A DNA stretch of 62,889 nucleotides, counting the filler, from Folioceros fuciformis (lineage: Eukaryota): the NCBI GenBank assembly GCA_049999805.1. It is 11 parts of 11 records of this genome, joined end to end, with 100 filler letters (N's around TTAATTAATTAA, not from the genome) between each part and the next. Parts side by side here need not be neighbours in the genome. Positions count along the whole stretch, not along the records: positions 46,732 to 55,738 come from JBNGIO010005198.1; 10 more parts are not named here. The stretch is one strand, 5' to 3'. This document shows, piece after piece, positions 1-62,889 of this stretch. The number at the start of each line of letters is the position of its first letter. The first letter of the stretch is position 1. Position numbers and translations under genes: made by a program. The notes beneath the pieces are model-generated. The model was not told where the DNA came from. It ran no database searches and saw nothing but the letters and a program-made list of their open reading frames with translations.

Positions 1-414
1 TGGCACTTGCATGTAGATGTCTTCTTGCAGTTTTCCATACAAGAATGCTGTTTTGACATCGAGTTGCTCAAGCTCAAAATCACGTACGGCTGCTAGGGCT
101 ACAAAGAGGCGCAAAGTTGTAAGCTTTACAACTGGACTGAATGTATCATCATAGTCCACCCCTGGAATCTGTGAGTAACCCTTTGCCATGACCCGTCCTT
201 TGTACCGGGCCACTGAGCCATCTGCCTTAAGCTTAATTTTGAATACCCACTTGCTTCCCACAGGTTGCCTTCCTCCAGGCAAGCTGGTAATTGTCCAAGT
301 CTCATTTTCAGCCAAAGACGCAAGCTCAGAGTCGATGGCGACTTGCCACGGTGCAGCTTCAGGACAGGTAACAGCTTCCTTATAAGACTATGGTTCGTAA
401 AGCTGGGTAGTAGC
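1..414 (-). mobile_element. Ty1/Copia RT fragment, target of a younger Copia insertion
   Basis: Minus strand reads KPVGSKWVFKIKLKADGSVARYKGRVMAKGYSQIPGVDYDDTFSPVV (Copia RT N-terminus). It ends abruptly at the LTR end at 415. Confidence 0.85.
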
Positions 415-818
415 TGAAGGATTGCTAGAGGAGCATGATGAAAGAGAGGAGAGGAGGAGGCAAGGAGGAGAGGAGAAAGAGAAGTCACAAAAGGTCTCAG
501 TATGCAAGGGAGCTCAAGGGGGTATTTATACCCTCTAGAAGAGCTCCCTAGGAAGCTTCACAAGAAGCGCACAGGAAGTTGCGCAAGAAGCTTCTTATAG
601 ATTAGCTTAAGCTAATCTGAAAACATTGTAGTGCATGGATCAGACCACACGCATATATACACAAAAGAGTTAGCTATTTAAGAATAAGGTCCACTATACA
701 TATGTCCTCAAACACTAGCAATTGTAACTGCTACGATAACCCTAACTACCTAACTACCTAAGGTACAACCCTAAGAGTATAGGCAATGTACTAACAACTA
801 ATATCTACTTGTTTAACA
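415..818 (-). repeat. 3' LTR of the minus-strand Copia element (415-6974)
   Basis: Minus strand TGTTAAAC...CCTTCA, preceded by PPT TGAGTGGGAG (plus 819-828). Positions 415-615 match the LTR at 30280-30506 in reverse complement. Confidence 0.8.
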
Positions 819-2164
819 CTCCCACTCATTGCATACTTCTTAGTTGTATAAGCATGCTTAGCTTATTAACACGGTCCGTATTAGTGCACGAGAATAGCAA
901 GGAAACGTGGAACACACCAAATCGCTTCAATTCCCACTTTCGCGTGCCGCCATCAAGTCTTCATCTTCAAAAAAGGGCTAAGTATCGCAGAGCTGAGCAC
1001 TGATTGCTATGGTGAGCTCGGGATACCTAGAGGCGTCGACTCTTGAGGACATGGTGCGCAACACAGCCATGTTGGGAACAGCGCGCCAACCGATTTCATT
1101 CGACAGCTCTAAAGATGAGGGCAAGGCTTGTCGACATGCAAAGCTCGAGCTTGGAGAGGAAGCTGTAGGCAAGCAGCAGCTGCAGGGTTCAATTGATCAC
1201 AAGTCAGCACCGCTTGCTGCAGCTAAGAAGCCTCCTGCTCACATCGCAGCTTGTCTAGCTCCCCACTCAGCTCCTCGCATGACTAACACCTCTGTTGAAG
1301 TTCTGAGGTGTGTGTGTCCAGACAAAACACCCCTTTGCCCGCGACACGGCCGTGCTCCAAAGCGGTTGAGACAAGTGGAGCGAGAGGCCAGGCGCGTCAG
1401 CATGCACTGGATGAGGAGGGTGCATTAGATGGAAGAGCGTGAGGCTCTTCTCACCCACAAGATATCTACCCTTAGAAGACAGCTCCATGCTGTTGGCGGA
1501 CAGGCTCCTCGGACGAATTATCCGCCACCTGTTCCTGCTGATTCAGTCGGTGCTCCCACTTACAGCTACAGTCATTTCTCACTTGTTGGGCCTCTGAATG
1601 CAGTAAAGCTTCCTCCGCCGAATGAAGAAGAATATGTGGTCATGCCTACACCACACAACCCAAGGCCCTACACCCTGCCTAGGGGACGCAAGACCAAGAT
1701 TGTGAGGCTGTTGACTGATGGTAACGGCATTGGCGATCCACTCACTCGTGAAGCCTACGTCTGCACCATTACTGGAATAGCAATGATGAGAGAGGGCTGA
1801 TTCAGGTGGGGTGGAGAAAACGGAAACTTCATAACCTTTTACAGTAAGTTTTCATGCACCTCTGATATATGTCTACCACTATTTCTGTGGCTTGAGGAGT
1901 GCAATGAAACTAAACCTTGACTGTTTACAGTGTCCTCCTTGTAGTGTCTCAACGTCAAATGAACCACGAGAATGGTGAAGAGTATGGGACAGAGGACGAG
2001 GACATGGAGGAAGAACCAGTTGAACAAAGCTTTGACCCTAACTTCCTAGACAGAACAAATGAACCAGACAGTAGCTCTAATTCAAAGTCTGAGGCCTTCT
2101 AAGTGTAAAGTAGGGTAGCTTACTCCAAACACTGCACAATCAGGACATCTACCAAACATTGCTA

Positions 2165-5100
2165 AGCTATCAGGTAAGAAGAGTCAAGGACTCCTAGTGA
2201 CTCCTTAAACTGCAAATGTTTTACCTTTGGTAGGGCTTTGGTCAAAAGATTAGTTGCATTAGAATCTGTAGGTATGTATACCAGATGTATCTAACCTGCT
2301 GATACTGCATGTCGTATGAAGTGGTGGTGCACTTCTATGTGCTTGGTTCTTGCATGAAGAACCGGGTTTTGAGCAAGTGAAAGGGCAGACTGATTATCGC
2401 AGTACATTGTTGTTGGTTGTGTCTGATCCTGGCCCAAATCCTTGAGAAGTCTTCTCAACCATATGCCCTCCTTTGCTGCTTGAGTGAGGGCAGAATACTC
2501 TGCCTTGGTCGATTATAATGATATTGTGACTTGCTTTTTCAAAGACCAGGTGACTACCCCTCCAGCTAGCAAGAATGCATATGCGGAGACGGGCTTTCTA
2601 GTGTCTGGATTTGCAGCCCAGTCAGCATCACAATAACCCAACAAGGTTAGTGGCTCACCCTCATATGACTGCTTTGTATAATGGATGCCATGCTTACTCG
2701 TTCCCTTAAGATACCTTAGGATCCTCTTAACAGCCGACCAGTGAGCCTTACTAGGCTCCTTAAGGAACTGTGATGTCATACTCACAGGTAAAGAGATGTT
2801 GGGCCTGGTGTGATTAGAGCAAAAGATAAGTGACCCCACTACTTGTGAATAGGGAACCACTTCCATTTCCTACTTATTTGCTGCTGCAACTGGTGACTGC
2901 TCCAGGCTTAGCTTACAGCCTACTTCCATGGGTGTTGCAGCTGGCTTGGCATCTGTCAACTTGTACTTATGTAACATGTCAAATATGTATTTCTCCTAAT
3001 GTATGATGAGTGTGCCACTTGACAGGTCATGGAGCAGTTGTGTACCCAAGCGATAGGACAGCTCCCTGATATCAACCATGTCAAACCTTCCAGATAAGAG
3101 AGCCTTCACTCTATTGATGCCTTCTAGGTCAGTGCCCAGTAAAATACAGTCATCAACATACAAAGCTAACACTACGAATCCTATTTTGTCTTGTAGAAAG
3201 TACACGTTGGAATCAGCATCGCTTTTGGAAAAACCAAGATCTAGCAGAAACTCGTCGATGCACTGGTACCAAGCTCTGGGTGACTGCTTCAACCCATAAA
3301 TAGTCTTCAGCAGTTTACAAACCCAGTCCTCCCGTCTTGCAGCTTCGTATACCTCTAGCTGCGCCATATAGATTTCTTCCTCCAACTTGCCATGAAGAAA
3401 GGCTGTTTTCACATCCATCTGGTGGATGAACAGGGAGAAGAATGCTCACATGGCGAACAGGGCACGGAGGGACTGTGCCTTCACCACCGGAGAAAAGGTA
3501 TCATGGTAGTCTAGTCCTGGGACTTGGGAGAACCCTCTAGCTACTAAGCGTGCTCTGTACCTCGCTATAGACCCATCAGCTTTATATTTCAATTTAAACA
3601 CCCACTTACAGCTGACTACCTTCAACCCCTTAGGCGGGGAACAAAGCTCCCATGTGTGATTGTGAAGCAGGGAGTCATATTCAGAAGTAACGGCAGCAAT
3701 CTAGTGACGTGAATCAGGACCTATAACAGCCTCCTGATAGGACTGCGGCTCATAGCCAGGCTAGACAGCAAGGTGAGAAAACTCGGCAACCGTCTCATCT
3801 GGATTTGCTCCCGCTGCACGAGGAACTGGTAGAGTCATACGTGCTCGCCAGTCTTCTGCCTCATAAGGTTGTTCCTGCCATTAATCTCTGCCCCTATGTG
3901 TTCTCTCTGATCTGCGAGGTTGAACTGCAAGAAGACCAGGTGGGCAGACAAAATATTCAACAGGGTCGTCAACATCTGGATCAGTAAGGGCAGGAAGTAC
4001 GGGCAGATCTTCAACTGAGCCAATGTCATCCACAGCTGGAGGATCGGGATCAGGGTGAACTGGCACAGCAGGTAGGACAGCAGAGTCATGTCCCCCAGGT
4101 TAAGAGGGATTGACAGCAAGAAAATCCACAATATCCATCATGTCTGGGTCCACATCCTCTACTTGACCTTCTGGTGATTCATGAACTTCCAGGTCAGGAA
4201 CAATGTCTGAGTCATGAGGAGTGGTAAGAACAGTGCGTTCATCGAACACTATTGTACGAGCATGGACAACTCGACGAGAAGATGGCTCAAACAGCTTACA
4301 CCCATGGATACCAGGAGTGTATCCTATGAACACGTGTCTCTTAGATTTGAAAGCAAACTTCTGTCTAAGCTTATCTGGAATATGAGCATAAGCTGTGCTG
4401 GCGAAAACCCTAAAATGTGAAATGTTGAGCTGCACTCCTGTCCAGGACTCAAACGGTGTACAGTTAGGAAGAGAAGACACCGCAAGCCGATTCTGGAGGT
4501 AAGTAGCTGCCTGAACAGCTTCAGCCCATAAACAAATAGGCAGCCTCCCCTGAAATAGCAGAGCCCTTGCAGCATCCTGGATTGTTCTATGTTGGCGCTC
4601 TTCCATTCATGTCAGAATGATAGGGAATAGTCAGCTGCCTTGTAATACCATGTTCCTGACAAAACTCTTGGAATGCTGTAGACAGGTGCTCCTTCCCATT
4701 ATCCGAACGGATGCACTTAAGTTTATAACCTGTTTGACGTTCAGCATATGCCAGGTACCTCTTAAAAATGTCAAATACATTGCTTTTATGCTTCAGCAAT
4801 TTAGTGACAGTGAAGTGCGTTTTGTCATCTTCGAAAAAAACAAAGTATTTTGCTCCTCCCCAACTTGGAGTCGACATTGGACCATAGATATCAGTGTGAA
4901 CTATGTCTAACACTTCTGTGGATTTTCTTGGTTTCCCATAACCAAAGTGTGACTTAAACTGCTTGCCATGAATGCAAGCGACACATAGATCAAGATTTGG
5001 TAAGTCAGACTTTGTAAAACCTGTAACCATCTTCTCCTTCAAAAGACGTCGTATTGCTTGAATATTGGGGTGACCTAACCTACAATGCCATCTAAGAGCA

Positions 5101-6533
5101 ACCTGAGTTCTACTGACTGGAAACTCAGATACTTGAGCTGTTTGTTGTGGCAGGTCTAAGACAAAATCCAAGAGATACAGGTCACATAAGGGGGTACCTC
5201 TAGCAATAATTTTTGAAGGGGCACTCAACTTGGTAATTGCACACTCTAGTCCTTCAAACAAAATACTATACTGACCAGTCTTACCTAAGGCCATGGTGCT
5301 AACCAAATTTTTCTTGAGTGCTGGGACATGTAGAACATTCTCTAACTCCCATGTTTTCCCATTGTACAGAGTCACAATAACAGATCCCATTCCCTTAATG
5401 GGTATATGTGAATTGTCCCCTAAGACGACTGCATGCTGGAGAGAAGATACAACATACTTGACAAAGTTATTTCTAGAAGAGCACATATGATTTGACGCAC
5501 CATTGTCTAGAAACCATTGATTCCTACCCTTCGAAACAGAAGATAAACGGGTAACCGGCAGTCCTGGTGTAGCAGTTGTTGTAACATTTGATTCATGTTG
5601 CTTGCCCTTTCTAGCGTCATCTTTTTGTTTCTTTCTGTAGTCTCTGACCCAATGACATGGCTTGTGGCAGTAATTGCACACACCAGGTTTCTTGCTGGGC
5701 TGCAATGGATTGAAGCTGGAAGACTCGTAGTTGGACGCATGTCCTCTACCTCTTCCAAAGCTTCCACGTCCTCGACCCCTAAATCTTCCACAACTTCTGC
5801 CGCAGCCTGTAAAAAGAGCTGTATCGTTCTGTTTATGGGTAGAGATTGAACCTCCTTTGCTCATATGCTTTATGTTGGCCTCTGCTTGTAAGAGAGCACC
5901 AACAAGCTTTTGAACTGTGAGGTTTGTTACTGCAGGTGTGGTTGCTGTTGTTGGAGTGACAGTGGCAGCAACTTGAATACTCGAGCTCCAAATTTCGTAA
6001 CTTGGAGGGAGGCTCATCAAAAACTGAACAGCTGCCCTCCCTTCAGATAAGATCACTCCACAAGCTACTAACTTGGCTCTTGCAGCTCTGAACCTGGCCA
6101 CATGACTCTCAAGTGAGTCACTTTCTTTCATGCGCAGGTTCTGAAAATGACTTGTTGCTGCTGCCTCTGAGATGACATCCTTAGACTCGTAAGTGTCATT
6201 CAACAAAGACCAAACCTCATGTGAGAATTTAGTCAATTTGATATGTGGTATCATCTCCTGAGAGACTGATCCCACTAGAATCGTCCTTGCTTTGCGATCC
6301 TTGGAGAGCCAATCAAGCTCATCCTTGGCTGTCCACAGCTTCTTATTAACTCCTCCAGGAGTCAGTGTACAAGAGTCTTGACCAGCAACACGCCGTGGAA
6401 TCGAGACATCAGCAACATCCATAAGCAGTTTCTCCTCCAAAATACACCTCACCCGAAAAGACAAGGCATCAAAATTATTAGGGGTGAGTCTGTCTTTTTC
6501 CTGTAAGCGGTCAGAATACTGATCTGCCGCCAT
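2165..6533 (-). pseudogene. Degenerate Copia gag-pol
   Basis: Gag MAADQY..., degenerate knuckle CNYCHKPCH, protease WFLDNGASNHM, GAG-pre-integrase WHCRLGH, integrase IRSDNGKE, RT MDVKTAFLHG / LYVDD, RNaseH YCDADWA. Split by stops and frameshifts. Confidence 0.92.
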
Positions 6534-6974
6534 GATGCCTGTGATGAGGAGAACTACATAGTAGGGGTTCTCAGGCAAGTCATCTTCTCCCTGAGTTTGT
6601 CAATCTCTAACCCATGACTTTTGATTTCTAATTCTGCCCCTACTGCAGCGACGCACTCTGACTCCCGCAATTTCTCAAGGCGATCAAGGTGGTTTGATAA
6701 AATGTCTACTCTTCGTGAAGTTTCCAAGACAGAAGACTTGACATTCAAGAGAGAATTGAGGAGAGAGTCAAATTGTTTCATATCTTCTTGTGAACTGTAG
6801 GGTTTACAGGATCTACACTCTACAGATTGTTGTTTCAGTGAGTTGTAGTTTGCTAGGCAGCAGGAGGTGTCTAATCTGTCCACATTTCTGAATTGCGCAG
6901 GTGAATTGGAGCTAGAATGTTTTGAATAATATGAATCAGTAAATGCTTTCAAGAAACGCACCTGCTCTTCCTGA

Positions 6975-7074
6975 NNNNNNNNNNNNNNNNNNNNNNNNNN
7001 NNNNNNNNNNNNNNNNNNTTAATTAATTAANNNNNNNNNNNNNNNNNNNNNNNNNNNNNNNNNNNNNNNNNNNN
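6975..7074. other. Artificial contig-joining linker (N-run, TTAATTAATTAA, N-run)
   Basis: The same 100-nt six-frame-stop linker occurs at 16220, 21594, 25718, 29869, 33253, 42797, 46632, 55739 and 61296. Plain 100-N gaps occur at 7653, 10474 and 11674. Confidence 0.97.
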
Positions 7075-7905
7075 TCTCATCATGGTATCAGAGCTTCGGC
7101 TCTAGATGCTTGAGCACCTTGCTTGCTTCCTCTTTAGGCATGAACTCTTTTGTGCATTACTAATTTTTGCACCATGAAATTTTGGATTGGAGGAGACTTT
7201 ATAATTATGCTCAACATCATATTTTTATGATGCACAAATTGTGCATCACTTTCTTAACTCCTCCTCATGGGGCAAGGAAGTAGGAGGAGATTGAAGGCTG
7301 CATCAAGGGAGAACGCAACCAATTTCATAAATTTTGATAAATTTATAGATCCAATTGAAAGAGATTCTAAATTTATTGGCAATTTTATTGGTGCAATCCT
7401 TATAAAATATGAGAATCAAGGAGAGTTGATTGAGGTGGCTAAGACAGATTTACTTACTTGTTTTAGTTTATCACAAGTAGAATCTCTATTTTTAGCACTC
7501 CAACACATTCCTAATCTACGTGCTGGTCCTGTTGTGATTAATAGCACAGATTCTCTGCAGCCTCTCCTTAAATCTATCAAAACAAATTCAGAACTTAGAC
7601 ATAATTTCATTAGTAGACAATTGTCGCCTTTGGCTCGTGCCTTCAATCATTTNNNNNNNNNNNNNNNNNNNNNNNNNNNNNNNNNNNNNNNNNNNNNNNN
7701 NNNNNNNNNNNNNNNNNNNNNNNNNNNNNNNNNNNNNNNNNNNNNNNNNNNNGACTTAGATACTAAAATGTCTAAAATTTCCCTGTAGAAATTCACATTT
7801 TTACCTGCAGATTCTGTTTTTGATATGATTGGAGCATCGTCTGGTGAAATCTCCTCCAAGATAGCATGCACACGACGTAGTCGTGGCCTTTAAACATCAC
7901 CTGCC

Positions 7906-10900
7906 ATGGCTAGTCGGGAAGATGAGGGAGAGCAACTTGACGAAGAAGTCAACATCAACAAGGACCCTATTGAGACCAAATCAATGGTTGTCAATAATTA
8001 TGGAGACAGCTTCAAAGAAAAGGATAGATTCAACGGCAAGGACTACGATGTCTGGCACCTGCAAATGAGGGGAGTATTACATAACCGTGACCTATGGGAA
8101 ATCATCAGCAGAGCCTTAGAGATCCCAGTATGGGGTGCTGACGAAAAACACACCTGGGATGCGAAAGATGAGAGAGCCCAGGATATGATCATCGGTGGTC
8201 TCTCTCTCCATATGGTACTGCAAATCAGCGAGGCAGGATCCTCCAAGGATATGTGGGACCACCTCGCACAATTATACTCTTCCAAGGATGTTATGAGTCT
8301 CATGACTGCTACTCGTAATTTTCACAACCTTAAGATGAGGGAATCTGACACCATCGAACACCACATTAGTACTTTTTGAATGGCAAGGTCCCAACTTGAA
8401 GCTGCTTCCAACTCCAAGATCTCCGAGTTAACATGCTTTGTTGCATTATTATCCTCTCTTCCATCCTCCTATAGATCATTTGTGACAACTCAAAATGCTG
8501 TATTGAGAACAGCCCAGAAAACTATGGACAAGCATGATACCTTGGACATAAGTATAAATGAGTTGATCAGAGCATTGATACAGGAGGAGTCCAGTCGACG
8601 TCAAGACTCACAAACCAGCCGGCAGCAAGTGATGTACACAGGAAGAGGTCGCGATCGAGGCCGCGCAAAAGGACCCCCTTCCACTAGGCCTGCCCCTTCA
8701 TCCAGCTTCTACTGTGAAGCTTCTCCGTCTTCTTCTACACCTGCAAGAGGTAATAAGAAGACTAGAATTATTTGCAATTGCTGCATAATCCCAAATCACA
8801 TGGAGAAGGACTGCAGAAAGAAGAAAAATGGTGAGCCTAGGAAAGAGGCCTCATCTGGCGCGCACGTTGCTCTGAAGAAACCATCTTCTTCAACTCCTTC
8901 TGCCCTTACAGTATGCTTGGCATCCTCCCAGTCTACAAATCAATTCTGGTACCTTGATAGTGGAGCTACCTCACATCTGTCATGACAAAGACTCTTTTGA
9001 GTCATATTCCCCAACCACAGGACACCAGACTGTCCTCTTGGGTGATGATCACAACCTCTCAATAGCTGGCATAGGTTCAGTTGACCTCATATGTTCCACA
9101 GGTCAGACTCTTCACTTACGTCATGTCCTTCATGTACCAGCCATGTGTAAAAATCTAGTCTCTGCCGCTAGTTTACGTCATGCACATACTATGCAAGTCA
9201 CACTTTATGCAGAAAGTTGTCTCATTTCATACACCTCCAATAAGTCACATGCCATCTGCATAAGCACACTAGAAGATGGGCTATACAAACTTTCAGCTCA
9301 AGTGGGTCCCACACATTCCATTAATGGAGCGTCCCCCAATTCTACACCATGCAGCCATACCATGTTGTGGCATTGTCATCTCGGTCATCCTAATAGCCAA
9401 AAATTAGTACAAATGTCTAAGGCCGAAAATCTATACCGCACACCTTGCTTTTCTCAAATTCAACACCTTCCATGGTGTGAGACTTGTGTCATTACCAAAA
9501 GACATCAAGCCCCTTTTCAAAACATCTCTCCACAGAGGGCGACATCCCCCCTAGAGCTTGTTCATATAGATATTTGTGGTCCTATCTTTACACCTTCCTT
9601 CAGTAGTAGCAGATATTTTTTGACCTTCATCGACGACTACTCTCGCTTTACACTCACCTATATCCTTAATCACAAAGGTGATACTTATCATTTCTTCAAG
9701 GACTATATGGCCTGGGCGGAGAGATTGATAGAGGAGAAACACAAGACCTTACGTTCCGACAATGGTGGCGAGTTTACTTCTAAATAGTTTGAGGATTTTT
9801 GGTGCGCTCAAGGTATAGCGCAACAACTCATTGTTGTATACACTCCTCAACAAAATGGCGTAGCTGAGAATAAGAATCTACGCCTTCAAGAGATCACTGG
9901 TTGCTTGTTAACACAAGCGAATTTACCCAAAGTATATTAGGCTGAGGCACTCCTCATAGCCACATATCGCATGAATCGACTACCCACTTCTGCAGTCAAA
10001 GATATGACACCTTACGAAGCCTTTATAGGCAAAAAGCCCTCTATTGATCATCTCCGCATTTTTGGATCTCCGGCATATGTTTTTATCCCTAAAGCATTGA
10101 GTAAGAAGTTAGATCCAAAAGCAGCCAGATATACTTTTATTGGTTATACGGAAGGCATCAAGGGCTATAAATTATTTGATCCTTCCACCAACAAGATCCT
10201 TTATGCTCGTAGCGTCACTTTTCATGAACGTTCCCTATTTTCTCCTTCAGTGGGAGCTCTTCCGCCTCCCCATCCTTCATCTGCTGATGCGGAGCCTGAA
10301 TGTTCTTCTTTGATACTAGTGACTACATTATGGACTTCCATGTTCCTGCTCTTCGTGTCCCTTCCGATGGACCTATTATGGAGGAGGAGGAGGAGGAGTT
10401 AGCCCTCGCCTTACGTCCCTACTCACCTTCATTAGATACTGAGGAACTTCCACACTTTGAGGATCTTCCTGATNNNNNNNNNNNNNNNNNNNNNNNNNNN
10501 NNNNNNNNNNNNNNNNNNNNNNNNNNNNNNNNNNNNNNNNNNNNNNNNNNNNNNNNNNNNNNNNNNNNNNNNNCTGAGGAACTTCCACACTTTGAGGATC
10601 TTCCTGATGATCCGGACGAACTTGAGCGTGACCCTGAGTATTTAGTTGAGAATCCTTCTCAACTATCAACCCTTCTTGAAGATGAGCAACCTGCACAAAG
10701 GTACAATCTCAGAACCAGACCAACCATCACTGGTCCTGCCGGTTGGAAGGAGCCTCCTTTGGGATGTCTAGCTACTTCCGAAGCCGTATATCAGGCAACT
10801 ATTGACCCAAAAGAACCCACTACTCTCAAACAAGCCTTCTCATCCCCTGAAAAGAACTTATGGAAGGCAGCAAAGGATTTTGAATATGACTCCTTGGTCA

Positions 10901-12475
10901 AGAATTCTACATGGCAACTGGTCAAACCCCCTAAGGAGAGGAAGATAGTGACAAACAAATGGGTATTTAAAATCAAGAGAAAAGGAGATGGTTCCATTGA
11001 AAGATATAAGGCACGTCTAGTAGCCAGAGGCTTTACACAAATTCTTGGCCTAGACTACGTACCTTGGGCCACTTATGCCCCTATAGCCAAATTTGCTAGC
11101 CTCCGAATGATATTTGCCTTATCTGCCTAGTATGATCTTGAACTCCATATGATGGATGTAAAGACAGCATATTTACATGGGCGCCTACAAGAGGAAATAT
11201 ACATGAAACAACCTAAGGGTTATGAGGTTAAAGGCAAAGAAGATTTGGTGTGTAAGCTTATTAAATGTATTTATGGATTGAATCAATACGGTAAGGAATG
11301 GAACACCGTAATACATGTTAAGCTTATTAAACTAGGTTTTAAACAAAGCAAGGCAGATTCTTGCATGTATATCTTAATCTTTGGAAAAGAGATAATTTAC
11401 CTCTTACTCTACATCGACGACGTATTTATGGCTTCCTCTTCATTTTCTCTCCTAGCCGAGATTAAATCTTGGTTAAGAAGTCACTTTGAAATGATTGATC
11501 TTGGAGAGCTGACTTACGTACTTGGCGTTAATATTATGAGAGATAGAAGCCGTAAGACTTTAAGCATTTTTCAAACAAAATATATTAAGGAAAGCTTAAT
11601 CAAATTTCGATTAGAAGACGCTAAACCTGCTCCCACTCCTTTTGCTATGGGATACGACTCACGTTGGAAATGANNNNNNNNNNNNNNNNNNNNNNNNNNN
11701 NNNNNNNNNNNNNNNNNNNNNNNNNNNNNNNNNNNNNNNNNNNNNNNNNNNNNNNNNNNNNNNNNNNNNNNNNCAGATGTCAGCAGTTCCTTATCGACAT
11801 GCTGTTGGCACACTTATATATTTGAGCAACTTCACTAGGCCTGACAAGGCTTGTGAAGTTAGTGTTTGTTCACAATTTCTAGAGAATCTTGGACATGAAC
11901 ATTGGGCATGTGTCAAACGTATATTTAGGTACCTTAAAGGTACTATGAATACAGGATTAGTTTATCAACATACACCAAGTATGAACAAACTAATATTAAC
12001 AGCATACGCTGATGCCAACTATGCTGGCGATCCTGACACATGGCAGTTAGTATCCGGCTATGTACTTATGCTATGCAAAGGTCCCATCTCATGGTCAAGT
12101 AAGAAACAAACAACCATTGCCTTGTCAAGCAATGAGTTAGAGTATAGAGTACTAACCTTAGTTGCCAAGGATATTGTATGGAGTAGGTTAGCTTTGAGTG
12201 GGCTCAATCACATACAAGACAATCATACACTTCTATACAATGACAACCAAGGAGCCATAGCATTAGCCAGAAATCCTGTTTTCCATTCTAGGACTAAACA
12301 CATAGCTGTCGAATACCATTACATTAGAGAAATGTTGGGAAATAAAACTATTGATATTAGTTATATTCAAACTCAGGATAACGCAACTAATTTATTCACA
12401 AAGTCCCTTGGTCGGGAATTACATATTAAACATATGAAGAACTTAGGTGTATTAGATACCAAGTCAATAACCTAA
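7906..12475 (+). pseudogene. Copia gag-pol with stops and frameshifts
   Basis: Gag, knuckle CNCCIIPNHMEKDC, protease WYLDSGATSH, integrase LRSDNGGEF, RT MDVKTAYLHG / LYIDD, RNaseH YADANYA and SRTKHI. Confidence 0.92.
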
Positions 12476-14838
12476 CCAAGAAGATCAGCAGCTATATGGG
12501 CCGATTAAGTTAACCTTATTTCTTGAAGCCCATTTCTTAACTAAATATTCCATTTCCTCTTCAATTTCAAAATGTTCTTCATAATATTCACCAGCATTCT
12601 CATCTAGTGCCCAAGCAGATCCTAAACCATGGAATCAAGGATCGATTAAAATATTTAATAAACATTAATAACTAACATTAATTATTCAAGTTATTCAGGG
12701 CACTTACTATAGATGTGTTTAGTATGTCCCTCAAATTCATTACATGGGACACAGCCCAACCACACCAGATGTACTCCCGTCTTTTGGCAGACATATTCAC
12801 TAGGTGGAAATGAGTCCGCATCAGGCAAATTAGGTGTGCAGTTTTGCTTAAACCACCTTCTAGAAGGCAGCTGTTAGGTACTTCATACCCTTTGCTTTTT
12901 GCTGGGATAGGTCTTTGTGGGATGGATATTCCGACAGTTTCCGTCCCTACACCTTTGTCATCTGCATGTCCACACATTGGTTAGTATTTATCAACCTTCA
13001 GAAACCACATATAAAGGTCATCCTTTTTCTCTTAACTCACCAGTTTTGGTCTTCTCAAGTAGCTTGTTTTTCTTTCCGTTTGCTATCCCCACCATAGCTT
13101 CTATCCTACCATACTTGAGATCTGCCACAACACAACAACTTCCCATTAGGTTATGCTTTTAGGCTAAGGGACTCCACAGCCGGGCTTACCATCAACAAAC
13201 TTGTGGAACTTCATGGCATCTTGCGGGTTGTCGTAAAACTCAGTTTGCAGACAACGTCCTCTCCAGCTAGGACTGCCTTCGCAGTATTGCTCAGGATCTG
13301 AAGAATTGGCGTATGGTGAAGCATATGTTTTCTTCATTACTGATGATGTCAGGCGACTCGCCCCTTTCATCTACACAGTTATTAGCACCTACATTTATGG
13401 AGGACTGTTAACAGCACAATTGTGGTAGAGAAAACAAGTTGGGCAACAGGGAAAGTGTAAGGAACCTTTTGTTGTAAGTGTTCCTCTGTTGGACTCCTCT
13501 CAAGTATCATGACCAGTTTCTTCGGTCGAGGATGATAGCTCTATGAAGACGTTTTTGGTGCCTGTTTCTTCGACATTAGCACCTTTGGTCTTCTCGTGTA
13601 GTTTCCCCTTTGCAGCCATGGACGCGAAATGGGCAAAGGCAGGCATCAAGTTTTTCATTTCCTTCCAAGCAGCAGCTTCTAAGTTTGTATGATCCAAAGA
13701 GGGGATGATGGCAGGCAGCATATCTGTTTTCTGTTTTCACAATAAGATGCAGGCACTATAGTTTTTCAGCCAAGTCGACCAGCAGTTTTGGCAGAATCTC
13801 AGTTTTCACGCAATCAGGAACTTGAGCAGCTTTTCTCACCTGAAGTGTGTCAGCCTCCTTGGCTGTAGCAGGTGCATGGGCTCCCTTCCTCTTCTCCAAG
13901 CGTGTTGGATTAGTGGCTGCAGGTGTTCTGCTTTTGGCCATGGGTGATTTTTCAGCCATGGGTGATGCTTCAACAATTTCGAGAGCTTCTTCACTTCCTG
14001 AGGCCGTGATGGCAACAGAAAAACGCCCACGTTTGTCCCAAGCCTGAGAGATCTTCCCTTTGCTGATGCGCGGCTGAGGCAGCCTTGAATTGCAAGCAAA
14101 TGGGTCCAGTTTGTGGCTGTAGGAGCGCGTTTGGGGATGCAGGCTGCAGGAGCATTGCTTGGCATCTTCATTGCTGAAGCGCGGCTGGGCGTTTTGGCAG
14201 CTGGAGCGCGAATCTGTGCATGGACTGCAAGGGCGACACGCGCCGCGATGGTGACAAGAGTAGGCTGCAGATAGATTGTTCGTTTTGTGCAGAAGCAACC
14301 GAGATTTCTTCTTCTCCGCCTGCCTGGTGTTGTTATGTCTTGCTGGACGCGGTGGCATGGGCAGTGGAAGGCGCACGTGGCGCCGAAGTAGCCCACGAGG
14401 CGTCGCGATCACCATGCTAGCAGATGCAACAGGATTTCTCGCGGGAGATCAGGTAGATTGATCAGCAGGTGTTCAAATGCGGTTTTTGAGTTTTTACGCG
14501 TCACGGGCTCATGGCAGTGTAAGGCGCTCATGTGGTTGGATGATGGGGATACCCCCCGTAATCGCATGTCCCATGCTCGGGACATGCAGATAAGGTATTT
14601 ACCTTGGGTTTACCTTTTACTTAATTAAAGGTAATTACCCATCCCTAATTAGATAGGGGTGTTTCCATTTTCTTTTCCTTTCCTGAGATTTTTTATAGCC
14701 TTCTTAAGTTCTTTTTAACTTATTACTTTTTGGGTTAAGTTACTTAAAATCTAGCTTTCAGTTTTAGGCCTATTATGGCTTATTTTAAAGCTAGAATAAT
14801 GTTCTATTTTGTCATGCCTAGTTCACAGTGAGTGGGAG

Positions 14839-15073
14839 TGATGAAATATATTAGGTATAGGGCGCTATTCACTAGGGCACCTTTACTTAATTATTATATG
14901 CCTAGGGCACTAAGTAGTTTTCTTTAGGTAGTTGTTATAACCACTTATAGTTACAACAACTTATGGTTGTAACCACCGATCCTACCTACTATTTAAACAC
15001 TCTTGTACTTTCTATTAAGTAATGCAACTCTACAAGACTCTTTTGCAAGTGCGTTCGTCCGTGATTCTCATCA
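14839..15073 (+). repeat. 3' LTR (235 bp)
   Basis: TGATGA...TCATCA terminal inverted repeat directly after the PPT. Confidence 0.88.
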
Positions 15074-15529
15074 ATGGCTTTCCAGTCATTCTCATCAAAG
15101 TCATTCTGTGATTCCAAGGGAATCAAGAAAGAATTGATTGCCCTGTATACTTCTCCCCAGAATGGTGTGGCTGAACGGATGAACAGGACTATCTAGAAGA
15201 GGATGTGTAGTTTGTTGTTCAACTTTGGATTGCCTAACGGATTTTGGGCAGAAGCAGTGTCTACTGCAGTGCATCTTATTAACAGATGTCCTAATAAGGC
15301 TGTGGATCAGTAAGTTTCAAAGGAGCTATGGTTTGGAAAGAAGTCGTCTTACAAGCATCTACGAGTGTTTGGCTGCGAGCCATACTGCCATGTTCCAAAG
15401 GAGTTTCAGGACAAGTTGGCACCCAAGTCCAGAAAATGTATTTTTCTTGAACATGGTGACTCTGGTGAAATGGGATACCGTTTATGGGATCCAAAGGCCA
15501 AGAAGGTTGTTCGCAACAATGACATGTTC
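15074..15529 (+). mobile_element. Copia integrase fragment (older target element)
   Basis: SPQNGVAERMNRT, FWAEAVSTAVHLINR and VFGCEPYCHVPKEFQDKLAPKSRKCIF. Confidence 0.85.
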
Positions 15530-16096
15530 TTTTTTTTTCGCGAAAAACATTCAGATTATAATTAGCAAATGTCTCCAACTACAAGGGGAGAATCTTGCTA
15601 ACATATGTACAAAATCAAGCACCGGAAGAGAGAGGGAGAATTGGCCTTGAGTCCAAAACTCAAGACAAGGCGCTCAGAGAGCGCTCCCCTACACTATGGT
15701 ACCTGCAAACTGCCAAAGCCACTTAAACCTCCACCTCGAGGTCCCCAAGAACCTTAAAGCTCGTCGGCCCCAAGGGCACGAATGATTCCAGTGTGTATCT
15801 TTCCTAGGCACTAGGAATCCCGCCCTCCTCCAGTCTTGCCGCTTAAACTGTTTCCGGCGGGATTGCTCCAAAGCTTCGGCTGCAATCAACAAGTGATCCC
15901 ATTTTAGCCACAACAAGGCTTTCGTTGAAGCTGATTCCTGTCCTCCATAGACCACCGCGGACCAATTGACCCAGAGGTGGAAAAGGCAAGAGGACCACGG
16001 TAAGCCCCACCATTGTGTTTTAAGGAGAGGTTTGCTCGAGATCGCATCTAACCCATATAAGGCTGATTGTGACGTGATCCTGAGGTTAGCACCAGG
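15530..16096 (-). mobile_element. Possible 3' end of a LINE
   Basis: Poly-T at 15530-15538 (poly-A on minus) interrupts the Copia integrase. The Trp-rich minus-strand frame (QWWGLPWSSCLFHLWVNWSAVVYG) resembles plant L1 ORF2 C-termini. Confidence 0.4.
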
Positions 16097-16219
16097 TGTG
16101 GAGGCACAACCCCGGGCACTGATTGCCGACGGGTCCCACCTTTAGTGGCCACACTTATCCCACTGTCGTTGAGACATTGGGTTTCGTTCCCACGAAGGAG
16201 CGATGGGGTTCCTTGCTGC
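16097..16219 (-). repeat. End of long Gypsy-type LTR family, copy 1
   Basis: Nearly identical to 20287-20410 and to the reverse complement of 57187-57309. Begins TGTGG at the junction. Confidence 0.8.
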
Positions 16220-16319
16220 NNNNNNNNNNNNNNNNNNNNNNNNNNNNNNNNNNNNNNNNNNNNTTAATTAATTAANNNNNNNNNNNNNNNNNNNNNNNNN
16301 NNNNNNNNNNNNNNNNNNN

Positions 16320-18668
16320 CTGGAGGATGAAACGCCCCTGCTGGCATGCCTTGTGGACTCCTCCTCGAGGAGTGCTCCAATAAGGTCTGATAATGTTACT
16401 GTAGGTACTTGGCCTGCTGGTGTGGCTTGTGCCACATTCCTCAAGTTTGAGCTGTGATTAGACGAACGTCCTGTAGCTCTCAGGTAGGGACAGCAAGAGT
16501 GCGATTGCTGCCTGCATCTCAGTAGTCCTTGTGCCACTGGAGGTAAGCTTCGAATGTAGCATTTGAAACTTTTGAACATGTTGCTCCACAGATTCATGCT
16601 CTTTCATCTTGCAATTGTAAAAAGCTCGAGAAGCACTAACCATGGACGAACCATTTGATACTCTGTAGATTTGGGACAAGGAGTCCCACACATCCTTCGT
16701 GGATTCAGCATCCTGAGTGTGATGTATCATTGAACCATCCAGTGCAGATTGGATAACTGCCAAAGCCCGGAGATCCATTTTCCCCCATGCATCTCGTTCT
16801 GCCCGAGGAGCTGTGGCAGCTGGTTTGGAAGTGGTGCCAGTAACCACATCCCACAAGTCATTTTCTTTTAGGATTTTTTGGACCCGGAGAGCCCAAATGT
16901 TAAATTGGGATCTATTGAACCTATCTTTTTCCTTAAAATCTATTTTCAGATTATTGACGGTTGTGTTATTTGTGATAGGTTGCCCAGCCATGGAGTTCAC
17001 TACGTGCGCGGCTAGTGCAGCCCTTGTGGCTTGAGCTAGTCGCTCGGTGCTTGTTGACTGTGCACTCTGTGTAGCGTGTGCTAGCTGTGCTAAATGTACA
17101 AGGTAAGAGGGAGGGGGAGATGTACTGGACTGTGAATAGGCTGTCTGGTCAGGTGTTTGAAACAGTAAAAAAGGGATCTTCTGGTAGGGGATAAAACCTG
17201 ATTCTTCACTTATATCGCTTTGCCCTCAGCCAGTCCCTCGACTTGATCCGGCACCACGATTTGGTCTGCAATGGCCGCGATTGCCTCTCCCGCCTTGTGA
17301 CATGTACAGCCACTGTTTTTTTAAAAAGGTCGAGCAGCCCTTGCGGCGCACGCCTCCGGATCCTTGCACTCAATCTCGGCGGCTTTCATGTTTCTTGATT
17401 GCACAGGTGCTGATGCTCCAAAAACGGTGCTCTCACATTGCGTGTTGGTTCTTAGGTGTGCAGGTACAGCCAGCGAGTTCAACTGACCTTGTGCAAACAG
17501 TGCGTCTAATTTGATGTTGGTTGTGGCTAGCCTATCCGACAAATTAGAGATGGTTTCTTTTATGCGTTGGGATTGCAGCCTGACTTGGTCAAGAACCTTT
17601 GCAAGAAGCTGGTCAATAGAGGATGGAATGGTAGACTGCTTAGCTACGCAATTGCGACACAGTGGGTGAGTGTTACGTGCAAGTTTTTGCTGTTCTTGGA
17701 CAAACACTAACTATGCTCGAGCAATGTCACGGCTTACTTTTGCACATAGACTGTGCAGGGGATTAGGCCTAATTTGTTGTAAGTTCTGACCCTGGAATGG
17801 TGCGCATGACTGCTGATACTGGTTTCTACAATGCGAACTGAAAAATTGGTTCAATCTACGATGCTGTGATGCAACCGATTCTCCTAGTGCGCCTACAAAC
17901 AGGTCAGCAGTTCCTAGCAACCTTCTACCTCTTGTCCTCGGCATAATGCAAGACGCTAGCTGTAATAATGCACAACGGCATCTGCAAGAAAAGCATCTGA
18001 CATCTCTCTGAATCTGCTGAGGGCTTTCTAAAATGCAGTGATTAGACTACAGAATTGATCGTGTGGTAGATTTTTAATACAGTTCATGCTTTTGCAGACA
18101 GCGCAACTGCTAGGGGGAGATGTTGGATCTATTTGGTTCTAATCTGATTGATTATTGTACAGGGTGTTGAAAACAGTCCATCTGCTTCCTGTCTAGGAGA
18201 TAGAAAAGCTGCTCCTCGATAGAGGGCAGATGGACTCTATCAAATCTTGAGCATGGCTCTGATACCATAAAGATAGTCGAAGGATCGAGAGAGAGAGAGA
18301 GAGAGAGATTAGAACATGAAAGGAAGGATAATTTATTGGCCGTGACCTTGGCCTCTTAAGACGTGCTTGTGCCTATTCACGAAGCGAGGAATGTGGCGGT
18401 TAGTCTAGAGCCACAACCGTATGAAACGCGGTGGCGCTTCATATCATGTAACGATTCGGGTGCCTAATTAATAATTAATCTAAAACCTACCTATTTAAGT
18501 AATTAACCTTAATTAACTTCCACACGGATGGCATCTGGATCCTCCACCCAGTTGAAGGCCTCGCCTCTAGCTGGCGCCTTCAGCATGGGTGCAGTCAAGG
18601 TGGAGGGGAGCTAGTTCGGCCTGAGGGAATGAGTGGGGGAAATAATATATGTTTCTATTATTTCCACA
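16320..18668 (-). mobile_element. 5' half of a Copia element: LTR ~18268-18668, PBS 18256-18267, leader, gag 16320-17000
   Basis: Reverse-complement PBS GCTCTGATACCA. LTR starts TGTGGAAA on minus. Gag FKEKDRFNRSQFNIWALRV...LLLSLPESYRTFV. Confidence 0.85.
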
Positions 18669-19760
18669 AGGGCCAACTGAGAGGGGAAGTCCTGGGGTTT
18701 AAGGGTCCAAGTGGGCCGTTACTAACCGTCGTGTCCCGGCAGCAGGATGGCGTTCGTCAGGTGGCCCAATGAGGAGGCGTCTGGGTCACATCTAGGTCGG
18801 TCTCGGCAGGGAAATGTGGGGCGCGTTGCGCTGATTTGCATCGTTACGGCGATTCGCGTCTACGCGCCGATTCGCCCTACGCCCAAGTCGAAGCTCCCTG
18901 GCAGCGGAAGTGTCTGGGGCCCGAGGCCGTCTGATCCCGGATTGGTAAGCGACTCCCCTGAATTCTGCCTTCTCTGATCAAGATTCTTGAGATAGTCTAC
19001 AACCTGGCAGATGTTCTCACAGATTTTGTCAATTGTGGGAAATTCAGAGGTTTTGGGTCCGGGGCCAGGGCGTTGGGTGTGAATTCTAGAGGAGGCCTGA
19101 TCCGAGAGCAAGCTGGGCAGCAATCCCTCCACGCGGATGAGGATACTCTGGGACCTGTCAAGAATCTTCCTCAGCCCTTTGTGTGGGTCAGTGTCTGAAT
19201 GGCGCTGGTGTGTGGCAGGTGTCCCAGGTGCGTGCAAGAGCCCCCTGGTGTTCGGCAAGTGGCGCGCCGGCATGTGTTGTTCGCAAGATCAGCAGTTGCC
19301 GGTGGCGAGGTGATACTGCAGGGGAAATTGTTGACGCTAGGGGAGAGGATATTGGAGCCGAGCTCTCCCTCTCCTAGGGGCGGGTGCACTTTCTGCTGGA
19401 AAGTGCAATGAAAAATCAGGTGGGCAACCTGCAGCGACGAGTCCCTTTGCAGGCGCACACTCGGATGTGCCCCTACTGGGAGCGCCTTGCCTCGACATGA
19501 TTCCAGGGTTCCTCTAGAAGTTTCAGCATGGCTCTGATACCATGACAATTAAGCAATTAGAGAGCATAGCGATTCTAGGAGTAGTTCTTCATGTAGTTTG
19601 CAATAATATAATAAAGATCAAAGTTTTCTTATCAGTATTTCTGCTTAAATAGCAGCTTGCGTGCCTAACCGTTTCACCCTTAACGGTCGTGCCGTTTCGT
19701 CCGCGTTTACCTAACACTTGTGCTTAAGCATGGTTATGGGTACTAAGTGTGCTTCTAACA
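18669..19760 (-). mobile_element. 5' LTR (19543-19760), PBS (19531-19542) and leader of another LTR element, interrupted by the element at 16320-18668
   Basis: GCTCTGATACCA followed by TGACAATT...TTCTAACA on plus. Confidence 0.75.
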
Positions 19761-20286
19761 CAAACTGGGACATCAAGGATCAGAAGGCTCAAGATATCAT
19801 CATAAGTGGACTTACTGAATCAATGGTTCGGCAAGTCTCTAAAGCAGAAACCTCCAAGGAGATGTGGGACCGTCTGGCCCAGATATATGCATCCAGCGAT
19901 GTCATGAGCATCTTGACTGCCACCCGCAATTTCCAAAATCTCAAAATGAGAGAAAGAGATTCCATTGAAAGTCACATTAGTGCATTTCGATTGGCCAAAA
20001 ATAATCTTGAAGCAGCATCTAGTGAAAAGATCTCCGAGAAACAAGCCTTCATCAATCTTCTATCCACTGTACCATTTCCTATAGGTCATTCGTGACAACA
20101 CAAAATGCAGTCCTTTGCATTGCACAGAAGGATGCCACAACAAGAGGCTCATCAACGCTAAACATCAGCTTAAATGAACTCATAGGAGCCATCATATAGG
20201 AGGACTCTAGCTGTCGTCACGACACTCGCTCCACCAGACAGCAGGTGATGTTCACAGCAAGTGGCAGAGGTAGAGGCCGAGGCTGG
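19761..20286 (+). pseudogene. Copia gag fragment, same family as the gag at 7906
   Basis: WDIKDQKAQDIIISGL...RNFQNLKMRERDSIESHISAF parallels WDAKDERAQDMIIGGL...RNFHNLKMRESDTIEHHISTF. Confidence 0.88.
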
Positions 20287-21593
20287 TGTGGTGGCAAAAC
20301 CCCGAGCACTGTTTGCCAACGGGTTCAACCTTTAGCGGTCACACTTATCCCACTGTCGTTGCGACATTGGGTTTCATTCCCACGAAGGAGCGATGGGGTT
20401 CCTAGCTGCTTTGGATGGAGGGTCGGACTCAACTGACTCGCTGTCCAGCAGTCAACGGCACCTCTCTTGGTGCCCACAAACTCACTCCAAGCACTACAAT
20501 AACCCTAACTTCTCAAATCTGTGAGTTCCCTCACTTCACTTCACTGCCCTAGACTTCCCTTGACTTCCTCCACTCCACTCCACTCCACTCCAGCACCAGC
20601 AACCAACAACGACACCACTACCTTCTACGCTTCCCTATGGACTCCCCCTACTTGGCAAGAGTCACTAGACTAACCCCGAAGGAAAGCATGCCGCCACCCA
20701 CGATCCTACCAGACACCATGCAAGCACGATCGGCACTTACTCCAGCCCTACGAGGAAACAAAAGTGACAAATCATGGGGACACGACACGGAGAGCATGAT
20801 CAAGAATTAAAAGGGACCTCGCCCTTAACCCTGGCCACCACTTCTCAAAGCTTTACCAGACGCTGCACACATGCACAACGGGCACACACACTGCTGTATC
20901 TAAGCAGGGACAGCCTGAGAGAGCTCGCAAAGTGACAACCTGCCTCCTACAGGCTCACCTAATCTTATAGGAGCCTCTCTCTCTCTGACTTCACCTCTCT
21001 AGCTTGAGAAATATTATTTTAATAGGACCACTAGCCTAGCCGGCTGTCATCAACCACTTATTTAGACTTTCCTAGCACATCATGCCACCAATGAGCTGGC
21101 CCTACAACCTGCTGACCCTACCACCACAAGTATCTACCACCTCTTAAACTACCCTAAGACTTTGAAGGATGCTTGATCTTCAAAGGTCTTGCGGACGCCG
21201 CCTCTTCCTTGCTGGATGGCCGCCCGCAAAGCCTTCCCCTGCAACTGTTCCTCCTTGGTGGCTGAGCTTGCCTGCACGGGAGGAGTATGAGCAGTGGGAG
21301 AAGATAGGGAAGATGTGGGATCAGTAGCCGGAACCGGACCAAAAATCGGCAGCTTATTCAACAAAATCGGCTTCCAGCTGAAATGGTTCCTCGGCCATGG
21401 AAAGCTGATCCTGGGGTCTCGAGACAGTTCAAACTGTCGACCAAGTGACGTAGGTAAGCTTCATGCTTTGTAGAATTATCTCTCAAAAATAGCAAAAAAA
21501 TAAAAATAAAAGAAATGGGAAAAGGGGAGGGAAGCGGGACGGGCAGCTTTCTGAGCAGCAGGCAGCAATTGGGCAGCACAGGGCGGGATGGGT
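20287..21593 (-). repeat. Long Gypsy-type LTR, copy 2
   Basis: Colinear reverse-complement homology with 55839-57309. Inserted in the GRGRGRG region of a Copia gag. Confidence 0.8.
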
Positions 21594-21693
21594 NNNNNNN
21601 NNNNNNNNNNNNNNNNNNNNNNNNNNNNNNNNNNNNNTTAATTAATTAANNNNNNNNNNNNNNNNNNNNNNNNNNNNNNNNNNNNNNNNNNNN

Positions 21694-24600
21694 AGAAACT
21701 CAAATGCTTAAGAAGTGACAACGGTGGTGAATTTATCTCCAGGGAATTCATGGAGTTCTGCTCACGGGAGGGCATCCTTCGACAACTTATTGTTCCCTAC
21801 GAACATGAGCAAAACCCCTTGCCTGAAAACAAGAACAAAGTCACTCAGGCTACTGCAAAGTCCATGCTTCATCTTGCTAGGCTTCCTCGCAGCTTTTGGG
21901 CCAAAGCAGTTGCAACAGCTGTCTATATCCAGAACAGGCTGCCCACTCGTGCCTTCAACGATGCCACTCCCTTTGAAAGATGGACTGGTGTCAAGCCTCG
22001 CGTGGATCACCTTCGGATATGGGGCTGCCCTGCGTATGCACATACACCCGATGAGATCAGACGGAAAATGAACTTTAAAGCTACAAAGCACCTATTTATT
22101 GGCTATACGGATGGCATCAAGGGCTACAAGCTTTATGATCCATCGCATCGACGATTCTTACACGCAAGAAACGTCATATTTGACAAGCAGTTTCTGTTGC
22201 AAGCTTTAGGAAAGCACAAGGACGTACCAGGCCTACAACGTCTAACGTCTTCTAAACAAGGTGCAACTGAACTTTCAGCTCAAGATGAACCTCTGGTTAC
22301 CTCTCATCATGCACCGGTGGTTCCAGTCCAACCTGCAGATGTGTTCCCAGACGACGAGCCTGACCTCACTGCAGACGACTCTCATTCCGAGGCTAGTGAA
22401 CATTCGAATAATGACCAGCAGGAGAACTATGATGTCATGGACGATGACACTCCATCATCCCCTCCTGCAGCTGAGGAAGAAGTCGAGGAACAGTCTGCCG
22501 ATCATGCTGAGGAACCAGTCGATGAGCCTCCAGTTCTCAGAAGGTCATCTAGAACCCACACAACTGATCCAAGTCAGTGGGCAAACAAGCCATTGGGTTA
22601 TGAACTGGATGAGGCTTACAGGCAGCAAAGCTCTAATCTCACATCCAGTGACACCTTACCTCACAAGAATGCCTTACCTAGTACCTATGCTGCTCAAGCT
22701 TTGCTCGCAGCACAGGATCTTGGAGAGCTAGCCACTCTGAAGGAAGCCCTGTCCTCTCCCGAAGACAACAGCTGGCAAGCAGGCGTTGACTCGGAATACC
22801 AGTCCCTCATTGACAACCAGACTTGGGAGCTGGTAGACCTACCTCTAAGACGCAAGGCACTCACAGGCAAATGGGTGTTCGAGAAAAAGCTTAATCCTGA
22901 TGGAACTGTGGCCAGATACAAGGCGAGATACGTGGTGCATGGATACAAGCAAGTCGAAGGACTTGATTTTCACGAGACTTTCTCACCTATTATATGGACG
23001 TCCTCTGTAAGGATGCTCTTTGCACTGGCTGCAGAATGCAAGCTTGACATCCAGCAGATGGATGTCAAGACCGCCTTCATGCACGGCACAATAGACGAAG
23101 AAATGTACATCATATAGCCAGAAGGTTATGTCAGTAAGAAGGAACCTCATAAGGTATGCAAGTTAAAGAAAAGCCTGAATGGCTTGAAACAGGCACCGAG
23201 AGTGTGGTATAAGAAAATCCATGCCTACCTGATTCAGTCGGGATTCAGCCAGAGTGATGCTGACACGAATGTGTACACCCTTAGACAAGGGCAAACATTT
23301 GCAATCCTAGCATTATACGTTGATGATGCATTAATATTTGCTAACTCCCCTGACGTGATGAAGAACGTCAAGTCGATCCTCACTGCTGAGTTCTCAATGA
23401 CGGACTTGGGTCAGCTTACCTTCTTTCTAGGCATACAGATATACATCAGTCCAGACACGGGAAGTATATTTTGCTATCAGGCCCATTACATAAGGCAAAT
23501 GCTAGAGAGATTCATCATGGCGGACTGTAAGCCCGCCATCACCCCCATGGCTGTGGGAGAGAAGTTCTCTACAGAACAAAGCCCAAAGACAGATGCTGAG
23601 AAGCAGGAAATGGAAAAGAAGCCTTATAGCATGCTCACGGGATGCTTAATATGGATTAGTGGATGGACTAGACCTGATGTGTCCCCTGCTACTCGAATCT
23701 TCTTGAGATTTCTTGCAAATCCTGGCAATGCCCATTGGACAGGAGTTAAGAGAGTCCTACGTTATCTCAAGGGCACACTGTATCTCGGAATCAGATACAA
23801 GTCACAGGGGAAGTTTCCTCTACTTATTTGCTATTCTGATTCTGATTGGGCCAATGACGAGGACTCCAAGCAATCTGTTACAGCCAACTGCACAATTCTG
23901 TCTGGAGGAGCAGTTAGCTGGACGTCAAAGAAACAAACGGTGGTGGCACTCTCCAGCACTGAGGCTAAATACAGAGCCGCAACCTCAGCTGCTCAGGAAA
24001 CAGTTTATAATAGATGCTTCATGGCATCTGTGGGGTTTCCACAGCCTGGAGCCACAACCATCTATTGTGATAATCAATCTGCAATAGCTTTATCCAGAAA
24101 TCCAGTTCATCACTCCAGAACAAGACATATTGCAGTTAAGCAGCACTACATCAGAGAAACGGTGGAATCAGGTGAGATAGATTTGGTCTATGTGCCTACA
24201 GACCAGAATTTGGCTGAACTGTTCACGAAACAACTGCCTAAGGAGCGTCATACCACTCACTGCGAAGGCTTGGGTCTTGTTGCCAAGACAAACCCTTGAC
24301 CTGCGCACAACTGCACATGCACGCACTCACTCAAAAGGTTAGCACTTGTCACAATCAGTGGGGGCGGATGGGCGCACAACAGGGCAGCTATGTTTGCTTT
24401 CCTCTATGTGCTACAGGCATTACAATTACGCGCCTGCATCTCCGCCGCCACTTCAGGGCATCTTCAAAACGGGGCATACCTGAAGACAAGGTTACCTTCC
24501 TCGTCACAACAAGCAGTATCCAAAATCATGGCAAGACTTGGACATGGCAACAGCTTACGGAAGCTTTCCTCATCGGAAGCAGGAGTCAATCCCTTGAGCT

Positions 24601-25134
24601 GCCGTAGCTGAGCATGCAACAACCTCATGCTTTGGCGTAGCTTCTCCTCCCTGCCAAGCTCAAGTCTGCCAGCCTTCTGGAGCATCGGTCTATTCCCGGA
24701 AAATCTTCTCTGCTCCCAGGAGGCAACGCAGATCAGTAGTACAAGCAGGAGCAGCAAGAAAAAGCTGCCGTCCAAGTGAGAAATTCCGCCAACACTCAGC
24801 ATAGCTGCAATTCGTTTTGCAGACGAAGAGTATGCGGAAGCTGAGAATTGGCGCAGTTTACGGCGCATGCGAAGTTCACGACGGCGGGAATACAGCCTAA
24901 GTGGGGGTAATGAAAGTGGATGCCCTAACTAGCCTGTTTCCCAGCGTCAAGTAGTGTTTAGGTCATAACGTGAACATATATATATAAACGAACGGTACTC
25001 TATCGAACCTATAACTGTCAACCGGCGTACCGGTTCACGGGACACGGCCTTATAGGCCTCACACACACATACACATGTATCTTTAATCTAAGCTTCTTCC
25101 TCTACACTGTGTGCTACCGATCCTACGCTAATCA
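21694..25134 (+). mobile_element. 3' part of a Copia element (integrase-RT-RNaseH 21694-24299, 3' region, PPT, LTR ~24911-25134)
   Basis: LRSDNGGEF, MDVKTAFMHG, LYVDD, YSDSDWA, SRTRHI. PPT AAGTGGGGG at ~24899-24907. Confidence 0.9.
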
Positions 25135-25138
25135 AAGC

Positions 25139-25717
25139 TGTTAAAATCCTAGCAGTAGGATTGCATCTAATCTAGCATGATTAGGATTGCATCTAGTCTA
25201 ACATGATCAAGATGCAATGCTCAGAGAGATATTTCGTGTTAGTCTCTTAAAAAGTGTATACAAAGTGTGTCTTAAATAGTGTCACTGGGTGTCTCTTCCA
25301 AAGAGGCACACCCAATCGTAATTATTAACTACTATTAATTATGGTCTACAGTAACTAGCTAGTCAATAGGGTTACGGGCAGATTATCCATTCCGTAACAA
25401 TCCCTCTTAAGCTGAACGTAACCTGAGGAGTGATGGAGGCTATCTCCCATGGAGTGCGACACTCCTCTTTGATGTGCTCCCTCTAAAGGCTAATGAGAGC
25501 CCGTACATGCCGCCTTGAGGCATGGCACTGAAGGGGCAAAGGTCAGGATTTGTGGTCCTGAAAAGGTATTATGACCCCCTTGAAGCAAGCATCTTAAGAT
25601 CACCTTGCTTCAGTAGCTAAGTCATGGAGACCAGGTTCTTGCCCATCTGTGGGACTAGGAGCACAGGCTCCTGTTGGATAGAATAGTTTCGCACCTCGTA
25701 GATTAGGTTTAAAGTGT
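25139..25717 (-). mobile_element. 3' LTR (25139-25399), PPT and Copia protease remnant
   Basis: TGTTA...TAACA termini and minus-strand PPT TTAAGAGGGAT. Minus frame VLLVPQMGKNLVSMT*LLKQG at ~25610-25665. Confidence 0.7.
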
Positions 25718-26579
25718 NNNNNNNNNNNNNNNNNNNNNNNNNNNNNNNNNNNNNNNNNNNNTTAATTAATTAANNNNNNNNNNNNNNNNNNNNNNNNNNN
25801 NNNNNNNNNNNNNNNNNAGGCAACGCCCTCACCTCAGCGTGAACGGAGCACCCCAGCGGCCTATATAGAGTGCGGCCGGAGGCGCTGTACCCCGGCTTAG
25901 TGCATAGGCGGTGCACCGCGGAACACCCCAGCGGTGGGCACAGACGGTGCGCCCCCGCAGGGCGACCCTCCCATCGCATCCCCAAGTCGGAATTGTGCCT
26001 GGGCCGGGCATTAGGGCGCGTGTGCTCCGCACCATGGGAGGCCCTCCCCCCGCGCACGAGCGCGTGGGCGAAGGCCCCGGCCGAAACACCGTGGTGCGGC
26101 CAAAACGCCGTGGTGTGGCCGAAATGCCATGGTGCCCCCTCCCCGAGGGACGCGCCGCACGTAGCCCCGCACCCCGCGGCACGCCCGCACGGGGGGCCGC
26201 GCCTCGGCGGAACGGGGAGGCCTCCTCACCCCTCACTTATTTTTTTTCAATAAATACATCGTCGTCGCAGACCAGGACTTGAACACACAACCTCGTAATC
26301 CAGGAGACCCACCACAATACCAACACATTCTGGTTGAAAATATAATGTGTTCATTTGGATATATTTATTAGCGAATAGATAGAAATAGGGGGGAGGGGGG
26401 GGGTGGGAATTTAGCCGGAGTTAGGCATAACCTTTTTTAGTTATTTCCGTCCTCCAGCACCACTCTCCCATTTCTCCTGCCCTCTAAACATAATCAGGTT
26501 CTTATGCCACTGAACCCATCTTGAGGGGGATCACGTAGGTACAACGTCGTAGTCGTAAGCCTACTTAGGTTAAGTTTTC

Positions 26580-28401
26580 ATGCTTACAACGGCACAGTTG
26601 AACAGCCTAATTACTAGTTTCCAAAACTTGAACCTTCTTCCCCACACTCCTCCTGCCCTCATGGCGACAACAAGTTCACCTATATTTACTTCAGAACTTA
26701 GAGAGAAGGACAAGTTCAAAGGAGATGGCTACCCCACCTGGCGCGTAAGGATGAAGACCACTTTGCTAGCACGCGGAGTGTGGGGCACGGTGGACGGATC
26801 ATGTAAGAAGCCGGATCCAGCAGCCACACCCGCACCTACTCCTGCAGAAATTGCCAAGTGGGACCAGTACAATGCCATAGCGGTTGCAGTTCTTATCAGT
26901 GGACTCGATGCAGATCTTGTCCCAGACGTTGAGTTCTACAACTCGGCCAATGAGATCTGGGGCCACTTGGAGAAGACATACAAGGTCCAAAACTTAATGA
27001 CACTCTGTGCAGTTAGACAAGAGTTTTTCGCCTTGAAGATGAAGGAAGGGGACAAGGTGGCAGCGCACACCAGCAGGTTCCGACACCTTAGAGCCCAGCT
27101 CACCTCGCTGACTGGAGAGAAGATGTCGAAGGTAGATGCTGTGGCGCAATTCCTCACAACCCTTCCTCCCTCCTACCAAACCTTTGTCACTAGTCAGAAC
27201 GCCCCCCTGCAAGCTGCTTCTACTGCCTCTGGTGCAACAACGACCATCACCTTGGAAGAAGTGATCGGTGCGTTGTTCCAGGAGGAGCAAAGTCGCGCCT
27301 TCTCATCTGACGTTGTTAAGAACAAGATGGACAAGGCGTTAGCAGCCAACTTCCGCAGAGGCCAACCACCTAAGGACAGAGGAGCACCTCCCCACCAGGT
27401 CAGCGTGGAGAGACGTCCTCTACTAGACGCCCAGGTAACTGCAATTGGTGCGGCATACCTGGACATTGGGCACGCGAGTGCCGTAAGAAAAAGGCGGGTG
27501 AGCCCCAGAAGCTACCCACACCGGCTGCAAGTGTCGCAGTCAAGGACGCATCGAAGGCACAGGTGAAGATACTCACGGTCTGCTTGTCGAGCTCCGTCAA
27601 TGACGACGGCTGTTGGTACCTCGACTCTAGAGCTACCTCACACATCTGCAAGGACAGAGGTCTGTTCACCACCTTGACACTTGCCTCCGGGAGTGACAAG
27701 GTCATGTTAGGCGACGAGCAGAGCAGAACTAGCTTGTGGATACAAGGCAAAGGTACCTGTATCTTCAAACTCAATGATGGCTCATATCTTTTGCTGGAAG
27801 ACGTCCTCTTCGTGCCCACCATGGCAAAGAACTTGATGTCCATGAGCCAGCTCATGCGCCTTCAGCAATTCAACTTGCGAGCAGATCATGAGCACTGCTG
27901 CTTCTACAGGCGTAGCTCCCCAGACACCTGTGTGTTCAAGGGACTACCTATCCAGGATCTGTACAGGCTCAACATCACCTGTCTGCCAGCAGCTGCACAA
28001 CACTCAGCTCGCTCTACTGGAGCCCCTCAGGCTTTTCTGGCTGAGAGGGGGCGGACTCAACACTTCGTCCTCCAGCCAGATACCCCGCCGCATACCACGT
28101 ACCAGCGGCTACAGGCGGATCAAGCTCAAAGCTCCACCTAATCACCTGGCAGCCCGCTAGTCCCCTCGTCCCCGGATCAATTATCCTAAATAGGGTATTA
28201 AGTTTAAGAGGGGGTGTTAGAGATAATAAGTAAACGTTAATATTATTTAGTGTCCTAATTATCTAGGCCATAGGGTTTAGCGAAGAGTCACCAGCGAAGA
28301 GTCACTTTTCCTAGTATTTAAACACCCATGCCTTATGGCCTTGTTAACCTAATTCTTTTGTTCTTAATTACAAGCTTCAGCTCTCGCTACACTTTCTAAC
28401 A
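26580..28401 (+). mobile_element. Short Copia-derived element: gag + protease, PPT, 187-bp 3' LTR (28215-28401)
   Basis: Gag LREKDKFKGDGYPTWRVRM, frameshifted knuckle CNWCGIPGHWAREC, protease WYLDSRATSH. PPT TTAAGAGGGGG then TGTTAGA...TCTAACA. No integrase, RT or RNaseH. Confidence 0.85.
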
Positions 28402-30279
28402 GTCGGGGTGATTCAGTTGCAAAGGGAAGGTTGGCTCAAGAAAGTGGCAATAGGGTGACACAGGAGGTGGGGAACGGGTCGGAGCTCTCTCGTCTCAGGA
28501 GGAATCCTTGGCACAGACCCTGGCCGCGAATTCACACCACCTTGGTCTCCTGGAAGTGGGCTTCGTACTCCCACCCTTGCAGCCTGGTGGGGAGGTTGAT
28601 GAAGAGTCGGTGGTGTGGTCTGTCTGGGATCCTAGCACTAAGGTTGGGAGGCGCAGCGTGGCGAGTGTTTCGGGTGTGTGGCAAAAACCCCTTTCCCCCG
28701 GGACATCGGACAGATTCAACATGCGACTTCAAGACTGTAGGATTTCTTCGGTGACGGATGTTTCGAGGTGTGGAGAGGTGATGCATAAATCGTCCACTGC
28801 GCTGAAGGGGAGGGATGAGAAGCCTGTGGAGAGCGAGGTCGTTGTGGTGGGGATCCATCGGGCAGCGGATCCCAAGGCCAGGAGGCGGGTGTGAATCCTT
28901 TACAGACGAATAAGCAGGATGGTTTTTCCACTCCCCTAGACGAAGATCGCTCTCGGGAGGCGGCGGGCTCGCTGCCCGACAACACACATCATGCGAACAC
29001 TCTGGCAAGTCCTGAGTCAGACACTGCTGCTAGGGAGGATGACGAGAGGGGGGTGGAGTGCGAGTCAGAATGTGGCTGGGTCAGTCAGGAGGAGCTGGGT
29101 GTGCAGACGGTCCCTATTGTTGGAGTCCACCAGGCAGGGCGAACACAGGATGGGAAGCTGAATTTGGTAGCTTCCACGCCTACCATTGGTAAGAAGGAGC
29201 AATCTCCTTCCGGGCTTGGGGCAGCTAAAGTGGATCGTCTGGAGGAAGACTATGCCAATAAGCAAGTATCGGGTTCGGAGGTGGGGAGCGGCCATCTTGA
29301 AGCCATTCGGGTTGCTGGGTCGCCATCGATGCTCACAGTTTCAGTGACTGAGGGAATTTTAGATACGCTCTCGAGGTCTAATACAGGATCCACCCTGGTT
29401 TTTGATGAGCAGACGACATCGACTCCTCAAATGCTTGGTGATAGGATGGCTCCTGCAAGCTTGATCTAGGGGATTGGCCCTGTATTTTCTGCTCAAGTAG
29501 TTGGGGAGGAAGTGGGAAAGGAATCCCTCAAGGAGCCTCATGGGCCTCCGTTGCCTAATTCTACGTGGGAGATCCCGGCATTCCACAACTTGCCGGTTCC
29601 GGGTCCTCAGTCTCTCGGGCTCGGGGGTGACCCCGGCCTTGTTGGAACCACAGGGCCAAGTGCCGGAATGGCTTCTAGGCGTGATGCTTGGAAAGTGGTA
29701 TCAACGTCTGTGTTCACTACAGGCGCACGGAGGAGCATGGAGATGGGTGTGGGGAAGAGGACTCGTGTCTCAGAAGATCTGTTATTAGGTAATCAGCGGC
29801 AAGACCAGATAGCTATGGCCAAGGCAAGGAAGGCATTGAACAAGGTTGTTCAACGCCTGGCCTTGGATNNNNNNNNNNNNNNNNNNNNNNNNNNNNNNNN
29901 NNNNNNNNNNNNTTAATTAATTAANNNNNNNNNNNNNNNNNNNNNNNNNNNNNNNNNNNNNNNNNNNNTACAAGAATGTAGCCAGAGCGTGTGTCTCTCT
30001 CTGCCATGTTATTCACGCGATGCTAGCATTGCATGCCAGCCATTGCCACTACCACGCGATTCGCTCCATGTTGCAGTAAGGGAGAGTGTGCTCTCCACTT
30101 TTTTTTTCTTCTAAAAAAAAGAAAAAAGAAAAAAAGAGAAAAGAAAAAAGGAAAGCAACGATTGCGAGGAGGAAGGGGATGGATCCCCGTCTATCTGTTG
30201 TGGAAAGAGACAAGACTCGAGCCCTAGACCTCCTCTGAAATGCGCGACTTAGGACCCACAAGACCACACTCGGTTCCTG

Positions 30280-30520
30280 TGAAATATGTGATTCTTTTAG
30301 CTTAAGCTAATATGTAGGAAGCTTCTTGTGCAGCTTCCTGTGGGCTTCTTGTGAAGCATCCTAGGGAGCTCTTCTAGAGGGTATAAATAACCCCTTGAGC
30401 TCCCTTGTATTGTGAGACTCAATGTGAGAGTGTGACCTCTCTTTCTCCTCTCCTCCTTGCCTTCTCCTCTCCTCTCCTTCACCATGCTCCTCTAGCGATC
30501 CTTTCAAGTGGTATCAGAGC
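30280..30520 (+). repeat. 5' LTR (30280-30506) plus PBS-Met (30509-30520)
   Basis: TGAAA...TTTCA termini, TATAAATA inside, followed by AG-TGGTATCAGAGC. Confidence 0.85.
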
Positions 30521-30599
30521 TAAGTTGTGGAGCAAGATGGTTGTGTCTATTGTAGGTACTATGAACGGAGGCACAAGGGAAGAAGATCAACATCTAGGA

Positions 30600-30965
30600 T
30601 GAGCTAGGGCGCCACCGCCGCCGGTAGCTAGGGCACAGCCGCCGAGCTAGGGCACCAAGGTGTGTCTAGGGCACCGCCGCCGCCACCGGCTAGGGCGCCG
30701 GTTAGGGCGCAGCCGCTGGCTAGAGTTAAGGCACCAGCATGGCGCCACTCAGGCGCCAACGAGGCGCCAGCGAGGAGCCACCCGGGGGCCAACGAGGTGC
30801 CTGCAAGACGCCACCCGGGCGCCAACGAGGCACCAGCGAGGCGCCATTGGGGCGCCAGCGAGACGCCACCTGGGCCCCATCTGGGCGCCCGTGGGGCGAC
30901 ACCCGGACGGCAACAAGGCGCAAGCCGGGCGACACCTAGACGGCAGCCGTTCGCCAAGGGGACGC
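30600..30965 (+). repeat. GC-rich degenerate tandem repeats in the leader of an LTR element
   Basis: Repeated CTAGGGC(A/G)CCGCCG and GGCGCCAACGAGGCGCCAGCGA-like units. Confidence 0.6.
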
Positions 30966-31541
30966 CTAGATGGCACAAGAACGATCTCCAAACCAATAGT
31001 AGTAGCCAGCGTCATCCAACTGCCCTGTGCTAATCATGCTTTTGGTCAACTTCGGAACATGCCTAACATCCTTGAGTACGAATGAAGATCCATTGTCGAA
31101 CTTCAGCTGCACATCACCAACGCCTACAATCTCGCATGGGTAGTTATTTCCAAGCCGAACACATCCTTTCCTAGTAGCATCATACGTGCTAAAGCACTCT
31201 TTATGCGGAGTAACATGGAAAGATGCTCCAGAGTCAATTATCCAATTAGAGAATAGGTGACTCTCCACGGCTGTCAGTTGTGCAGAATCGAAAGAAGAAG
31301 AGGTAAGAACATCTCCATCGTCAACAGAATTCACCTCGTCAGGCTTGCTACTCGAGCTTGCCTTGTTGTCGCTCTGCTTCTTCTCCTTTTCTTTGTCCTT
31401 CTTGAACTTCTCGCAGTCCTTCCTGATGTGACCCTTCTTGTGACAATGGTAGCACTCAACATTGTTACGACTACAAGACTTACTATGGGAATGACTTCGC
31501 TCCTTGTACTTCCCCTTGGAAGTGGACCTAAGAGAAATCTT
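30966..31541 (-). pseudogene. Copia gag knuckle + protease fragment
   Basis: CYHCHKKGHIRKDC, WIIDSGASFHVTP, LKDVRHVPKL. Confidence 0.88.
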
Positions 31542-33252
31542 TGAAAGGAGAGAGAAAAAGCATTTCATTAGATGCACGGGCACCTTATGTACACCCGGCA
31601 GTTAGGGTTTCAAGTCTTTGGATATATTGTTTGTAGTTATTTACGTATGGTTTTATTTACAGGTCTATTATATGTATGCTGCTGCTAGACTAGACTATTT
31701 CTATCTGAATCTTTCTACTCCCACTTAGGCTAGTTGCAGCATACATGTGTTGTCTTCAAGCTTCATGTTGAATGATCAGCTTTCTGATTGTTAACTTCAA
31801 CTGCTTCAATAACTAATGCCTTTGTATGTTTCCAGTGTACTTCTTTGGCCAGTGACTTCGTCAACAGATCTGCCGTGTTGTCGCTTGTATTGATGTACTT
31901 CAAATCAAAAATTTTGTCTTCTATTGCCTTACGAATGAAGTGCTATTTAACGTCTATATGTCTTGTGCGTGAATGTGCCACAGGATTCTTAGCAATGGCT
32001 ATCGCTGACTGGTTGTCGCACCAAATGCATGAGGGCCCTTTCTGCTCATATCCAAGTGTGCCCAGCAAAGATCTCATGTGCATTATCTCTTGAGCTGCAG
32101 AGGTGACGGCAGAATATTCGGCCTCTGTCGCGACAAGGCCACGACCGATTGCTTCTTAGATGACCAATTCACCAAGTTTCCACTCAACTTAATGCAAAAC
32201 GCCGAGATTGATCTTCTTGTGTCCTTGTCTGACGCCCAATCTGAATCGCATAACATTTGAGCTCGACTTGATTGCCTGATTGTTTTGAGTAGTGCAGCCC
32301 ATGACTTGTAGTGCCCTTGAGGTATCGCAAGATCCTCTTAGCCGCTGACCAATGAGGCTGTCCAGGATTAGAGAGAAATTGGGATACAACGGAGGTGGCA
32401 AAAGCTATATCTGGTCTGGTCCATGAACTCAACCACAATAAGCATCCTACACACATCCTATAAGGGACCTTAGCCATCTCATCTATTTCTACTTGGCTAC
32501 TAGGACACTGATCTTGAGTGAGGACAACTCCCACTGCCGCCGGAGTTGTTGCTGGCTTGGCATCTCTCATGTTAAACTTGTCTAAAAGTCTCTCCACATA
32601 GTGCATTTGATGGAGGATAATATCACCAGCTTGTTTGTTGATTAGGACCTGCACTCCTAAGAAAAACTTGCACTGTCCAAGGTCCGTCATCTTGAATTCT
32701 GATGACAGAATGCCCTTGACCTCTTCGACAATTAGCATAGAGGATCCTATGATAAGGGTATCGTCCACGTAAACGGCCAAGTAGGCTACCTCGCTGCCCT
32801 TTGTGTAGACATATACACTTCCATCTGCTGTTGATTGATTGAAGCCATGCCTCAAGAGAAAGGTGTCCAGGCGCCGATTCCATCCCCTTGGTGCTTGCTT
32901 CAGACCTTATTGTGTTTTCTTCAGTCTGCATACTCGTTTCGGATACTTTTTGCTGATAAGTCCTTCTGGTTGGTGCATGTAAATGGTCTCCTCCAGCACT
33001 CCGTTCAGGAATGCCGTCTGGACGTCCATCTGATGGACATGAAGCCCCTTTAAGGCTGCAATGGCCAGTAATGTTCTCACAGAAGAGGATCGCACCACTG
33101 GTGAGAATGTCTCATTGTAGTCTATTCCCTCACACTGAGAGAAACCTCGAACCACGAGTCTGGCCTTATACCGGGATGTAGTCCCGTCGGGATTCAATTT
33201 CCGCTTGAAGGTCCAACGATTCGAAATTGGCACCCTTCCTGGTGGCAAATCC
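31542..33252 (-). mobile_element. 3' part of a Copia element (RT-RNaseH, PPT, LTR 31542-31717)
   Basis: MDVQTAFLNG and AVYVDD. Minus-strand PPT CTAAGTGGGAG, LTR ending CCTTTCA. Confidence 0.88.
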
Positions 33253-33352
33253 NNNNNNNNNNNNNNNNNNNNNNNNNNNNNNNNNNNNNNNNNNNNTTAA
33301 TTAATTAANNNNNNNNNNNNNNNNNNNNNNNNNNNNNNNNNNNNNNNNNNNN

Positions 33353-33891
33353 CATCCATAGCATGTTCCCACTTTGTGTCTCCAATAGCTTCTTCAAAGC
33401 TTCTTGGTTCCACATCCTGTACAACCTTTGCCATATAGGCATGGTGCCTAGCTACATAGCTATCATAGGTCAACCGCTGTATTGGAACCTTCTGCCTTCC
33501 AGATCTCCGTGGGATTGAACCACTTCCAGGGGCTAATTGAACCTCTTTTGCACCAGGTGTTTCGATTTTTGGTACACCGAATTCCTCATCCAAGCTCTGC
33601 TCAGAGTCGCTTGAATCATCCGCACCTGCACTTAGGTCTGGTATCTTTGAATCCTGGACTTTTTCCTTCCCTTTGCGAGACACAGCTGTGGAGCTCGTAG
33701 GACTCACACTACCTCGCAACCTGCCACTCCATGGATTCTGAACATTTGTCGAGTTTGATGACGCTTGCGGTCCACTCAACACTTGTGATTGTTGACCTGC
33801 ATTGCTTGTTACCTCAGTTTCAAGCACATCAGCTACACTACTTCCTTGTACTTCAAAGTACCAGCTACCCATTTCATCAAAGACTACGTCT
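33353..33891 (-). pseudogene. Copia integrase C-terminus/linker fragment, interrupted at the (SR)DVVFDE motif
   Basis: DVVFDEMGSW...EPRSFEEAIGDTKWEHAMD. Homology stops at 33891, where TGTCGTGAAA begins. Confidence 0.85.
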
Positions 33892-35566
33892 TGTCGTGAA
33901 ATTGTGGCAAAAATGGACTTATAGTAGAGCATCATGGTGAATGTCATAGTTTAGTGGAATTCAGTTGATTAGATAATAGGTGATTAAACTAACTCAACCT
34001 AAATTAGGTAAATGGCTAAAATACTAGCCATGGCTACTTGCCCACTAGAAGCACGTGGGCTCATACAGCCCATGGAAAACTGCTTGGAGGGGCACCACAC
34101 ATAAAAACAAAACACAGCGAGGAAAAAGGTAGTTGTCGAAGTCGCTCATGAGAGGAACCACCGGACGACCTAAACCTTTTTTTTGCTGTTCACTAGCCGT
34201 CTATGAAAGGAAGAGCTATGCAGATTGAGGGTGTAAGGGAGATGGTGGCATCCCGCTAGTGACTTACCAACTCTGGGCAGCCCGACGAGGGCAGTCCCTT
34301 TTTGTAGCTTTACAACACGGAGTGAGCTATGGCGCATGTGAGCAGCCTAACATCTTACTTCGACAACTACCTTTGTCAGGCAATGAGGGCACGGGCGAGG
34401 AGCTCTTAGAGCGCAGCCAAGCAGCTACAGCAAGGCAGCATTTGTGGAGCACCATCCAGACCCGTTTGTGTGAAGTCTGTCATTTTCCCTTTGCATTGCT
34501 AGGGATTTAGGGTTTGTAGGGACTCTAGGGGCGCGGCCAGACATGTGCATTCAGGCAGCAGCCTTGGAGAATCCCTCTCTTCCTTTGTAGCAGCCGTGAG
34601 TCTGGAATGTGCATGCTCAGTGTTGTAGCAACTACCTTTCTACTCGCAGCAGCTACATGTTGATCCAAGGCTCTATAGACAGGGCTTAGGAGAGCTGGCA
34701 GCTAAGGCACCGCCAAGAGACCACATCGAGGCAGCCCCAGCAAGTCGCTCAGCATTTGACGCACTTAAGCCTCTGGTTTGGGGTTTGAGGGTGTGGAAGT
34801 CAAACTTCAGGAGGACATAACGGCCGCAATTCCGCTTGTCTGCCTTAGATCTACATACCAACAGATTTGTCGTGAAGAGGCGAACATTTTGGAAGAGGGA
34901 CATGGCTGATCATGGATGCTTTGGGGAGGGGTAGATTTCTTGTTCCCTCAGTACTCCAAGAAAGTTGTGTTTCTTTGCTTTCTGATCACAGTTACACCTG
35001 CCCAGCAAGCCTAGGGAATTGAGATTTTCCAGGGGTAGGATTTTCCCAAACTAGGATTATCTGGATAGGGAGTAGCTGAGCTTTGCTCACACTCATTCAG
35101 ACTGTGGGGGGCAGCTGTAAGCTACGACCAGACGCGGCATGAAGGGAGGCCACCATCAGATTATTTGGGAGGAGCTAACCCTCATTTCTTGCATGCGTGG
35201 TTTGTTGGAACCACATGTTTAGGGGCTCGTTTTGCCTTTGAGAACAGGGGTTTGATTTGGAGGCCAGCAACAGCCAGTAGAAGCCTGAAAGTACTGTGGG
35301 TACAGCTGAAGCAGTGTGTGGTGTCCCAGCGAGAGTCACTTCCCTAGGCCCGGTGTTGTCAATTGCAGCACAGCACCTCACTGTTTTTGCCAAGCACCAG
35401 CTGTAGGTGTAACAGGGGTGCATGGGGTATGCAACCAGATCAGCAAGAGGCCAGCCTACGTTACCGATTGAGGAGTCGAGACATTCCTATCAGGGTATCA
35501 CCGGAGCGTGCACAACGGAGGAGAAGATGGGCAGCTCGACGACGCCAACTTGCAAGTTGAGAAGAC

Positions 35567-38500
35567 TTGAGAGAGGACTTGGAACCAGCAACATCCGTTG
35601 GGCAACCCAGCTGGTCACCCCTCTTAGACTTGGGCAAGATTGTTGTGCTAACTAGCTCAAATTTAGGGGGTCAGCTAGTTTGTGACGAGGAACCTGAACA
35701 ACAAGGGTCTCTCTATTCACAGCAATCATTTGTGAGGTCACAGCAGACACATCCAGGGTTTGCTGGGTCTGTCCTTGGTGTAGGGCAAGGCCTGGGTGAC
35801 TTGTCTGAAAGGTCAGACACCATGGAGGGTGGTTCATCAGGGTTTAGGCCTGAGAAATTCTCAGGCAGACCAAGCACCCAATCCTTAAGGGACTTCCGCT
35901 TGTTCATCAATGCAGTCATCAGCAGGGTGAAGTTCAAACATGGTGCTGCCTACAACCACCAGTACATGTTTGAACAGTTGTCCAGCTACTTAGGAGATGA
36001 GGCATTGGATTTGTACGAGGCTCACCAGGCTGAGCTATCGGGCACAATTGCCACTCCTAACCCAGCCCATCATTCGGCTCTACAGTTGGCATATAATGCC
36101 AAACTGGCAGCAGCCATTAATGACCATCAGGCTGAGATTGTAGCCAAGACCATCTCCGCCACCACACCACCTCCAACGGTGGTGAATTTGACACTAGCAG
36201 AGCGGGCTACTGCCACAACTGGTGTGCAAGAGTTTCTACACACTTGCAAGTACCTGAACCCAGTGGAGGAGTTCCTAGCTATTTTGGAGAGGGCATTCCC
36301 ACTGAAGACCCCAGAGAAAATTGCAGAACTTGCTGCCTTTGCTCGCAAAAAGGGGGAGACAGTCCAGATGTGCTTCAGGAGGCTACAGAAATTGAGGGAA
36401 GGTACAGGGATGTTAACAAATCAGGAAGCAGCGCAAAGGTTTTTGACTGCACTTGAAGGAGACCCGTTGTTTCATTTCCAGCTGGTTACATCCTTGGTGG
36501 ACAAATATGGGGACAAGTATACTTTGGAGCAAGTGCATGAAGAAGCTGAGAAGAAGGAGGTAGCCTTTTCGGCCTATGCCTCTCGGCATTCCAAGGCCTT
36601 CACGCACTACCAGTCCATGTTCTCTAGCAAGGGGGCAGCTAACACAGGTGCAGGAGCCAAGGCTGGTCAGATTAAGCCAATTAAGGTAGCTTCAGCAGCA
36701 GCTCCAGCGGCAGCAGTGGTAGCCATGTGTAACCATTGTGGCAGCCCTGAGCACATGTCCCCTGCATGCAAGTGTCCTCCAGAGGGACTCTACTGCACCC
36801 ATTGCCAAAAGAATGGACACGTGGTTACTGTGTGCTTCCAAAAGCACCCCGAACGAAGATACCAGAAGATTGGTACCGTAGGGTCTGCAGGAGCCACAAT
36901 TGCTAGTGTGGAAGCAGGAGGAACGAGGAGCGTTGTTGGGTTGTCCCGCAGTAAGCAGCAGCGTGACAAGGCCAAGGCTAAGGCAGCCGCCACTGCTGAC
37001 AAGGTCAGCTCCCTTGAGGCTTCCATGGCTGCCATGACAGCTCAACTTGGAGTCTTGACAGCCAACCTGTCCAGCATCACCGGCTCTTCCAAACCAGCCA
37101 ATGTGGTGAAGTTGGTACCAGGACCAGAGGATGAGGATTATGGCCCAGCACACCAAGTATGTATGGTTGACAGAATTGGTGAGAGCAGCATGGAGGTGGA
37201 GTTGCCAGCCACATGGGTGGGGCAGAATTTACAGGTGGTCATGGGAACAACAGCACCTGCCTTAGGGCCCATCACCAGGAATCGAGGGCCTAGGGCTACC
37301 ATGCCAAAGTCCTTTGCCCCGCTGCCACCGGGGTCTGCAATTCCGGTACGAGGCCAGGAGCACTCAACGCTGCGTGTGGAACAGCTGCCCACGAGTAGAA
37401 CACCTGGCCATAGCATGCCAACACCAGAGCATGTGTATCTCTTACCCCAAACCACCACAGTCACACAACTGGCTGCCAAGCTAACTCAGGTGCCAGTTTT
37501 CACACTGCAGGACATGGGCATCACGACCAGCAGGCTGAAGGAAGTTCTTCAAACTGCTGAAGCCACGGCTGCATCTGCTGACCCTAGCCTGGGTACAACG
37601 TACACTTCACAATGGGTGCTGCCAATAGCGATGTCACACTCTACAGGTGGGCAGACAGCACCAAGTCACTGCAATGGCTCTTACACTGTACAGCTAGCTG
37701 AGGGAGTTGACAGCCAACCGCGAGTGCAGTCCACCAATCGACTGCAAGCTCGTGTCAGCAATGCAGTTGTTGACAATCGTTGTGGGCACGTCACAATCAA
37801 TGGGTATGCACCCAGAGTGGTGTTGCTAGACACGGGAGCCCAACCAGTACTCGTTGGGAAGATTCTAGCTGCAAGGTTGCATCTTCAGGGTGATGCATTG
37901 CATACCTCGCCTTGGAACATCAGGACGGCATCCGGGGCTATTGAACCAGTCTGTGGTGAGACAGTCCAACCCCTGGACATCACCTTGAACTCGGGCACGC
38001 CAGATGCCATGACATTGTCCTTGCCCTGCCTGGTAACCACAGCCACCAACTATGATTTGCTGTTGGGGCAAGAGTTCCTCTTTCCACCAGGAGTTGGTGT
38101 GGATAACTGGACTGAGCAAGCCTTCTATAGGCCTGACTGGAAGCAAGGAGGTTGTCGCATTGCACATCTGCCATTAGATTTGCATGGCCAGGTGGAGGTT
38201 GATGTAGCCACTTTGGTGAAAAGCCCGGCTGTAGTTGGTATCAAAAGTAGCAATGTGGTGGAGCTTGTCCAAGACACATACCAAGTGGACAAGCATCTAG
38301 AGACCAATGTTGCAGAGGCCCAAGTGAGGTGTACTAGTTTGCAGCAAGCTCTAGTTCAGCCTGACTGTCCAAAGCAGGCAGAGGCATTGCTGACCAAGGC
38401 ACAAGAGCAGGTCAGCAAGGTGCAACAATTGCTAGAGGCCGGGACCCTATCATCTTGTCCCACATCTTATGTGGACAATACTGTCATCATATGGGCACCG

Positions 38501-41500
38501 GCTGCGCTAGCCCTTACAGTCGTTGAACTGTTTGGTGGTATTTGTACCGGGTTAGAAGCTTTGCTCTTGACCGGTTTGAGCATTCAAAGGTACCTTTACT
38601 GTGACAAAGACCCCGTTGCCAGGCAAATTGCTGCATTTCGGCTGCAGGGTCTACAACATCGTTTCCCACAGCAATTGTCAGCTGAGGCTTTGGCTAATAC
38701 ATTCACGTCCTTACCTCATGACGTCCAGTATATACAGCAGGGCCACATCCAAGCCTTGGGCCCCATCGACATGGTCATAGCTGGCTGGGAATGCCAAGGA
38801 TTCTCTCAAGCTGGGGTAGGTGCAGGGTTGACAAATCCACGTTCTGGTCTGTTTAGAGATCTCCAACAAATCTTGGCATGGGCACAAGATAGTAACTCTC
38901 AATGTGCATACCTGCTCGAGAACACACCAGCCCAGTTTGATACCCGGCCACAGGTGCAGCAGGATATGGCCATTGTGCGACATTTTGCAGGGCCACCATT
39001 CCTCATGGATGCTGTGCAGGTGGGTAGCTATGCCCACAGGCTTCGTAACTACTGGACCAATTTGGTCCCTGTCTCCGTGTTGGACTTGGCTCTCTGGAAC
39101 ACTAGCAGGGATCCAGGGCTGCAACTTTGTACTGTATTGGAGAACTACCACCAGCCACGACCTGTGGTGGCCAGTGAGAAAGCCCCTTGGTTCAAGACCA
39201 ACATTCCAGGTCAGCCAAGGCAGACGTTGCCCACGCTGGTCAGCTTTCCGGGTTCATTTGCTTACAGAGGAGAAGGACCTGGCTTATTATTGAATACTGA
39301 AACGCAACGGTGGGAAGAACCAACAGTTGAGGAGCGAGAGCGACTCATGGGTTTTCAAACCCATAGTACAGCGGCCCCCACTGTCACCAATCGGCAGCGC
39401 AAGGGCACTCTAGGACGAGCCATGGACCTCCATGCCATCACATGGTTGGTGAGTTTGTGCCTTGCCTTTCAGCTGCACACTCAGGTCACTCCCATGCTAC
39501 TCCCAGGCTTGTTTGCTAGCATCTGCCCTGGAGATGCTGTTCACCTCCCATTCCCAGGATACACACAGCTGCCTTTTTGGCTAGATGCTGGGGGGGGGGA
39601 GTACGCAGTATTGGCATCACGTACTGTTTACTCAGCATCTGATCAAGCCAAGGCAGAAAAGGAGGATCCAGGAGCTACACCCAAGCTGTCTGTTGTTAAT
39701 TTCCCGTGGAAAATGGGCTCAGAACTCAGTCTGAAGCAACAGGACCGCATTCGTAACTTGCTGCTTAGGTACAGGGACTGTTTTGCCTTTTCCATGCATG
39801 AGCTCAAGAGGTGCAATGTCACAACCTTTCGCATCAACCTTACCACCCAAGAGCCTGTATACAGGCGACAGTATAGGCTGAGCAAGACGGAATGGGACAT
39901 GGTGGATGCAAGATGCAAGGAGCTGTATGAGGCGAACCTAATACGTCCCTCTAACAGTGACTACGCTGCTGCCACCGTGATGCCACCCAAAAAGGACAGT
40001 CAGGGTTTGTGGACTGAGAAGAGGATGTGTGGCGACTATAGGCCCATCAATGCAGTAACTGCCCAAGATCGGTACCCAATGCCAACACCAGAGGAGATCT
40101 TTGACCGTCTTGGACAGTCTATGTTCTTCTCCACGCTGGACCTGCGACAAGGGTTTAACCAGGTCCCAGTGGCAGCTGAAGATATCAAGAAGACAGCCTT
40201 CCATGGTTCTCAACAGCTATGGGAATGGCTAGTGATGCCCTTTGGATTCAAGAATGCGCCAGTGACCTTTCAGCGCATCATGGACATAGTACTAGCTGGA
40301 GCCGGCTATCTCATGTGCTACATTGATGATGTGCTAGTCCACAGCATGGACTTCAAGGATCATTTGGTACACCTGGAAGACCTGTTTATAAGATTACGGA
40401 AGGCACAACTCACGTGCCACCCAGCCAAGTGTGAGTTTGGCATGAGCACTGTGGCGTATTTGGGTCACAGAATTGTCCCCAATGGTGTCACCCCACATGC
40501 TGCCAAGGTTCAGGCAATTATGCAGGTTAAGGAACCGACCACCGTATCAGCCCTGCGTTCATTTCTAGGGTTATGCAATTACTATCGAGTATACATACCC
40601 AATTTCAGCAGGATTGCCAAGCCTCTTAATGATCTGCTGCGCAAGGATGTAGAGTGGACATGGGCAGAGCAGGCACAACAAGCTTTTGACACCTTAAAGC
40701 TGGAGCTAACAGTTGCACCAATGTTGGCCAGACCCAATTTTAACAAGCCCTTTGTAGTTCACACAGATTGGAGTAGTCTAGGGCTAGGGGCTGTGTTGGC
40801 TCAACAGGATGAAGCAGGTTGTGAGCGTGTGGTTGCTTACGCCTCGCGTAGCAACAATCGAGCTGAAGCCAACTATAGCAGCTACGAGGGTGAATGCCTC
40901 GCTGCTGTGTGGGCAGTGTGCCACTTCAGACCATATTTATATGGTCAGAAGTTCACACTCGTGACAGACCATCAACCACTCAAGTGGCTGATGACCAACA
41001 CCAAGCTCAGTGGCAAACTCGCACGTTGGGCCATGATCCTTCAAGATTACGAATTCCAGGTTGAACATCGGCCGGGAGTGAAGCACCAGAATGCTGATAC
41101 CTTGTCACGAAATCCTGACAGCAGTTGTGTGGATACCACTGGAGCTCGCCAAGATGGAGAGTACAGCACAATGCTTGCCGTATCGGCTCTGGTGGCCATG
41201 ACTTGCTTGGGACAGGTGCCTGTAGGTGCAGCTCAGCAATCCTCCAAGGATATTTGGGAGGATCCAGCTACCCTTCAGTATGTGCAGACAGGTAGAGAGG
41301 ACCCCACTTGGACCACGGCCACAAGGGAACGAGTTCACCAACGGGCTACCAAGTATTGTTGGCGGGACGGACATCTCATCCGTCAACAGGCTCAAGGAGT
41401 GGAGCGATTGGTACCCCCACCAGCAGATCGTGCTGCCCTCATCAAAAGGGTGCATGATGACATGGGTCATTTTGGGGTCAAACGCACCTACAGCCTGTTG

Positions 41501-42721
41501 ACTCCCTATTTCTACTGGAATCGAATGCATGAACAAGTGAAGGAACGAGTAGCCTGTTGCGAGCAATGCGACCGTGTCAAGGCTTCCTTCACCATGCAGC
41601 ACCCAGAGCTGCACCCTTTGCCCATCATGGGTTTATTCTTCAGATGGTCATGCGACCTGATGGGTGAGCTCCCGCAGTCTCCACGAGGCAACCTGTATGC
41701 GATGATCATGATGGAACACTTCAGCAAGTGGGTGGAGGTAGTGGCCCTGCCAGACAAGACCTCTAGGAGTACCTCACAAGCCTTCCTACAATGTGTGCTC
41801 AGTAGGTTTGGTGGCTGCGCAGAGTGTCTCACAGATCAGGGTTCTGAGTTTCGAGGAGAATTCCAGGATCTAATGGATGCAGCCCTTATTGACCACAGGA
41901 GAACTAGCCGGGACCACCCGCAGGCTGATGGCTTAGCCGAGCGCATGGTCCAGACTATGAAGAAGGGGCTTCGCAAGCTGTGTCTCCGAGAACCCAAAAC
42001 AGATTGGGATCTCTTGCTTCCATATATTGCAATGGGTTACCGCATGAGCAAGCATGCTGCCCTTGCCCATTTTTCCCCTTACTTCCTCTTGTTTGGCAGA
42101 GAACCAATTCCACCTAGTTCTATAGCCAAACAAATGCTAGAAGTTGTCAAGCTGGATGATGCAGCTACATGGGCACGTGTGATAGGTAACAGGGCAGCCT
42201 TGTTCAAACAGGCCATGCCCATGGCAATGGCTAACTTGCACATTGCCCAGCATAGGGATACCCTTCGTTATGCACACACTAGGGGAGGCAGTTTTAGGCC
42301 CAAGCTCAGGAAGTTCCAGGTAGGAGACTTTGTTTACCTGCAGAGGCAGACCTCAGATACCCTGGACACTTCCAGCAGTCGGCATGTGTTGCGGATTCAG
42401 GAGGTCAAGCCTAATGGCATCCTGGTATTGCAAGGCTCAGATGGTCGGATCACCACTGACCACACCAAGAATTGCGCACCTTGCCACTTGCCCAATCTTG
42501 ATCCTTCTATTGTCACAGCAGATTGGATTCCACCAACGGACTATCCTTGTCAGGTTTGTCAACGCACAGATGATGCTGACCTCATGTTACTTTGTGATGG
42601 CTGCAATGGGGGTTTCCACCTTTTCTGCTTACAGCCACCACTTACCCATGTACCGGAGCAACTTTGGTATTGTCCCAAGTGCCAAACGGACACAGCAGGT
42701 GTGACCAGCCTAGGAGTGTAG
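35567..42721 (+). CDS. Gypsy polyprotein Gag-CCHC2-protease-C5 DNA methyltransferase-RT-RNaseH-integrase-PHD (first ATG 35822)
   Basis: Gag PEKFSG; knuckles CNHCGSPEHMSPAC and CTHCQKNGHVVTVC (36728-36835); protease LLDTGA (DTG at 37829); DNMT motifs (38513-39470); RT MCGDYRPIN, MPFGFKNAP, YIDD (40319); RNaseH HTDWS, TDHQPL; integrase HHCC, CDLMG, TDQGSEF, ADGLAER; PHD. Gypsy domain order, no stops. Confidence 0.96.
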   Translation: MREDLEPATSVGQPSWSPLLDLGKIVVLTSSNLGGQLVCDEEPEQQGSLYSQQSFVRSQQTHPGFAGSVLGVGQGLGDLSERSDTMEGGSSGFRPEKFSGRPSTQSLRDFRLFINAVISRVKFKHGAAYNHQYMFEQLSSYLGDEALDLYEAHQAELSGTIATPNPAHHSALQLAYNAKLAAAINDHQAEIVAKTISATTPPPTVVNLTLAERATATTGVQEFLHTCKYLNPVEEFLAILERAFPLKTPEKIAELAAFARKKGETVQMCFRRLQKLREGTGMLTNQEAAQRFLTALEGDPLFHFQLVTSLVDKYGDKYTLEQVHEEAEKKEVAFSAYASRHSKAFTHYQSMFSSKGAANTGAGAKAGQIKPIKVASAAAPAAAVVAMCNHCGSPEHMSPACKCPPEGLYCTHCQKNGHVVTVCFQKHPERRYQKIGTVGSAGATIASVEAGGTRSVVGLSRSKQQRDKAKAKAAATADKVSSLEASMAAMTAQLGVLTANLSSITGSSKPANVVKLVPGPEDEDYGPAHQVCMVDRIGESSMEVELPATWVGQNLQVVMGTTAPALGPITRNRGPRATMPKSFAPLPPGSAIPVRGQEHSTLRVEQLPTSRTPGHSMPTPEHVYLLPQTTTVTQLAAKLTQVPVFTLQDMGITTSRLKEVLQTAEATAASADPSLGTTYTSQWVLPIAMSHSTGGQTAPSHCNGSYTVQLAEGVDSQPRVQSTNRLQARVSNAVVDNRCGHVTINGYAPRVVLLDTGAQPVLVGKILAARLHLQGDALHTSPWNIRTASGAIEPVCGETVQPLDITLNSGTPDAMTLSLPCLVTTATNYDLLLGQEFLFPPGVGVDNWTEQAFYRPDWKQGGCRIAHLPLDLHGQVEVDVATLVKSPAVVGIKSSNVVELVQDTYQVDKHLETNVAEAQVRCTSLQQALVQPDCPKQAEALLTKAQEQVSKVQQLLEAGTLSSCPTSYVDNTVIIWAPAALALTVVELFGGICTGLEALLLTGLSIQRYLYCDKDPVARQIAAFRLQGLQHRFPQQLSAEALANTFTSLPHDVQYIQQGHIQALGPIDMVIAGWECQGFSQAGVGAGLTNPRSGLFRDLQQILAWAQDSNSQCAYLLENTPAQFDTRPQVQQDMAIVRHFAGPPFLMDAVQVGSYAHRLRNYWTNLVPVSVLDLALWNTSRDPGLQLCTVLENYHQPRPVVASEKAPWFKTNIPGQPRQTLPTLVSFPGSFAYRGEGPGLLLNTETQRWEEPTVEERERLMGFQTHSTAAPTVTNRQRKGTLGRAMDLHAITWLVSLCLAFQLHTQVTPMLLPGLFASICPGDAVHLPFPGYTQLPFWLDAGGGEYAVLASRTVYSASDQAKAEKEDPGATPKLSVVNFPWKMGSELSLKQQDRIRNLLLRYRDCFAFSMHELKRCNVTTFRINLTTQEPVYRRQYRLSKTEWDMVDARCKELYEANLIRPSNSDYAAATVMPPKKDSQGLWTEKRMCGDYRPINAVTAQDRYPMPTPEEIFDRLGQSMFFSTLDLRQGFNQVPVAAEDIKKTAFHGSQQLWEWLVMPFGFKNAPVTFQRIMDIVLAGAGYLMCYIDDVLVHSMDFKDHLVHLEDLFIRLRKAQLTCHPAKCEFGMSTVAYLGHRIVPNGVTPHAAKVQAIMQVKEPTTVSALRSFLGLCNYYRVYIPNFSRIAKPLNDLLRKDVEWTWAEQAQQAFDTLKLELTVAPMLARPNFNKPFVVHTDWSSLGLGAVLAQQDEAGCERVVAYASRSNNRAEANYSSYEGECLAAVWAVCHFRPYLYGQKFTLVTDHQPLKWLMTNTKLSGKLARWAMILQDYEFQVEHRPGVKHQNADTLSRNPDSSCVDTTGARQDGEYSTMLAVSALVAMTCLGQVPVGAAQQSSKDIWEDPATLQYVQTGREDPTWTTATRERVHQRATKYCWRDGHLIRQQAQGVERLVPPPADRAALIKRVHDDMGHFGVKRTYSLLTPYFYWNRMHEQVKERVACCEQCDRVKASFTMQHPELHPLPIMGLFFRWSCDLMGELPQSPRGNLYAMIMMEHFSKWVEVVALPDKTSRSTSQAFLQCVLSRFGGCAECLTDQGSEFRGEFQDLMDAALIDHRRTSRDHPQADGLAERMVQTMKKGLRKLCLREPKTDWDLLLPYIAMGYRMSKHAALAHFSPYFLLFGREPIPPSSIAKQMLEVVKLDDAATWARVIGNRAALFKQAMPMAMANLHIAQHRDTLRYAHTRGGSFRPKLRKFQVGDFVYLQRQTSDTLDTSSSRHVLRIQEVKPNGILVLQGSDGRITTDHTKNCAPCHLPNLDPSIVTADWIPPTDYPCQVCQRTDDADLMLLCDGCNGGFHLFCLQPPLTHVPEQLWYCPKCQTDTAGVTSLGV
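38513..39470 (+). other. C5 cytosine DNA methyltransferase domain, DNMT3/DRM-like, within the polyprotein
   Basis: Motif I VVELFGGICTG; HDVQYIQQGHIQALGPIDMVIAG; motif IV GWECQGFS; VI YLLEN; VIII AHRLRNYWTNL; IX EERERLMGF; X RKGTLGRAM. Canonical, non-permuted order. Confidence 0.92.
42548..42682 (+). other. C4HC3 PHD finger at the integrase C-terminus
   Basis: CQVC...LLCDGC...FHLFC...PPL..VP...WYCPKC, with all eight Zn ligands. Confidence 0.93.
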
Positions 42722-42896
42722 CTCTTGTCGTGCTCTTTCATGCTTTCAGCCCGTCCATCAGCTGGGGGGGGAAGGCATGGACAATCTTTTTGTTCTNNNN
42801 NNNNNNNNNNNNNNNNNNNNNNNNNNNNNNNNNNNNNNNNTTAATTAATTAANNNNNNNNNNNNNNNNNNNNNNNNNNNNNNNNNNNNNNNNNNNN

Positions 42897-45800
42897 CTTG
42901 TTTTAACCTCCTTTGAGCATGGCGGGGGTGACATCTCAACAGGCCCTTCTTGCTTCATACCCATGTCTTCACAAAGCTGCCTTTCCCACTCAGCCTCCTT
43001 AGTGGCTTCGGTGAGTGCCTTGTACTCAGACTCTGTGGAAGACAGGGAGATGGCTGCTAGTTTTCTACATTACCAGTTAACTACAGAGGAGTTGGCCAGA
43101 AAACAATAAGCTGATATACTTTTTCGGGTGTCTGCATCCGAAGCCCAATTTGCATCTACATAACAAGTTAGCTGCAAATGCTTCTTCCCGCTTGGCATAT
43201 AGCAAAGGCCATAATTAGGTGTACCCTTAAGGTACCTCATAATTTGCTTGATAGCAACCCATTGATCCTTTCCATGGGATTTTAGAGAATTAGGCAACAA
43301 CGTTGACTGTGTTGGATATATCGGGTCTTGTCTGATTACTTAGGAACATGAGGGTGCCAACTACCATGCGATAAGGAATATTTTCCATCTCCTTTTTGTC
43401 TTCTTTAGATTGGGGACATGAGGCAAATGAGAGCTTGACTCCAAACGCACCTGGGGTGGTTGACGCCCTAGCATTCTCCATTATGAATCGTTTGAGCATA
43501 CCGGCTACATATCTACCTTGGTGAAGATAGATAGCACCTGTGGTATCCCTATGTACATGCATGCCAAGGATATACTTAACCTTTCCCAGGTCCTTCATCT
43601 CGAATTCCCCGCTGAGGTCAGCTTTTATCTTGTTGACCAGTTCAACGTTATTGCCTGGAATGACTAAGTCATCCACGTAGAGTGCAACTAGAACAAGTGA
43701 GCTATCCTTGCGTAGCATATAAATATTAGTATCTGCTTCACTTTGAACAAAACCTATTTTCTTAAGATATGAATCCATTCTCTCATACCATAGTCATGGG
43801 CTTTGCTTAAGGCCATAAATTGAGCGATTAAGTTTACACACCTTTTGTGAACAAGCCTTATGTTCGTAATCCTCGGGTTGATCCATGTAGATCTCTTCCT
43901 TAAGATGACCATAGAGAAAGGCTGTACACACATCAAGCTGATAGATCTCCAAGTTTAGTTTAGCACATAAAGCAAGGAGCATTCTAACTGATGCAGCCTT
44001 GACGACGGGTGAGTAGACCTTATCGCCTTGACAATCCACTCCCTCTTTCTGACTATATCCCTTAGCTACTAATCTCGCCTTGTAGCGAATTCGTGGCTCT
44101 ACTTCCTGGAACTTAGTTTTAAGAACCCATTTGCACTTGACAGTGGTCCTACCCTTAGGCAGACTAACCAAAGTCCAAGTGTTGTTTTTAAGTAATGAGT
44201 TGTACTCATCATCAATAGCCAGCTTCCATTTGGCTGCCTGGGGTCTCGAGTAAGCCTCCTGTAAGGTTAAAGGATCTCCCTCTGCAGCAGCAACACTTAA
44301 GGCATAGAGAGCATCCGAAGAATTAACATAGGTTAAGCTAGCTTGATTAAACTCAATATCAAATGGTTGTTCCTTCCAGAGATGCCTAGGCTGGCGCACA
44401 CGAGTAGGATATCTACGTTCAGGAGCAGCCGAGGGCCTAGGTGGGGATGGAGGAGTGACAGGTGCTTGAGGAATATCATGGGGCACCACGTGTTCAAAAT
44501 CAACGTGTTCAACATCACCTTGTTCCATACGTGGGTCCTCAGATACTACCTCGTGGTCTATTTCTATGTCCCCCTCTTGAGCAGGAATAGGTGACGTAGG
44601 AGCGGTGCACTTGGGGAGCAGGACCAGCAATAGGCAGCACTAGAACTGCTTGAGGGATAGGAGCCATAGGAGAAGGAGGAACACTAACAGTCGGAAAAGT
44701 AAAGGGCTGAACAAAGTGATCAATAGAAGTATCATCGGAAGAGCGAGGAGTGCTCGAGCCAGAGGAAGCACCAGCTTGCACGTCAAGAGGAGACTCAAAT
44801 GACGTCGCAAGAGCAGGTACTATCTTAGCTTCATGAACGGTGACAGTGCGGGCATAGATAGGAATCTGAGAGTCCAAGTCCACGAGCTTGTAGGCTTTGC
44901 GGTCATCGCCATAACCGACAAACACCAACTTGCGAGCACGAGCATCAAGCTTGTCGCGAAGCTGTGATGGGACAAGAGCATAGGCAGGGCAACCAAAAAC
45001 ACGAAGATGTGCAATTAAAGGCTTGCTCCCATGCCAACACTCATAAGGAGTACGGCCAGAAACCGACTTGGTGAGGACTCTGTTCTTAATATACACCGCA
45101 GTAGACACAGCCTCAGCCCAAAAGGACTTGGGCAGTTGGGACTGTGCCAGCATGGCACGAGCCATGGACATCAAATCGCCATTGGCCTTCTCGGCAACGC
45201 CGTTCTGCTCAAAAGTGTAGGGCACTGTAAACTGACGCAAGACACCATGCTGCTCGCAGAAGTCGCAAAACTGATGGTTGTTTAGTTCTCCCGCATTGTC
45301 GGAGCGAATACACCGAAGTTTATGGCCAGTCTGTAACTTAGCCATAGTAACAAAGGGTGAGAACACATTAAACGAGTCACTCTTAAGACGGATAGGAAAG
45401 GCAAACGTATATCGACTAAAGTCATCCACAACAGCCATAAAGTGATTTGCTACGCCTAAAGACGAGACAGGTAGAGGACCACATAAATCAACGTGGACCA
45501 AATCAAGAGGTGCCAAAGACCGACGAGCAGGAAGAGTAGGATAAGGGGAACTTCGCTGTTTAGCAAGGACACAAGCTTCGCAGAGAGGCTGTGTTGATGG
45601 AAGGTGAGGAAGTTTATCCCGATACAAGTCCTGTTGGGAGGTGGCAAGCAGTCGAGCAGGGTTGAGGTGCCCGAGTTGGCAATGCCACAAGAGAGTTGCA
45701 CCTGGATGCGAGCTCCTATGAGGCTGGTCTCCGTGAGAGGAAACCACCGTAGAGGCAGCCGCTGAAGTCACGGGCTTGCCTGAAAAGACATATGACGAGG

Positions 45801-45997
45801 ACGAGGACGACCTTTAGCAACAAAAACCCGAGGGTTTGAAGTCCGAGATAACAGACAGTCTCCAGGGCCAAAGTTGAGGCAAAAGGATCCGTCCCGCACG
45901 AGCTGTCTAACAGAGATAAGATTCTTGGCCATCTGGGGAACATGTAGCACATTAGTAAGAAACAGCAAGGAACCATCATCCAAAGTAAAGGATCTAA
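42897..45997 (-). pseudogene. Degenerate Copia pol (protease end-integrase-RT-RNaseH)
   Basis: NVLHVPQMAKNLISV, WHCQLGH, IRSDNAGE, QNGVAEK, LDVCTAFLYG, LYVDD, YVDANWA. Confidence 0.92.
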
Positions 45998-46631
45998 TGT
46001 GTCTTTCACTAATGCGCACGGAGAAGTGAGGGCACAAGAAGAAAAGATTGGCAAGCTCTATTGCTTGAGTGGGAGCGTTGTCATGCCGAGGTCGAGCATT
46101 GAGGAGGCAAATGTGGTACAAAAGAACACTAACAAGTTGCTCTTATGGCACCAAAGGCTAGGACATCTTGGCGTTCAAAACATCAAGCTCATGGATCGTA
46201 AGAAAATGGTGCAAGGACTCGATCTTGGTGAAGACGAAGACATTGGCGTTTGCAAAGGGTGTATTATGGGTAAGCAACACCGCCTTCCATTTCCAAAGCA
46301 AGGAAGTAGATCCAATCATTTGTTAGAGGTGGTGCATACAGACATCTGTGGTCCCATGAAGACCACATCCATAGGAGGTGCTAAGTATTTTCTTACCTTC
46401 ACGGATGATAAGTCTAGATATACGAAGGTGTACTTTTTGAAATCCAAGGAGGCATGCTTCTCCAAATTCAAGGAGTACAAAGCATTTGTGGAGAACCAAA
46501 TTGGGAGAAAGATCAAGACTCTACGAAGTGACAATGGAGGGGAGTACATGTCCAAGGAATTTGAGATGTTTTGCAAGGAGCACGGAATTGTTCATCAATT
46601 CTCAGCACCTTATAGTCCTCAACAAAACGGA
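45998..46631 (+). mobile_element. Copia GAG-pre-integrase/integrase fragment
   Basis: LWHQRLGH, VHTDICGPM, LRSDNGGEY, PYSPQQNG. Confidence 0.9.
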
Positions 46632-46731
46632 NNNNNNNNNNNNNNNNNNNNNNNNNNNNNNNNNNNNNNNNNNNNTTAATTAATTAANNNNNNNNNNNNN
46701 NNNNNNNNNNNNNNNNNNNNNNNNNNNNNNN

Positions 46732-46950
46732 GGATGCAGTGACCTTTCCAACGATGGACTGGCTGGTGACAGGGAAATGTGTGGCATGGAATGCACTGAT
46801 TCCTAGGAATGCAACGGAGGGGCTCGGCTGATCTGTATGGACGTTTGTTCTGTCTGGACAGAATGGATCAGGAGGGCCTGATTTTGGCGGACTATGGCAC
46901 TTCTGCGTGCATTCTCAATGGCTTTGCAAGCTCTGGTGCCTTGACGAAGA
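46732..46950 (+). pseudogene. Degenerate PPR repeat remnant
   Basis: VAWNALI and MDQEGLILADYGTSACILNGFASSGAL in shifting frames. Confidence 0.55.
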
Positions 46951-47130
46951 TCAGGGAGCCGCACGGAATGTGCTTGAGGAGTGTTGTTTGAGGATCCGTG
47001 GTGGAAGCAGAGCCTGCAAGTGCCACATGCGCAGCAGCTGAAGATGCGGCGTCTTTCGGTGGATGACAGGGACTGGTAGTCTCTCGCGTCCCTGTGCTGG
47101 TACGGAAGGGGAGGAGTTTCGGGGAAGGGC

Positions 47131-48249
47131 GTGCGGCGATACCTGGCGGATCCCTCTGTTCCTCGTTCCTGCTCCTTGTATCGCGGCGTGGCAGGCGAGC
47201 TTGGCCCTGTCGGGCCTGGAGGATACCAAGTGGATGTGATGCGTGAAACAGTGAGCAAGCTGTGTGAGGAGGGTCGGCTCAAGGAGGCTGTTGAGGCTTT
47301 GGGAATTCTGGTGCAAGTAGGGTGGCACGTTTCCAAGTCCCTCTTGTATACGGTGCTCAGGGGGTGTGTTGTACAGAAGGATCTTCTTCTAGGGCGCCGT
47401 GTGCACGCTTTCACGGTTCAGAAGGGGTACCAGTCGGACACTTTCCTGGGCAACCACCTTCTGCGATTGAACGCTTCTCATGGCAGATTGCAGGACGCGA
47501 TGGATGTGTTCACCGTCGTTGCCAGTCCAGATGCCTTCATGTGGTCTTCCATAATTTCTGCGCATGTGAAACGGGGACTGCACAGGCAGGCTGTAGAGCT
47601 GTATCGTAGGATGCGCAGGTCGGGTGTGGAGCCCGATAGCCATGTTTTCGTGTCTGCCCTCCAGGCGTGTGCAAAGGGGGAAGATTTGATGGCTGTCCAG
47701 GAGCTGCATGCCGAAGTATTGGCCAGTGGGTTTGGGCGGGATTTGTTTGTTTGTAATTGCCTTGTGGATGTGTATGGGAAGTGTGGCAGGCTGCGAGAGG
47801 CTAGAAGGGTGTTTGACGGACTCGTTGAGAAGGACGTTGTGATGTGGACTACCATGATATCAGGGTACTCCCAGCAGGGCATGGGGCAGGAAGCACTTCT
47901 TGTCTACAGTGCTATGCTGGAAGGAGGCCTGGCTGTACCCAGCTCTGTGACTTATGTCTGCCTCCTGCAGGCATGTGCAAGTGTGGGCGACCCTGCTCTG
48001 GTGACGGGGAAGCAGCTCCATGAGCTAATCAGAGCACAAGGACATCTGGCTAATGTGTCTGTAGCCAATAGCTTGGTGAACATGTATGCGAAGTGTGGCA
48101 GCCTAGAGGATGCCCACAGATTGTTTTGTGAAATGGGTCAGAAAGGCGTGGTGACGTGGACTGCTCTAGTTGCAGGGTATTCCTTACAGGGCAAGGGCCA
48201 GGAGAGGTCAGACGTTATTTGGCAAACAAGCCTAAGGTGGTTGTCATAA
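47131..48249 (+). CDS. PLS-class pentatricopeptide repeat protein, C-terminally truncated (possible pseudogene)
   Basis: Repeats FMWSSIISAHV, CNCLVDVYGKCGRLREARRVFD, VMWTTMISGYSQQG, ANSLVNMYAKCGSLEDAHRLF, VTWTALVAGY. Homology ends mid-repeat at ~48204, with no E/DYW domain. The upstream in-frame ATG at 47044 is blocked by TAG at 47077. Confidence 0.88.
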   Translation: MRRYLADPSVPRSCSLYRGVAGELGPVGPGGYQVDVMRETVSKLCEEGRLKEAVEALGILVQVGWHVSKSLLYTVLRGCVVQKDLLLGRRVHAFTVQKGYQSDTFLGNHLLRLNASHGRLQDAMDVFTVVASPDAFMWSSIISAHVKRGLHRQAVELYRRMRRSGVEPDSHVFVSALQACAKGEDLMAVQELHAEVLASGFGRDLFVCNCLVDVYGKCGRLREARRVFDGLVEKDVVMWTTMISGYSQQGMGQEALLVYSAMLEGGLAVPSSVTYVCLLQACASVGDPALVTGKQLHELIRAQGHLANVSVANSLVNMYAKCGSLEDAHRLFCEMGQKGVVTWTALVAGYSLQGKGQERSDVIWQTSLRWLS

Positions 48250-48692
48250 ATGCTTGTCGAGGCACTGGCAGTCGGGCGAGAAGCATGAAAGCACAGGAGT
48301 CGGGCCCCGCCGACGTTGCCACTACCAGCAAAGCCAACGGGTCAGACGTTCAGGGAAGCCAACTTGTCAGAAACAGAGTTCGACTATTGTCTTCTGTGAA
48401 AGACTGCCTCACAGTTTTCTCCACCAGTCCTGGAGATGCATCTTTGAGAGATGTCGAGGAAGGCACAAACTTCATCATAGCTTTGATGGACGCCATCGTG
48501 GAGGGCTCTGAAACAGAAGATGTCTTGAGCATTCTGACAAGCGTGATTGGCGAGGTGACGGACAAGGAGGTCCAACACAAAACCAAAGACGGGGACTATG
48601 AGAAGAAATATCAGTGTCCTGAGTTGCGCTTCACACTTACCAAAAAGCTATACTGGTCTCGACCACCCCCGACTCCTGTCATGCCTGGCTAG
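48204..48692 (+). CDS. Caspase-like (peptidase C14A-type) C-terminal half: catalytic-Cys strand, linker and p10 subunit
   Basis: LANKPKVVVINACRG ... DCLTVFSTSPGDASLRDVEEGTNFIIAL ... DVLSILTSVIGEV ... YQCPELRFTLTKKLYW. This parallels animal caspase LxGKPKLFIIQACRG / DFLxAYSTxPGxxSWR..GSWFIQ / KQxP....LTKxLYF. Confidence 0.8.
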   Translation, partial: EVRRYLANKPKVVVINACRGTGSRARSMKAQESGPADVATTSKANGSDVQGSQLVRNRVRLLSSVKDCLTVFSTSPGDASLRDVEEGTNFIIALMDAIVEGSETEDVLSILTSVIGEVTDKEVQHKTKDGDYEKKYQCPELRFTLTKKLYWSRPPPTPVMPG

Positions 48693-50499
48693 AGTGAGTA
48701 GCATGTGGCCAGGGCCTGTAATGCCTTCAATCAAGTGTGAGGTTTGCTCTTGAGCTACATGTTGTTGGTCTATTAAATATTGCCTCTGATAAGTCTTGTC
48801 ACTTCTACCTTGCCTGGCATTCTTTTCTGTTTGGCTAGAGAGACCTCTCACAGCGTCCTGATGGGGATGAACAGATGATGCCCCATGGAGGCTATGCGTA
48901 GGGAGGGAAGAACGTGCGCGCTTATACACACCCAGTTGCAGCTCTTGGTTTTCACAGGCAAGTGAGTGATCCAGATTTGCGCCCTTGTGGCTTTCACTTG
49001 CACACTGTCAGGATGTACCTTTCATCATTCCGACCAGCCGAAGCTTGGTCCCTCAGTGAACTCGCGTGTGGAGCTTCTGCCTTCAAGTCACAGTGACACC
49101 AGACAGAATCGAGGGGTAGCTCACTACTTTTGTTAACTAGATTACCTTTGCTAGCGCATCAGCTGAAGCACATGCACAGGCATAGTTTTTAATCATCCAA
49201 TCGAGGAGCAGACGTGCGCCATGTGTGCCTTCCTTCCTTTGGCCATAAGAGAAGGATCACGAAGATGAGAAACAATTAGCCGTCACAGGAGCATGGCAGC
49301 AGGACATGCCGAAGCTTCGCCCTTCTTCACCATCTGCTCCGTGTTCGGTTTGCCAAAATCGTTCTTTCGGATGATGGGCCACTCGTCTCACAATCCAGTT
49401 TCTACAGCGTTACGATGAGAAGTACAGCTTCAGCACACTTATCTCTCGTCTTTGCCTTTCAATCTAGCTTGCACCTTGCATGTCTGTGCTTCCCAGTCCC
49501 AACTCCCTGGCAAGAAGAGCTTCCAGCCATCGCTTGCTGGCAGGTTGCGGGGCCTTGGGCCAACGAGTTGCATCCTGCCGCACCTGACAGAACCTTATCA
49601 GTATTTGCACTTGAGGAATGGTAAGGTGGGAGCGAGTGCCCTCGCCAAAGGGTTTTGCGGCAGGGACCTGAACTTGCGGGAGAAGAAGGAGGGAGTTGCT
49701 TCAGCACCTGGCCAGCATTCTGGCGTCTGCTCCCGAATTCAAGAATCTGCAACAGCATGACACCAGCATGGATGTGGCCGGAGCGCATGGATTGGGATGA
49801 TCTTCCGCTCTGTTCCACGCTCCGCAAGTTTATGCGATGTTGGAACACGGCGATGCATTCTCAGGTCTCATTCCCCGCAGCCTCGGGCTGCACCCGCTCT
49901 GATGGTAACGCCTCCACGTCTGGAATCACAGAGCTTCCGTCGGCTGGATGTCTGAGAGGAGAAAGCGTACGGCGGACCTGTCGGAGGCTGGGAAGACTTT
50001 GTACATGTTTTGCATAATGTAGACATGTTGACGGTAGATAGATTTTATGTTTCCAAACACCTAGACTCGTCCTCTAGGCTTGGTTACACCATGAAGACTC
50101 TATTTGTTCCCATTAGCTGGATTTATTTATTAAATATAATTTGGTGTATTTTTATACAGAAATACAGGTTCATATTGTCTCGTTTCTAGATCAAGAAACG
50201 CATATAGTTCAATACAATATCATTTGTTCTATACAATGGTTTGAGATGGCAAATAAACATGTGGTGTTGTATTATTTGCTTTAGTGTCAGTGTGCAATCC
50301 ATTGAACCTACAACTTGTTTGCAAAGGTTATTGGACACAGTCACGATGTTGTGCACAAAGAGGCAAGATGACATAGTTTCTTTTCTGGTGTCATCCAACC
50401 TTGTCTCTTCTCTTTTATGGTAAGGTCCAGCCAAGTAACCTGATGGTTCCAAGGGTGAGGTTGTCTATCTATCAGCAACCCTCTGCTCTCCATCTCCTC

Positions 50500-51000
50500 T
50501 GAATGGCAATTGGTGTCCCCCTAAAGGTTAGGCTGTTGTGATCTGGTGTTTTTTTCAAACTTACTTGCCTATGGCGAATCAGTGGGATAGTTTGCTTATT
50601 GCAGCTCAAGAGGAATTCTACAAAATGTGTTCAATAGGTGCTCCAAACAAAAATCAACACCTATTCTTTGAGTGCGACTATGTGTAAGTGGTTTGGAGGG
50701 AGGTCGGCAAGTGGTTGCAATGTCTCTTTCCAACGGTAGCAAATGTTGTTGTTACAAAATAATCAACTCTCTTCGCAAAGTCTTAAGGAATCATTTAGCA
50801 AGTCACTATTCAAGTTCCAATGCTGGGGGCTTATTGCAGAGCTTTTGTCTCACAAGTGTATGGTTGAACTGAACGGTAGTGGTTTTTGGTGGGAAAGAAC
50901 CACTGTTAGTCTGTAAGATTTGGGAGCAAGTTTTGATTGCAGAAGAGGGAATAAAGTTAGGATTCCAGGGAAGGTCAAGTGTAGTGTAATGGAGATGGGT
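50500..51000 (+). mobile_element. Decayed LINE ORF2 3' end (zf-RVT)
   Basis: VPLKVRL (~50515) and HLFFECDYV*VVW (~50658-50696). Confidence 0.55.
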
Positions 51001-51660
51001 TGGCTTCCTCGCCCTAAGGAGGGAGGTGAGGTGGGATCACTCATGCTCTTGCAGAAGGCAATTTTTTCTTGTTGTCCTTGATTTCAAATGTCGGGTATAT
51101 AATTCCGTCATGCTACATATTGTATTGCATGTTTGTTGGTGTGTCGAACTGCTGCTTATGATACAACCTTCTCAGGTCTCCTCCTTTTCTATGCCTGTTT
51201 GGCAAGAACAACCTCTCACACGGCCTTGGTGTGGATGAAGAGATGATGAGTCATGGAGGCCATGTGTAGGGAGGGAAGATGGTGCTATGGTTGTACATAG
51301 CTGGGAGCTCTTGGTTTCAAGACGGAAGTCCAAGTTTGGGATCTTGTAGTGTTTACATTGTCTTGTATGTTAGGGTGAGAATGTATGCTTCATCTTGGCT
51401 TCCTGACCAGCCAAAAGCAACTGTGAGAGAGAATGTTCCAGCTACTTCTTTTTTTCAGGATTTTAATTTTAATTTTAATTTTTAATATTAAAAAGATAAC
51501 TAACATTACCATGAAAAAAGCCTTAAGCAGATCTATACTCGGTTGCTGAAAGGTGAGGACTCCTATAGGTGAGGACTCCTATAGCTCTAAAAGAGCTCTA
51601 AGAGTTTTCTACCAATACCTATAGGGACATCTATATTCGTTGGAAACAATCATGGATGAC

Positions 51661-52410
51661 GAGAATTCGACTCCTTCATTGTTTGAACGACATTCTCGTG
51701 GTTTCTCCACAAGTCCTGGAGGTAAATCTTGTGGTGATGTGAAGGAAGGCACAAACTTCATCATGGCTTTCATGGACGCCATCGTGGAGCACTCTATGAT
51801 AGAAGCGTGATGAACATGCTAACAAGCGTGATTCGCAAGCCCGGGGGCATGGAGGTTCCGCAAATAACCGTACAAGGATGGGAGGAAAGATTCCAGGGTC
51901 CCTAGGTCGATAGAAAGCGCCAGTGGACTTGATCATTCCATGCCCTCCATATGCCTGGCTGGCGTGTGGCGAGCTGGGGCCTGTAATGCTTTCAAGCAAA
52001 TGTTAGGTATCGTCTGCAGCGACATCCTGATTGTTTGTGGGTGACTATATGAAACTGCTTCTTAGAGCATTTTCTGTCTTCTCCCTTTCTACACATTAAT
52101 TCCTGCTTGGCCAGAGAGACCTCTCACCGCGTCCTGATGTGCATGAACAGATGATGGCTCATGGATGCTATGGGTACGGAGGAAAGAACGTGTGGGATTG
52201 CGGTTTCATACACAGGTCCAGCTCTAGGTTTGAAGAGGCTTGAAGAAGTATAGAATGGTGGTCTTCTGGTTTTCACATCTTTCGTTTTCATCTTTAGGAT
52301 GTATATTCCAGTTTCCGAGCAGCCAACTAAAGCTGGAGCAGGATGTCGCTCACTCAAATCGCATCTGGAGCTCCTTAAGAGCCTTCATGTAACAGTGACA
52401 CTAGACAAAG
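51661..52410 (+). pseudogene. Decayed duplicate of the caspase-like p10 module and its 3' flank
   Basis: RIRLLHCLNDILV, frameshift, FSTSPGGKSCGDVKEGTNFIMAFMDAIVE. DNA colinear with ~48376-49110. A third copy of the flank alone lies at ~51185-51410. Confidence 0.82.
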
Positions 52411-53984
52411 CCTGAGGCTACCACGTGCCTTCCTCGACACTTGCTTAACAGAAACAGATACGAGTGATGGTGGCTGCAGGTCACGCCTCATGAAGTGAGG
52501 ATGAGCTCTTCAAGAGTTCCGACCGTCAGGAATTTGTTTTTGATCGAACTTGGCCCACTGCTGGAAGAGTGTCGGATCGATCGTGGTACATGCTAGTCCT
52601 CGGGACTGGGAATTTAATGCCAGAACTACAGCAGAAAGGGAATAGTAGGACGGGGTTGATTGTGCAAAGCCGTGATGCAGACCAGATTTAGCCCCCGCGG
52701 CCCGGTGACGGAAATGCGTCAGGTGTATTTCGAGCCTGGCGAGCTTGCCAGTGCCACGCAAGTAATGCAGTGGAAAGCGTGCGCGTCTGACTGGCTTGGA
52801 GAACTGTCGCAGCCCTTCTGTTGCTTGTTCATGGTTTGATCTTTCGGCTTGCTTTAAGGGGGACCAAGGGCACGTCAGGCAGTGTGGGACAATTTCCTTG
52901 CGGACAGCACTACTTGCAAGGTATGGTGCTCTGGTGGCTGAGGATTAGCTGTTGAATTCGAGAGCACCGAGGCACGGACTGCCACACAGCCAAACGCGAG
53001 ACATGGTGACAACCCTATCTAACCACCCAGGTGCAATCCGAATGACTCGATGATCGGACTTGGCACGAGAACAAGACTTGGGCAACACTGCTCAGGGCAC
53101 CAAGCAGGCGGGGCAACACTTTGCGTCCAGCGGCAACAAAAGCAGACAAGACGCTAGCTCTCAGAGGAAGGGTTTTCGAGCGCGCGGTCACACTATATTC
53201 GTAAGATAGCCACTTTGCTTTGCTCACCTTTTCTTCTACCCTTTTCGGCTTTAGAGTCAAACCAGCCAACAACCGCTAGCTCGTAAAGCATTTACTGCAT
53301 TTTGAACTTAGAAAGATATTTTAAGACTACGAACTTTAAATACATATTTATTTTCTGTCATTCCTAATTTTAAATACCTACATTATATATATATATGTAT
53401 ATATCACATACAATTTTTCATTCAAAATGAATTCACGAAATTTGGCCCTTGCGCGCTTGGTCCCGACAAACCGCGTTCCCCCTGATGAGTCCAAAGGAAG
53501 GGTCACGACGATGACTGGGCTAGGAACCTTGCTGACCTGAGCTGAGGTGGGTCCTAGCGCCCACAAACCTGCAGTACCTGCCTTCCATGTAAAGGAAGAC
53601 ATCTTTGGTGCATGTGGTGTTGTAACAAGTAGGGGGTAGGGCCGACAGAATTGGAAGGAGGGTTGGAAGCAGCAGCTGAGAAAACTTTAGCCTTTGGTGT
53701 CTGTCGTGTCGTGTCGTGTCTTGTCCACGATGCTGGGCGGCCCCGTGAGTCCACAACACCTAGGTAGGTGTGCTTTGATAAAATACTGAGCGCGCACAAG
53801 TATGTATGGAGCAGGAATATCCACTGGTCACAGACACAGAAAGAAAGAGCGTGGGGAAGGGGAAAAGCCAAGCACAAGCACAAGCACGCTCACGCGTTGA
53901 TGAGTGGAGGGAGAGTGAGTGAGACCTGGCAGCTCTTTTGCCGGCTACCACACAACCCTCTCGTCTCGGACATTTAAGAGACCT

Positions 53985-54372
53985 TGTGTGGTGGTGTCCC
54001 TATCTTTACCCAGCGAGTGTGGTGTGAGGTTGTCGTCCCCTAGCCTATCCGTGTCTGGTGTTCCAATCGGGATCTTCCTCAAGTGTGTATGATGTGAGAT
54101 TGTGGTCCCCTAGCCCATCCGTGTCTGGTGTTCCAATCGGGATCTTCCTTAAGTGTGTGTCCTGTGAGATTGATGTCACCGTCCCCTAGCCTATCCTTGT
54201 GTGGTCTGCCAATCCTCCTCGAGTGTGTTATTGGGAGGTTGCTGGGTGCTGGCCTATCCTTGTCTGGTGTCCCAACCCTCCGCGCGTGTGTGCTTGTGAG
54301 TTGCCTTTCCCGTAGCCTGTCCTTGTCTGCTGTTGCAATCCTCGAGTGTGTGCTGTGAGGTTGCTGCCCCTG
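53985..54372 (+). repeat. Degenerate tandem repeat (~55-70 bp unit, ~6 copies) upstream of the LRR gene
   Basis: Recurring GTGTG..GTGAG(G/A)TTG..CCCCTAGCCTATCC.TGTCTGGTGT.CCAATC units. Confidence 0.8.
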
Positions 54373-54443
54373 CTACAAAACGGATGATACATACAATCCA
54401 TTCATCTTATTTGTTTGCATTGGGAAACGCAGCTTAGCACAGC

Positions 54444-55738
54444 ATGGCGGAGCAGGAGGACTATGACTGGCGCGAGTTGCCGGAAAAGCTGCAACAGCTG
54501 CTGGCAGGTCTGGAAGGGCACGCCTTGACCGAACTCCCCCTCTTGCACGGAGAGGAGTACGGCGGTTTCTTCAGAGAGGGAGCTGCAACGGTCAGAGATG
54601 GCAGGCACTGGCGAGTGCGCAAGCGGGTATTGACAGCTATTGGCCAGTGCCGCAGTCTCCCCGACGAGCTGGACATCTGTGACAAGTGGGGGATCGGCGT
54701 CGTTCGGGAGGATGAATGCGCGGTTCTGTTGGAGGGCTTGGCATCCAACCCTTCCCTGGAAGATCTTGAGCTTGAGCTGGCTGGGTGCTCAGGTTTTGGA
54801 AGGCTGGCGGGTTGCACGGCCCTGGGCCAGCTTATTGCTACCAGTCGCAGCTTGCGACGGCTGACGGTGCAGGATATTGGGCTTGATGCCGCTGGACTTG
54901 GTGCCCTGGTCAATGGCTTCGACCAGGATTCTGTCCTGGAGTATTTGGACCTAAGCTGCAACAGAGTGGGAGATGGTGAAGGGGCACAGCACCTGTCTCG
55001 CATGCTGGCCACCGCTCCCCGTCTCGAAGTCCTGTATCTGGCAGATATCGGCATGGATGAGGAGGGAGCCCAGTCTATTGCAAACGCTCTTCCGCACTGT
55101 GCCTCGCTCAGGGAGCTTACCTTGGAGACTGCTGGATATTGGGGTTCCGTACAGGACAGCCTGGGGCCCATGAGCATTGTGTTGAAACTGGCTTTCAGCC
55201 GTGCTGATGCTGAGGCAGATGCTCCCATATCTGGGGTCACCACGCTGACGTTGTGTGCCGAGACCAGTGAGAAGGAGGCCTGGGAGGGGTCAGCCTGGGT
55301 CGACGCGCTGGGCGGAATGTTGCGCACCAACGATTGTATCACGGAGCTTAGGATCAATTGTTGTGTTGTCACGTTCGGCATGGACGCCTGGCGCCACAAC
55401 TCCACCCTCTCCACACTTGAGTTGTCTTATTGTCACGAGCCGTTAAGTGAATTTTCGATGTCGTTTCTGGAATGCAAATCTTTACGCAAGCTGTGTTTGA
55501 CAGGAATAGAGGGGCCCTCCTTCATGAAAGCGTTGGTGCAGTCTTTGGAGCAAAATACATCTTTGAAGGAGCTCTGCTTTTCGGAGTTTTGCCAGGGACT
55601 CGACGGTGAGCTGTTCAGAGAGTTGATGCAGACCCTCCAAGTCAACACCACTTTACAGAAGATCGACATAACGGAGACAAACTGGGGGACAGAGGGAAAG
55701 CAGGCCATCATCAACGCGACGTTGGCACGCAATGTTAG
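54444..55738 (+). CDS. Ribonuclease-inhibitor-type LRR protein, TORNADO1/Roco-like N-terminus, truncated by contig end
   Basis: SLEDLEL, SLRRLTVQDIGLD, VLEYLDLSCNRVGD, RLEVLYLADIGMDEEGAQSIANAL, NTSLKELCF, NTTLQKIDI. ATG start, open to the gap. Confidence 0.82.
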
Positions 55739-55838
55739 NNNNNNNNNNNNNNNNNNNNNNNNNNNNNNNNNNNNNNNNNNNNTTAATTAATTAANNNNNN
55801 NNNNNNNNNNNNNNNNNNNNNNNNNNNNNNNNNNNNNN

Positions 55839-57309
55839 ATTTTATACGGTTTAGATACGTATTTAATATATACTGATATGTATATCGTATACGTACCCCC
55901 GTATTCCTTTTCTTTTTATTTTCCTAATTTCCCCTTTTCTATTGTCTTCCCTATTTTTATGGATTTAATCAGTCCTCCATGGCCGAGGAACCATTTCGGC
56001 TGGGAGCTGATCCTGCTGAATAAGCTACCGTTTTCAGTCCAGGTTCCGGCTGCTGATCCCACTCCTTCCCACCTCTTCTCTATCTTTCCCATTGCTCATG
56101 CTCCTCCCCTAGAGGCTGGCTCAGCCACCAAGGGTGAACAGTTGCAGGGGAAGACTTAGCGGGCGACCATCCAACAAGGAAGAGGCGGCGTCCACAGACC
56201 TTTGAAGATCAGACATCCTCCGAAGTCTCTGGATAGTCTAAGAGGTGGTAGATCCTTATGGTGGCGGGGCCAGGAGCTCATTGGTGGCAGGTTGTGCTAG
56301 AAGTCTAAATAAGTGGCTGGTGACAGCCGGCTAGGCTATTAAAATAATATTTCTCAAGTTAGAGAGAGGTGAAGTCAGAGAGAGAGAGAGAGAGGCTCCT
56401 ATAAGATCAGGTGAGCCTGTAGGAGGAGGGAGTCATTCACTTTGGGAGTCAGTCTATCTCTTCGTGAGCTCTTGGAGGTCCTCTCTTCATGAGCTCTTGT
56501 GGTCTGTCCCTGCTTGGTTTAGGACCTGCAGTGTGTTGTCGGCTGTGCAACGTCTGGTAGGATCGCAAGCCGTGTGTTGCCGGCTGTACAGTGTCTGGTA
56601 AGATCGCAGGCAGTGTGTTGCCGGCTGTACAGTGTCTGGTAGGATCGCGGGCAGCGTGTTGCCGGTTGTATAGTGTCTGGTAGGATCACAAGGTGTAAGG
56701 ACCAGGGTGAAGGGGCTTGCCCCTAGCTCTTGATTGTAAAGGGTGTGTCTTTCTCTCGACCTGTCCACTCTTGTTCCTTGCTTGGTCAAGTGTTGTAGGC
56801 CGGCCATGTTTAATGGCATCTGGTAAGGTTGTAGGGGGGAGATATCCAAGAGGGGAGTGTGTTCCCTTCTTCCTTTTGTTTGGGGTTAGTCTAGTGACTC
56901 TTGCCGGGTAGGAGGAGTCAGTAGGGAAGTGTACAAGGTAGTGGTGTCGTTGCTGGTTGCTGGTAGTTGCTAGTGTTGGTGCTGGAGTGAGAGAGTGAGT
57001 GAAGTGTGTGAGGGAAGTCGCAGATCTGAGAGGTTAGAGTCGTTGTAGTGATTGGAGTGAGTTTGTGGGCACCGAGAGAGGTGCAGCTGACCGCCGGACA
57101 GGGAGGCCTGTCCTACGCCTGATCGGAGCTGGAGGGGAGCCCTCGAATCCATCATCGAGTTGATCAAGTCCGACCCTCCATTCACAGCAGCAAGGAACCC
57201 CATCGCTCCTTCGTGGGAACGAAACCCAATGTCTCAACAACAGTGGGATAAGTGTGGCCACTAAAGGTGGAACCCGTTGGCAATCAGTGCCTGGGGTTTT
57301 GCCTCCACA
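55839..57309 (+). repeat. Long Gypsy-type LTR, copy 3, ending ...GCCTCCACA
   Basis: Homologous to 20287-21593 and 16097-16219. Ends in CA and abuts an interrupted integrase. Confidence 0.8.
56528..56691 (+). repeat. 41-bp tandem repeat x4 inside the LTR
   Basis: GCAGTGTGTTGCCGGCTGTACAGTGTCTGGTAGGATCGCAG-like units at 56528, 56569, 56610 and 56651. Confidence 0.9.
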
Positions 57310-57450
57310 CAATGGCATAACAAAATCCATTGATATACTCTTCAAAGGCCCAGTTGGAATAGGCAGGGGTTGCAACAAACCTTGCGGATTTGTCTGCTCT
57401 ACCTTATCCTGCTGACAGTCTACACAGGACTTCACATATTCTACACATAC
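57310..57450 (-). pseudogene. Gypsy integrase fragment
   Basis: YVKSCVDCQQDK...GLLQPLPIPTGPLKSISMDFV. Confidence 0.85.
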
Positions 57451-59930
57451 AGGGCAGTTCATTCTCTCTTGATTCCCTTGGAATCACAAAATGACTGGGT
57501 TCTGTCTTCCCGACACATTCAGGGCTCGACACTTTCCGACTTTCTCGCTCTCGGACTCGGCCACCTCGGCCTTCTCTTCTCAACCAGCACTCTCTCCTGC
57601 CGTCTTCTGGCTTTCTTTCTCCAACTCACTCACCTCGGCTTTCTCCTCTCTTAGGAACTGAAGGAACAATAGGGACTCCAGAGGCTAAGGGAAGATTTTT
57701 TACTTTCACTCCGATCTGGCGGATTCGGCCTCCTTCGCTCTAATCATTCTTATGCGACGGTCGCGGGGATAGTTGGGGAGCGTTTCTCCCACTCGGCGAG
57801 GTTCCTCCTTCCGATTCGTCCTCGAAACTTCAGTCACGGAGCAGCCACCACCTGCACCCACACCCTCAGAACACTACGTGTGCTCGCTTGCTTGGACCTC
57901 CCTATCCAGCAACAGCCATCGCTAGGCTTTAGCAAGGGTGGAATGTCGGGCTAGTTTTTTGCTGATTTTTCCGAGGCCCCAAATCGGCCTCTTGTACACG
58001 GTAGTGGCGGTCCCTTCCGCCATAAAGTCTGTCAGGGGTCAGTCAGCACTCTTAATTTATGAGCAGCTTAGGTTCAAGCAAAAGCAATCTAAAAAAAACT
58101 AGCCTAGACTACAATTACTATCCCCTCTCTCTTTGCCGCTGGCGCCTTCCTCCTGGCCGTTGCACTCCTCCCCTCACTGGCCCGCCCTTGGCCCTCCTAC
58201 CCAACCGTTGGTCAGGCAGGTCCTCCCAAAGGACCTCCACCTCACTGCTGCAGCTGCTGGACTTTGCTGGCGGCGGCGCATGTGGGTCCCGTCACAAGGA
58301 ATTCATGTCCTTCCTTCGTCGCCAATTGCTGAGGATGAGGACATGCTCCCGCTTAGCCCACTGCTGTGCCTCCTCCTCCGTCAATTCCTCCAGGACTGCC
58401 TTAGAATAGCAATGAGACAGTCCCCATACCCGCCAGCGGTAGTAGTAGAGGCCTTTGCGGGTCCTCGGTTGCAAGCCGTAGCCCTACGTCCCTCCTGTGC
58501 CCATGCGCATATACAAAAACAACTTCAGAAGTCGGGCTCCTTCCACATAGAGGGCCGGCACATAAGAGGCCTCCTCCTCATTCTGCAGCACAACTCGACC
58601 TTCTATCATAAAGGAGGTGCTTACCCCTTCCTCTCTTGTGCTACCTCGGGCTACTTGCCCCCTGCTCTCCTGGGGTACCTGAGGGTCCTCCATCCCTCCA
58701 GCTGCTACTTCCCCCGGCTCAATCCTCCTGGCGCAAGTCGCCCTCCTGGAGTGCCTGGGCACAGGCGCCTCCGCTAGCACCCCTTCGGCTACTGGGGTCA
58801 AGGCTTCGGCTACCGGCGTCGTTCCTCCTCTATCGGTAGCCCCTTCGGCTACCTCGGGTGTCGCAAGACTACCGGTAGCCCCTTCAACTACCGGCATGGC
58901 CACTTGACTACCGGTAGCCCCATCGGCTACTAGCACTATTGCTCAGCTACCAGCGTGGCCGTTTGACTACTCCACCTAGCCTTGCCTTTCCCCTTCACTC
59001 ATTCCCTGGCTTTGTCCCGCTCCCGTTTGCACTTGTCGGCTAGCTTCTGGACTTGTTCCACCACAGCCATCTCCTGCTCCTGAGCCCTAGCCATCTCCTG
59101 TTGCATTTCCAAATTAGTCTCATGGGCTTCCCTCACCTGAGCTAGGAGTGTCCCCTGTTGCTCCTTCAGCTCCTTTATCTCTCTGCCTTCGCCTGGCGTG
59201 CCTCTTCCTCTACTTGTGCCTTGTCCTCGCTCAGGACCCGCTACTTCTCCTCCAAGAGCCGCCATGGCGTCTCGGACTCTGCTAGCTGCCTCCAGGCTTC
59301 GGCCTCCTTCCCTCTTGCCTCTGCCTCCTTGCTCCAGGCCTCAGCCTTCCTCTCCTCCTGCATGCTCAGCCAGGTCAGCGCCCTAGCCGCCTGGTCCAGC
59401 AAGTCCACTTGTGCCTGCACCATAGCTGAGGTTAGTCCCGGCAGATCCACCTCTTGTGACTCCACAGGGGCCATTCCCCTCTTCGTTTTCTGCCTTCCCA
59501 ACAACGCTTGCAATCTCTCTAGCTCCCCTGCCTGCAGCCTATCCACCTGAGGAATTTTCCTAAAAACATCTTCCCATCCTAGGAAGACTTCCTGTTCCCG
59601 AATGTGCTCTAATTCACTCATGACCTCAGGAGGGCCTCTTCCATTTCTGGCACCTGCTCCTGAGGTGCCTTTGGTTCCTCCTTGTTTTGGTCCTGCTCCG
59701 CTGGCTCCTAGGCAGCTGCTAGTTCCTATTCAGCCTGTTCCGGGGCTGCCTCCTGTGGCGTTGATCCACTTCCTCTCTTGGTGATCTGTCCACTAGCCCA
59801 TCTCTTCTTGGCAGGAGTCTTTTTCCCTGCCCTCGCCTTCCTCTTCTGCCTGGTGGGGGTCTCTTCCTCCGAGCTATCCGCGCCGCCTAACTCCTAGCTG
59901 TCGGAGTCAGCTCCCATATGGTTTCTCACA

Positions 59931-62889: not shown

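Follow-up and report, generated by a model that had tools for sequence, protein, structure and literature searches.

Cytosine methylation is the main means by which plants silence transposons, and because of this a transposon carrying its own de novo methyltransferase reverses the usual relation between host and element. Retrotransposons of the Gypsy-DNMT3 kind are known in print from one streptophyte alga, Klebsormidium nitens, where the element is named KnitGypsy-Dnmt3, and DNMT-bearing retrotransposons have been described in Symbiodinium (de Mendoza et al. 2018, PMC5890265); this bears out the algal and dinoflagellate precedents cited in the preliminary description of the present DNA. According to the same report, the methyltransferase of KnitGypsy-Dnmt3 has a Ka/Ks under 0.2 and the repeats of the element are built as in a DIRS element (legend of Fig. 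4). The activity of the enzyme was not demonstrable there, since the domain produced no methylation in yeast, an assay that the authors judge inconclusive because human DNMT3B failed too; for a LINE-borne DNMT, RNA methylation is raised as an option (PMC5890265).

The window analyzed here is the whole stretch of 62,889 nucleotides, which consists of 11 contigs joined by N44-TTAATTAATTAA-N44 spacers; an apparent 104-nt 'repeat family' at 33250, 42794 and 46629 is this spacer between contigs and not biology. The element lies on a contig of 9444 nt (33353-42796), the 3' limit of which falls 25 nt inside a 3' repeat, B. Its protein is encoded on the plus strand in a single stop-free frame (35561-42721; 2386 codons, stop to stop), in place of the limits 35567-42721 and the 2384 codons given earlier, and translation probably starts at the first Met, residue 88, at 35822. 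Read in order, it specifies Gag, protease, a DNMT3-type C5 cytosine methyltransferase, reverse transcriptase (RT), RNase H and a DDE integrase, with a PHD finger at the C terminus. Gag has two CCHC-like zinc knuckles (36728-36835), which were read from the translation and match Pfam zf-CCHC weakly (E 0.36). The Pfam matches to the aspartic protease (residues 744-840; 37790-38080; PF13975, 28.8 bits; PF13650, 28.7 bits; D-T-G at 37823-37843), RT (residues 1476-1638; 39986-40474; RVT_1, 98.3 bits; Y-I-D-D at 40319-40339) and RNase H (residues 1701-1830; 40661-41050; RT_RNaseH, 133 bits; RT_RNaseH_2, 118 bits) are followed by an integrase (41414-41944) with an HHCC zinc domain (residues 1952-2008; Integrase_H2C2, 59.1 bits) and a DDE core (residues 2028-2119; rve, 44.1 bits), in which the D, D and E motifs could be located. 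A relative from another source, P0008, is colinear with the frame (44% identity over 1721 columns). By Pfam and motifs, the order protease-RT-RNase H-integrase and the HHCC/DDE integrase are those of Ty3/Gypsy elements, but split repeats are found instead of two like LTRs. The claim that the element is 'intact' stands for its reading frame only, as repeat B is cut off by the contig end after 25 nt. An Rfam scan of the window returned no matches. We conclude with high confidence, as regards identity and architecture, that this is a Ty3/Gypsy-type retrotransposon, autonomous and of the Gypsy-DNMT3 kind.

The methyltransferase domain occupies residues 986-1296 (38516-39448, plus strand), slightly within the span of 38513-39470 proposed earlier. 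A check against the PF00145 profile, suggested in the preliminary description, gave 24.6 bits for the isolated domain but 21.3 bits on the whole polyprotein, below the cut-off of 22 bits, and the match spans the motif IV stretch only. Stronger evidence comes from a phmmer search against the PDB, in which all 29 distinct sequences at E <= 1 are DNMT3A, DNMT3B or DNMT3C (best 2.9e-10), and the DNMT3A strings that had been cited for the resemblance are present in the alignment. With a family profile, the solved structures rank as DNMT3A (9.6e-27), DNMT3B and DNMT3C (about 1e-23), DRM (2e-16 to 4e-12), M.HhaI (2e-10) and DNMT2 (2e-5 or weaker), and neither DNMT1 nor chromomethylase is among the 57 profile matches to solved structures. 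The AlphaFold model of the domain (pLDDT 94.5) retrieves, among the Foldseek matches listed, DNMT3A/B/C throughout, with target-normalized TM scores of 0.75-0.83 for chains of the catalytic domain alone. Judged by sequence and predicted fold, and among solved structures, the domain stands nearest to DNMT3, ahead of DRM, DNMT1, DNMT2 and bacterial enzymes. Motifs I (38525-38551), IV (38780-38806), VI (38912-38926), VIII (39032-39061), IX (39332-39355) and X (39410-39427) start at residues 989, 1074, 1118, 1158, 1258 and 1284, respectively, and this order shows the methyltransferase to be non-permuted, as had been stated. Thus, frame, Pfam, PDB, profile and fold together bear out the reading of an unpermuted DNMT3-like methyltransferase placed in frame between the protease and RT of a Gypsy element. 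The catalytic domain of animal DNMT3A/B/C is its best match in sequence, profile and fold and has the same motif order, but the identity in the fold alignment is only about 20-22%, motif IV has Glu-Cys (residues 1077-1078, with Cys1078 the catalytic residue) where canonical DNMT3 has Pro-Cys, and the domain sits inside a retrotransposon polyprotein. Host DNMT3 enzymes have companion reader domains, PWWP and ADD in animals and a domain of unknown function in land plants; none of these was found in the polyprotein with Pfam, and its PHD finger stands 1000 residues from the methyltransferase, beyond the integrase.

The element belongs to a large known kind and is not a new architecture. The methyltransferase family has 249 cluster representatives at E <= 1e-30 and is far larger than the literature consulted indicates, and its two placements within the polyprotein correspond to two clades (99% support each) that track streptophytes versus chlorophytes. 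The type-B chlorophyte relatives (Haematococcus, Chlamydomonas eustigma, Monoraphidium and Tetrabaena) share a homologous methyltransferase (33-43% identity), the Glu/Pro-Cys motif and a PHD finger after the integrase, but in their order, RT-RNase H-methyltransferase-integrase-PHD, the methyltransferase follows RNase H, whereas here it precedes RT. As far as the published description of KnitGypsy-Dnmt3 extends, the two elements have in common a Gypsy polyprotein frame, which is intronless in the alga, an unpermuted DNMT3-related domain with its key residues kept, and repeats, DIRS-like there and split here, that match. The likeness is drawn from the published description (PMC5890265), and the probable land-plant host sets the present element apart; no Klebsormidium record is among the protein matches to the methyltransferase. 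A PHD finger is not named in the text of PMC5890265 (0 occurrences). The preliminary description knew of no characterized land-plant example, and none was found in the literature searched; however, public annotation already lists proteins of this kind from Calypogeia fissa and Marchantia polymorpha, without comment. For the Marchantia record, MARPO_0008s0049, no paper was found under this old identifier, and a paper naming MpDNMT3b gives another identifier. New details here are the split-repeat layout with its TG...CA ends and, in relatives, 4-bp target duplications, the Tf1-like self-priming site, a G8 tract and the matches of the PHD finger.

The PHD finger (residues 2330-2374; 42548-42682; Pfam PHD, 44.8-49.7 bits) has its best PDB matches in KDM5D, Lid and the PHD1 of KDM5A/B, UHRF1/2, WSTF and BAZ2A/B, and by analogy with these we take it to be a predicted reader of histone H3 unmodified at Lys4. 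In chromoviruses, which are also Gypsy elements, a chromodomain follows the integrase; here, Pfam finds no chromodomain in that place, which is occupied by the PHD finger. The preliminary description made no mention of the PHD finger, of the split repeats or of the Glu in the Pro-Cys motif.

The terminal repeats are split in the order A-body-B-A-B and have TG...CA ends. Repeat A1 (33892-34356, plus strand; 465 nt) forms the 5' end of the element and starts with TGTCGTG; its limits are given by the breaks of sequencing-run contigs, in which the letters upstream of 33892 differ, by a joint in run X1 and by the layout of relatives. Repeat B1 is present in its first 25 nt (42772-42796), up to the contig end. 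In X1, position 42796 is joined to 33892 with 87 letters between them, such that B continues for 87 nt before a second copy of A begins, and the joint from the end of A to the start of B (34356 to 42772) is present in runs X2 and X3 at depths of 137.8 and 103.2. Self-BLAST of the window found no ordinary LTR pair because the 3' repeats lie past the contig end; the A2-B2 repeats of this copy, and its target duplication, fall outside the window. Among related loci, the arrangement A1...B1-A2-B2 was found in 7 of the 17 eligible and plain LTRs in none, and target duplications of 4 bp, read by eye, are perfect in four of five loci and have one mismatch in the fifth. These duplications lie at the start of A and the end of B, with TG...CA inverted ends. 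An LTR consisting of B followed by A with ordinary ends is ruled out by this position of the TG...CA ends and target duplications, and by the flank, which joins the start of A. Split direct repeats in the order A1-body-B1-A2-B2 are known from the PAT-like/Ngaro group of the DIRS order, which uses a tyrosine recombinase; the present element resembles that group in its repeats but differs in its DDE integrase, its TG...CA ends and the 4-bp target duplications of its relatives, and Pfam detected rve and Integrase_H2C2 and no tyrosine recombinase.

Within A1, the layout suggests a U3 region (33892-34124) with a TATA-like box read from the sequence (34101-34107), followed by R-U5 (34125-34356). The first 18 nt of the latter (34125-34142) plausibly form the start of the transcript and serve as a self-primer; they are complementary at 18 of 18 positions to a putative primer binding site of the self-priming type (34357-34374), which abuts the end of A1 at offset 0. 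None of 429 control 12-mers reached 12/12 complementarity, and the two segments are paired in both the MFE and the centroid folds (z = -3.1). The complementarity is kept despite different sequence in three relatives, L003 (12/12), L036 (11/12) and L073 (11/12), and in L003 a TATAAAA stands 26-32 nt upstream of the equivalent self-primer segment. A G8 purine tract (42764-42771) directly precedes repeat B and is a candidate plus-strand primer site; a G-rich run is found directly before B1 in L003, L014, L035 and L036 also. In Ty3/Gypsy elements of the Tf1/sushi type, a single Gag-Pol frame is combined with a primer binding site that pairs with the transcript's own 5' end and not with a tRNA, and these elements have ordinary LTRs, a chromodomain and no methyltransferase. 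The present element thus agrees with them in its single frame and self-complementary primer site, and differs in its split repeats, its methyltransferase and the lack of a chromodomain.

The assembly is fragmented, and a fusion by the assembler of a host DNMT3 gene into a retrotransposon would place a methyltransferase at this position. Nothing else speaks for such a fusion, and we regard it as barely credible, since a contig of 9251 nt from run X1 spans 34891-42796 with 18 differences and takes in the whole frame, contigs of run X2 cross both methyltransferase junctions (about 38500 and about 39600), where a chimera had been considered, and read depth across the methyltransferase is even. Two relatives from other sources, P0002 and P0008, have the same domain order, and among 80 related metagenome loci, all colinear, another order was seen in none; 25 have the full Gag-to-PHD order, and the others are part-length and consistent, one with the methyltransferase alone. 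The architecture being real, the contig might still come from an alga on or in the sequenced plant: the contigs are short, green algae (Closterium, Haematococcus, Chlamydomonas eustigma and Monoraphidium) are rich in the family, and the element's contig has no host gene. Its sole flank (33353-33891, minus strand) is a piece, with an open frame, of a different repeat that is far more abundant (depth about 3500-6300 in X2 and X3, against about 200-500 for the element), presumably Copia-like from motifs at its integrase-RT linker, without a Pfam family or a tblastn match to the other window contigs. In all four runs the contigs break off at 33891/33892, and none among those listed bridges it, so the linkage to a plant genome is indirect. 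However, among named relatives the nearest belongs to the liverwort Calypogeia fissa (52% identity), on a chromosome-scale record of 66.6 Mb, and the methyltransferase falls with it in a clade of eight rows supported at 99%, apart from Closterium and the chlorophytes; a protease-methyltransferase fragment is also present in Marchantia polymorpha. The element occurs in four sequencing runs from three studies under one organism label, none of them listed as RNA, three of the runs having 0.78-0.88 of its words against 0.05 in a second species from one of these studies, and its depth is high and even. Transitions between copies fall at CHG cytosines in 14 of 25 cases (22.6% expected), an excess as with the chromomethylase-type methylation of streptophytes, a pattern that, by the published account, also fits Klebsormidium. 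On a different contig of the window, a PPR frame matches, among named proteins, land plants only. An algal source is therefore quite improbable and a land-plant host, as claimed earlier, very likely; identity, architecture and host taken together are probable, with somewhat less assurance than either part.

As for function, it is conceivable that the methyltransferase fold does not methylate DNA but has been retained for another job, either methylating cytosines in RNA or serving within the particle as a module that binds nucleic acids or acts as a scaffold. The negative yeast assay of KnitGypsy-Dnmt3 and the RNA methylation raised for a LINE-borne DNMT (PMC5890265) point in this direction, as does the Glu that replaces Pro before the catalytic Cys in this copy and in 97 of its 162 relatives (Pro in 49). 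On the other hand, Pro and Glu alternate inside both clades, and so both are tolerated at this position. The catalytic Cys is kept in 26 of 28 type-A and 133 of 134 type-B relatives, the motif VI Glu in 27 of 28 and 133 of 134, and the two Arg of the motif VIII Arg-x-Arg in 23 of 28 type-A relatives each, the other five being gaps, and in 132 and 133 of the 134 type-B relatives; these residues, which a scaffold would not need, have persisted at 35-50% identity. Furthermore, the best fold matches of the model are DNA-bound DNMT3 catalytic domains, and the RNA enzyme DNMT2 ranks far below them. Another job for the fold thus seems unlikely, and an active DNA methyltransferase, as predicted from sequence and model, is the reading we moderately favor. 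The conservation of motifs over the 162 relatives argues for constraint on the methyltransferase, although the differences between this copy and those of the sequencing runs (16 replacement and 11 silent among 27 listed, a partial list) suggest only mild constraint on the frame.

The life cycle may be envisaged as follows. A transcript would start at about 34125, and its 5' end would fold back and prime the minus strand, as in Tf1, while the G8 tract would prime the plus strand. The protease would cut the polyprotein and, as the preliminary description proposed, might free the methyltransferase, the PHD finger would tether the integrase to chromatin in which the H3 tail is unmodified at Lys4, and the DNMT3-type domain would methylate cytosines de novo, either in freshly made DNA of the element or at the site where it inserts, with the result that a new copy would arrive with host-like methylation. 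We propose this self-methylation of new copies tentatively, as a possible role that falls short of an even chance.

From the primer sites, a linear cDNA would be expected to have its repeats in the order B-A, yet integrated copies are A-body-B-A-B, a discrepancy that speaks against the proposed cycle. We reject a two-LTR circle that opens at one or other internal site: it should yield A-B-A-body-B as often as A-body-B-A-B, and the former was found in none of the 17 eligible loci, seven of which have detectable repeats. We also considered a fuller scenario, which as a whole is doubtful: a still-mobile land-plant Gypsy element with a DNMT3-type enzyme and a PHD finger reading H3 unmethylated at Lys4 might integrate via a circular intermediate, or one with joined ends, that is cut at an inverted repeat in its interior, its replication being a hybrid of the LTR and DIRS-like modes. 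Host DNMT3A, through its ADD and catalytic domains, likewise pairs the reading of H3 unmethylated at Lys4 with methylation. Under this scenario the element would pick silent chromatin and methylate itself on arrival, and some plant genes, the Marchantia protease-methyltransferase record for instance, might be its domesticated offshoots.

A copy whose frame is open, accompanied by near-identical sisters in what is probably a land plant, provides a second system, nearer to the well-understood methylation of plants, which could address the function of the enzyme, integration steered by the PHD finger and the handling of split repeats by a DDE integrase. The element family is multi-copy in this organism, with 324 contig pieces of run X2 on the element (135 at 99% identity or more, 104 at 95-99% and 85 at 90-95%). 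The CpG observed/expected ratio of the element, 0.36, is the lowest among the 12 segments compared.

The plus-strand frame at 35561-42721 is open throughout and, from stop to stop, has a coding capacity of 2386 codons, with its first Met at residue 88 (position 35822). Pfam places on it, all on the plus strand, an aspartic protease (residues 744-840), RVT_1 (residues 1476-1638), RNase H (residues 1701-1830), an integrase zinc domain (residues 1952-2008), the rve core (residues 2028-2119) and a PHD finger (residues 2330-2374), and the D-T-G, Y-I-D-D, HHCC and D,D,E motifs are each present at the expected place. Between the protease and RVT_1, DNA_methylase (PF00145) matches residues 1056-1106 only, scoring 21.3 bits (cut-off 22) in the whole polyprotein and 24.6 bits when the methyltransferase (MT) domain is isolated. 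The preliminary description of a Gypsy element with an in-frame DNMT3-like MT was correct in its coordinates and domain order. The in-frame stop at 35558-35560, just 5' of the long frame, is missing from the copies in all four sequencing runs of the same organism (X1-X4), where the frame extends upstream to ~35348 and includes an earlier Met. An additional copy of the 84-nt stretch 34809-34892, with ~75 other letters on each side, is present in the X1 contig; leader length thus varies among copies.

The contig bearing the element (33353-42796, 9444 nt) is recovered in these four runs, from three studies, which contain 0.88, 0.79, 0.78 and 0.14 of its sampled words; a fifth run, from a different species, contains 0.05. 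A single 9251-nt contig of X1 spans 34891-42796 with 18 differences, X2 contigs cross both suspect junctions (38240-38727 and 39184-39742), and X3 bridges the second, near 39600; among the X3 pieces listed none crosses the first, near 38500. Read depth is even over the MT. With both junctions bridged in X1 and X2, the contig is not the chimeric assembly at ~38500 or ~39600 that the preliminary description had considered. The element is multi-copy: the X2 pieces on the contig (n=324) comprise 135 at >=99% identity, 104 at 95-99% and 85 at 90-95%, a spread that indicates several family copies of differing ages.

A phmmer search with the MT against all PDB chains gave 29 distinct sequences at E <= 1, all DNMT3A/3B/3C (best 2.9e-10), and the printed alignment contains the DNMT3A strings quoted in the preliminary description. 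A profile built from 50 family members matched DNMT3A at 9.6e-27 and DNMT3B/C near 1e-23, followed by tobacco and Arabidopsis DRM (2e-16 to 4e-12), M.HhaI (2e-10) and DNMT2 (2e-5); DNMT1 and chromomethylases are absent among its 57 matches. The AlphaFold2 model from the 50-member alignment (pLDDT 94.5, pTM 0.92) found only DNMT3A/B/C chains among the Foldseek matches listed, with target-normalised TM of 0.75-0.83 for the catalytic-domain-only chains. The motifs run in the order I, IV, VI, VIII, IX, X; hence the domain is not permuted, unlike DRM, whose motif order is. Sequence, profile, fold and motif order thus support the unpermuted DNMT3-type MT claimed initially.

Catalytic residues were compared over the 162 typed relatives covering at least 80% of the MT domain, leaving out 42 of undetermined type. 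The catalytic Cys is kept in 159/162, the motif VI Glu in 160/162 and the first motif VIII Arg in 155/162 (five of the seven misses are gaps). In the window's copy the Cys is preceded by Glu, not Pro, as in 97/162 relatives; 49/162 have Pro. Two observations count against an active enzyme. In de Mendoza et al. (PMC5890265), a Klebsormidium Gypsy-DNMT3 domain assayed in yeast gave no methylation, a result called inconclusive by its authors because human DNMT3B failed too. Also, the differences listed between recent copies include 11 silent and 16 replacement changes, so that the constraint visible among these is only mild.

The MT search returned 58 long proteins at E <= 0.001 among 8000 candidates scored and 55 shorter ones among 7999, while an exhaustive search of cluster representatives gave 1882 at E <= 0.001, 719 at 1e-10 and 249 at 1e-30. 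Domain order was typed in 243 returned proteins by placing the window's own domains on them. The window's order, Gag-PR-MT-RT-RH-IN (type A), is found in 37; the commoner architecture in the databases, with the MT between RNase H and integrase (type B), in 137, including P0007 and P0009-P0044; and 69 were too short for typing. Of the proteins that extend to the integrase, 92 of 117 in type B and one of eight in type A have a PHD finger downstream of it. The 80 nearest metagenome loci are all type A, 36 with a PHD finger and 25 with the full Gag-to-PHD order. These loci (L001-L080), kept from 501 stretches that encode a relative, derive from a few data sets whose contigs reach 131 kb; the 18 long loci examined are decayed copies with longest frames of 184-847 codons. 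In a quick maximum-likelihood tree of 88 MT domains, which excludes 100/134 full-length type-B rows and 30/42 undetermined rows, type A (43 rows) and type B (45 rows) fall on separate sides with 99% support each. Among the records with an organism name, those of type B are from chlorophytes (Haematococcus, Chlamydomonas eustigma, Monoraphidium, Tetrabaena) and those of type A from Closterium and two liverworts.

No second LTR was found within the window. The X1 contig continues for 87 nt beyond 42796 and then re-enters at 33892, and contigs of X2 and X3 join 34356 straight to 42772; letters 5' of 33892 vary among the run contigs. These joints explain the lack of a second LTR and predict the layout A1 (33892-34356)-body-B1 (from 42772)-A2-B2, in which two direct repeats are split. 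This layout is seen in seven of 17 related loci with enough flank, with the A pair 8.6-9.9 kb apart and the B pair flanking A2; six of these are distinct (L070 and L072 are near-copies). Plain LTRs occur in 0/17, and 10/17 lack long repeats of any kind. As to end sequences and boundaries, read by eye, A begins TGTCATG and B ends CACGACA in relatives; in the window A begins TGTCGTG, and B of the runs ends in the matching inverted word. Target duplications of 4 bp lie at the A1 start and B2 end in four of five loci (GGTC, CCAA, AACC, TTTT), the fifth having one mismatch. The B1/A2 gap in related loci is 2 nt and varies between copies, and A2 and B2 adjoin exactly. On one point, its split repeats, the element departs from the textbook LTR element; it departs from the DIRS definition in that it carries an integrase instead of a tyrosine recombinase. 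The split repeats agree with the Fig. 4 legend of de Mendoza et al. (PMC5890265), which describes repeats built as in a DIRS element.

The complementarity of two sites suggests how replication may start: the 18-nt segment that immediately follows A1 (34357-34374) is perfectly complementary to 34125-34142 inside A1, 0/429 control 12-mers reach 12/12, and in the RNA fold the two pair with each other (z = -3.1). Pairing is kept despite different sequence at both sites in L003 (12/12), L036 (11/12) and L073 (11/12), equalled by 0, 0 and 1 of 429 controls; it is 10/12 in L070 and L035, and 9/12, no better than controls, in L014. Upstream of the paired segment, L003 has a TATAAAA box at a distance of 26-32 nt, and the window has a TATA-like word rich in A at 18-24 nt. 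In Tf1, reverse transcription is primed by the transcript's own 5' end, the same arrangement as here. Transcription would start near 34125 and the RNA would prime itself. An eight-G run (42764-42771), likely the plus-strand primer, stops exactly at the B1 start, likewise in four of five relatives.

By fixing the A end and B start, these signals predict a linear cDNA that begins and ends with B-A repeats. Circularly permuting this cDNA, with the cut at the B/A inverted repeat, gives the integrated order A-body-B-A-B. Opening of a two-LTR circle at either B/A site was considered and rejected, since it predicts also A-B-A-body-B, seen in 0/17 loci (seven with detectable repeats).

The best PDB matches of the PHD finger (E-values 7e-16 to 3e-9) are KDM5D, Lid and KDM5A/B PHD1, UHRF1/2 PHD, WSTF, BAZ2A/B, CHD4, PHF21A and AIRE. 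Fingers of this set (KDM5, UHRF1/2, BAZ2 etc.) recognise an H3 tail whose Lys4 or Arg2 is unmodified; the trimethyl-Lys4 readers ING, BPTF and TAF3 are not among the 60 matches listed. Chromoviruses carry a chromodomain after the integrase, where the PHD finger sits here. The protease would cleave the polyprotein, the finger, with its predicted binding, would steer integration to chromatin without H3K4 methylation, and the putative MT may methylate either newly made DNA of the element itself or the site of insertion. CpG observed/expected is 0.36, the lowest among 12 segments. Among the 38 best-supported differences of a longer table (33892-42796 against X1-X4), 14/25 transitions fall at CHG against 22.6% expected (p = 3e-4) and 5/25 at CG against 9.3%; many CHG transitions read CAG in the runs and CAA in the window. 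The CHG excess is the trace left by deamination of methylated CHG cytosines, and together with the low CpG and the CG transitions it shows that copies were methylated over time, which does not identify the methylating enzyme.

The tests that could be applied place the element in the already described Gypsy-DNMT3 kind, of which it is a real and well-supported member; with its cis-acting and accessory features, this family becomes easier to test than before. The host group is probably new for it. Passages of a 2025 MBE paper and a 2026 preprint refer to TE-borne DNMT3 in 'streptophytes' and dinoflagellates, and do so solely by citing the 2018 paper; in literature outside subscription journals and supplements we found no published land-plant Gypsy-DNMT3, no PHD-bearing one and no chlorophyte type-B case. 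In the MT tree, a clade of eight rows with 99% support contains both the window's MT and a protein from Calypogeia fissa, a leafy liverwort (52% identity; protease and MT; on a 66.6-Mb record). Marchantia polymorpha MARPO_0008s0049 (P0331), a 961-residue annotated product, matches polyprotein residues 736-1319 at 34% identity over a protease and MT piece with all motifs kept and Pro-Cys; it may be either a mere fragment or a gene that has been domesticated, and no match to a published MpDNMT3 name was found in the literature. On another contig, a PLS-class PPR frame (47080-48246, plus strand, 389 codons; its matches include E and DYW-type companions) has only land plants as organism names among the 120 matches listed, the lycophyte Diphasiastrum first. 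The element's sole flank, 33353-33891, is a different, far more abundant repeat, and no run contig among those listed crosses 33891/33892. The host is most likely a land plant; linkage of the element's contig to the plant genome is indirect.

The 62889 bases are 11 contigs, not one genome stretch, and adjacency across a spacer is meaningless. The spacers (6975-7074, 16220-16319, 21594-21693, 25718-25817, 29869-29968, 33253-33352, 42797-42896, 46632-46731, 55739-55838 and 61296-61395) read N44-TTAATTAATTAA-N44, and a 104-nt 'repeat' was rejected as biology, being this spacer. Pfam finds in the remaining contigs one PPR gene and Copia-type fragments, the latter (Gag, integrase, RVT_2) on five contigs at 4587-6599 (-), 8876-9787 (+), 21696-24299 (+; split by one stop), 26574-27566 (+) and 43794-45813 (-). 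At 30719-30960 lies a GC-rich tandem array of period 11 nt, in which an 88-nt register occurs 14 times with overlap.

What the first reader, a model, noticed from the sequence alone, without database searches (positions are those of the whole stretch)
42548..42682. PHD finger at the integrase C-terminus: reader and writer in one element
Seen: a complete C4HC3 PHD after the SH3-like integrase tail (KFQVGDFVYL...), where chromoviruses carry a chromodomain. Established: the pattern CxxC-x-DD-x-LLCDGC..FH.FCL.PPL..VP...W.CP.C resembles KDM5-PHD1, BAZ2 and UHRF1 PHDs, which bind the unmodified H3 N-terminus. Host DNMT3 uses its ADD domain to read H3K4me0. Inference: the element pairs an H3K4me0-type reader (steering integration away from active promoters) with a de novo MTase, rebuilding DNMT3 logic inside a retroelement.
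Basis: partly seen in the sequence, partly recalled or inferred. Interest (0 to 1): 0.78.

Follow-up and report, generated by a model that had tools for sequence, protein, structure and literature searches.

The report
PHD finger on a retrotransposon integrase
An intact jumping gene carries a histone-tail-reading zinc finger on the end of its integrase as well as its own DNA methyltransferase, and the same pairing recurs in relatives from green algae.

Summary
Window 42548-42682 encodes a complete C4HC3 PHD finger (Pfam E 1.2e-11), 12 residues before the stop of one 2386-codon open frame: Gag-protease-DNMT3-like methyltransferase-RT-RNase H-integrase-beta-barrel-PHD. It is an intact Ty3/Gypsy element of the known Gypsy-DNMT3 kind (KnitGypsy-Dnmt3, de Mendoza 2018).

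The PHD's nearest solved relatives are KDM5 PHD1, UHRF1, WSTF and BAZ2A/B. It has the published marks of readers of unmethylated H3K4: an acidic-wall Asp, an Asp after Cys3, and Gly where H3K4me3 readers have Trp.

The PHD is a lineage trait. It is present in 163 of 171 relatives with a complete integrase, and in 53 of 60 relatives picked by their DNMT alone. Named hosts include chlorophytes and Closterium.

The two modules are not obligately coupled: DNMT-less relatives keep the PHD, and some DNMT-bearing relatives lack it. The PHD is fused to the integrase, about 1000 residues from the DNMT.

Best reading: an integrase tether to H3K4-unmethylated chromatin, analogous to the chromodomain of chromoviruses. 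The idea of rebuilt DNMT3 (ADD-like) logic is not supported. No binding was tested. Verdict: new variant of a known kind, interest about 0.6.

The parts
33892..34356 (+). 5' terminal direct repeat 'A' of the element (starts TGT...)
   Evidence: Contigs of coded runs: 5 contigs in each of X2 and X3, and 1 in X4, carry unlike sequence before 33892. A joint 42796 (+87 letters) -> 33892 and a joint 34356 -> 42772 were also seen. Sequence read. The boundaries are inferred.
35822..42721 (+). Single gag-pol open reading frame from the first Met (stop-free from 35561); 2386 codons from stop to stop
36728..36835 (+). Two Gag CCHC zinc knuckles (aa 390-403 and 412-425)
   Evidence: Pattern C-x2-C-x4-H-x4-C found; read directly from the sequence.
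37790..38080 (+). Aspartic protease
   Evidence: Pfam PF13975 and PF13650, E about 2e-06
38513..39550 (+). DNMT3-like C5 cytosine methyltransferase domain (aa 985-1330), lying between protease and RT
   Evidence: Pfam PF00145 scores only 21.3 bits against a cut-off of 22. All 29 PDB sequence hits are DNMT3A, 3B or 3C. Catalytic columns are conserved in 240 relatives: C1078 in 238, E1120 in 239, R1160 in 237, R1162 in 238.
39986..40474 (+). Reverse transcriptase
   Evidence: Pfam RVT_1, E 6.5e-28
40661..41050 (+). RNase H
   Evidence: Pfam RT_RNaseH, E 5.4e-39
41414..41917 (+). Integrase H2C2 zinc domain and catalytic core
   Evidence: Pfam PF17921, E 4.8e-16, and rve, E 2.7e-11
42314..42481 (+). 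Integrase C-terminal five-stranded beta-barrel (SH3/Tudor-like), containing KFQVGDFVYL
   Evidence: AlphaFold2 model. Foldseek aligned the barrel plus PHD to Tudor-PHD cassettes. No Pfam hit.
42548..42682 (+). PHD finger (C4HC3), the finding itself. Key residues: D2340 (42578-42580), D2346 (42596-42598), G2351 (42611-42613), W2369 (42665-42667).
42772..42796 (+). Start of the short direct repeat 'B', cut by the end of the contig at 42796
   Evidence: Joint 34356 -> 42772 in X2 and X3, and joint 42796 +87 letters -> 33892 in X1. Inferred.

Best explanation
The PHD finger is a functional, selectively maintained C-terminal module of the integrase of an intact Ty3/Gypsy retrotransposon that also encodes a DNMT3-like cytosine methyltransferase. 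It most likely binds the N-terminal tail of histone H3 when Lys4 is not methylated. The proposed contacts are the acidic residues D2337, D2338 and D2340, Asp2346 for Arg2, and the pocket L2343/P2365/W2369 for Ala1. This would tether the integrase-cDNA complex to nucleosomes that lack the active-promoter mark, as the chromodomain does for chromoviruses.

Shown: the domain, its position, its conservation, its family-wide pairing with the DNMT, and its sequence and fold class.

Inferred: H3 binding, the preference for unmethylated Lys4, and the effect on integration sites. The DNMT is a separate module of the same element. The link between reader and writer is at the level of the element's life cycle, not an ADD-like unit.
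For: Domain and position.

Nearest solved sequences: Lid/KDM5 PHD1 6e-16, KDM5D, UHRF1, WSTF, KDM5A PHD1, KMT2C/D, BAZ2B, CHD4, ATXR5 and ORC1b. Among the 60 listed, the first one I recall as an H3K4me3 reader (Spp1) ranks 52nd at 1.9e-07.

Fold: the PHD has pLDDT 90-95. It superposes on BAZ2B (1.2 A over 52 columns), UHRF1 (1.1 A over 49), BAZ2A bound to unmodified H3K4 peptide (1.3 A), ATXR5-H3 (0.8 A over 45) and DPF2 (0.7 A over 47).

Published rule: an acidic-wall Asp/Glu just before beta-1 marks readers of unmodified H3 and is nearly exclusive with the methyl-K4 cage Trp (PMC5415848, passages). In KDM5A PHD1 the contacts are E305/D306, D312, L309, P331 and W335 (bioRxiv 10.1101/715474, passages). 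Through the alignment these map to A2339/D2340, D2346, L2343, P2365 and W2369, and the Trp position is G2351.

Family: of 164 PHDs, all 8 ligand columns are C/H in 158, Trp at His-2 occurs in 1, D/E follows Cys3 in 156, and at least one acid lies at Cys3-8..-5 in 139.

Distribution: the PHD is present in 163 of 171 relatives with a complete integrase, in 97 of 99 relatives found through the integrase tail, and in 53 of 60 informative relatives found through the DNMT alone.

Independence from the DNMT: DNMT-less relatives nested among DNMT-bearing ones keep the PHD, which fits an integrase-linked role.

Copies in the host: contigs of coded runs show many copies (X2: 509 laid; 135 at >=99%, 185 under 90%), and diverged contigs cover 42160-42685 and 42620-42735.
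Against: No binding experiment or complex model was run.

The acidic-wall position itself (Cys3-5) is acidic in only 54 of 164 family members, and at -5 or -6 in 112, so the signature is not uniform.

KDM5A's second acid (E305) is Ala here, its D315 is Asn, and its G333 is Gln.

UHRF1-type PHDs also bind non-histone N-termini (PAF15 and Stella entries).

Similarity among PHD fingers is high in general, so nearest-neighbour class is suggestive only.

There are no insertion-site data. The one insertion seen lies in another repeat, which is a single case.

Four type-A relatives, including the closest in the integrase tree (P0070), end without a PHD.
Confidence: 0.55

Rival explanations
1. Reader-writer coupling as in DNMT3: the PHD senses H3K4me0 and thereby directs or activates the element's own DNMT, so that the element methylates chromatin or its new copy where K4 is unmethylated.
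For: Both modules lie in one frame. They are paired in 53 of 60 informative DNMT-selected relatives and in 89 of 99 relatives selected by the integrase tail. The pairing holds in both domain orders, PR-DNMT-RT... and ...RH-DNMT-IN. The DNMT catalytic motifs are conserved.
Against: The PHD is about 1000 residues from the DNMT, behind RT, RNase H and integrase. No ADD or PWWP domain was found. Protease processing would probably separate the two (inference). The PHD is kept where the DNMT was lost, and the DNMT is kept where the PHD is absent. KnitGypsy-Dnmt3 gave no methylation in yeast, a result the authors call inconclusive.
Confidence: 0.15
2. The PHD binds another ligand: a differently modified H3 tail (for example with K9me3 or K14ac), an H3-like N-terminus of a host protein, or a host factor used for nuclear entry or tethering.
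For: Close solved relatives include UHRF1 PHD with PAF15 and Stella peptides, DPF/KAT6 fingers with acylated H3K14, and Ehd3 with H3K4me1. The acidic-wall position varies in the family.
Against: The Ala1 pocket and the Arg2 Asp are conserved (P2365 in 157, W2369 in 153, D/E2346 in 156 of 164). This points to an H3-type N-terminus. It is a single finger, not a double PHD.
Confidence: 0.2
3. The finger is only a structural zinc module of the integrase (multimerisation or DNA binding), a RING-like E3 module, or a decaying passenger.
For: The C4HC3 spacing is shared with RING-CH fingers (recalled). Some relatives lack the finger.
Against: The Pfam hit is to PHD, with no RING family at E<=0.01. The PHD-specific Trp before Cys7 is conserved in 153 of 164. 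Surface residues that contact H3 in relatives are conserved. The finger is retained across relatives that are only 33-52% identical in this region.
Confidence: 0.07

Closest known systems
KnitGypsy-Dnmt3 of Klebsormidium nitens (de Mendoza et al. 2018, PMC5890265; section 9 and passages read)
   Same: A Ty3/Gypsy element with an intron-less, unrearranged DNMT3-like domain inside Pol and conserved catalytic residues. The read joints here fit the A-internal-B-A-B repeat layout that the paper's Fig. 4c legend describes.
   Different: The paper's text never mentions a PHD ('PHD' 0, 'zinc' 0, 'PF00628' 0 occurrences). Its figures and supplements could not be seen, so whether the K. nitens elements carry the finger is unknown. 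No K. nitens protein appeared among the hits. The neighbouring contigs of this window carry land-plant-type PPR genes. Relatives are far more widespread than the single charophyte reported.
Chromoviruses (Ty3/Gypsy with a chromodomain at the integrase C-terminus; Gao et al. 2008, as cited in PMC6673714)
   Same: A chromatin-reader domain is fused directly after the integrase C-terminal barrel, and the proposed role is to steer integration by histone marks.
   Different: The predicted ligand is the H3 N-terminus with unmethylated K4, not H3K9me.
PHD1 of KDM5A/B and Lid; PHDs of BAZ2A/B, UHRF1 and WSTF (acidic-wall, no-Trp subclass; PMC5415848 and bioRxiv 10.1101/715474)
   Same: 38-47% identity over about 45-72 aligned columns in the fold search, and E 6e-16 to 1e-13 by sequence. 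Shared features are an acidic residue at Cys3-5, Asp after Cys3, the P...W pocket, and no cage Trp.
   Different: The context is a retroelement integrase. Several KDM5A contact residues differ (E305 is Ala, D315 is Asn, G333 is Gln). Binding is untested.
PHD fingers in other transposable elements (CR1 LINEs, REM1, Gypsy-7a_cRei, Chlamys PLEs; cited in PMC6673714, PMC8557442 and PMC9940879, passages; REM1 paper not held)
   Same: PHD is a recurrent accessory domain of green-algal and other TEs, and a role in chromatin targeting has been proposed for it.
   Different: Those reports do not describe a finger at the integrase C-terminus paired with a DNMT. The Gypsy-7a_cRei legend lists the PHD before INT.
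DNMT3 ADD domain, and the EpiLTRs of the 2026 preprint 10.64898/2026.05.21.726589 (passages)
   Same: A histone reader and a DNA methyltransferase occur in one protein or element.
   Different: ADD is a GATA-like plus PHD unit adjacent to the methyltransferase, which it regulates. EpiLTRs combine a chromodomain with adenine and DNMT4-like cytosine methyltransferases. Here a lone PHD follows the integrase, and the DNMT is DNMT3-like.

Membership tests
PHD finger (PF00628) | C4HC3 zinc ligands with canonical spacing and a Pfam score above the gathering cut-off | tested here: met
   C2330, C2333, C2345, C2348, H2353, C2356, C2371, C2374. Score 44.8 bits against a cut-off of 24, E 1.2e-11.
PHD finger (PF00628) | Conserved Trp two residues before Cys7, and the small beta-sheet plus C-terminal helix fold | tested here: met
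   W2369 is present, and the column is W in 153 of 164 relatives. The model has strands 124-126 and 133-135 and helix 154-161, with pLDDT 90-95. Superposition on BAZ2, UHRF1, ATXR5 and DPF2 gives rmsd 0.7-1.4 A.
Acidic-wall PHD subclass reading unmethylated H3K4 (BAZ2A/B, KDM5 PHD1, UHRF1, DPF, MOZ) | Asp/Glu at the acidic-wall position just before beta-1 (BAZ2A E1689, KDM5A D306) | tested here: met
   D2340 aligns with KDM5A D306 through the 7klo alignment. In the family it is acidic in 54 of 164, and at this or the preceding position in 112. The BAZ2A numbering relative to Cys3 is partly recalled.
Acidic-wall PHD subclass reading unmethylated H3K4 (BAZ2A/B, KDM5 PHD1, UHRF1, DPF, MOZ) | No Trp at the methyl-lysine cage position (His-2) | tested here: met
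   G2351. Trp occupies this column in 1 of 164 relatives. The placement of the cage Trp at His-2 is recalled. The mutual exclusivity with the acidic wall is from PMC5415848.
Acidic-wall PHD subclass reading unmethylated H3K4 (BAZ2A/B, KDM5 PHD1, UHRF1, DPF, MOZ) | Binds the H3 N-terminal peptide, and binding is weakened by K4 methylation | not testable with these tools
It needs ITC, NMR or a peptide array.
Gypsy-DNMT3 retrotransposons (KnitGypsy-Dnmt3 kind) | Ty3/Gypsy Gag-PR-RT-RH-IN set with a DNMT3-like catalytic domain inside the Pol frame | tested here: met
   Pfam domains. All 29 PDB hits of the DNMT segment are DNMT3A/B/C. The motifs are conserved.
Gypsy-DNMT3 retrotransposons (KnitGypsy-Dnmt3 kind) | DIRS-like split direct repeats (A-internal-B-A-B) | tested here: inconclusive
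   Joints 42796 +87 -> 33892 and 34356 -> 42772, and unlike flanks before 33892 in contigs of coded runs, fit this layout. The window's contig ends at 42796, so the 3' end is not seen directly.
Gypsy-DNMT3 retrotransposons (KnitGypsy-Dnmt3 kind) | Sequence kinship with the K. nitens elements themselves | not tested
   No K. nitens sequence was returned. The named type-A relatives are from Closterium.
Chromovirus | Chromodomain at the integrase C-terminus | tested here: not met
   No Chromo family at E<=0.01 in the polyprotein. The C-terminal module is a PHD.
DNMT3-type ADD-methyltransferase unit | ADD (GATA-like plus PHD) directly N-terminal to the catalytic domain in the same mature protein | tested here: not met
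   The DNMT spans aa 985-1330 and the PHD aa 2330-2374, with RT, RNase H and integrase between them. There is no ADD or PWWP hit.

The most novel reading that the evidence does not exclude
A deep clade of Gypsy elements across the green lineage (chlorophytes, Closterium, and probably a land plant here) carries its own epigenetic toolkit. It has an integrase-fused reader of unmethylated H3K4 that chooses where to land, and a DNMT3-like writer that methylates the new copy. In the chlorophyte branch there is a further barrel and a second methyltransferase-like domain. In this reading the element installs itself as pre-silenced or camouflaged chromatin. That would be a TE-encoded reader-writer circuit that evolved independently of host DNMT3-ADD.
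Probability: 0.2. Interest if true: 0.85.

Novelty: new variant of a known kind. Interest (0 to 1): 0.6.

Why it matters
Chromodomains are the textbook case of a retroelement integrase that reads histone marks. This would be a second, widespread reader type, a PHD of the unmethylated-H3K4 class, at the same position.

It rides in elements that also encode a DNMT3-like enzyme. If binding is confirmed, it gives a direct handle on how these elements choose targets, and on whether TE-encoded methyltransferases act on the element's own new copies.

It also widens the known range of Gypsy-DNMT3 elements from one charophyte to many green algae and probably a land plant. The DNMT search alone found 250 representatives (50% identity clusters) at E<=1e-30.

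Tried and rejected
1. RING-CH or another zinc finger instead of PHD: rejected by Pfam and by the conserved Trp.

2. Chromodomain: none found.

3. Whole-genome search: no genome is held for this window. In-genome copy counts therefore rest only on contigs of coded runs. That tool says depth cannot rank parts of a gene.

4. Expression: no RNA holder listed.

5. A second copy in the window: tblastn of the polyprotein found only itself.

6. Pfam for the integrase barrel and for the left flank: nothing above noise.

7. Complex prediction with an H3 tail: not run, because no H3 sequence from the window or from search results was available.

8. The REM1 paper and the Sanchez and Zhou review: not held.

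9. Literature searches for a PHD at an LTR-retrotransposon integrase C-terminus and for Gypsy-DNMT3 in land plants: no description found in the held library. Figures and supplements of PMC5890265 could not be seen and may show the domain.

10. Fold of the extra C-terminal tail of the chlorophyte relatives: the alignment step was not run and was dropped, so the nature of that tail stays open. Pfam found nothing there except a weak Tudor hit in P0153 (E 0.076). The Atlas gave only leads under 0.9.

11. Earlier notes of this scan: none for this genome or sequence.

12. P0099 was left out of alignment A1 because of a long insertion in its finger.
Full report
**What is there.** The window is a chain of short contigs joined by N44-TTAATTAATTAA-N44 linkers. 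The finding lies on the contig 33353-42796. One frame is free of stops from 35561 to 42721 (2386 codons, first Met at 35822). Pfam reads it as aspartic protease, a weak DNA_methylase hit (21.3 bits, cut-off 22), RVT_1, RNase H, Integrase_H2C2, rve and, last, PHD (PF00628; aa 2330-2374; E 1.2e-11; 44.8 bits against a cut-off of 24). Two CCHC knuckles mark Gag.

The frame stops 12 codons later.

**The integrase tail and the fold.** I aligned the last 168 residues with 23 relatives (A1; P0099 left out). AlphaFold2 gave a mean pLDDT of 82. The model shows a helix, then a five-stranded beta-barrel that begins with the quoted KFQVGDFVYL, then a poorly ordered linker, then a PHD fold with pLDDT 90-95.

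Foldseek aligned the two-domain model to Tudor-PHD cassettes of UHRF1 and PHF1, but with rmsd 12-16 A. The match is therefore domain by domain, not in the arrangement of the two domains. The finger alone superposes on BAZ2B (1.2 A over 52 columns), UHRF1 (1.1 A over 49), BAZ2A with unmodified H3K4 peptide (1.3 A), ATXR5 with H3 (0.8 A over 45) and DPF2 (0.7 A over 47). Pfam does not recognise the barrel.

**What kind of PHD.** By sequence the best solved relatives are Lid/KDM5 PHD1 (6e-16), KDM5D, UHRF1, WSTF, KDM5A PHD1, KMT2C/D, BAZ2B, CHD4, ATXR5 and ORC1b. Among the 60 listed, the first protein that I recall as an H3K4me3 reader (Spp1) ranks 52nd.

Two papers give a rule that can be checked here.
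- Bortoluzzi et al. 2017 (PMC5415848, passages) define an 'acidic wall' Asp/Glu just before beta-1. It occurs in BAZ2A/B, UHRF1, MOZ, DPF3 and KDM5 PHD1, is often doubled, and is nearly exclusive with the Trp of the methyl-K4 cage.
- The KDM5A PHD1 structure paper (bioRxiv 10.1101/715474, passages) names the contacts: E305/D306, D312 for Arg2, and L309/P331/W335 for Ala1.

Through the alignment to 7klo these residues map to A2339/D2340, D2346 and L2343/P2365/W2369. The residue at His-2, where I recall the cage Trp to sit, is G2351. On that rule the finger belongs with readers of the unmethylated H3 tail. Three KDM5A contacts differ here (E305 is Ala, D315 is Asn, G333 is Gln). No binding was tested.

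**The writer.** The segment aa 985-1330 hits only DNMT3A, 3B and 3C among solved structures (29 of 29, best 1.6e-10). In 240 related DNMT segments the catalytic columns are almost invariant: Cys1078 in 238, Glu1120 in 239, Arg1160 in 237, Arg1162 in 238. The unusual 'EC' in place of 'PC' at motif IV is the family majority (E 141, P 76). The domain is therefore under constraint.

Activity of this class is not established. The KnitGypsy-Dnmt3 domain gave no methylation in yeast, which the authors call inconclusive (PMC5890265, passages).

**Relatives and the co-occurrence test.**
- A search with the integrase tail plus finger found 99 long polyproteins. By phmmer with segments of this protein, 97 of 99 have the finger and 89 of 99 have a homologous DNMT.
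- This sample is biased towards the finger, so I searched with the DNMT segment alone. The word-indexed search found 61 long proteins.
- The exhaustive search of 1.84 billion representatives found 1840 hits at E<=1e-3 and 250 at E<=1e-30.
- Of the top 150 representatives, 90 are cut before the integrase tail. Of the 60 that reach it, 53 carry the finger. Of the 7 that do not, 3 end within 55 residues of the barrel, 2 (P0221, P0169) look like decayed fingers, and 2 (P0153, P0162) have a long tail without one.
- Over all proteins with a complete integrase, 163 of 171 have the finger.
- Across 164 fingers, all eight ligand columns are C/H in 158, Trp at His-2 occurs once, and D/E follows Cys3 in 156. 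At least one acid lies in the four positions before beta-1 in 139, but the acidic-wall position itself is acidic in only 54.

**Two domain orders.**
- Most relatives are RT-RH-DNMT-IN-barrel-PHD followed by a further tail of 100-500 residues. The named ones are chlorophytes: Haematococcus, Chlamydomonas eustigma, Monoraphidium and Pseudoscourfieldia, plus Pleodorina, which shows no DNMT hit.
- The window's element and a smaller set are PR-DNMT-RT-RH-IN-barrel-PHD, and the named ones are from Closterium.
- In an integrase tree (FastTree, midpoint root) the second type forms one clade: 12 tips, support 0.99, including two proteins with no DNMT hit. One of those two (P0006) is cut too short to tell.
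- Inside that clade P0070 (sister of the window's protein), P0084 and P0134 lack a phmmer-detectable finger. P0084 has a divergent Cys/His-rich tail, and P0070 ends 23 residues after the barrel.
- DNMT-less proteins P0022, P0028, P0038, P0044, P0032 and P0064 are nested among DNMT-bearing ones and keep the finger.

Reader and writer usually travel together, but each can be lost without the other.

**Host and copies.** No genome is held. A PPR frame on a neighbouring contig of the chain matches only land plants, with at most about 50% identity to unnamed proteins. Named hits include Diphasiastrum, Adiantum, Ceratopteris, Calypogeia, Sphagnum and Selaginella. The assembly is therefore probably a non-seed land plant. 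This is an inference across contigs.

Four coded runs of one organism hold the element. In X2, 509 contigs lie on it: 135 at >=99% identity, 104 at 95-99%, 85 at 90-95% and 185 under 90%. Diverged contigs cover the finger region: 42160-42685 with 84 differences in 526, and 42620-42735.

Three observations fit the split-repeat layout that de Mendoza et al. describe for KnitGypsy-Dnmt3: the joints 42796 (+87 letters) -> 33892 and 34356 -> 42772, and the unlike flanks before 33892. The left flank is an open 179-codon frame on the other strand. I read it as a Copia Pol linker by recall only, since Pfam gave no hit. Its word depth in X2 and X3 is about ten times that of the element.

**Mechanism.** The finger is fused to the integrase. 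It is kept when the DNMT is lost. It has the marks of an H3-tail reader that disfavours methylated K4. The best-supported reading is a chromatin tether for integration, by analogy with the chromodomain (confidence about 0.55 for the whole chain; the steps after 'it is a conserved PHD of this class' are inferred).

There is no ADD, the finger is not adjacent to the methyltransferase, and the two modules are lost independently. A looser, element-level cooperation cannot be excluded: land in K4-unmethylated chromatin, then methylate the new copy. That is the boldest reading left open.

**Novelty.** Gypsy-DNMT3 elements are known (PMC5890265). PHD fingers in TEs are known in general (passages in PMC6673714, PMC8557442 and PMC9940879). 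Reader-plus-methyltransferase LTR elements with chromodomains were recently described (preprint 10.64898/2026.05.21.726589).

My searches of the held library found no description of an integrase-C-terminal PHD of the unmethylated-K4 class paired with DNMT3, nor of the breadth of this clade. The figures and supplements of the 2018 paper were not visible and may show the domain. I rate it a new variant of a known kind.

Noticed in passing
relatives P0012, P0017, P0032, P0136, P0138, P0153, P0162, P0093, P0118 (tails after the PHD): Chlorophyte-type relatives continue 100-500 residues past the PHD. The tail has a conserved barrel-like block (HGR.V.K.F...G.V.F.G...Y...Y.DGD.ETM) and then a domain with motifs that I recall as those of amino-methyltransferases (DPF/W-x-G-x-G and S-P-P-F/W). 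Pfam finds nothing there except a weak Tudor hit in P0153 (E 0.076). The Atlas gives only leads under 0.9 (MTS 26%, N6_Mtase 14%). It may relate to the DAM-LTR elements of preprint 10.64898/2026.05.21.726589. The window's element lacks this tail.
   Followed up: partly
window 33892-34356 and 42772-42796: Joints in contigs of coded runs fit DIRS-like split direct repeats (A-internal-B-A-B) rather than two plain LTRs. This is what the Fig. 4c legend of PMC5890265 states for KnitGypsy-Dnmt3. The 3' end is cut off by the contig end at 42796.
   Followed up: partly
window 33354-33890 (-): The element's left flank is an open 179-codon frame (DVVFDEMGSWYFE...PRSFEEAIGDTKWEHAMD) that looks like a Copia Pol linker by recall, with no Pfam hit. 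Its word depth in X2 and X3 is about ten times that of the element. This suggests an insertion into another high-copy repeat.
   Followed up: partly
whole window: The window is a concatenation of contigs. There are 10 linkers of N44-TTAATTAATTAA-N44 and three runs of 100 N, so neighbouring features need not be neighbours in the genome.
   Followed up: yes
window 43290-45813 (-) and 45948-46679 (+): Long frames with Copia-type integrase and reverse-transcriptase motifs lie on the next contig, in opposite orientations. The second one runs into a linker. Not analysed further.
   Followed up: no
window 47080-48249 (+): A PLS-type pentatricopeptide-repeat frame. Its relatives are land plants only, with best identity about 50%.
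   Followed up: partly
window 30718-30959: A tandem array of an 11-base unit (16 registered copies, GGCGCCA-rich).
   Followed up: no
window 42686: The contigs of X1, X2 and X3 that cover this base read C where the window has A. This changes Thr to Pro two residues after the last zinc ligand.
   Followed up: no
P0072, P0077, P0087, P0009 (type-A relatives): Their fingers end in C-x-x-H instead of C-x-x-C, a C4HC2H variant (the column is C in 159 and H in 4).
   Followed up: no

Follow-up and report, generated by a model that had tools for sequence, protein, structure and literature searches.

A 5'-truncated caspase-type fragment beside a broken PPR coding sequence in a plant assembly

The locus and its surroundings

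The window, by which we mean the whole 62,889-nucleotide stretch of DNA that was analysed, consists of 11 scaffolds in series with linkers of the form N44-TTAATTAATTAA-N44 between them. One scaffold, flanked by such linkers at 46632-46731 and 55739-55838, carries the features listed here. Retrotransposons fill the window otherwise, and an Rfam search of the window gave 0 matches.

46732-55738, no strand: N-free scaffold of 9007 bp with the caspase-type fragment
47239-48203, + strand: broken PLS-class PPR coding sequence (Pfam PPR_2 and PPR; internal repeat)
48204-48692, + strand: caspase-type fragment with all of p10, the linker before it and the C-terminal end of p20 (Pfam, PDB matches, tblastn)
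48693-49740, + strand: non-coding 3' flank, repeated along with the fragment (contig depth)
48742-48874, + strand: GT..AG intron of 133 nt (contig joint 48738->48872, moved 3 nt, one mismatch)
51195-51317, + strand: copy C, a third relic holding a piece of the 3' flank only (76% identity to 48827-48951)
51660-52407, + strand: copy B, a decayed p10 remnant with 3' flank (67% identity to 48416-49105)
54444-55738, + strand: ribonuclease-inhibitor-type leucine-rich repeat open frame of at least 431 aa, with an ATG start, leaving the scaffold end

The PPR frame is open from 47080 to 48249, with its first ATG at 47239, and contains tandem PPR motifs according to Pfam (PPR_2, E = 1.3e-40; PPR, E = 2.4e-39; PPR_1, E = 3.7e-24). 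Homology to PPR proteins ends at 48203, after ...GYSLQGKGQE, and is followed by 15 unrelated codons and a TAA stop at 48247-48249; because the homology breaks off there, the neighbour lacks the C-terminal E/DYW domains. An internal repeat (48067-48203 against 47755-47891) has its exact end at 48203 as well. The peptide VRRYLA occurs twice, at 47134-47151 and 48207-48224, either by chance or as a degenerate PPR motif.

The junction with the caspase-type fragment lies at 48203/48204, where the PPR and caspase homologies overlap by at most ~6 bases, and neither GC content, CpG observed/expected (0.5-0.7) nor GC3 shows a step across it. The two coding sequences are in different frames with no N between them, and we rejected a PPR-caspase fusion protein because the frames are unlike and the PPR frame ends at the stop at 48249. 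The leucine-rich repeat frame (LRR_4, E = 4.5e-4, under the Pfam cut-off) is a neighbour with no evident tie to the caspase relics, and an ESM Atlas search with it pointed to no lineage.

The preliminary description had argued that a caspase beside a PPR gene on a gap-free contig speaks against simple contamination. There is indeed no N between the two, but the argument is weaker than it appeared, given a scaffold of just 9 kb within a composite window. Coverage over 48204, also proposed as a check of the join, does not supply proof: among the public-run matches listed, which come from two DNA runs of 2025 (X1 and X2) and a 2017 run of another study (X3), all with the same organism label, no contig or read crosses 48203/48204.

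A caspase-type fragment without its histidine half

The frame of the fragment is open from 48132 to a TAG stop at 48690-48692, with caspase homology starting at ~48198-48219, and divides into three parts:

48228-48263, + strand: active-site strand KPKVVVINACRG (alignment to caspase-7; family alignment A2)
48264-48401, + strand: inter-subunit spacer of 46 residues (read from the translation)
48402-48656, + strand: p10-like subunit DCLTVFSTSPGDASLRD ... GTNFI ... QCPELRFTLTKKLYW (PDB alignment; alignment A2)

An animal-type caspase module had been described at 48204-48692, and every motif quoted for it is where it was placed. The catalytic Cys codon occupies 48255-48257 within INACRG (48246-48263), a QACxG-type pentapeptide with Asn (48249-48251) where Gln is usual; DCLTVFSTSPGDASLRD (48402-48452) holds the p10 arginine of the SxR motif and S1 pocket at 48447-48449 and is followed by GTNFI; and QCPELRFTLTKKLYW (48612-48656) is the terminal p10 strand. 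Two details of that description need correction: the spacer between CRG and DCL has 46 residues rather than ~30, and five residues, not four, separate D from STSPG. Because the spacer is about as long as in relatives (44 residues in P0002), an intron separating the Cys strand from p10 was ruled out. GPAD-V and NGSD-V, both Asp-Val sites within the spacer, are suggestive of candidate processing sites.

Across alignment A2, the C, R and G of the active-site strand and the D, L, S, S, R, G, Q and L of p10 are invariant. The fragment retains all family-invariant residues within its span, which is more than is expected of an old pseudogene. At 48630-48632 it has Phe, whereas the family consensus and paralogue contigs have Ser. 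The five best-supported differences from paralogues within the frame are all non-synonymous, too few to judge selection.

The His-Gly half had been reported as not visible, and it is absent from the entire window: tblastn with 10 family proteins found just two matching segments, 48198-48722 and, more weakly, a second copy at 51703-51804. The Pfam match begins at profile position 111, and the catalytic His (S/A-H-G) that characterizes caspases does not occur in the fragment; because this half is missing, we count the locus as a fragment of a caspase gene and not as a caspase gene. The P1-Asp pocket of caspase-1 and caspase-3 is formed by an Arg in p20, the Gln before Cys and an Arg in p10. At this locus the p10 Arg is present, Asn stands in for Gln, and the p20 Arg falls in the missing half. 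The sole in-frame ATG (48285-48287) is downstream of the Cys. Lacking the His half, the p20 Arg and an upstream in-frame ATG, and lying out of the PPR frame, the fragment is no autonomous protease; the local copy is a 5'-truncated relic, not a gene.

Caspase type rather than metacaspase type

The fragment matches Pfam PF00656 (Peptidase_C14) with an E-value of 1.6e-17 and 64.4 bits (cut-off 21.4), residues 2-150 aligning to profile positions 111-233 of 233. A phmmer search of the PDB returned 149 distinct chains at E<=1 (best E 3.2e-7), the best 60 of which are all caspase-7, caspase-3 or ancestral effector caspase. Among its best 146 relatives in 1.84 billion proteins, the metacaspase motif D[AS]CHSG is found in none and [QN][ACS]CxG in 128; Asn in place of Gln before the Cys is shared by 20 of the 146, animal ones included. 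The top relative is only 37% identical and animal matches range from 30 to 40%, while the nearest ESM Atlas clusters are chordate caspase clusters (0.95). Neither metacaspases nor paracaspases appear in the best 60 PDB chains shown for the fragment and for the family profile, or in the Foldseek top hits listed for a family member. The fragment is a caspase-type and not a metacaspase-type module, as had been proposed, with support far beyond chance.

Plant metacaspases (C14B, types I-III) share PF00656 and the clan CD fold with the fragment, but they carry D[AS]CHSG where it has INACRG. The effector caspases (caspase-3, -6 and -7; MEROPS C14A) are the best match to the fragment and its family in both sequence and fold. 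Common to them and the fragment are the xACRG strand, the p10 SxR arginine and the terminal Q.P....L.KKLY[FW] strand; the family has a similar linker length, and its full-length members also possess the His-Gly and p20 Arg. In contrast, effector caspases have Gln before A-C-R-G where the fragment has Asn, and SHG where family relatives have AHG; the relatives end in a terminal Trp and form their own clade, and nine scanned members have no CARD, DED or other Pfam prodomain. The local fragment differs further in lacking the entire His half. It resembles c-FLIP-like dead caspases and caspase pseudogenes in being caspase-derived without a working dyad, but c-FLIP retains the whole fold, whereas the fragment is a C-terminal half with no start codon before the Cys.

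The family and its full-length relatives

A word-indexed protein search with the fragment as query found no match at near or longer lengths, and the same kind of search with the family profile found 13 proteins. In an IQ-TREE phylogeny under a site-heterogeneous model, the fragment falls inside a 13-row clade (SH-aLRT 97) parted from the 47 other rows by a long branch (0.69, SH-aLRT 97); FastTree places it in an 18-row clade with support 91. Both trees lack an outgroup. The evidence supports placing the fragment in a small caspase-type family, not described before, that forms a clade of its own. This agrees with one of two origins suggested earlier, an otherwise unrecognised caspase-like family. 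The other, horizontal acquisition, is not borne out, as the clade stands on its own long branch in the unrooted IQ-TREE phylogeny and is not nested in any named animal group. One candidate member, P0024, was ruled out because it lies outside the clade in both trees.

The clade comprises P0010, a transcript of the hornwort Nothoceros aenigmaticus, together with Logan, JGI and ENA assembly sequences. The P0010 open reading frame is incomplete, without the N-terminal strand, and has a 70-residue charged insert. The range of the family, and even its plant origin, rests on two data points. P0002, the nearest relative of the fragment in one tree, likewise has an open reading frame that begins just before the Cys strand.

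Full-length members have AHG, NACRG and both pocket arginines. H95, R37 and R181 are nearly invariant in alignment A3, and the two arginines line up with the RRG and SHR of caspase-6. Against the PDB, the family profile matches caspase-6, -7 and -3 over the whole domain at 1e-43, and 60/60 best chains shown are caspases. P0014, which is found on 17 contigs, models as a caspase fold (AF2: pLDDT 93.2, pTM 0.92); Foldseek hits of this model at the top of the list are all caspases (E ~1e-18, TM 0.7-0.85), those listed being caspase-7, -6, -3, -8 and -9, CED-3, Spodoptera caspase-1 and a coral caspase.

GTDB representative prokaryote genomes gave 4 pattern matches and 0 relatives, and metagenome contigs yielded 26 distant loci, the nine longest matches at 26-33% identity and the others short segments. 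The pattern matched IMG/VR viral contigs 0 times, and the viral caspase- or metacaspase-like proteins that a BFVD fold search turned up are all distant (16% identity or less, best 3.3e-11); because neither resource gave anything near, a giant-virus origin is not supported.

Repeat copies and possible expression

Copies B and C lie 2.5-3.5 kb downstream of the fragment, making three copies in 4 kb with single-copy DNA between them. Copy B is frameshifted, its SLR has become SCG with loss of the S1 Arg, and a premature stop follows ...MIEA; its 61-aa frame has no Pfam match.

Summed contig depth falls along the 3' flank from ~105 to ~29 and then to a single-copy ~6-8 beyond 49742. Over 48237-48838 the sums are 105-182 (X1) and 72-105 (X2), against ~7-8 over the unique segment 50043-50945; these sums pool contigs at least 90% alike, belong to no one copy and do not give copy number. 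In records 6, 14 and 15, contigs from X1 and X2 show 0 differences from unique parts of the scaffold.

We guess X3 to be an RNA run, given an automated guess, the GT-AG skips and zero cover over 50043-50945. The intron at 48742-48874 starts ~50 nt past the stop and is skipped in three X3 contigs and in none from X1 or X2. In copy B, an X3 contig with 0 mismatches skips a homologous GT-AG intron (52007-52150). These observations suggest that the caspase element is multi-copy and that its relatives are transcribed and spliced.

Discussion

We think it fairly probable that the nuclear genome of a PPR-rich land plant carries a multi-copy, lineage-specific family of C14A-like, caspase-type cysteine proteases, and that the locus is a dead-end fragment of such a gene. 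At 48203/48204, a duplication or rearrangement at the DNA level would have set the ~160 last codons and the intron-bearing 3' region against a broken PLS-PPR gene; retroposition, which would leave a processed retrocopy, is ruled out because the 3' intron is retained. We infer that the family resides in the plant genome and is expressed. To judge from their residues, its full-length members would act like caspases through a His/Cys dyad, with an acidic P1 residue predicted to fit their basic S1 pocket (Arg, Asn for Gln, Arg), and may be activated by cleavage in the linker.

Pack-MULEs and Helitrons capture gene pieces, and capture and multiplication by a transposable element would explain why so many near-identical copies exist and why pieces of two unrelated genes lie side by side. 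The high summed depth from contigs at least 90% alike fits such capture, as do the abrupt ends and single orientation of the gene pieces, the 17 contigs bearing P0014 and the retrotransposons in the remaining window. We nevertheless consider it unlikely. A repeat scan of 46000-56000 found no terminal inverted repeats, LTRs, target-site duplication or transposase around 48204-49740, and depth declines gradually with no sharp element end. Copies A (the fragment and its flank) and B must be old because they are just 67% identical, and a tandem cluster of decaying paralogues accounts for the same data.

Contamination or chimerism would mean that a non-plant eukaryote associated with the plant, perhaps a small animal or a protist, was the source of the sequence from 48204 onward, which was then misjoined to a plant PPR gene; the hornwort transcript P0010 would then have to be contamination as well. 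This is improbable in our judgement, even though 11 of the 12 relatives with organism names are animals, the short scaffold belongs to a fragmentary assembly, no read crosses the junction among the matches listed, and the remaining family members come from Logan, JGI and ENA assemblies. Caspase homologues have also been published for a protist, the foraminifer Reticulomyxa filosa (PMC5982838), an earlier case of caspase-branch C14 proteins in a non-animal. Against this, the maximum homology overlap of ~6 bases is insufficient for a k-mer mis-join, composition does not break at the junction, and no sequenced animal is the source because the nearest of 1.84 billion proteins is merely 37% identical. 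The element is present in the 2025 DNA runs and in the 2017 run of another study under the same organism label, 0-mismatch contigs cover both unique and copy-B sequence, and its three copies in 4 kb have single-copy DNA between them.

Could the relic instead be a small gene that is still live? Starting at the ATG at 48285, translation would yield 135 residues of linker plus p10, a protein devoid of catalytic residues and a putative regulator of full-length members by analogy with c-FLIP, a catalytically dead caspase-like protein that regulates by pairing. The intact frame, with all family-invariant residues retained, is compatible with this, as are the spliced X3 contigs over the 3' region (summed depth 891 and 496) and the similar start of P0002. 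However, depth at 90% likeness is not assignable to the 48204-48692 copy, neither a promoter nor a transcript start came to light, the 3' intron lies ~50 nt past the stop, and Phe replaces the Ser of the consensus and paralogue contigs, making a live gene very unlikely.

Recent horizontal transfer of an animal caspase gene into the plant lineage is scarcely credible: the named close relatives outside the clade are all animal caspases and FastTree sets a sea-cucumber 'caspase-8' pair beside the clade (support 97), but the site-heterogeneous tree isolates the clade and relocates the sea-cucumber protein, animal identities are merely 30-40%, family members have spliceosomal introns and old copies, and the unrooted trees fit ancient transfer and vertical descent with loss elsewhere alike.

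Caspase-like activities in plants are ascribed to unrelated proteases, and metacaspases are, to our knowledge, the only C14 proteases accepted there. Reviews and papers dating up to 2026 describe caspases as restricted to animals, with no homologues in plant genomes (PMC5756287; 10.1101/2023.04.28.538660; PMC13272413; PMC13170818), and the authors of the Reticulomyxa work (Klim et al. 2018) also state that plants lack caspases (PMC10565124). In the literature searched we found no report of this family in plants; the 3521-sequence PF00656 tree of Klim et al. may hold plant caspase-branch sequences. It is quite possible that genuine caspase-type proteases, distinct from metacaspases and with an intact His/Cys dyad and a basic pocket probably directed at Asp or Glu, are encoded and expressed in at least two lineages of land plants (the window's PPR-rich organism and the hornwort Nothoceros). 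If so, part of the plant tree would break the rule that plants lack caspases, and some of the caspase-like activities there could have a direct enzymatic source. The locus at 48204-48692 is a mere relic whose worth lies in pointing to this family; an encoded, repeated, spliced and expressed caspase-branch family in a land plant would reopen the questions of when caspases arose and whether they are used by some plants.

Composition of the window

The window is made up of 11 unplaced scaffolds, all small (1.5-9.4 kb), with ten N44-TTAATTAATTAA-N44 linkers between them, so neighbourhood across these spacers is meaningless. The caspase-type fragment sits on a 9007-bp scaffold free of N, and Ty1/copia-type gag, integrase and RT frames occupy most of the remaining scaffolds; the window is a sample of the assembly's repeat fraction.

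N44-TTAATTAATTAA-N44 spacers: 6975-7074, 16220-16319, 21594-21693, 25718-25817, 29869-29968, 33253-33352, 42797-42896, 46632-46731, 55739-55838, 61296-61395
Ty1/copia-type frames: 4587-6599, 8380-12475, 21694-24299, 26574-28141, 30966-32906, 43794-46631
46732-55738: scaffold with the caspase-type fragment
48204-48692 (+): caspase-type fragment (copy A)
48228-48263 (+): KPKVVVINACRG strand, Cys codon 48255-48257
51195-51317: copy C, 123 nt of the 3' flank
~51660-52407: copy B, 67% identical to 48416-49105

A single unbroken frame of 2386 aa (35561-42721, +) encodes a Ty3/gypsy-type polyprotein with protease, RT, RNase H, integrase and a C-terminal PHD finger. In its protease-RT interval a C-5 DNA methylase match is borderline (PF00145, E 2e-4, 21.3 bits; cut-off 22), and we take the frame to be reminiscent of methyltransferase-carrying retrotransposons. 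A frame at 60677-61267 (-) matches DUF7869 (E 4.9e-37), and the frame adjoining it (59988-60800, -) matches no Pfam family. 3' of the caspase relics, a ribonuclease-inhibitor-type LRR frame opens with ATG and is truncated by the scaffold end (54444-55738, +); its Pfam match is sub-threshold LRR_4 only, the ESM Atlas places it closest to taxonomically mixed clusters of LRR_6 and TMOD-LMOD LRR proteins, and 70-nt and 63-nt tandem repeats (54002-54311) lie directly upstream.

The fragment is caspase-type

The fragment's open frame extends from 48132 as far as the TAG stop at 48690-48692. The KPKVVVINACRG strand is followed by a spacer of 46 residues and then by DCLTVFSTSPGDASLRD, GTNFI and QCPELRFTLTKKLYW; all motifs quoted in the preliminary description are present, its spacer lengths being slightly miscounted. 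Residues 2-150 match positions 111-233 of the 233-position Pfam Peptidase_C14 profile, the C-terminal half of the domain only (E 1.6e-17, 64.4 bits, cut-off 21.4). A phmmer search of the PDB matched 149 distinct chains at E<=1, and the 60 listed are all caspase-7, caspase-3 or ancestral effector caspase. Among 1.84 billion representative proteins, HMMER found 146 matches at E<=1e-3, the best of which shares only 37% identity; 128 carry [QN][ACS]CxG, 20 have Asn preceding A/C-Cys like the fragment, and none has the metacaspase motif D[AS]CHSG. The ESM Atlas places the fragment beside chordate caspase clusters (0.95). The profile match, PDB relatives, motif counts and Atlas placement together indicate a module of caspase rather than metacaspase type, in agreement with both the earlier observation of a caspase module and its typing.

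Truncation at a PPR junction

The His half of the domain, reported missing in the preliminary description, is indeed absent from the whole window: tblastn with 10 family proteins matched only 48198-48722 and, weakly, 51703-51804. The coding sequence directly 5', in a different frame, is of PLS-PPR type (PPR_2, E 1.3e-40). Its internal repeat homology stops precisely at 48203, after which 15 unrelated codons precede a stop codon at 48249. The start of caspase homology falls within 48198-48219, so the stretch shared by the two homologies is at most a few bases long. The sole in-frame ATG (48285) lies 3' of the Cys. As a locus, this is a relic of an ordinary, pseudogene-like kind.

The peptide VRRYLA occurs twice, 5' of the PPR start (47134-47151) and among the fragment's first residues (48207-48224), each time after a G-x-G context; 7 of the 18 coding bases differ, all synonymously, and the recurrence may be due to chance or stem from an older junction or a degenerate PPR motif. 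Further 5', frameshifted PPR-like remnants (VAWNALI..., ...MDQEGL...; 46732-47000, +; loose end at 46801) indicate that the scaffold starts inside another decayed PPR unit.

Repetition and probable transcription

Both further copies are downstream of copy A; copy B has a frameshift and a premature stop and has lost the arginine. Three public runs with a common organism label were compared with the scaffold as contigs, not reads: the DNA runs X1 and X2, from a single sample of 2025, and X3, from a different study (2017). Summed contig depth is ~7-8 over single-copy sequence (50043-50945, where X3 gives no cover), 105-182 (X1) and 72-105 (X2) over the fragment, and ~4900 over the last PPR bin; these depths are not copy numbers, and we take them to mean no more than that similar copies of the fragment number several to many and those of the PPR hundreds, the latter being consistent with a land plant whose PLS-PPR family is very large.

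One X3 contig joins 51800-52004 to 52149-52407 in copy B with 0 mismatches, by sequence removing a GT..AG intron (52007-52150), and three X3 contigs skip the homologous copy-A stretch (48742-48874, GT..AG, 50 nt past the stop). X1 and X2 hold no contig with the copy-A skip. We infer X3 to be RNA and family copies to be transcribed and spliced, with DNA-level duplication, not retroposition, as their origin.

A distinct caspase-type family

Several matches share motifs beyond the general caspase ones: [VS][NS]AHG, (F/V)INACRG, VFST..G..S.R and KKLYW. For 30 proteins checked, 12 organisms are named: 11 animals (insects, molluscs, turtle, sea cucumber, hemichordates, sea anemone) and one hornwort, Nothoceros aenigmaticus (transcript P0010). 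Family members other than P0010 all come from Logan, JGI or ENA assemblies. P0010 is without the N-terminal strand and p20 arginine and has a ~70-residue Lys/Arg/Glu-rich insert between His and the Cys strand; it may itself represent a decayed copy or an aberrant transcript.

Both trees were built without an outgroup (no metacaspase or paracaspase rows). FastTree (121 rows) placed the fragment in an 18-row clade (support 91) neighbouring a sea-cucumber 'caspase-8' pair. IQ-TREE (60 hand-picked rows, LG+C20+F+G4) recovered a 13-row clade containing the fragment and the hornwort protein. A long branch (0.69, SH-aLRT 97) divides this clade from the other 47 rows, all of them, and the sea-cucumber protein shifted away. 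P0024, a candidate relative, fell outside this clade and was rejected as a member.

The family profile matches caspase-6, -7 and -3 (~1e-43) over the full domain, its R-R-G, A-H-G, N-A-C-R-G and S-x-R aligning with the pocket arginine, the catalytic His, the Cys strand and the p10 arginine of caspase-6. The AF2 model of the member P0014 (pLDDT 93.2, pTM 0.92) retrieved only caspases among the top Foldseek matches listed (E ~1e-18, TM 0.7-0.85). No second Pfam domain was found in nine members scanned. Members are predicted, probably, to work like caspases.

Origin of the fragment

The reading we favour, and consider rather likely, is that the plant's own genome would carry a multi-copy caspase-type family of which the fragment is a truncated, non-functional member, set by rearrangement against a broken PPR gene. 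Fragment capture by transposons, compatible with this reading as a means of spread, seems unlikely. Slightly less probable is that the scaffold is chimeric or a contaminant: contigs of X1 and X2 match its unique parts with 0 differences (3 records), and, as weak evidence, the junction coincides with no break in GC, CpG observed/expected or GC3. We doubt still more that the fragment is a live p10-only regulator. The preliminary interpretation is upheld in part: the family is an unrecognised one, with a clade of its own. Recent transfer from an animal, a form of the horizontal acquisition offered there as one option, is very improbable; searches gave no support for viral or prokaryotic sources.

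The literature searched describes caspases only as restricted to animals or lacking in plants (PMC5756287; 10.1101/2023.04.28.538660; PMC13272413; PMC13170818; PMC10565124; PMC5982838), and reports caspase homologues from bacteria and the protist Reticulomyxa (PMC10565124; PMC5982838). Our search of open-access literature (main articles) returned no caspase-branch family in land plants. The relic locus points towards a clade of caspase-type proteins, so far undescribed and probably encoded in plants.
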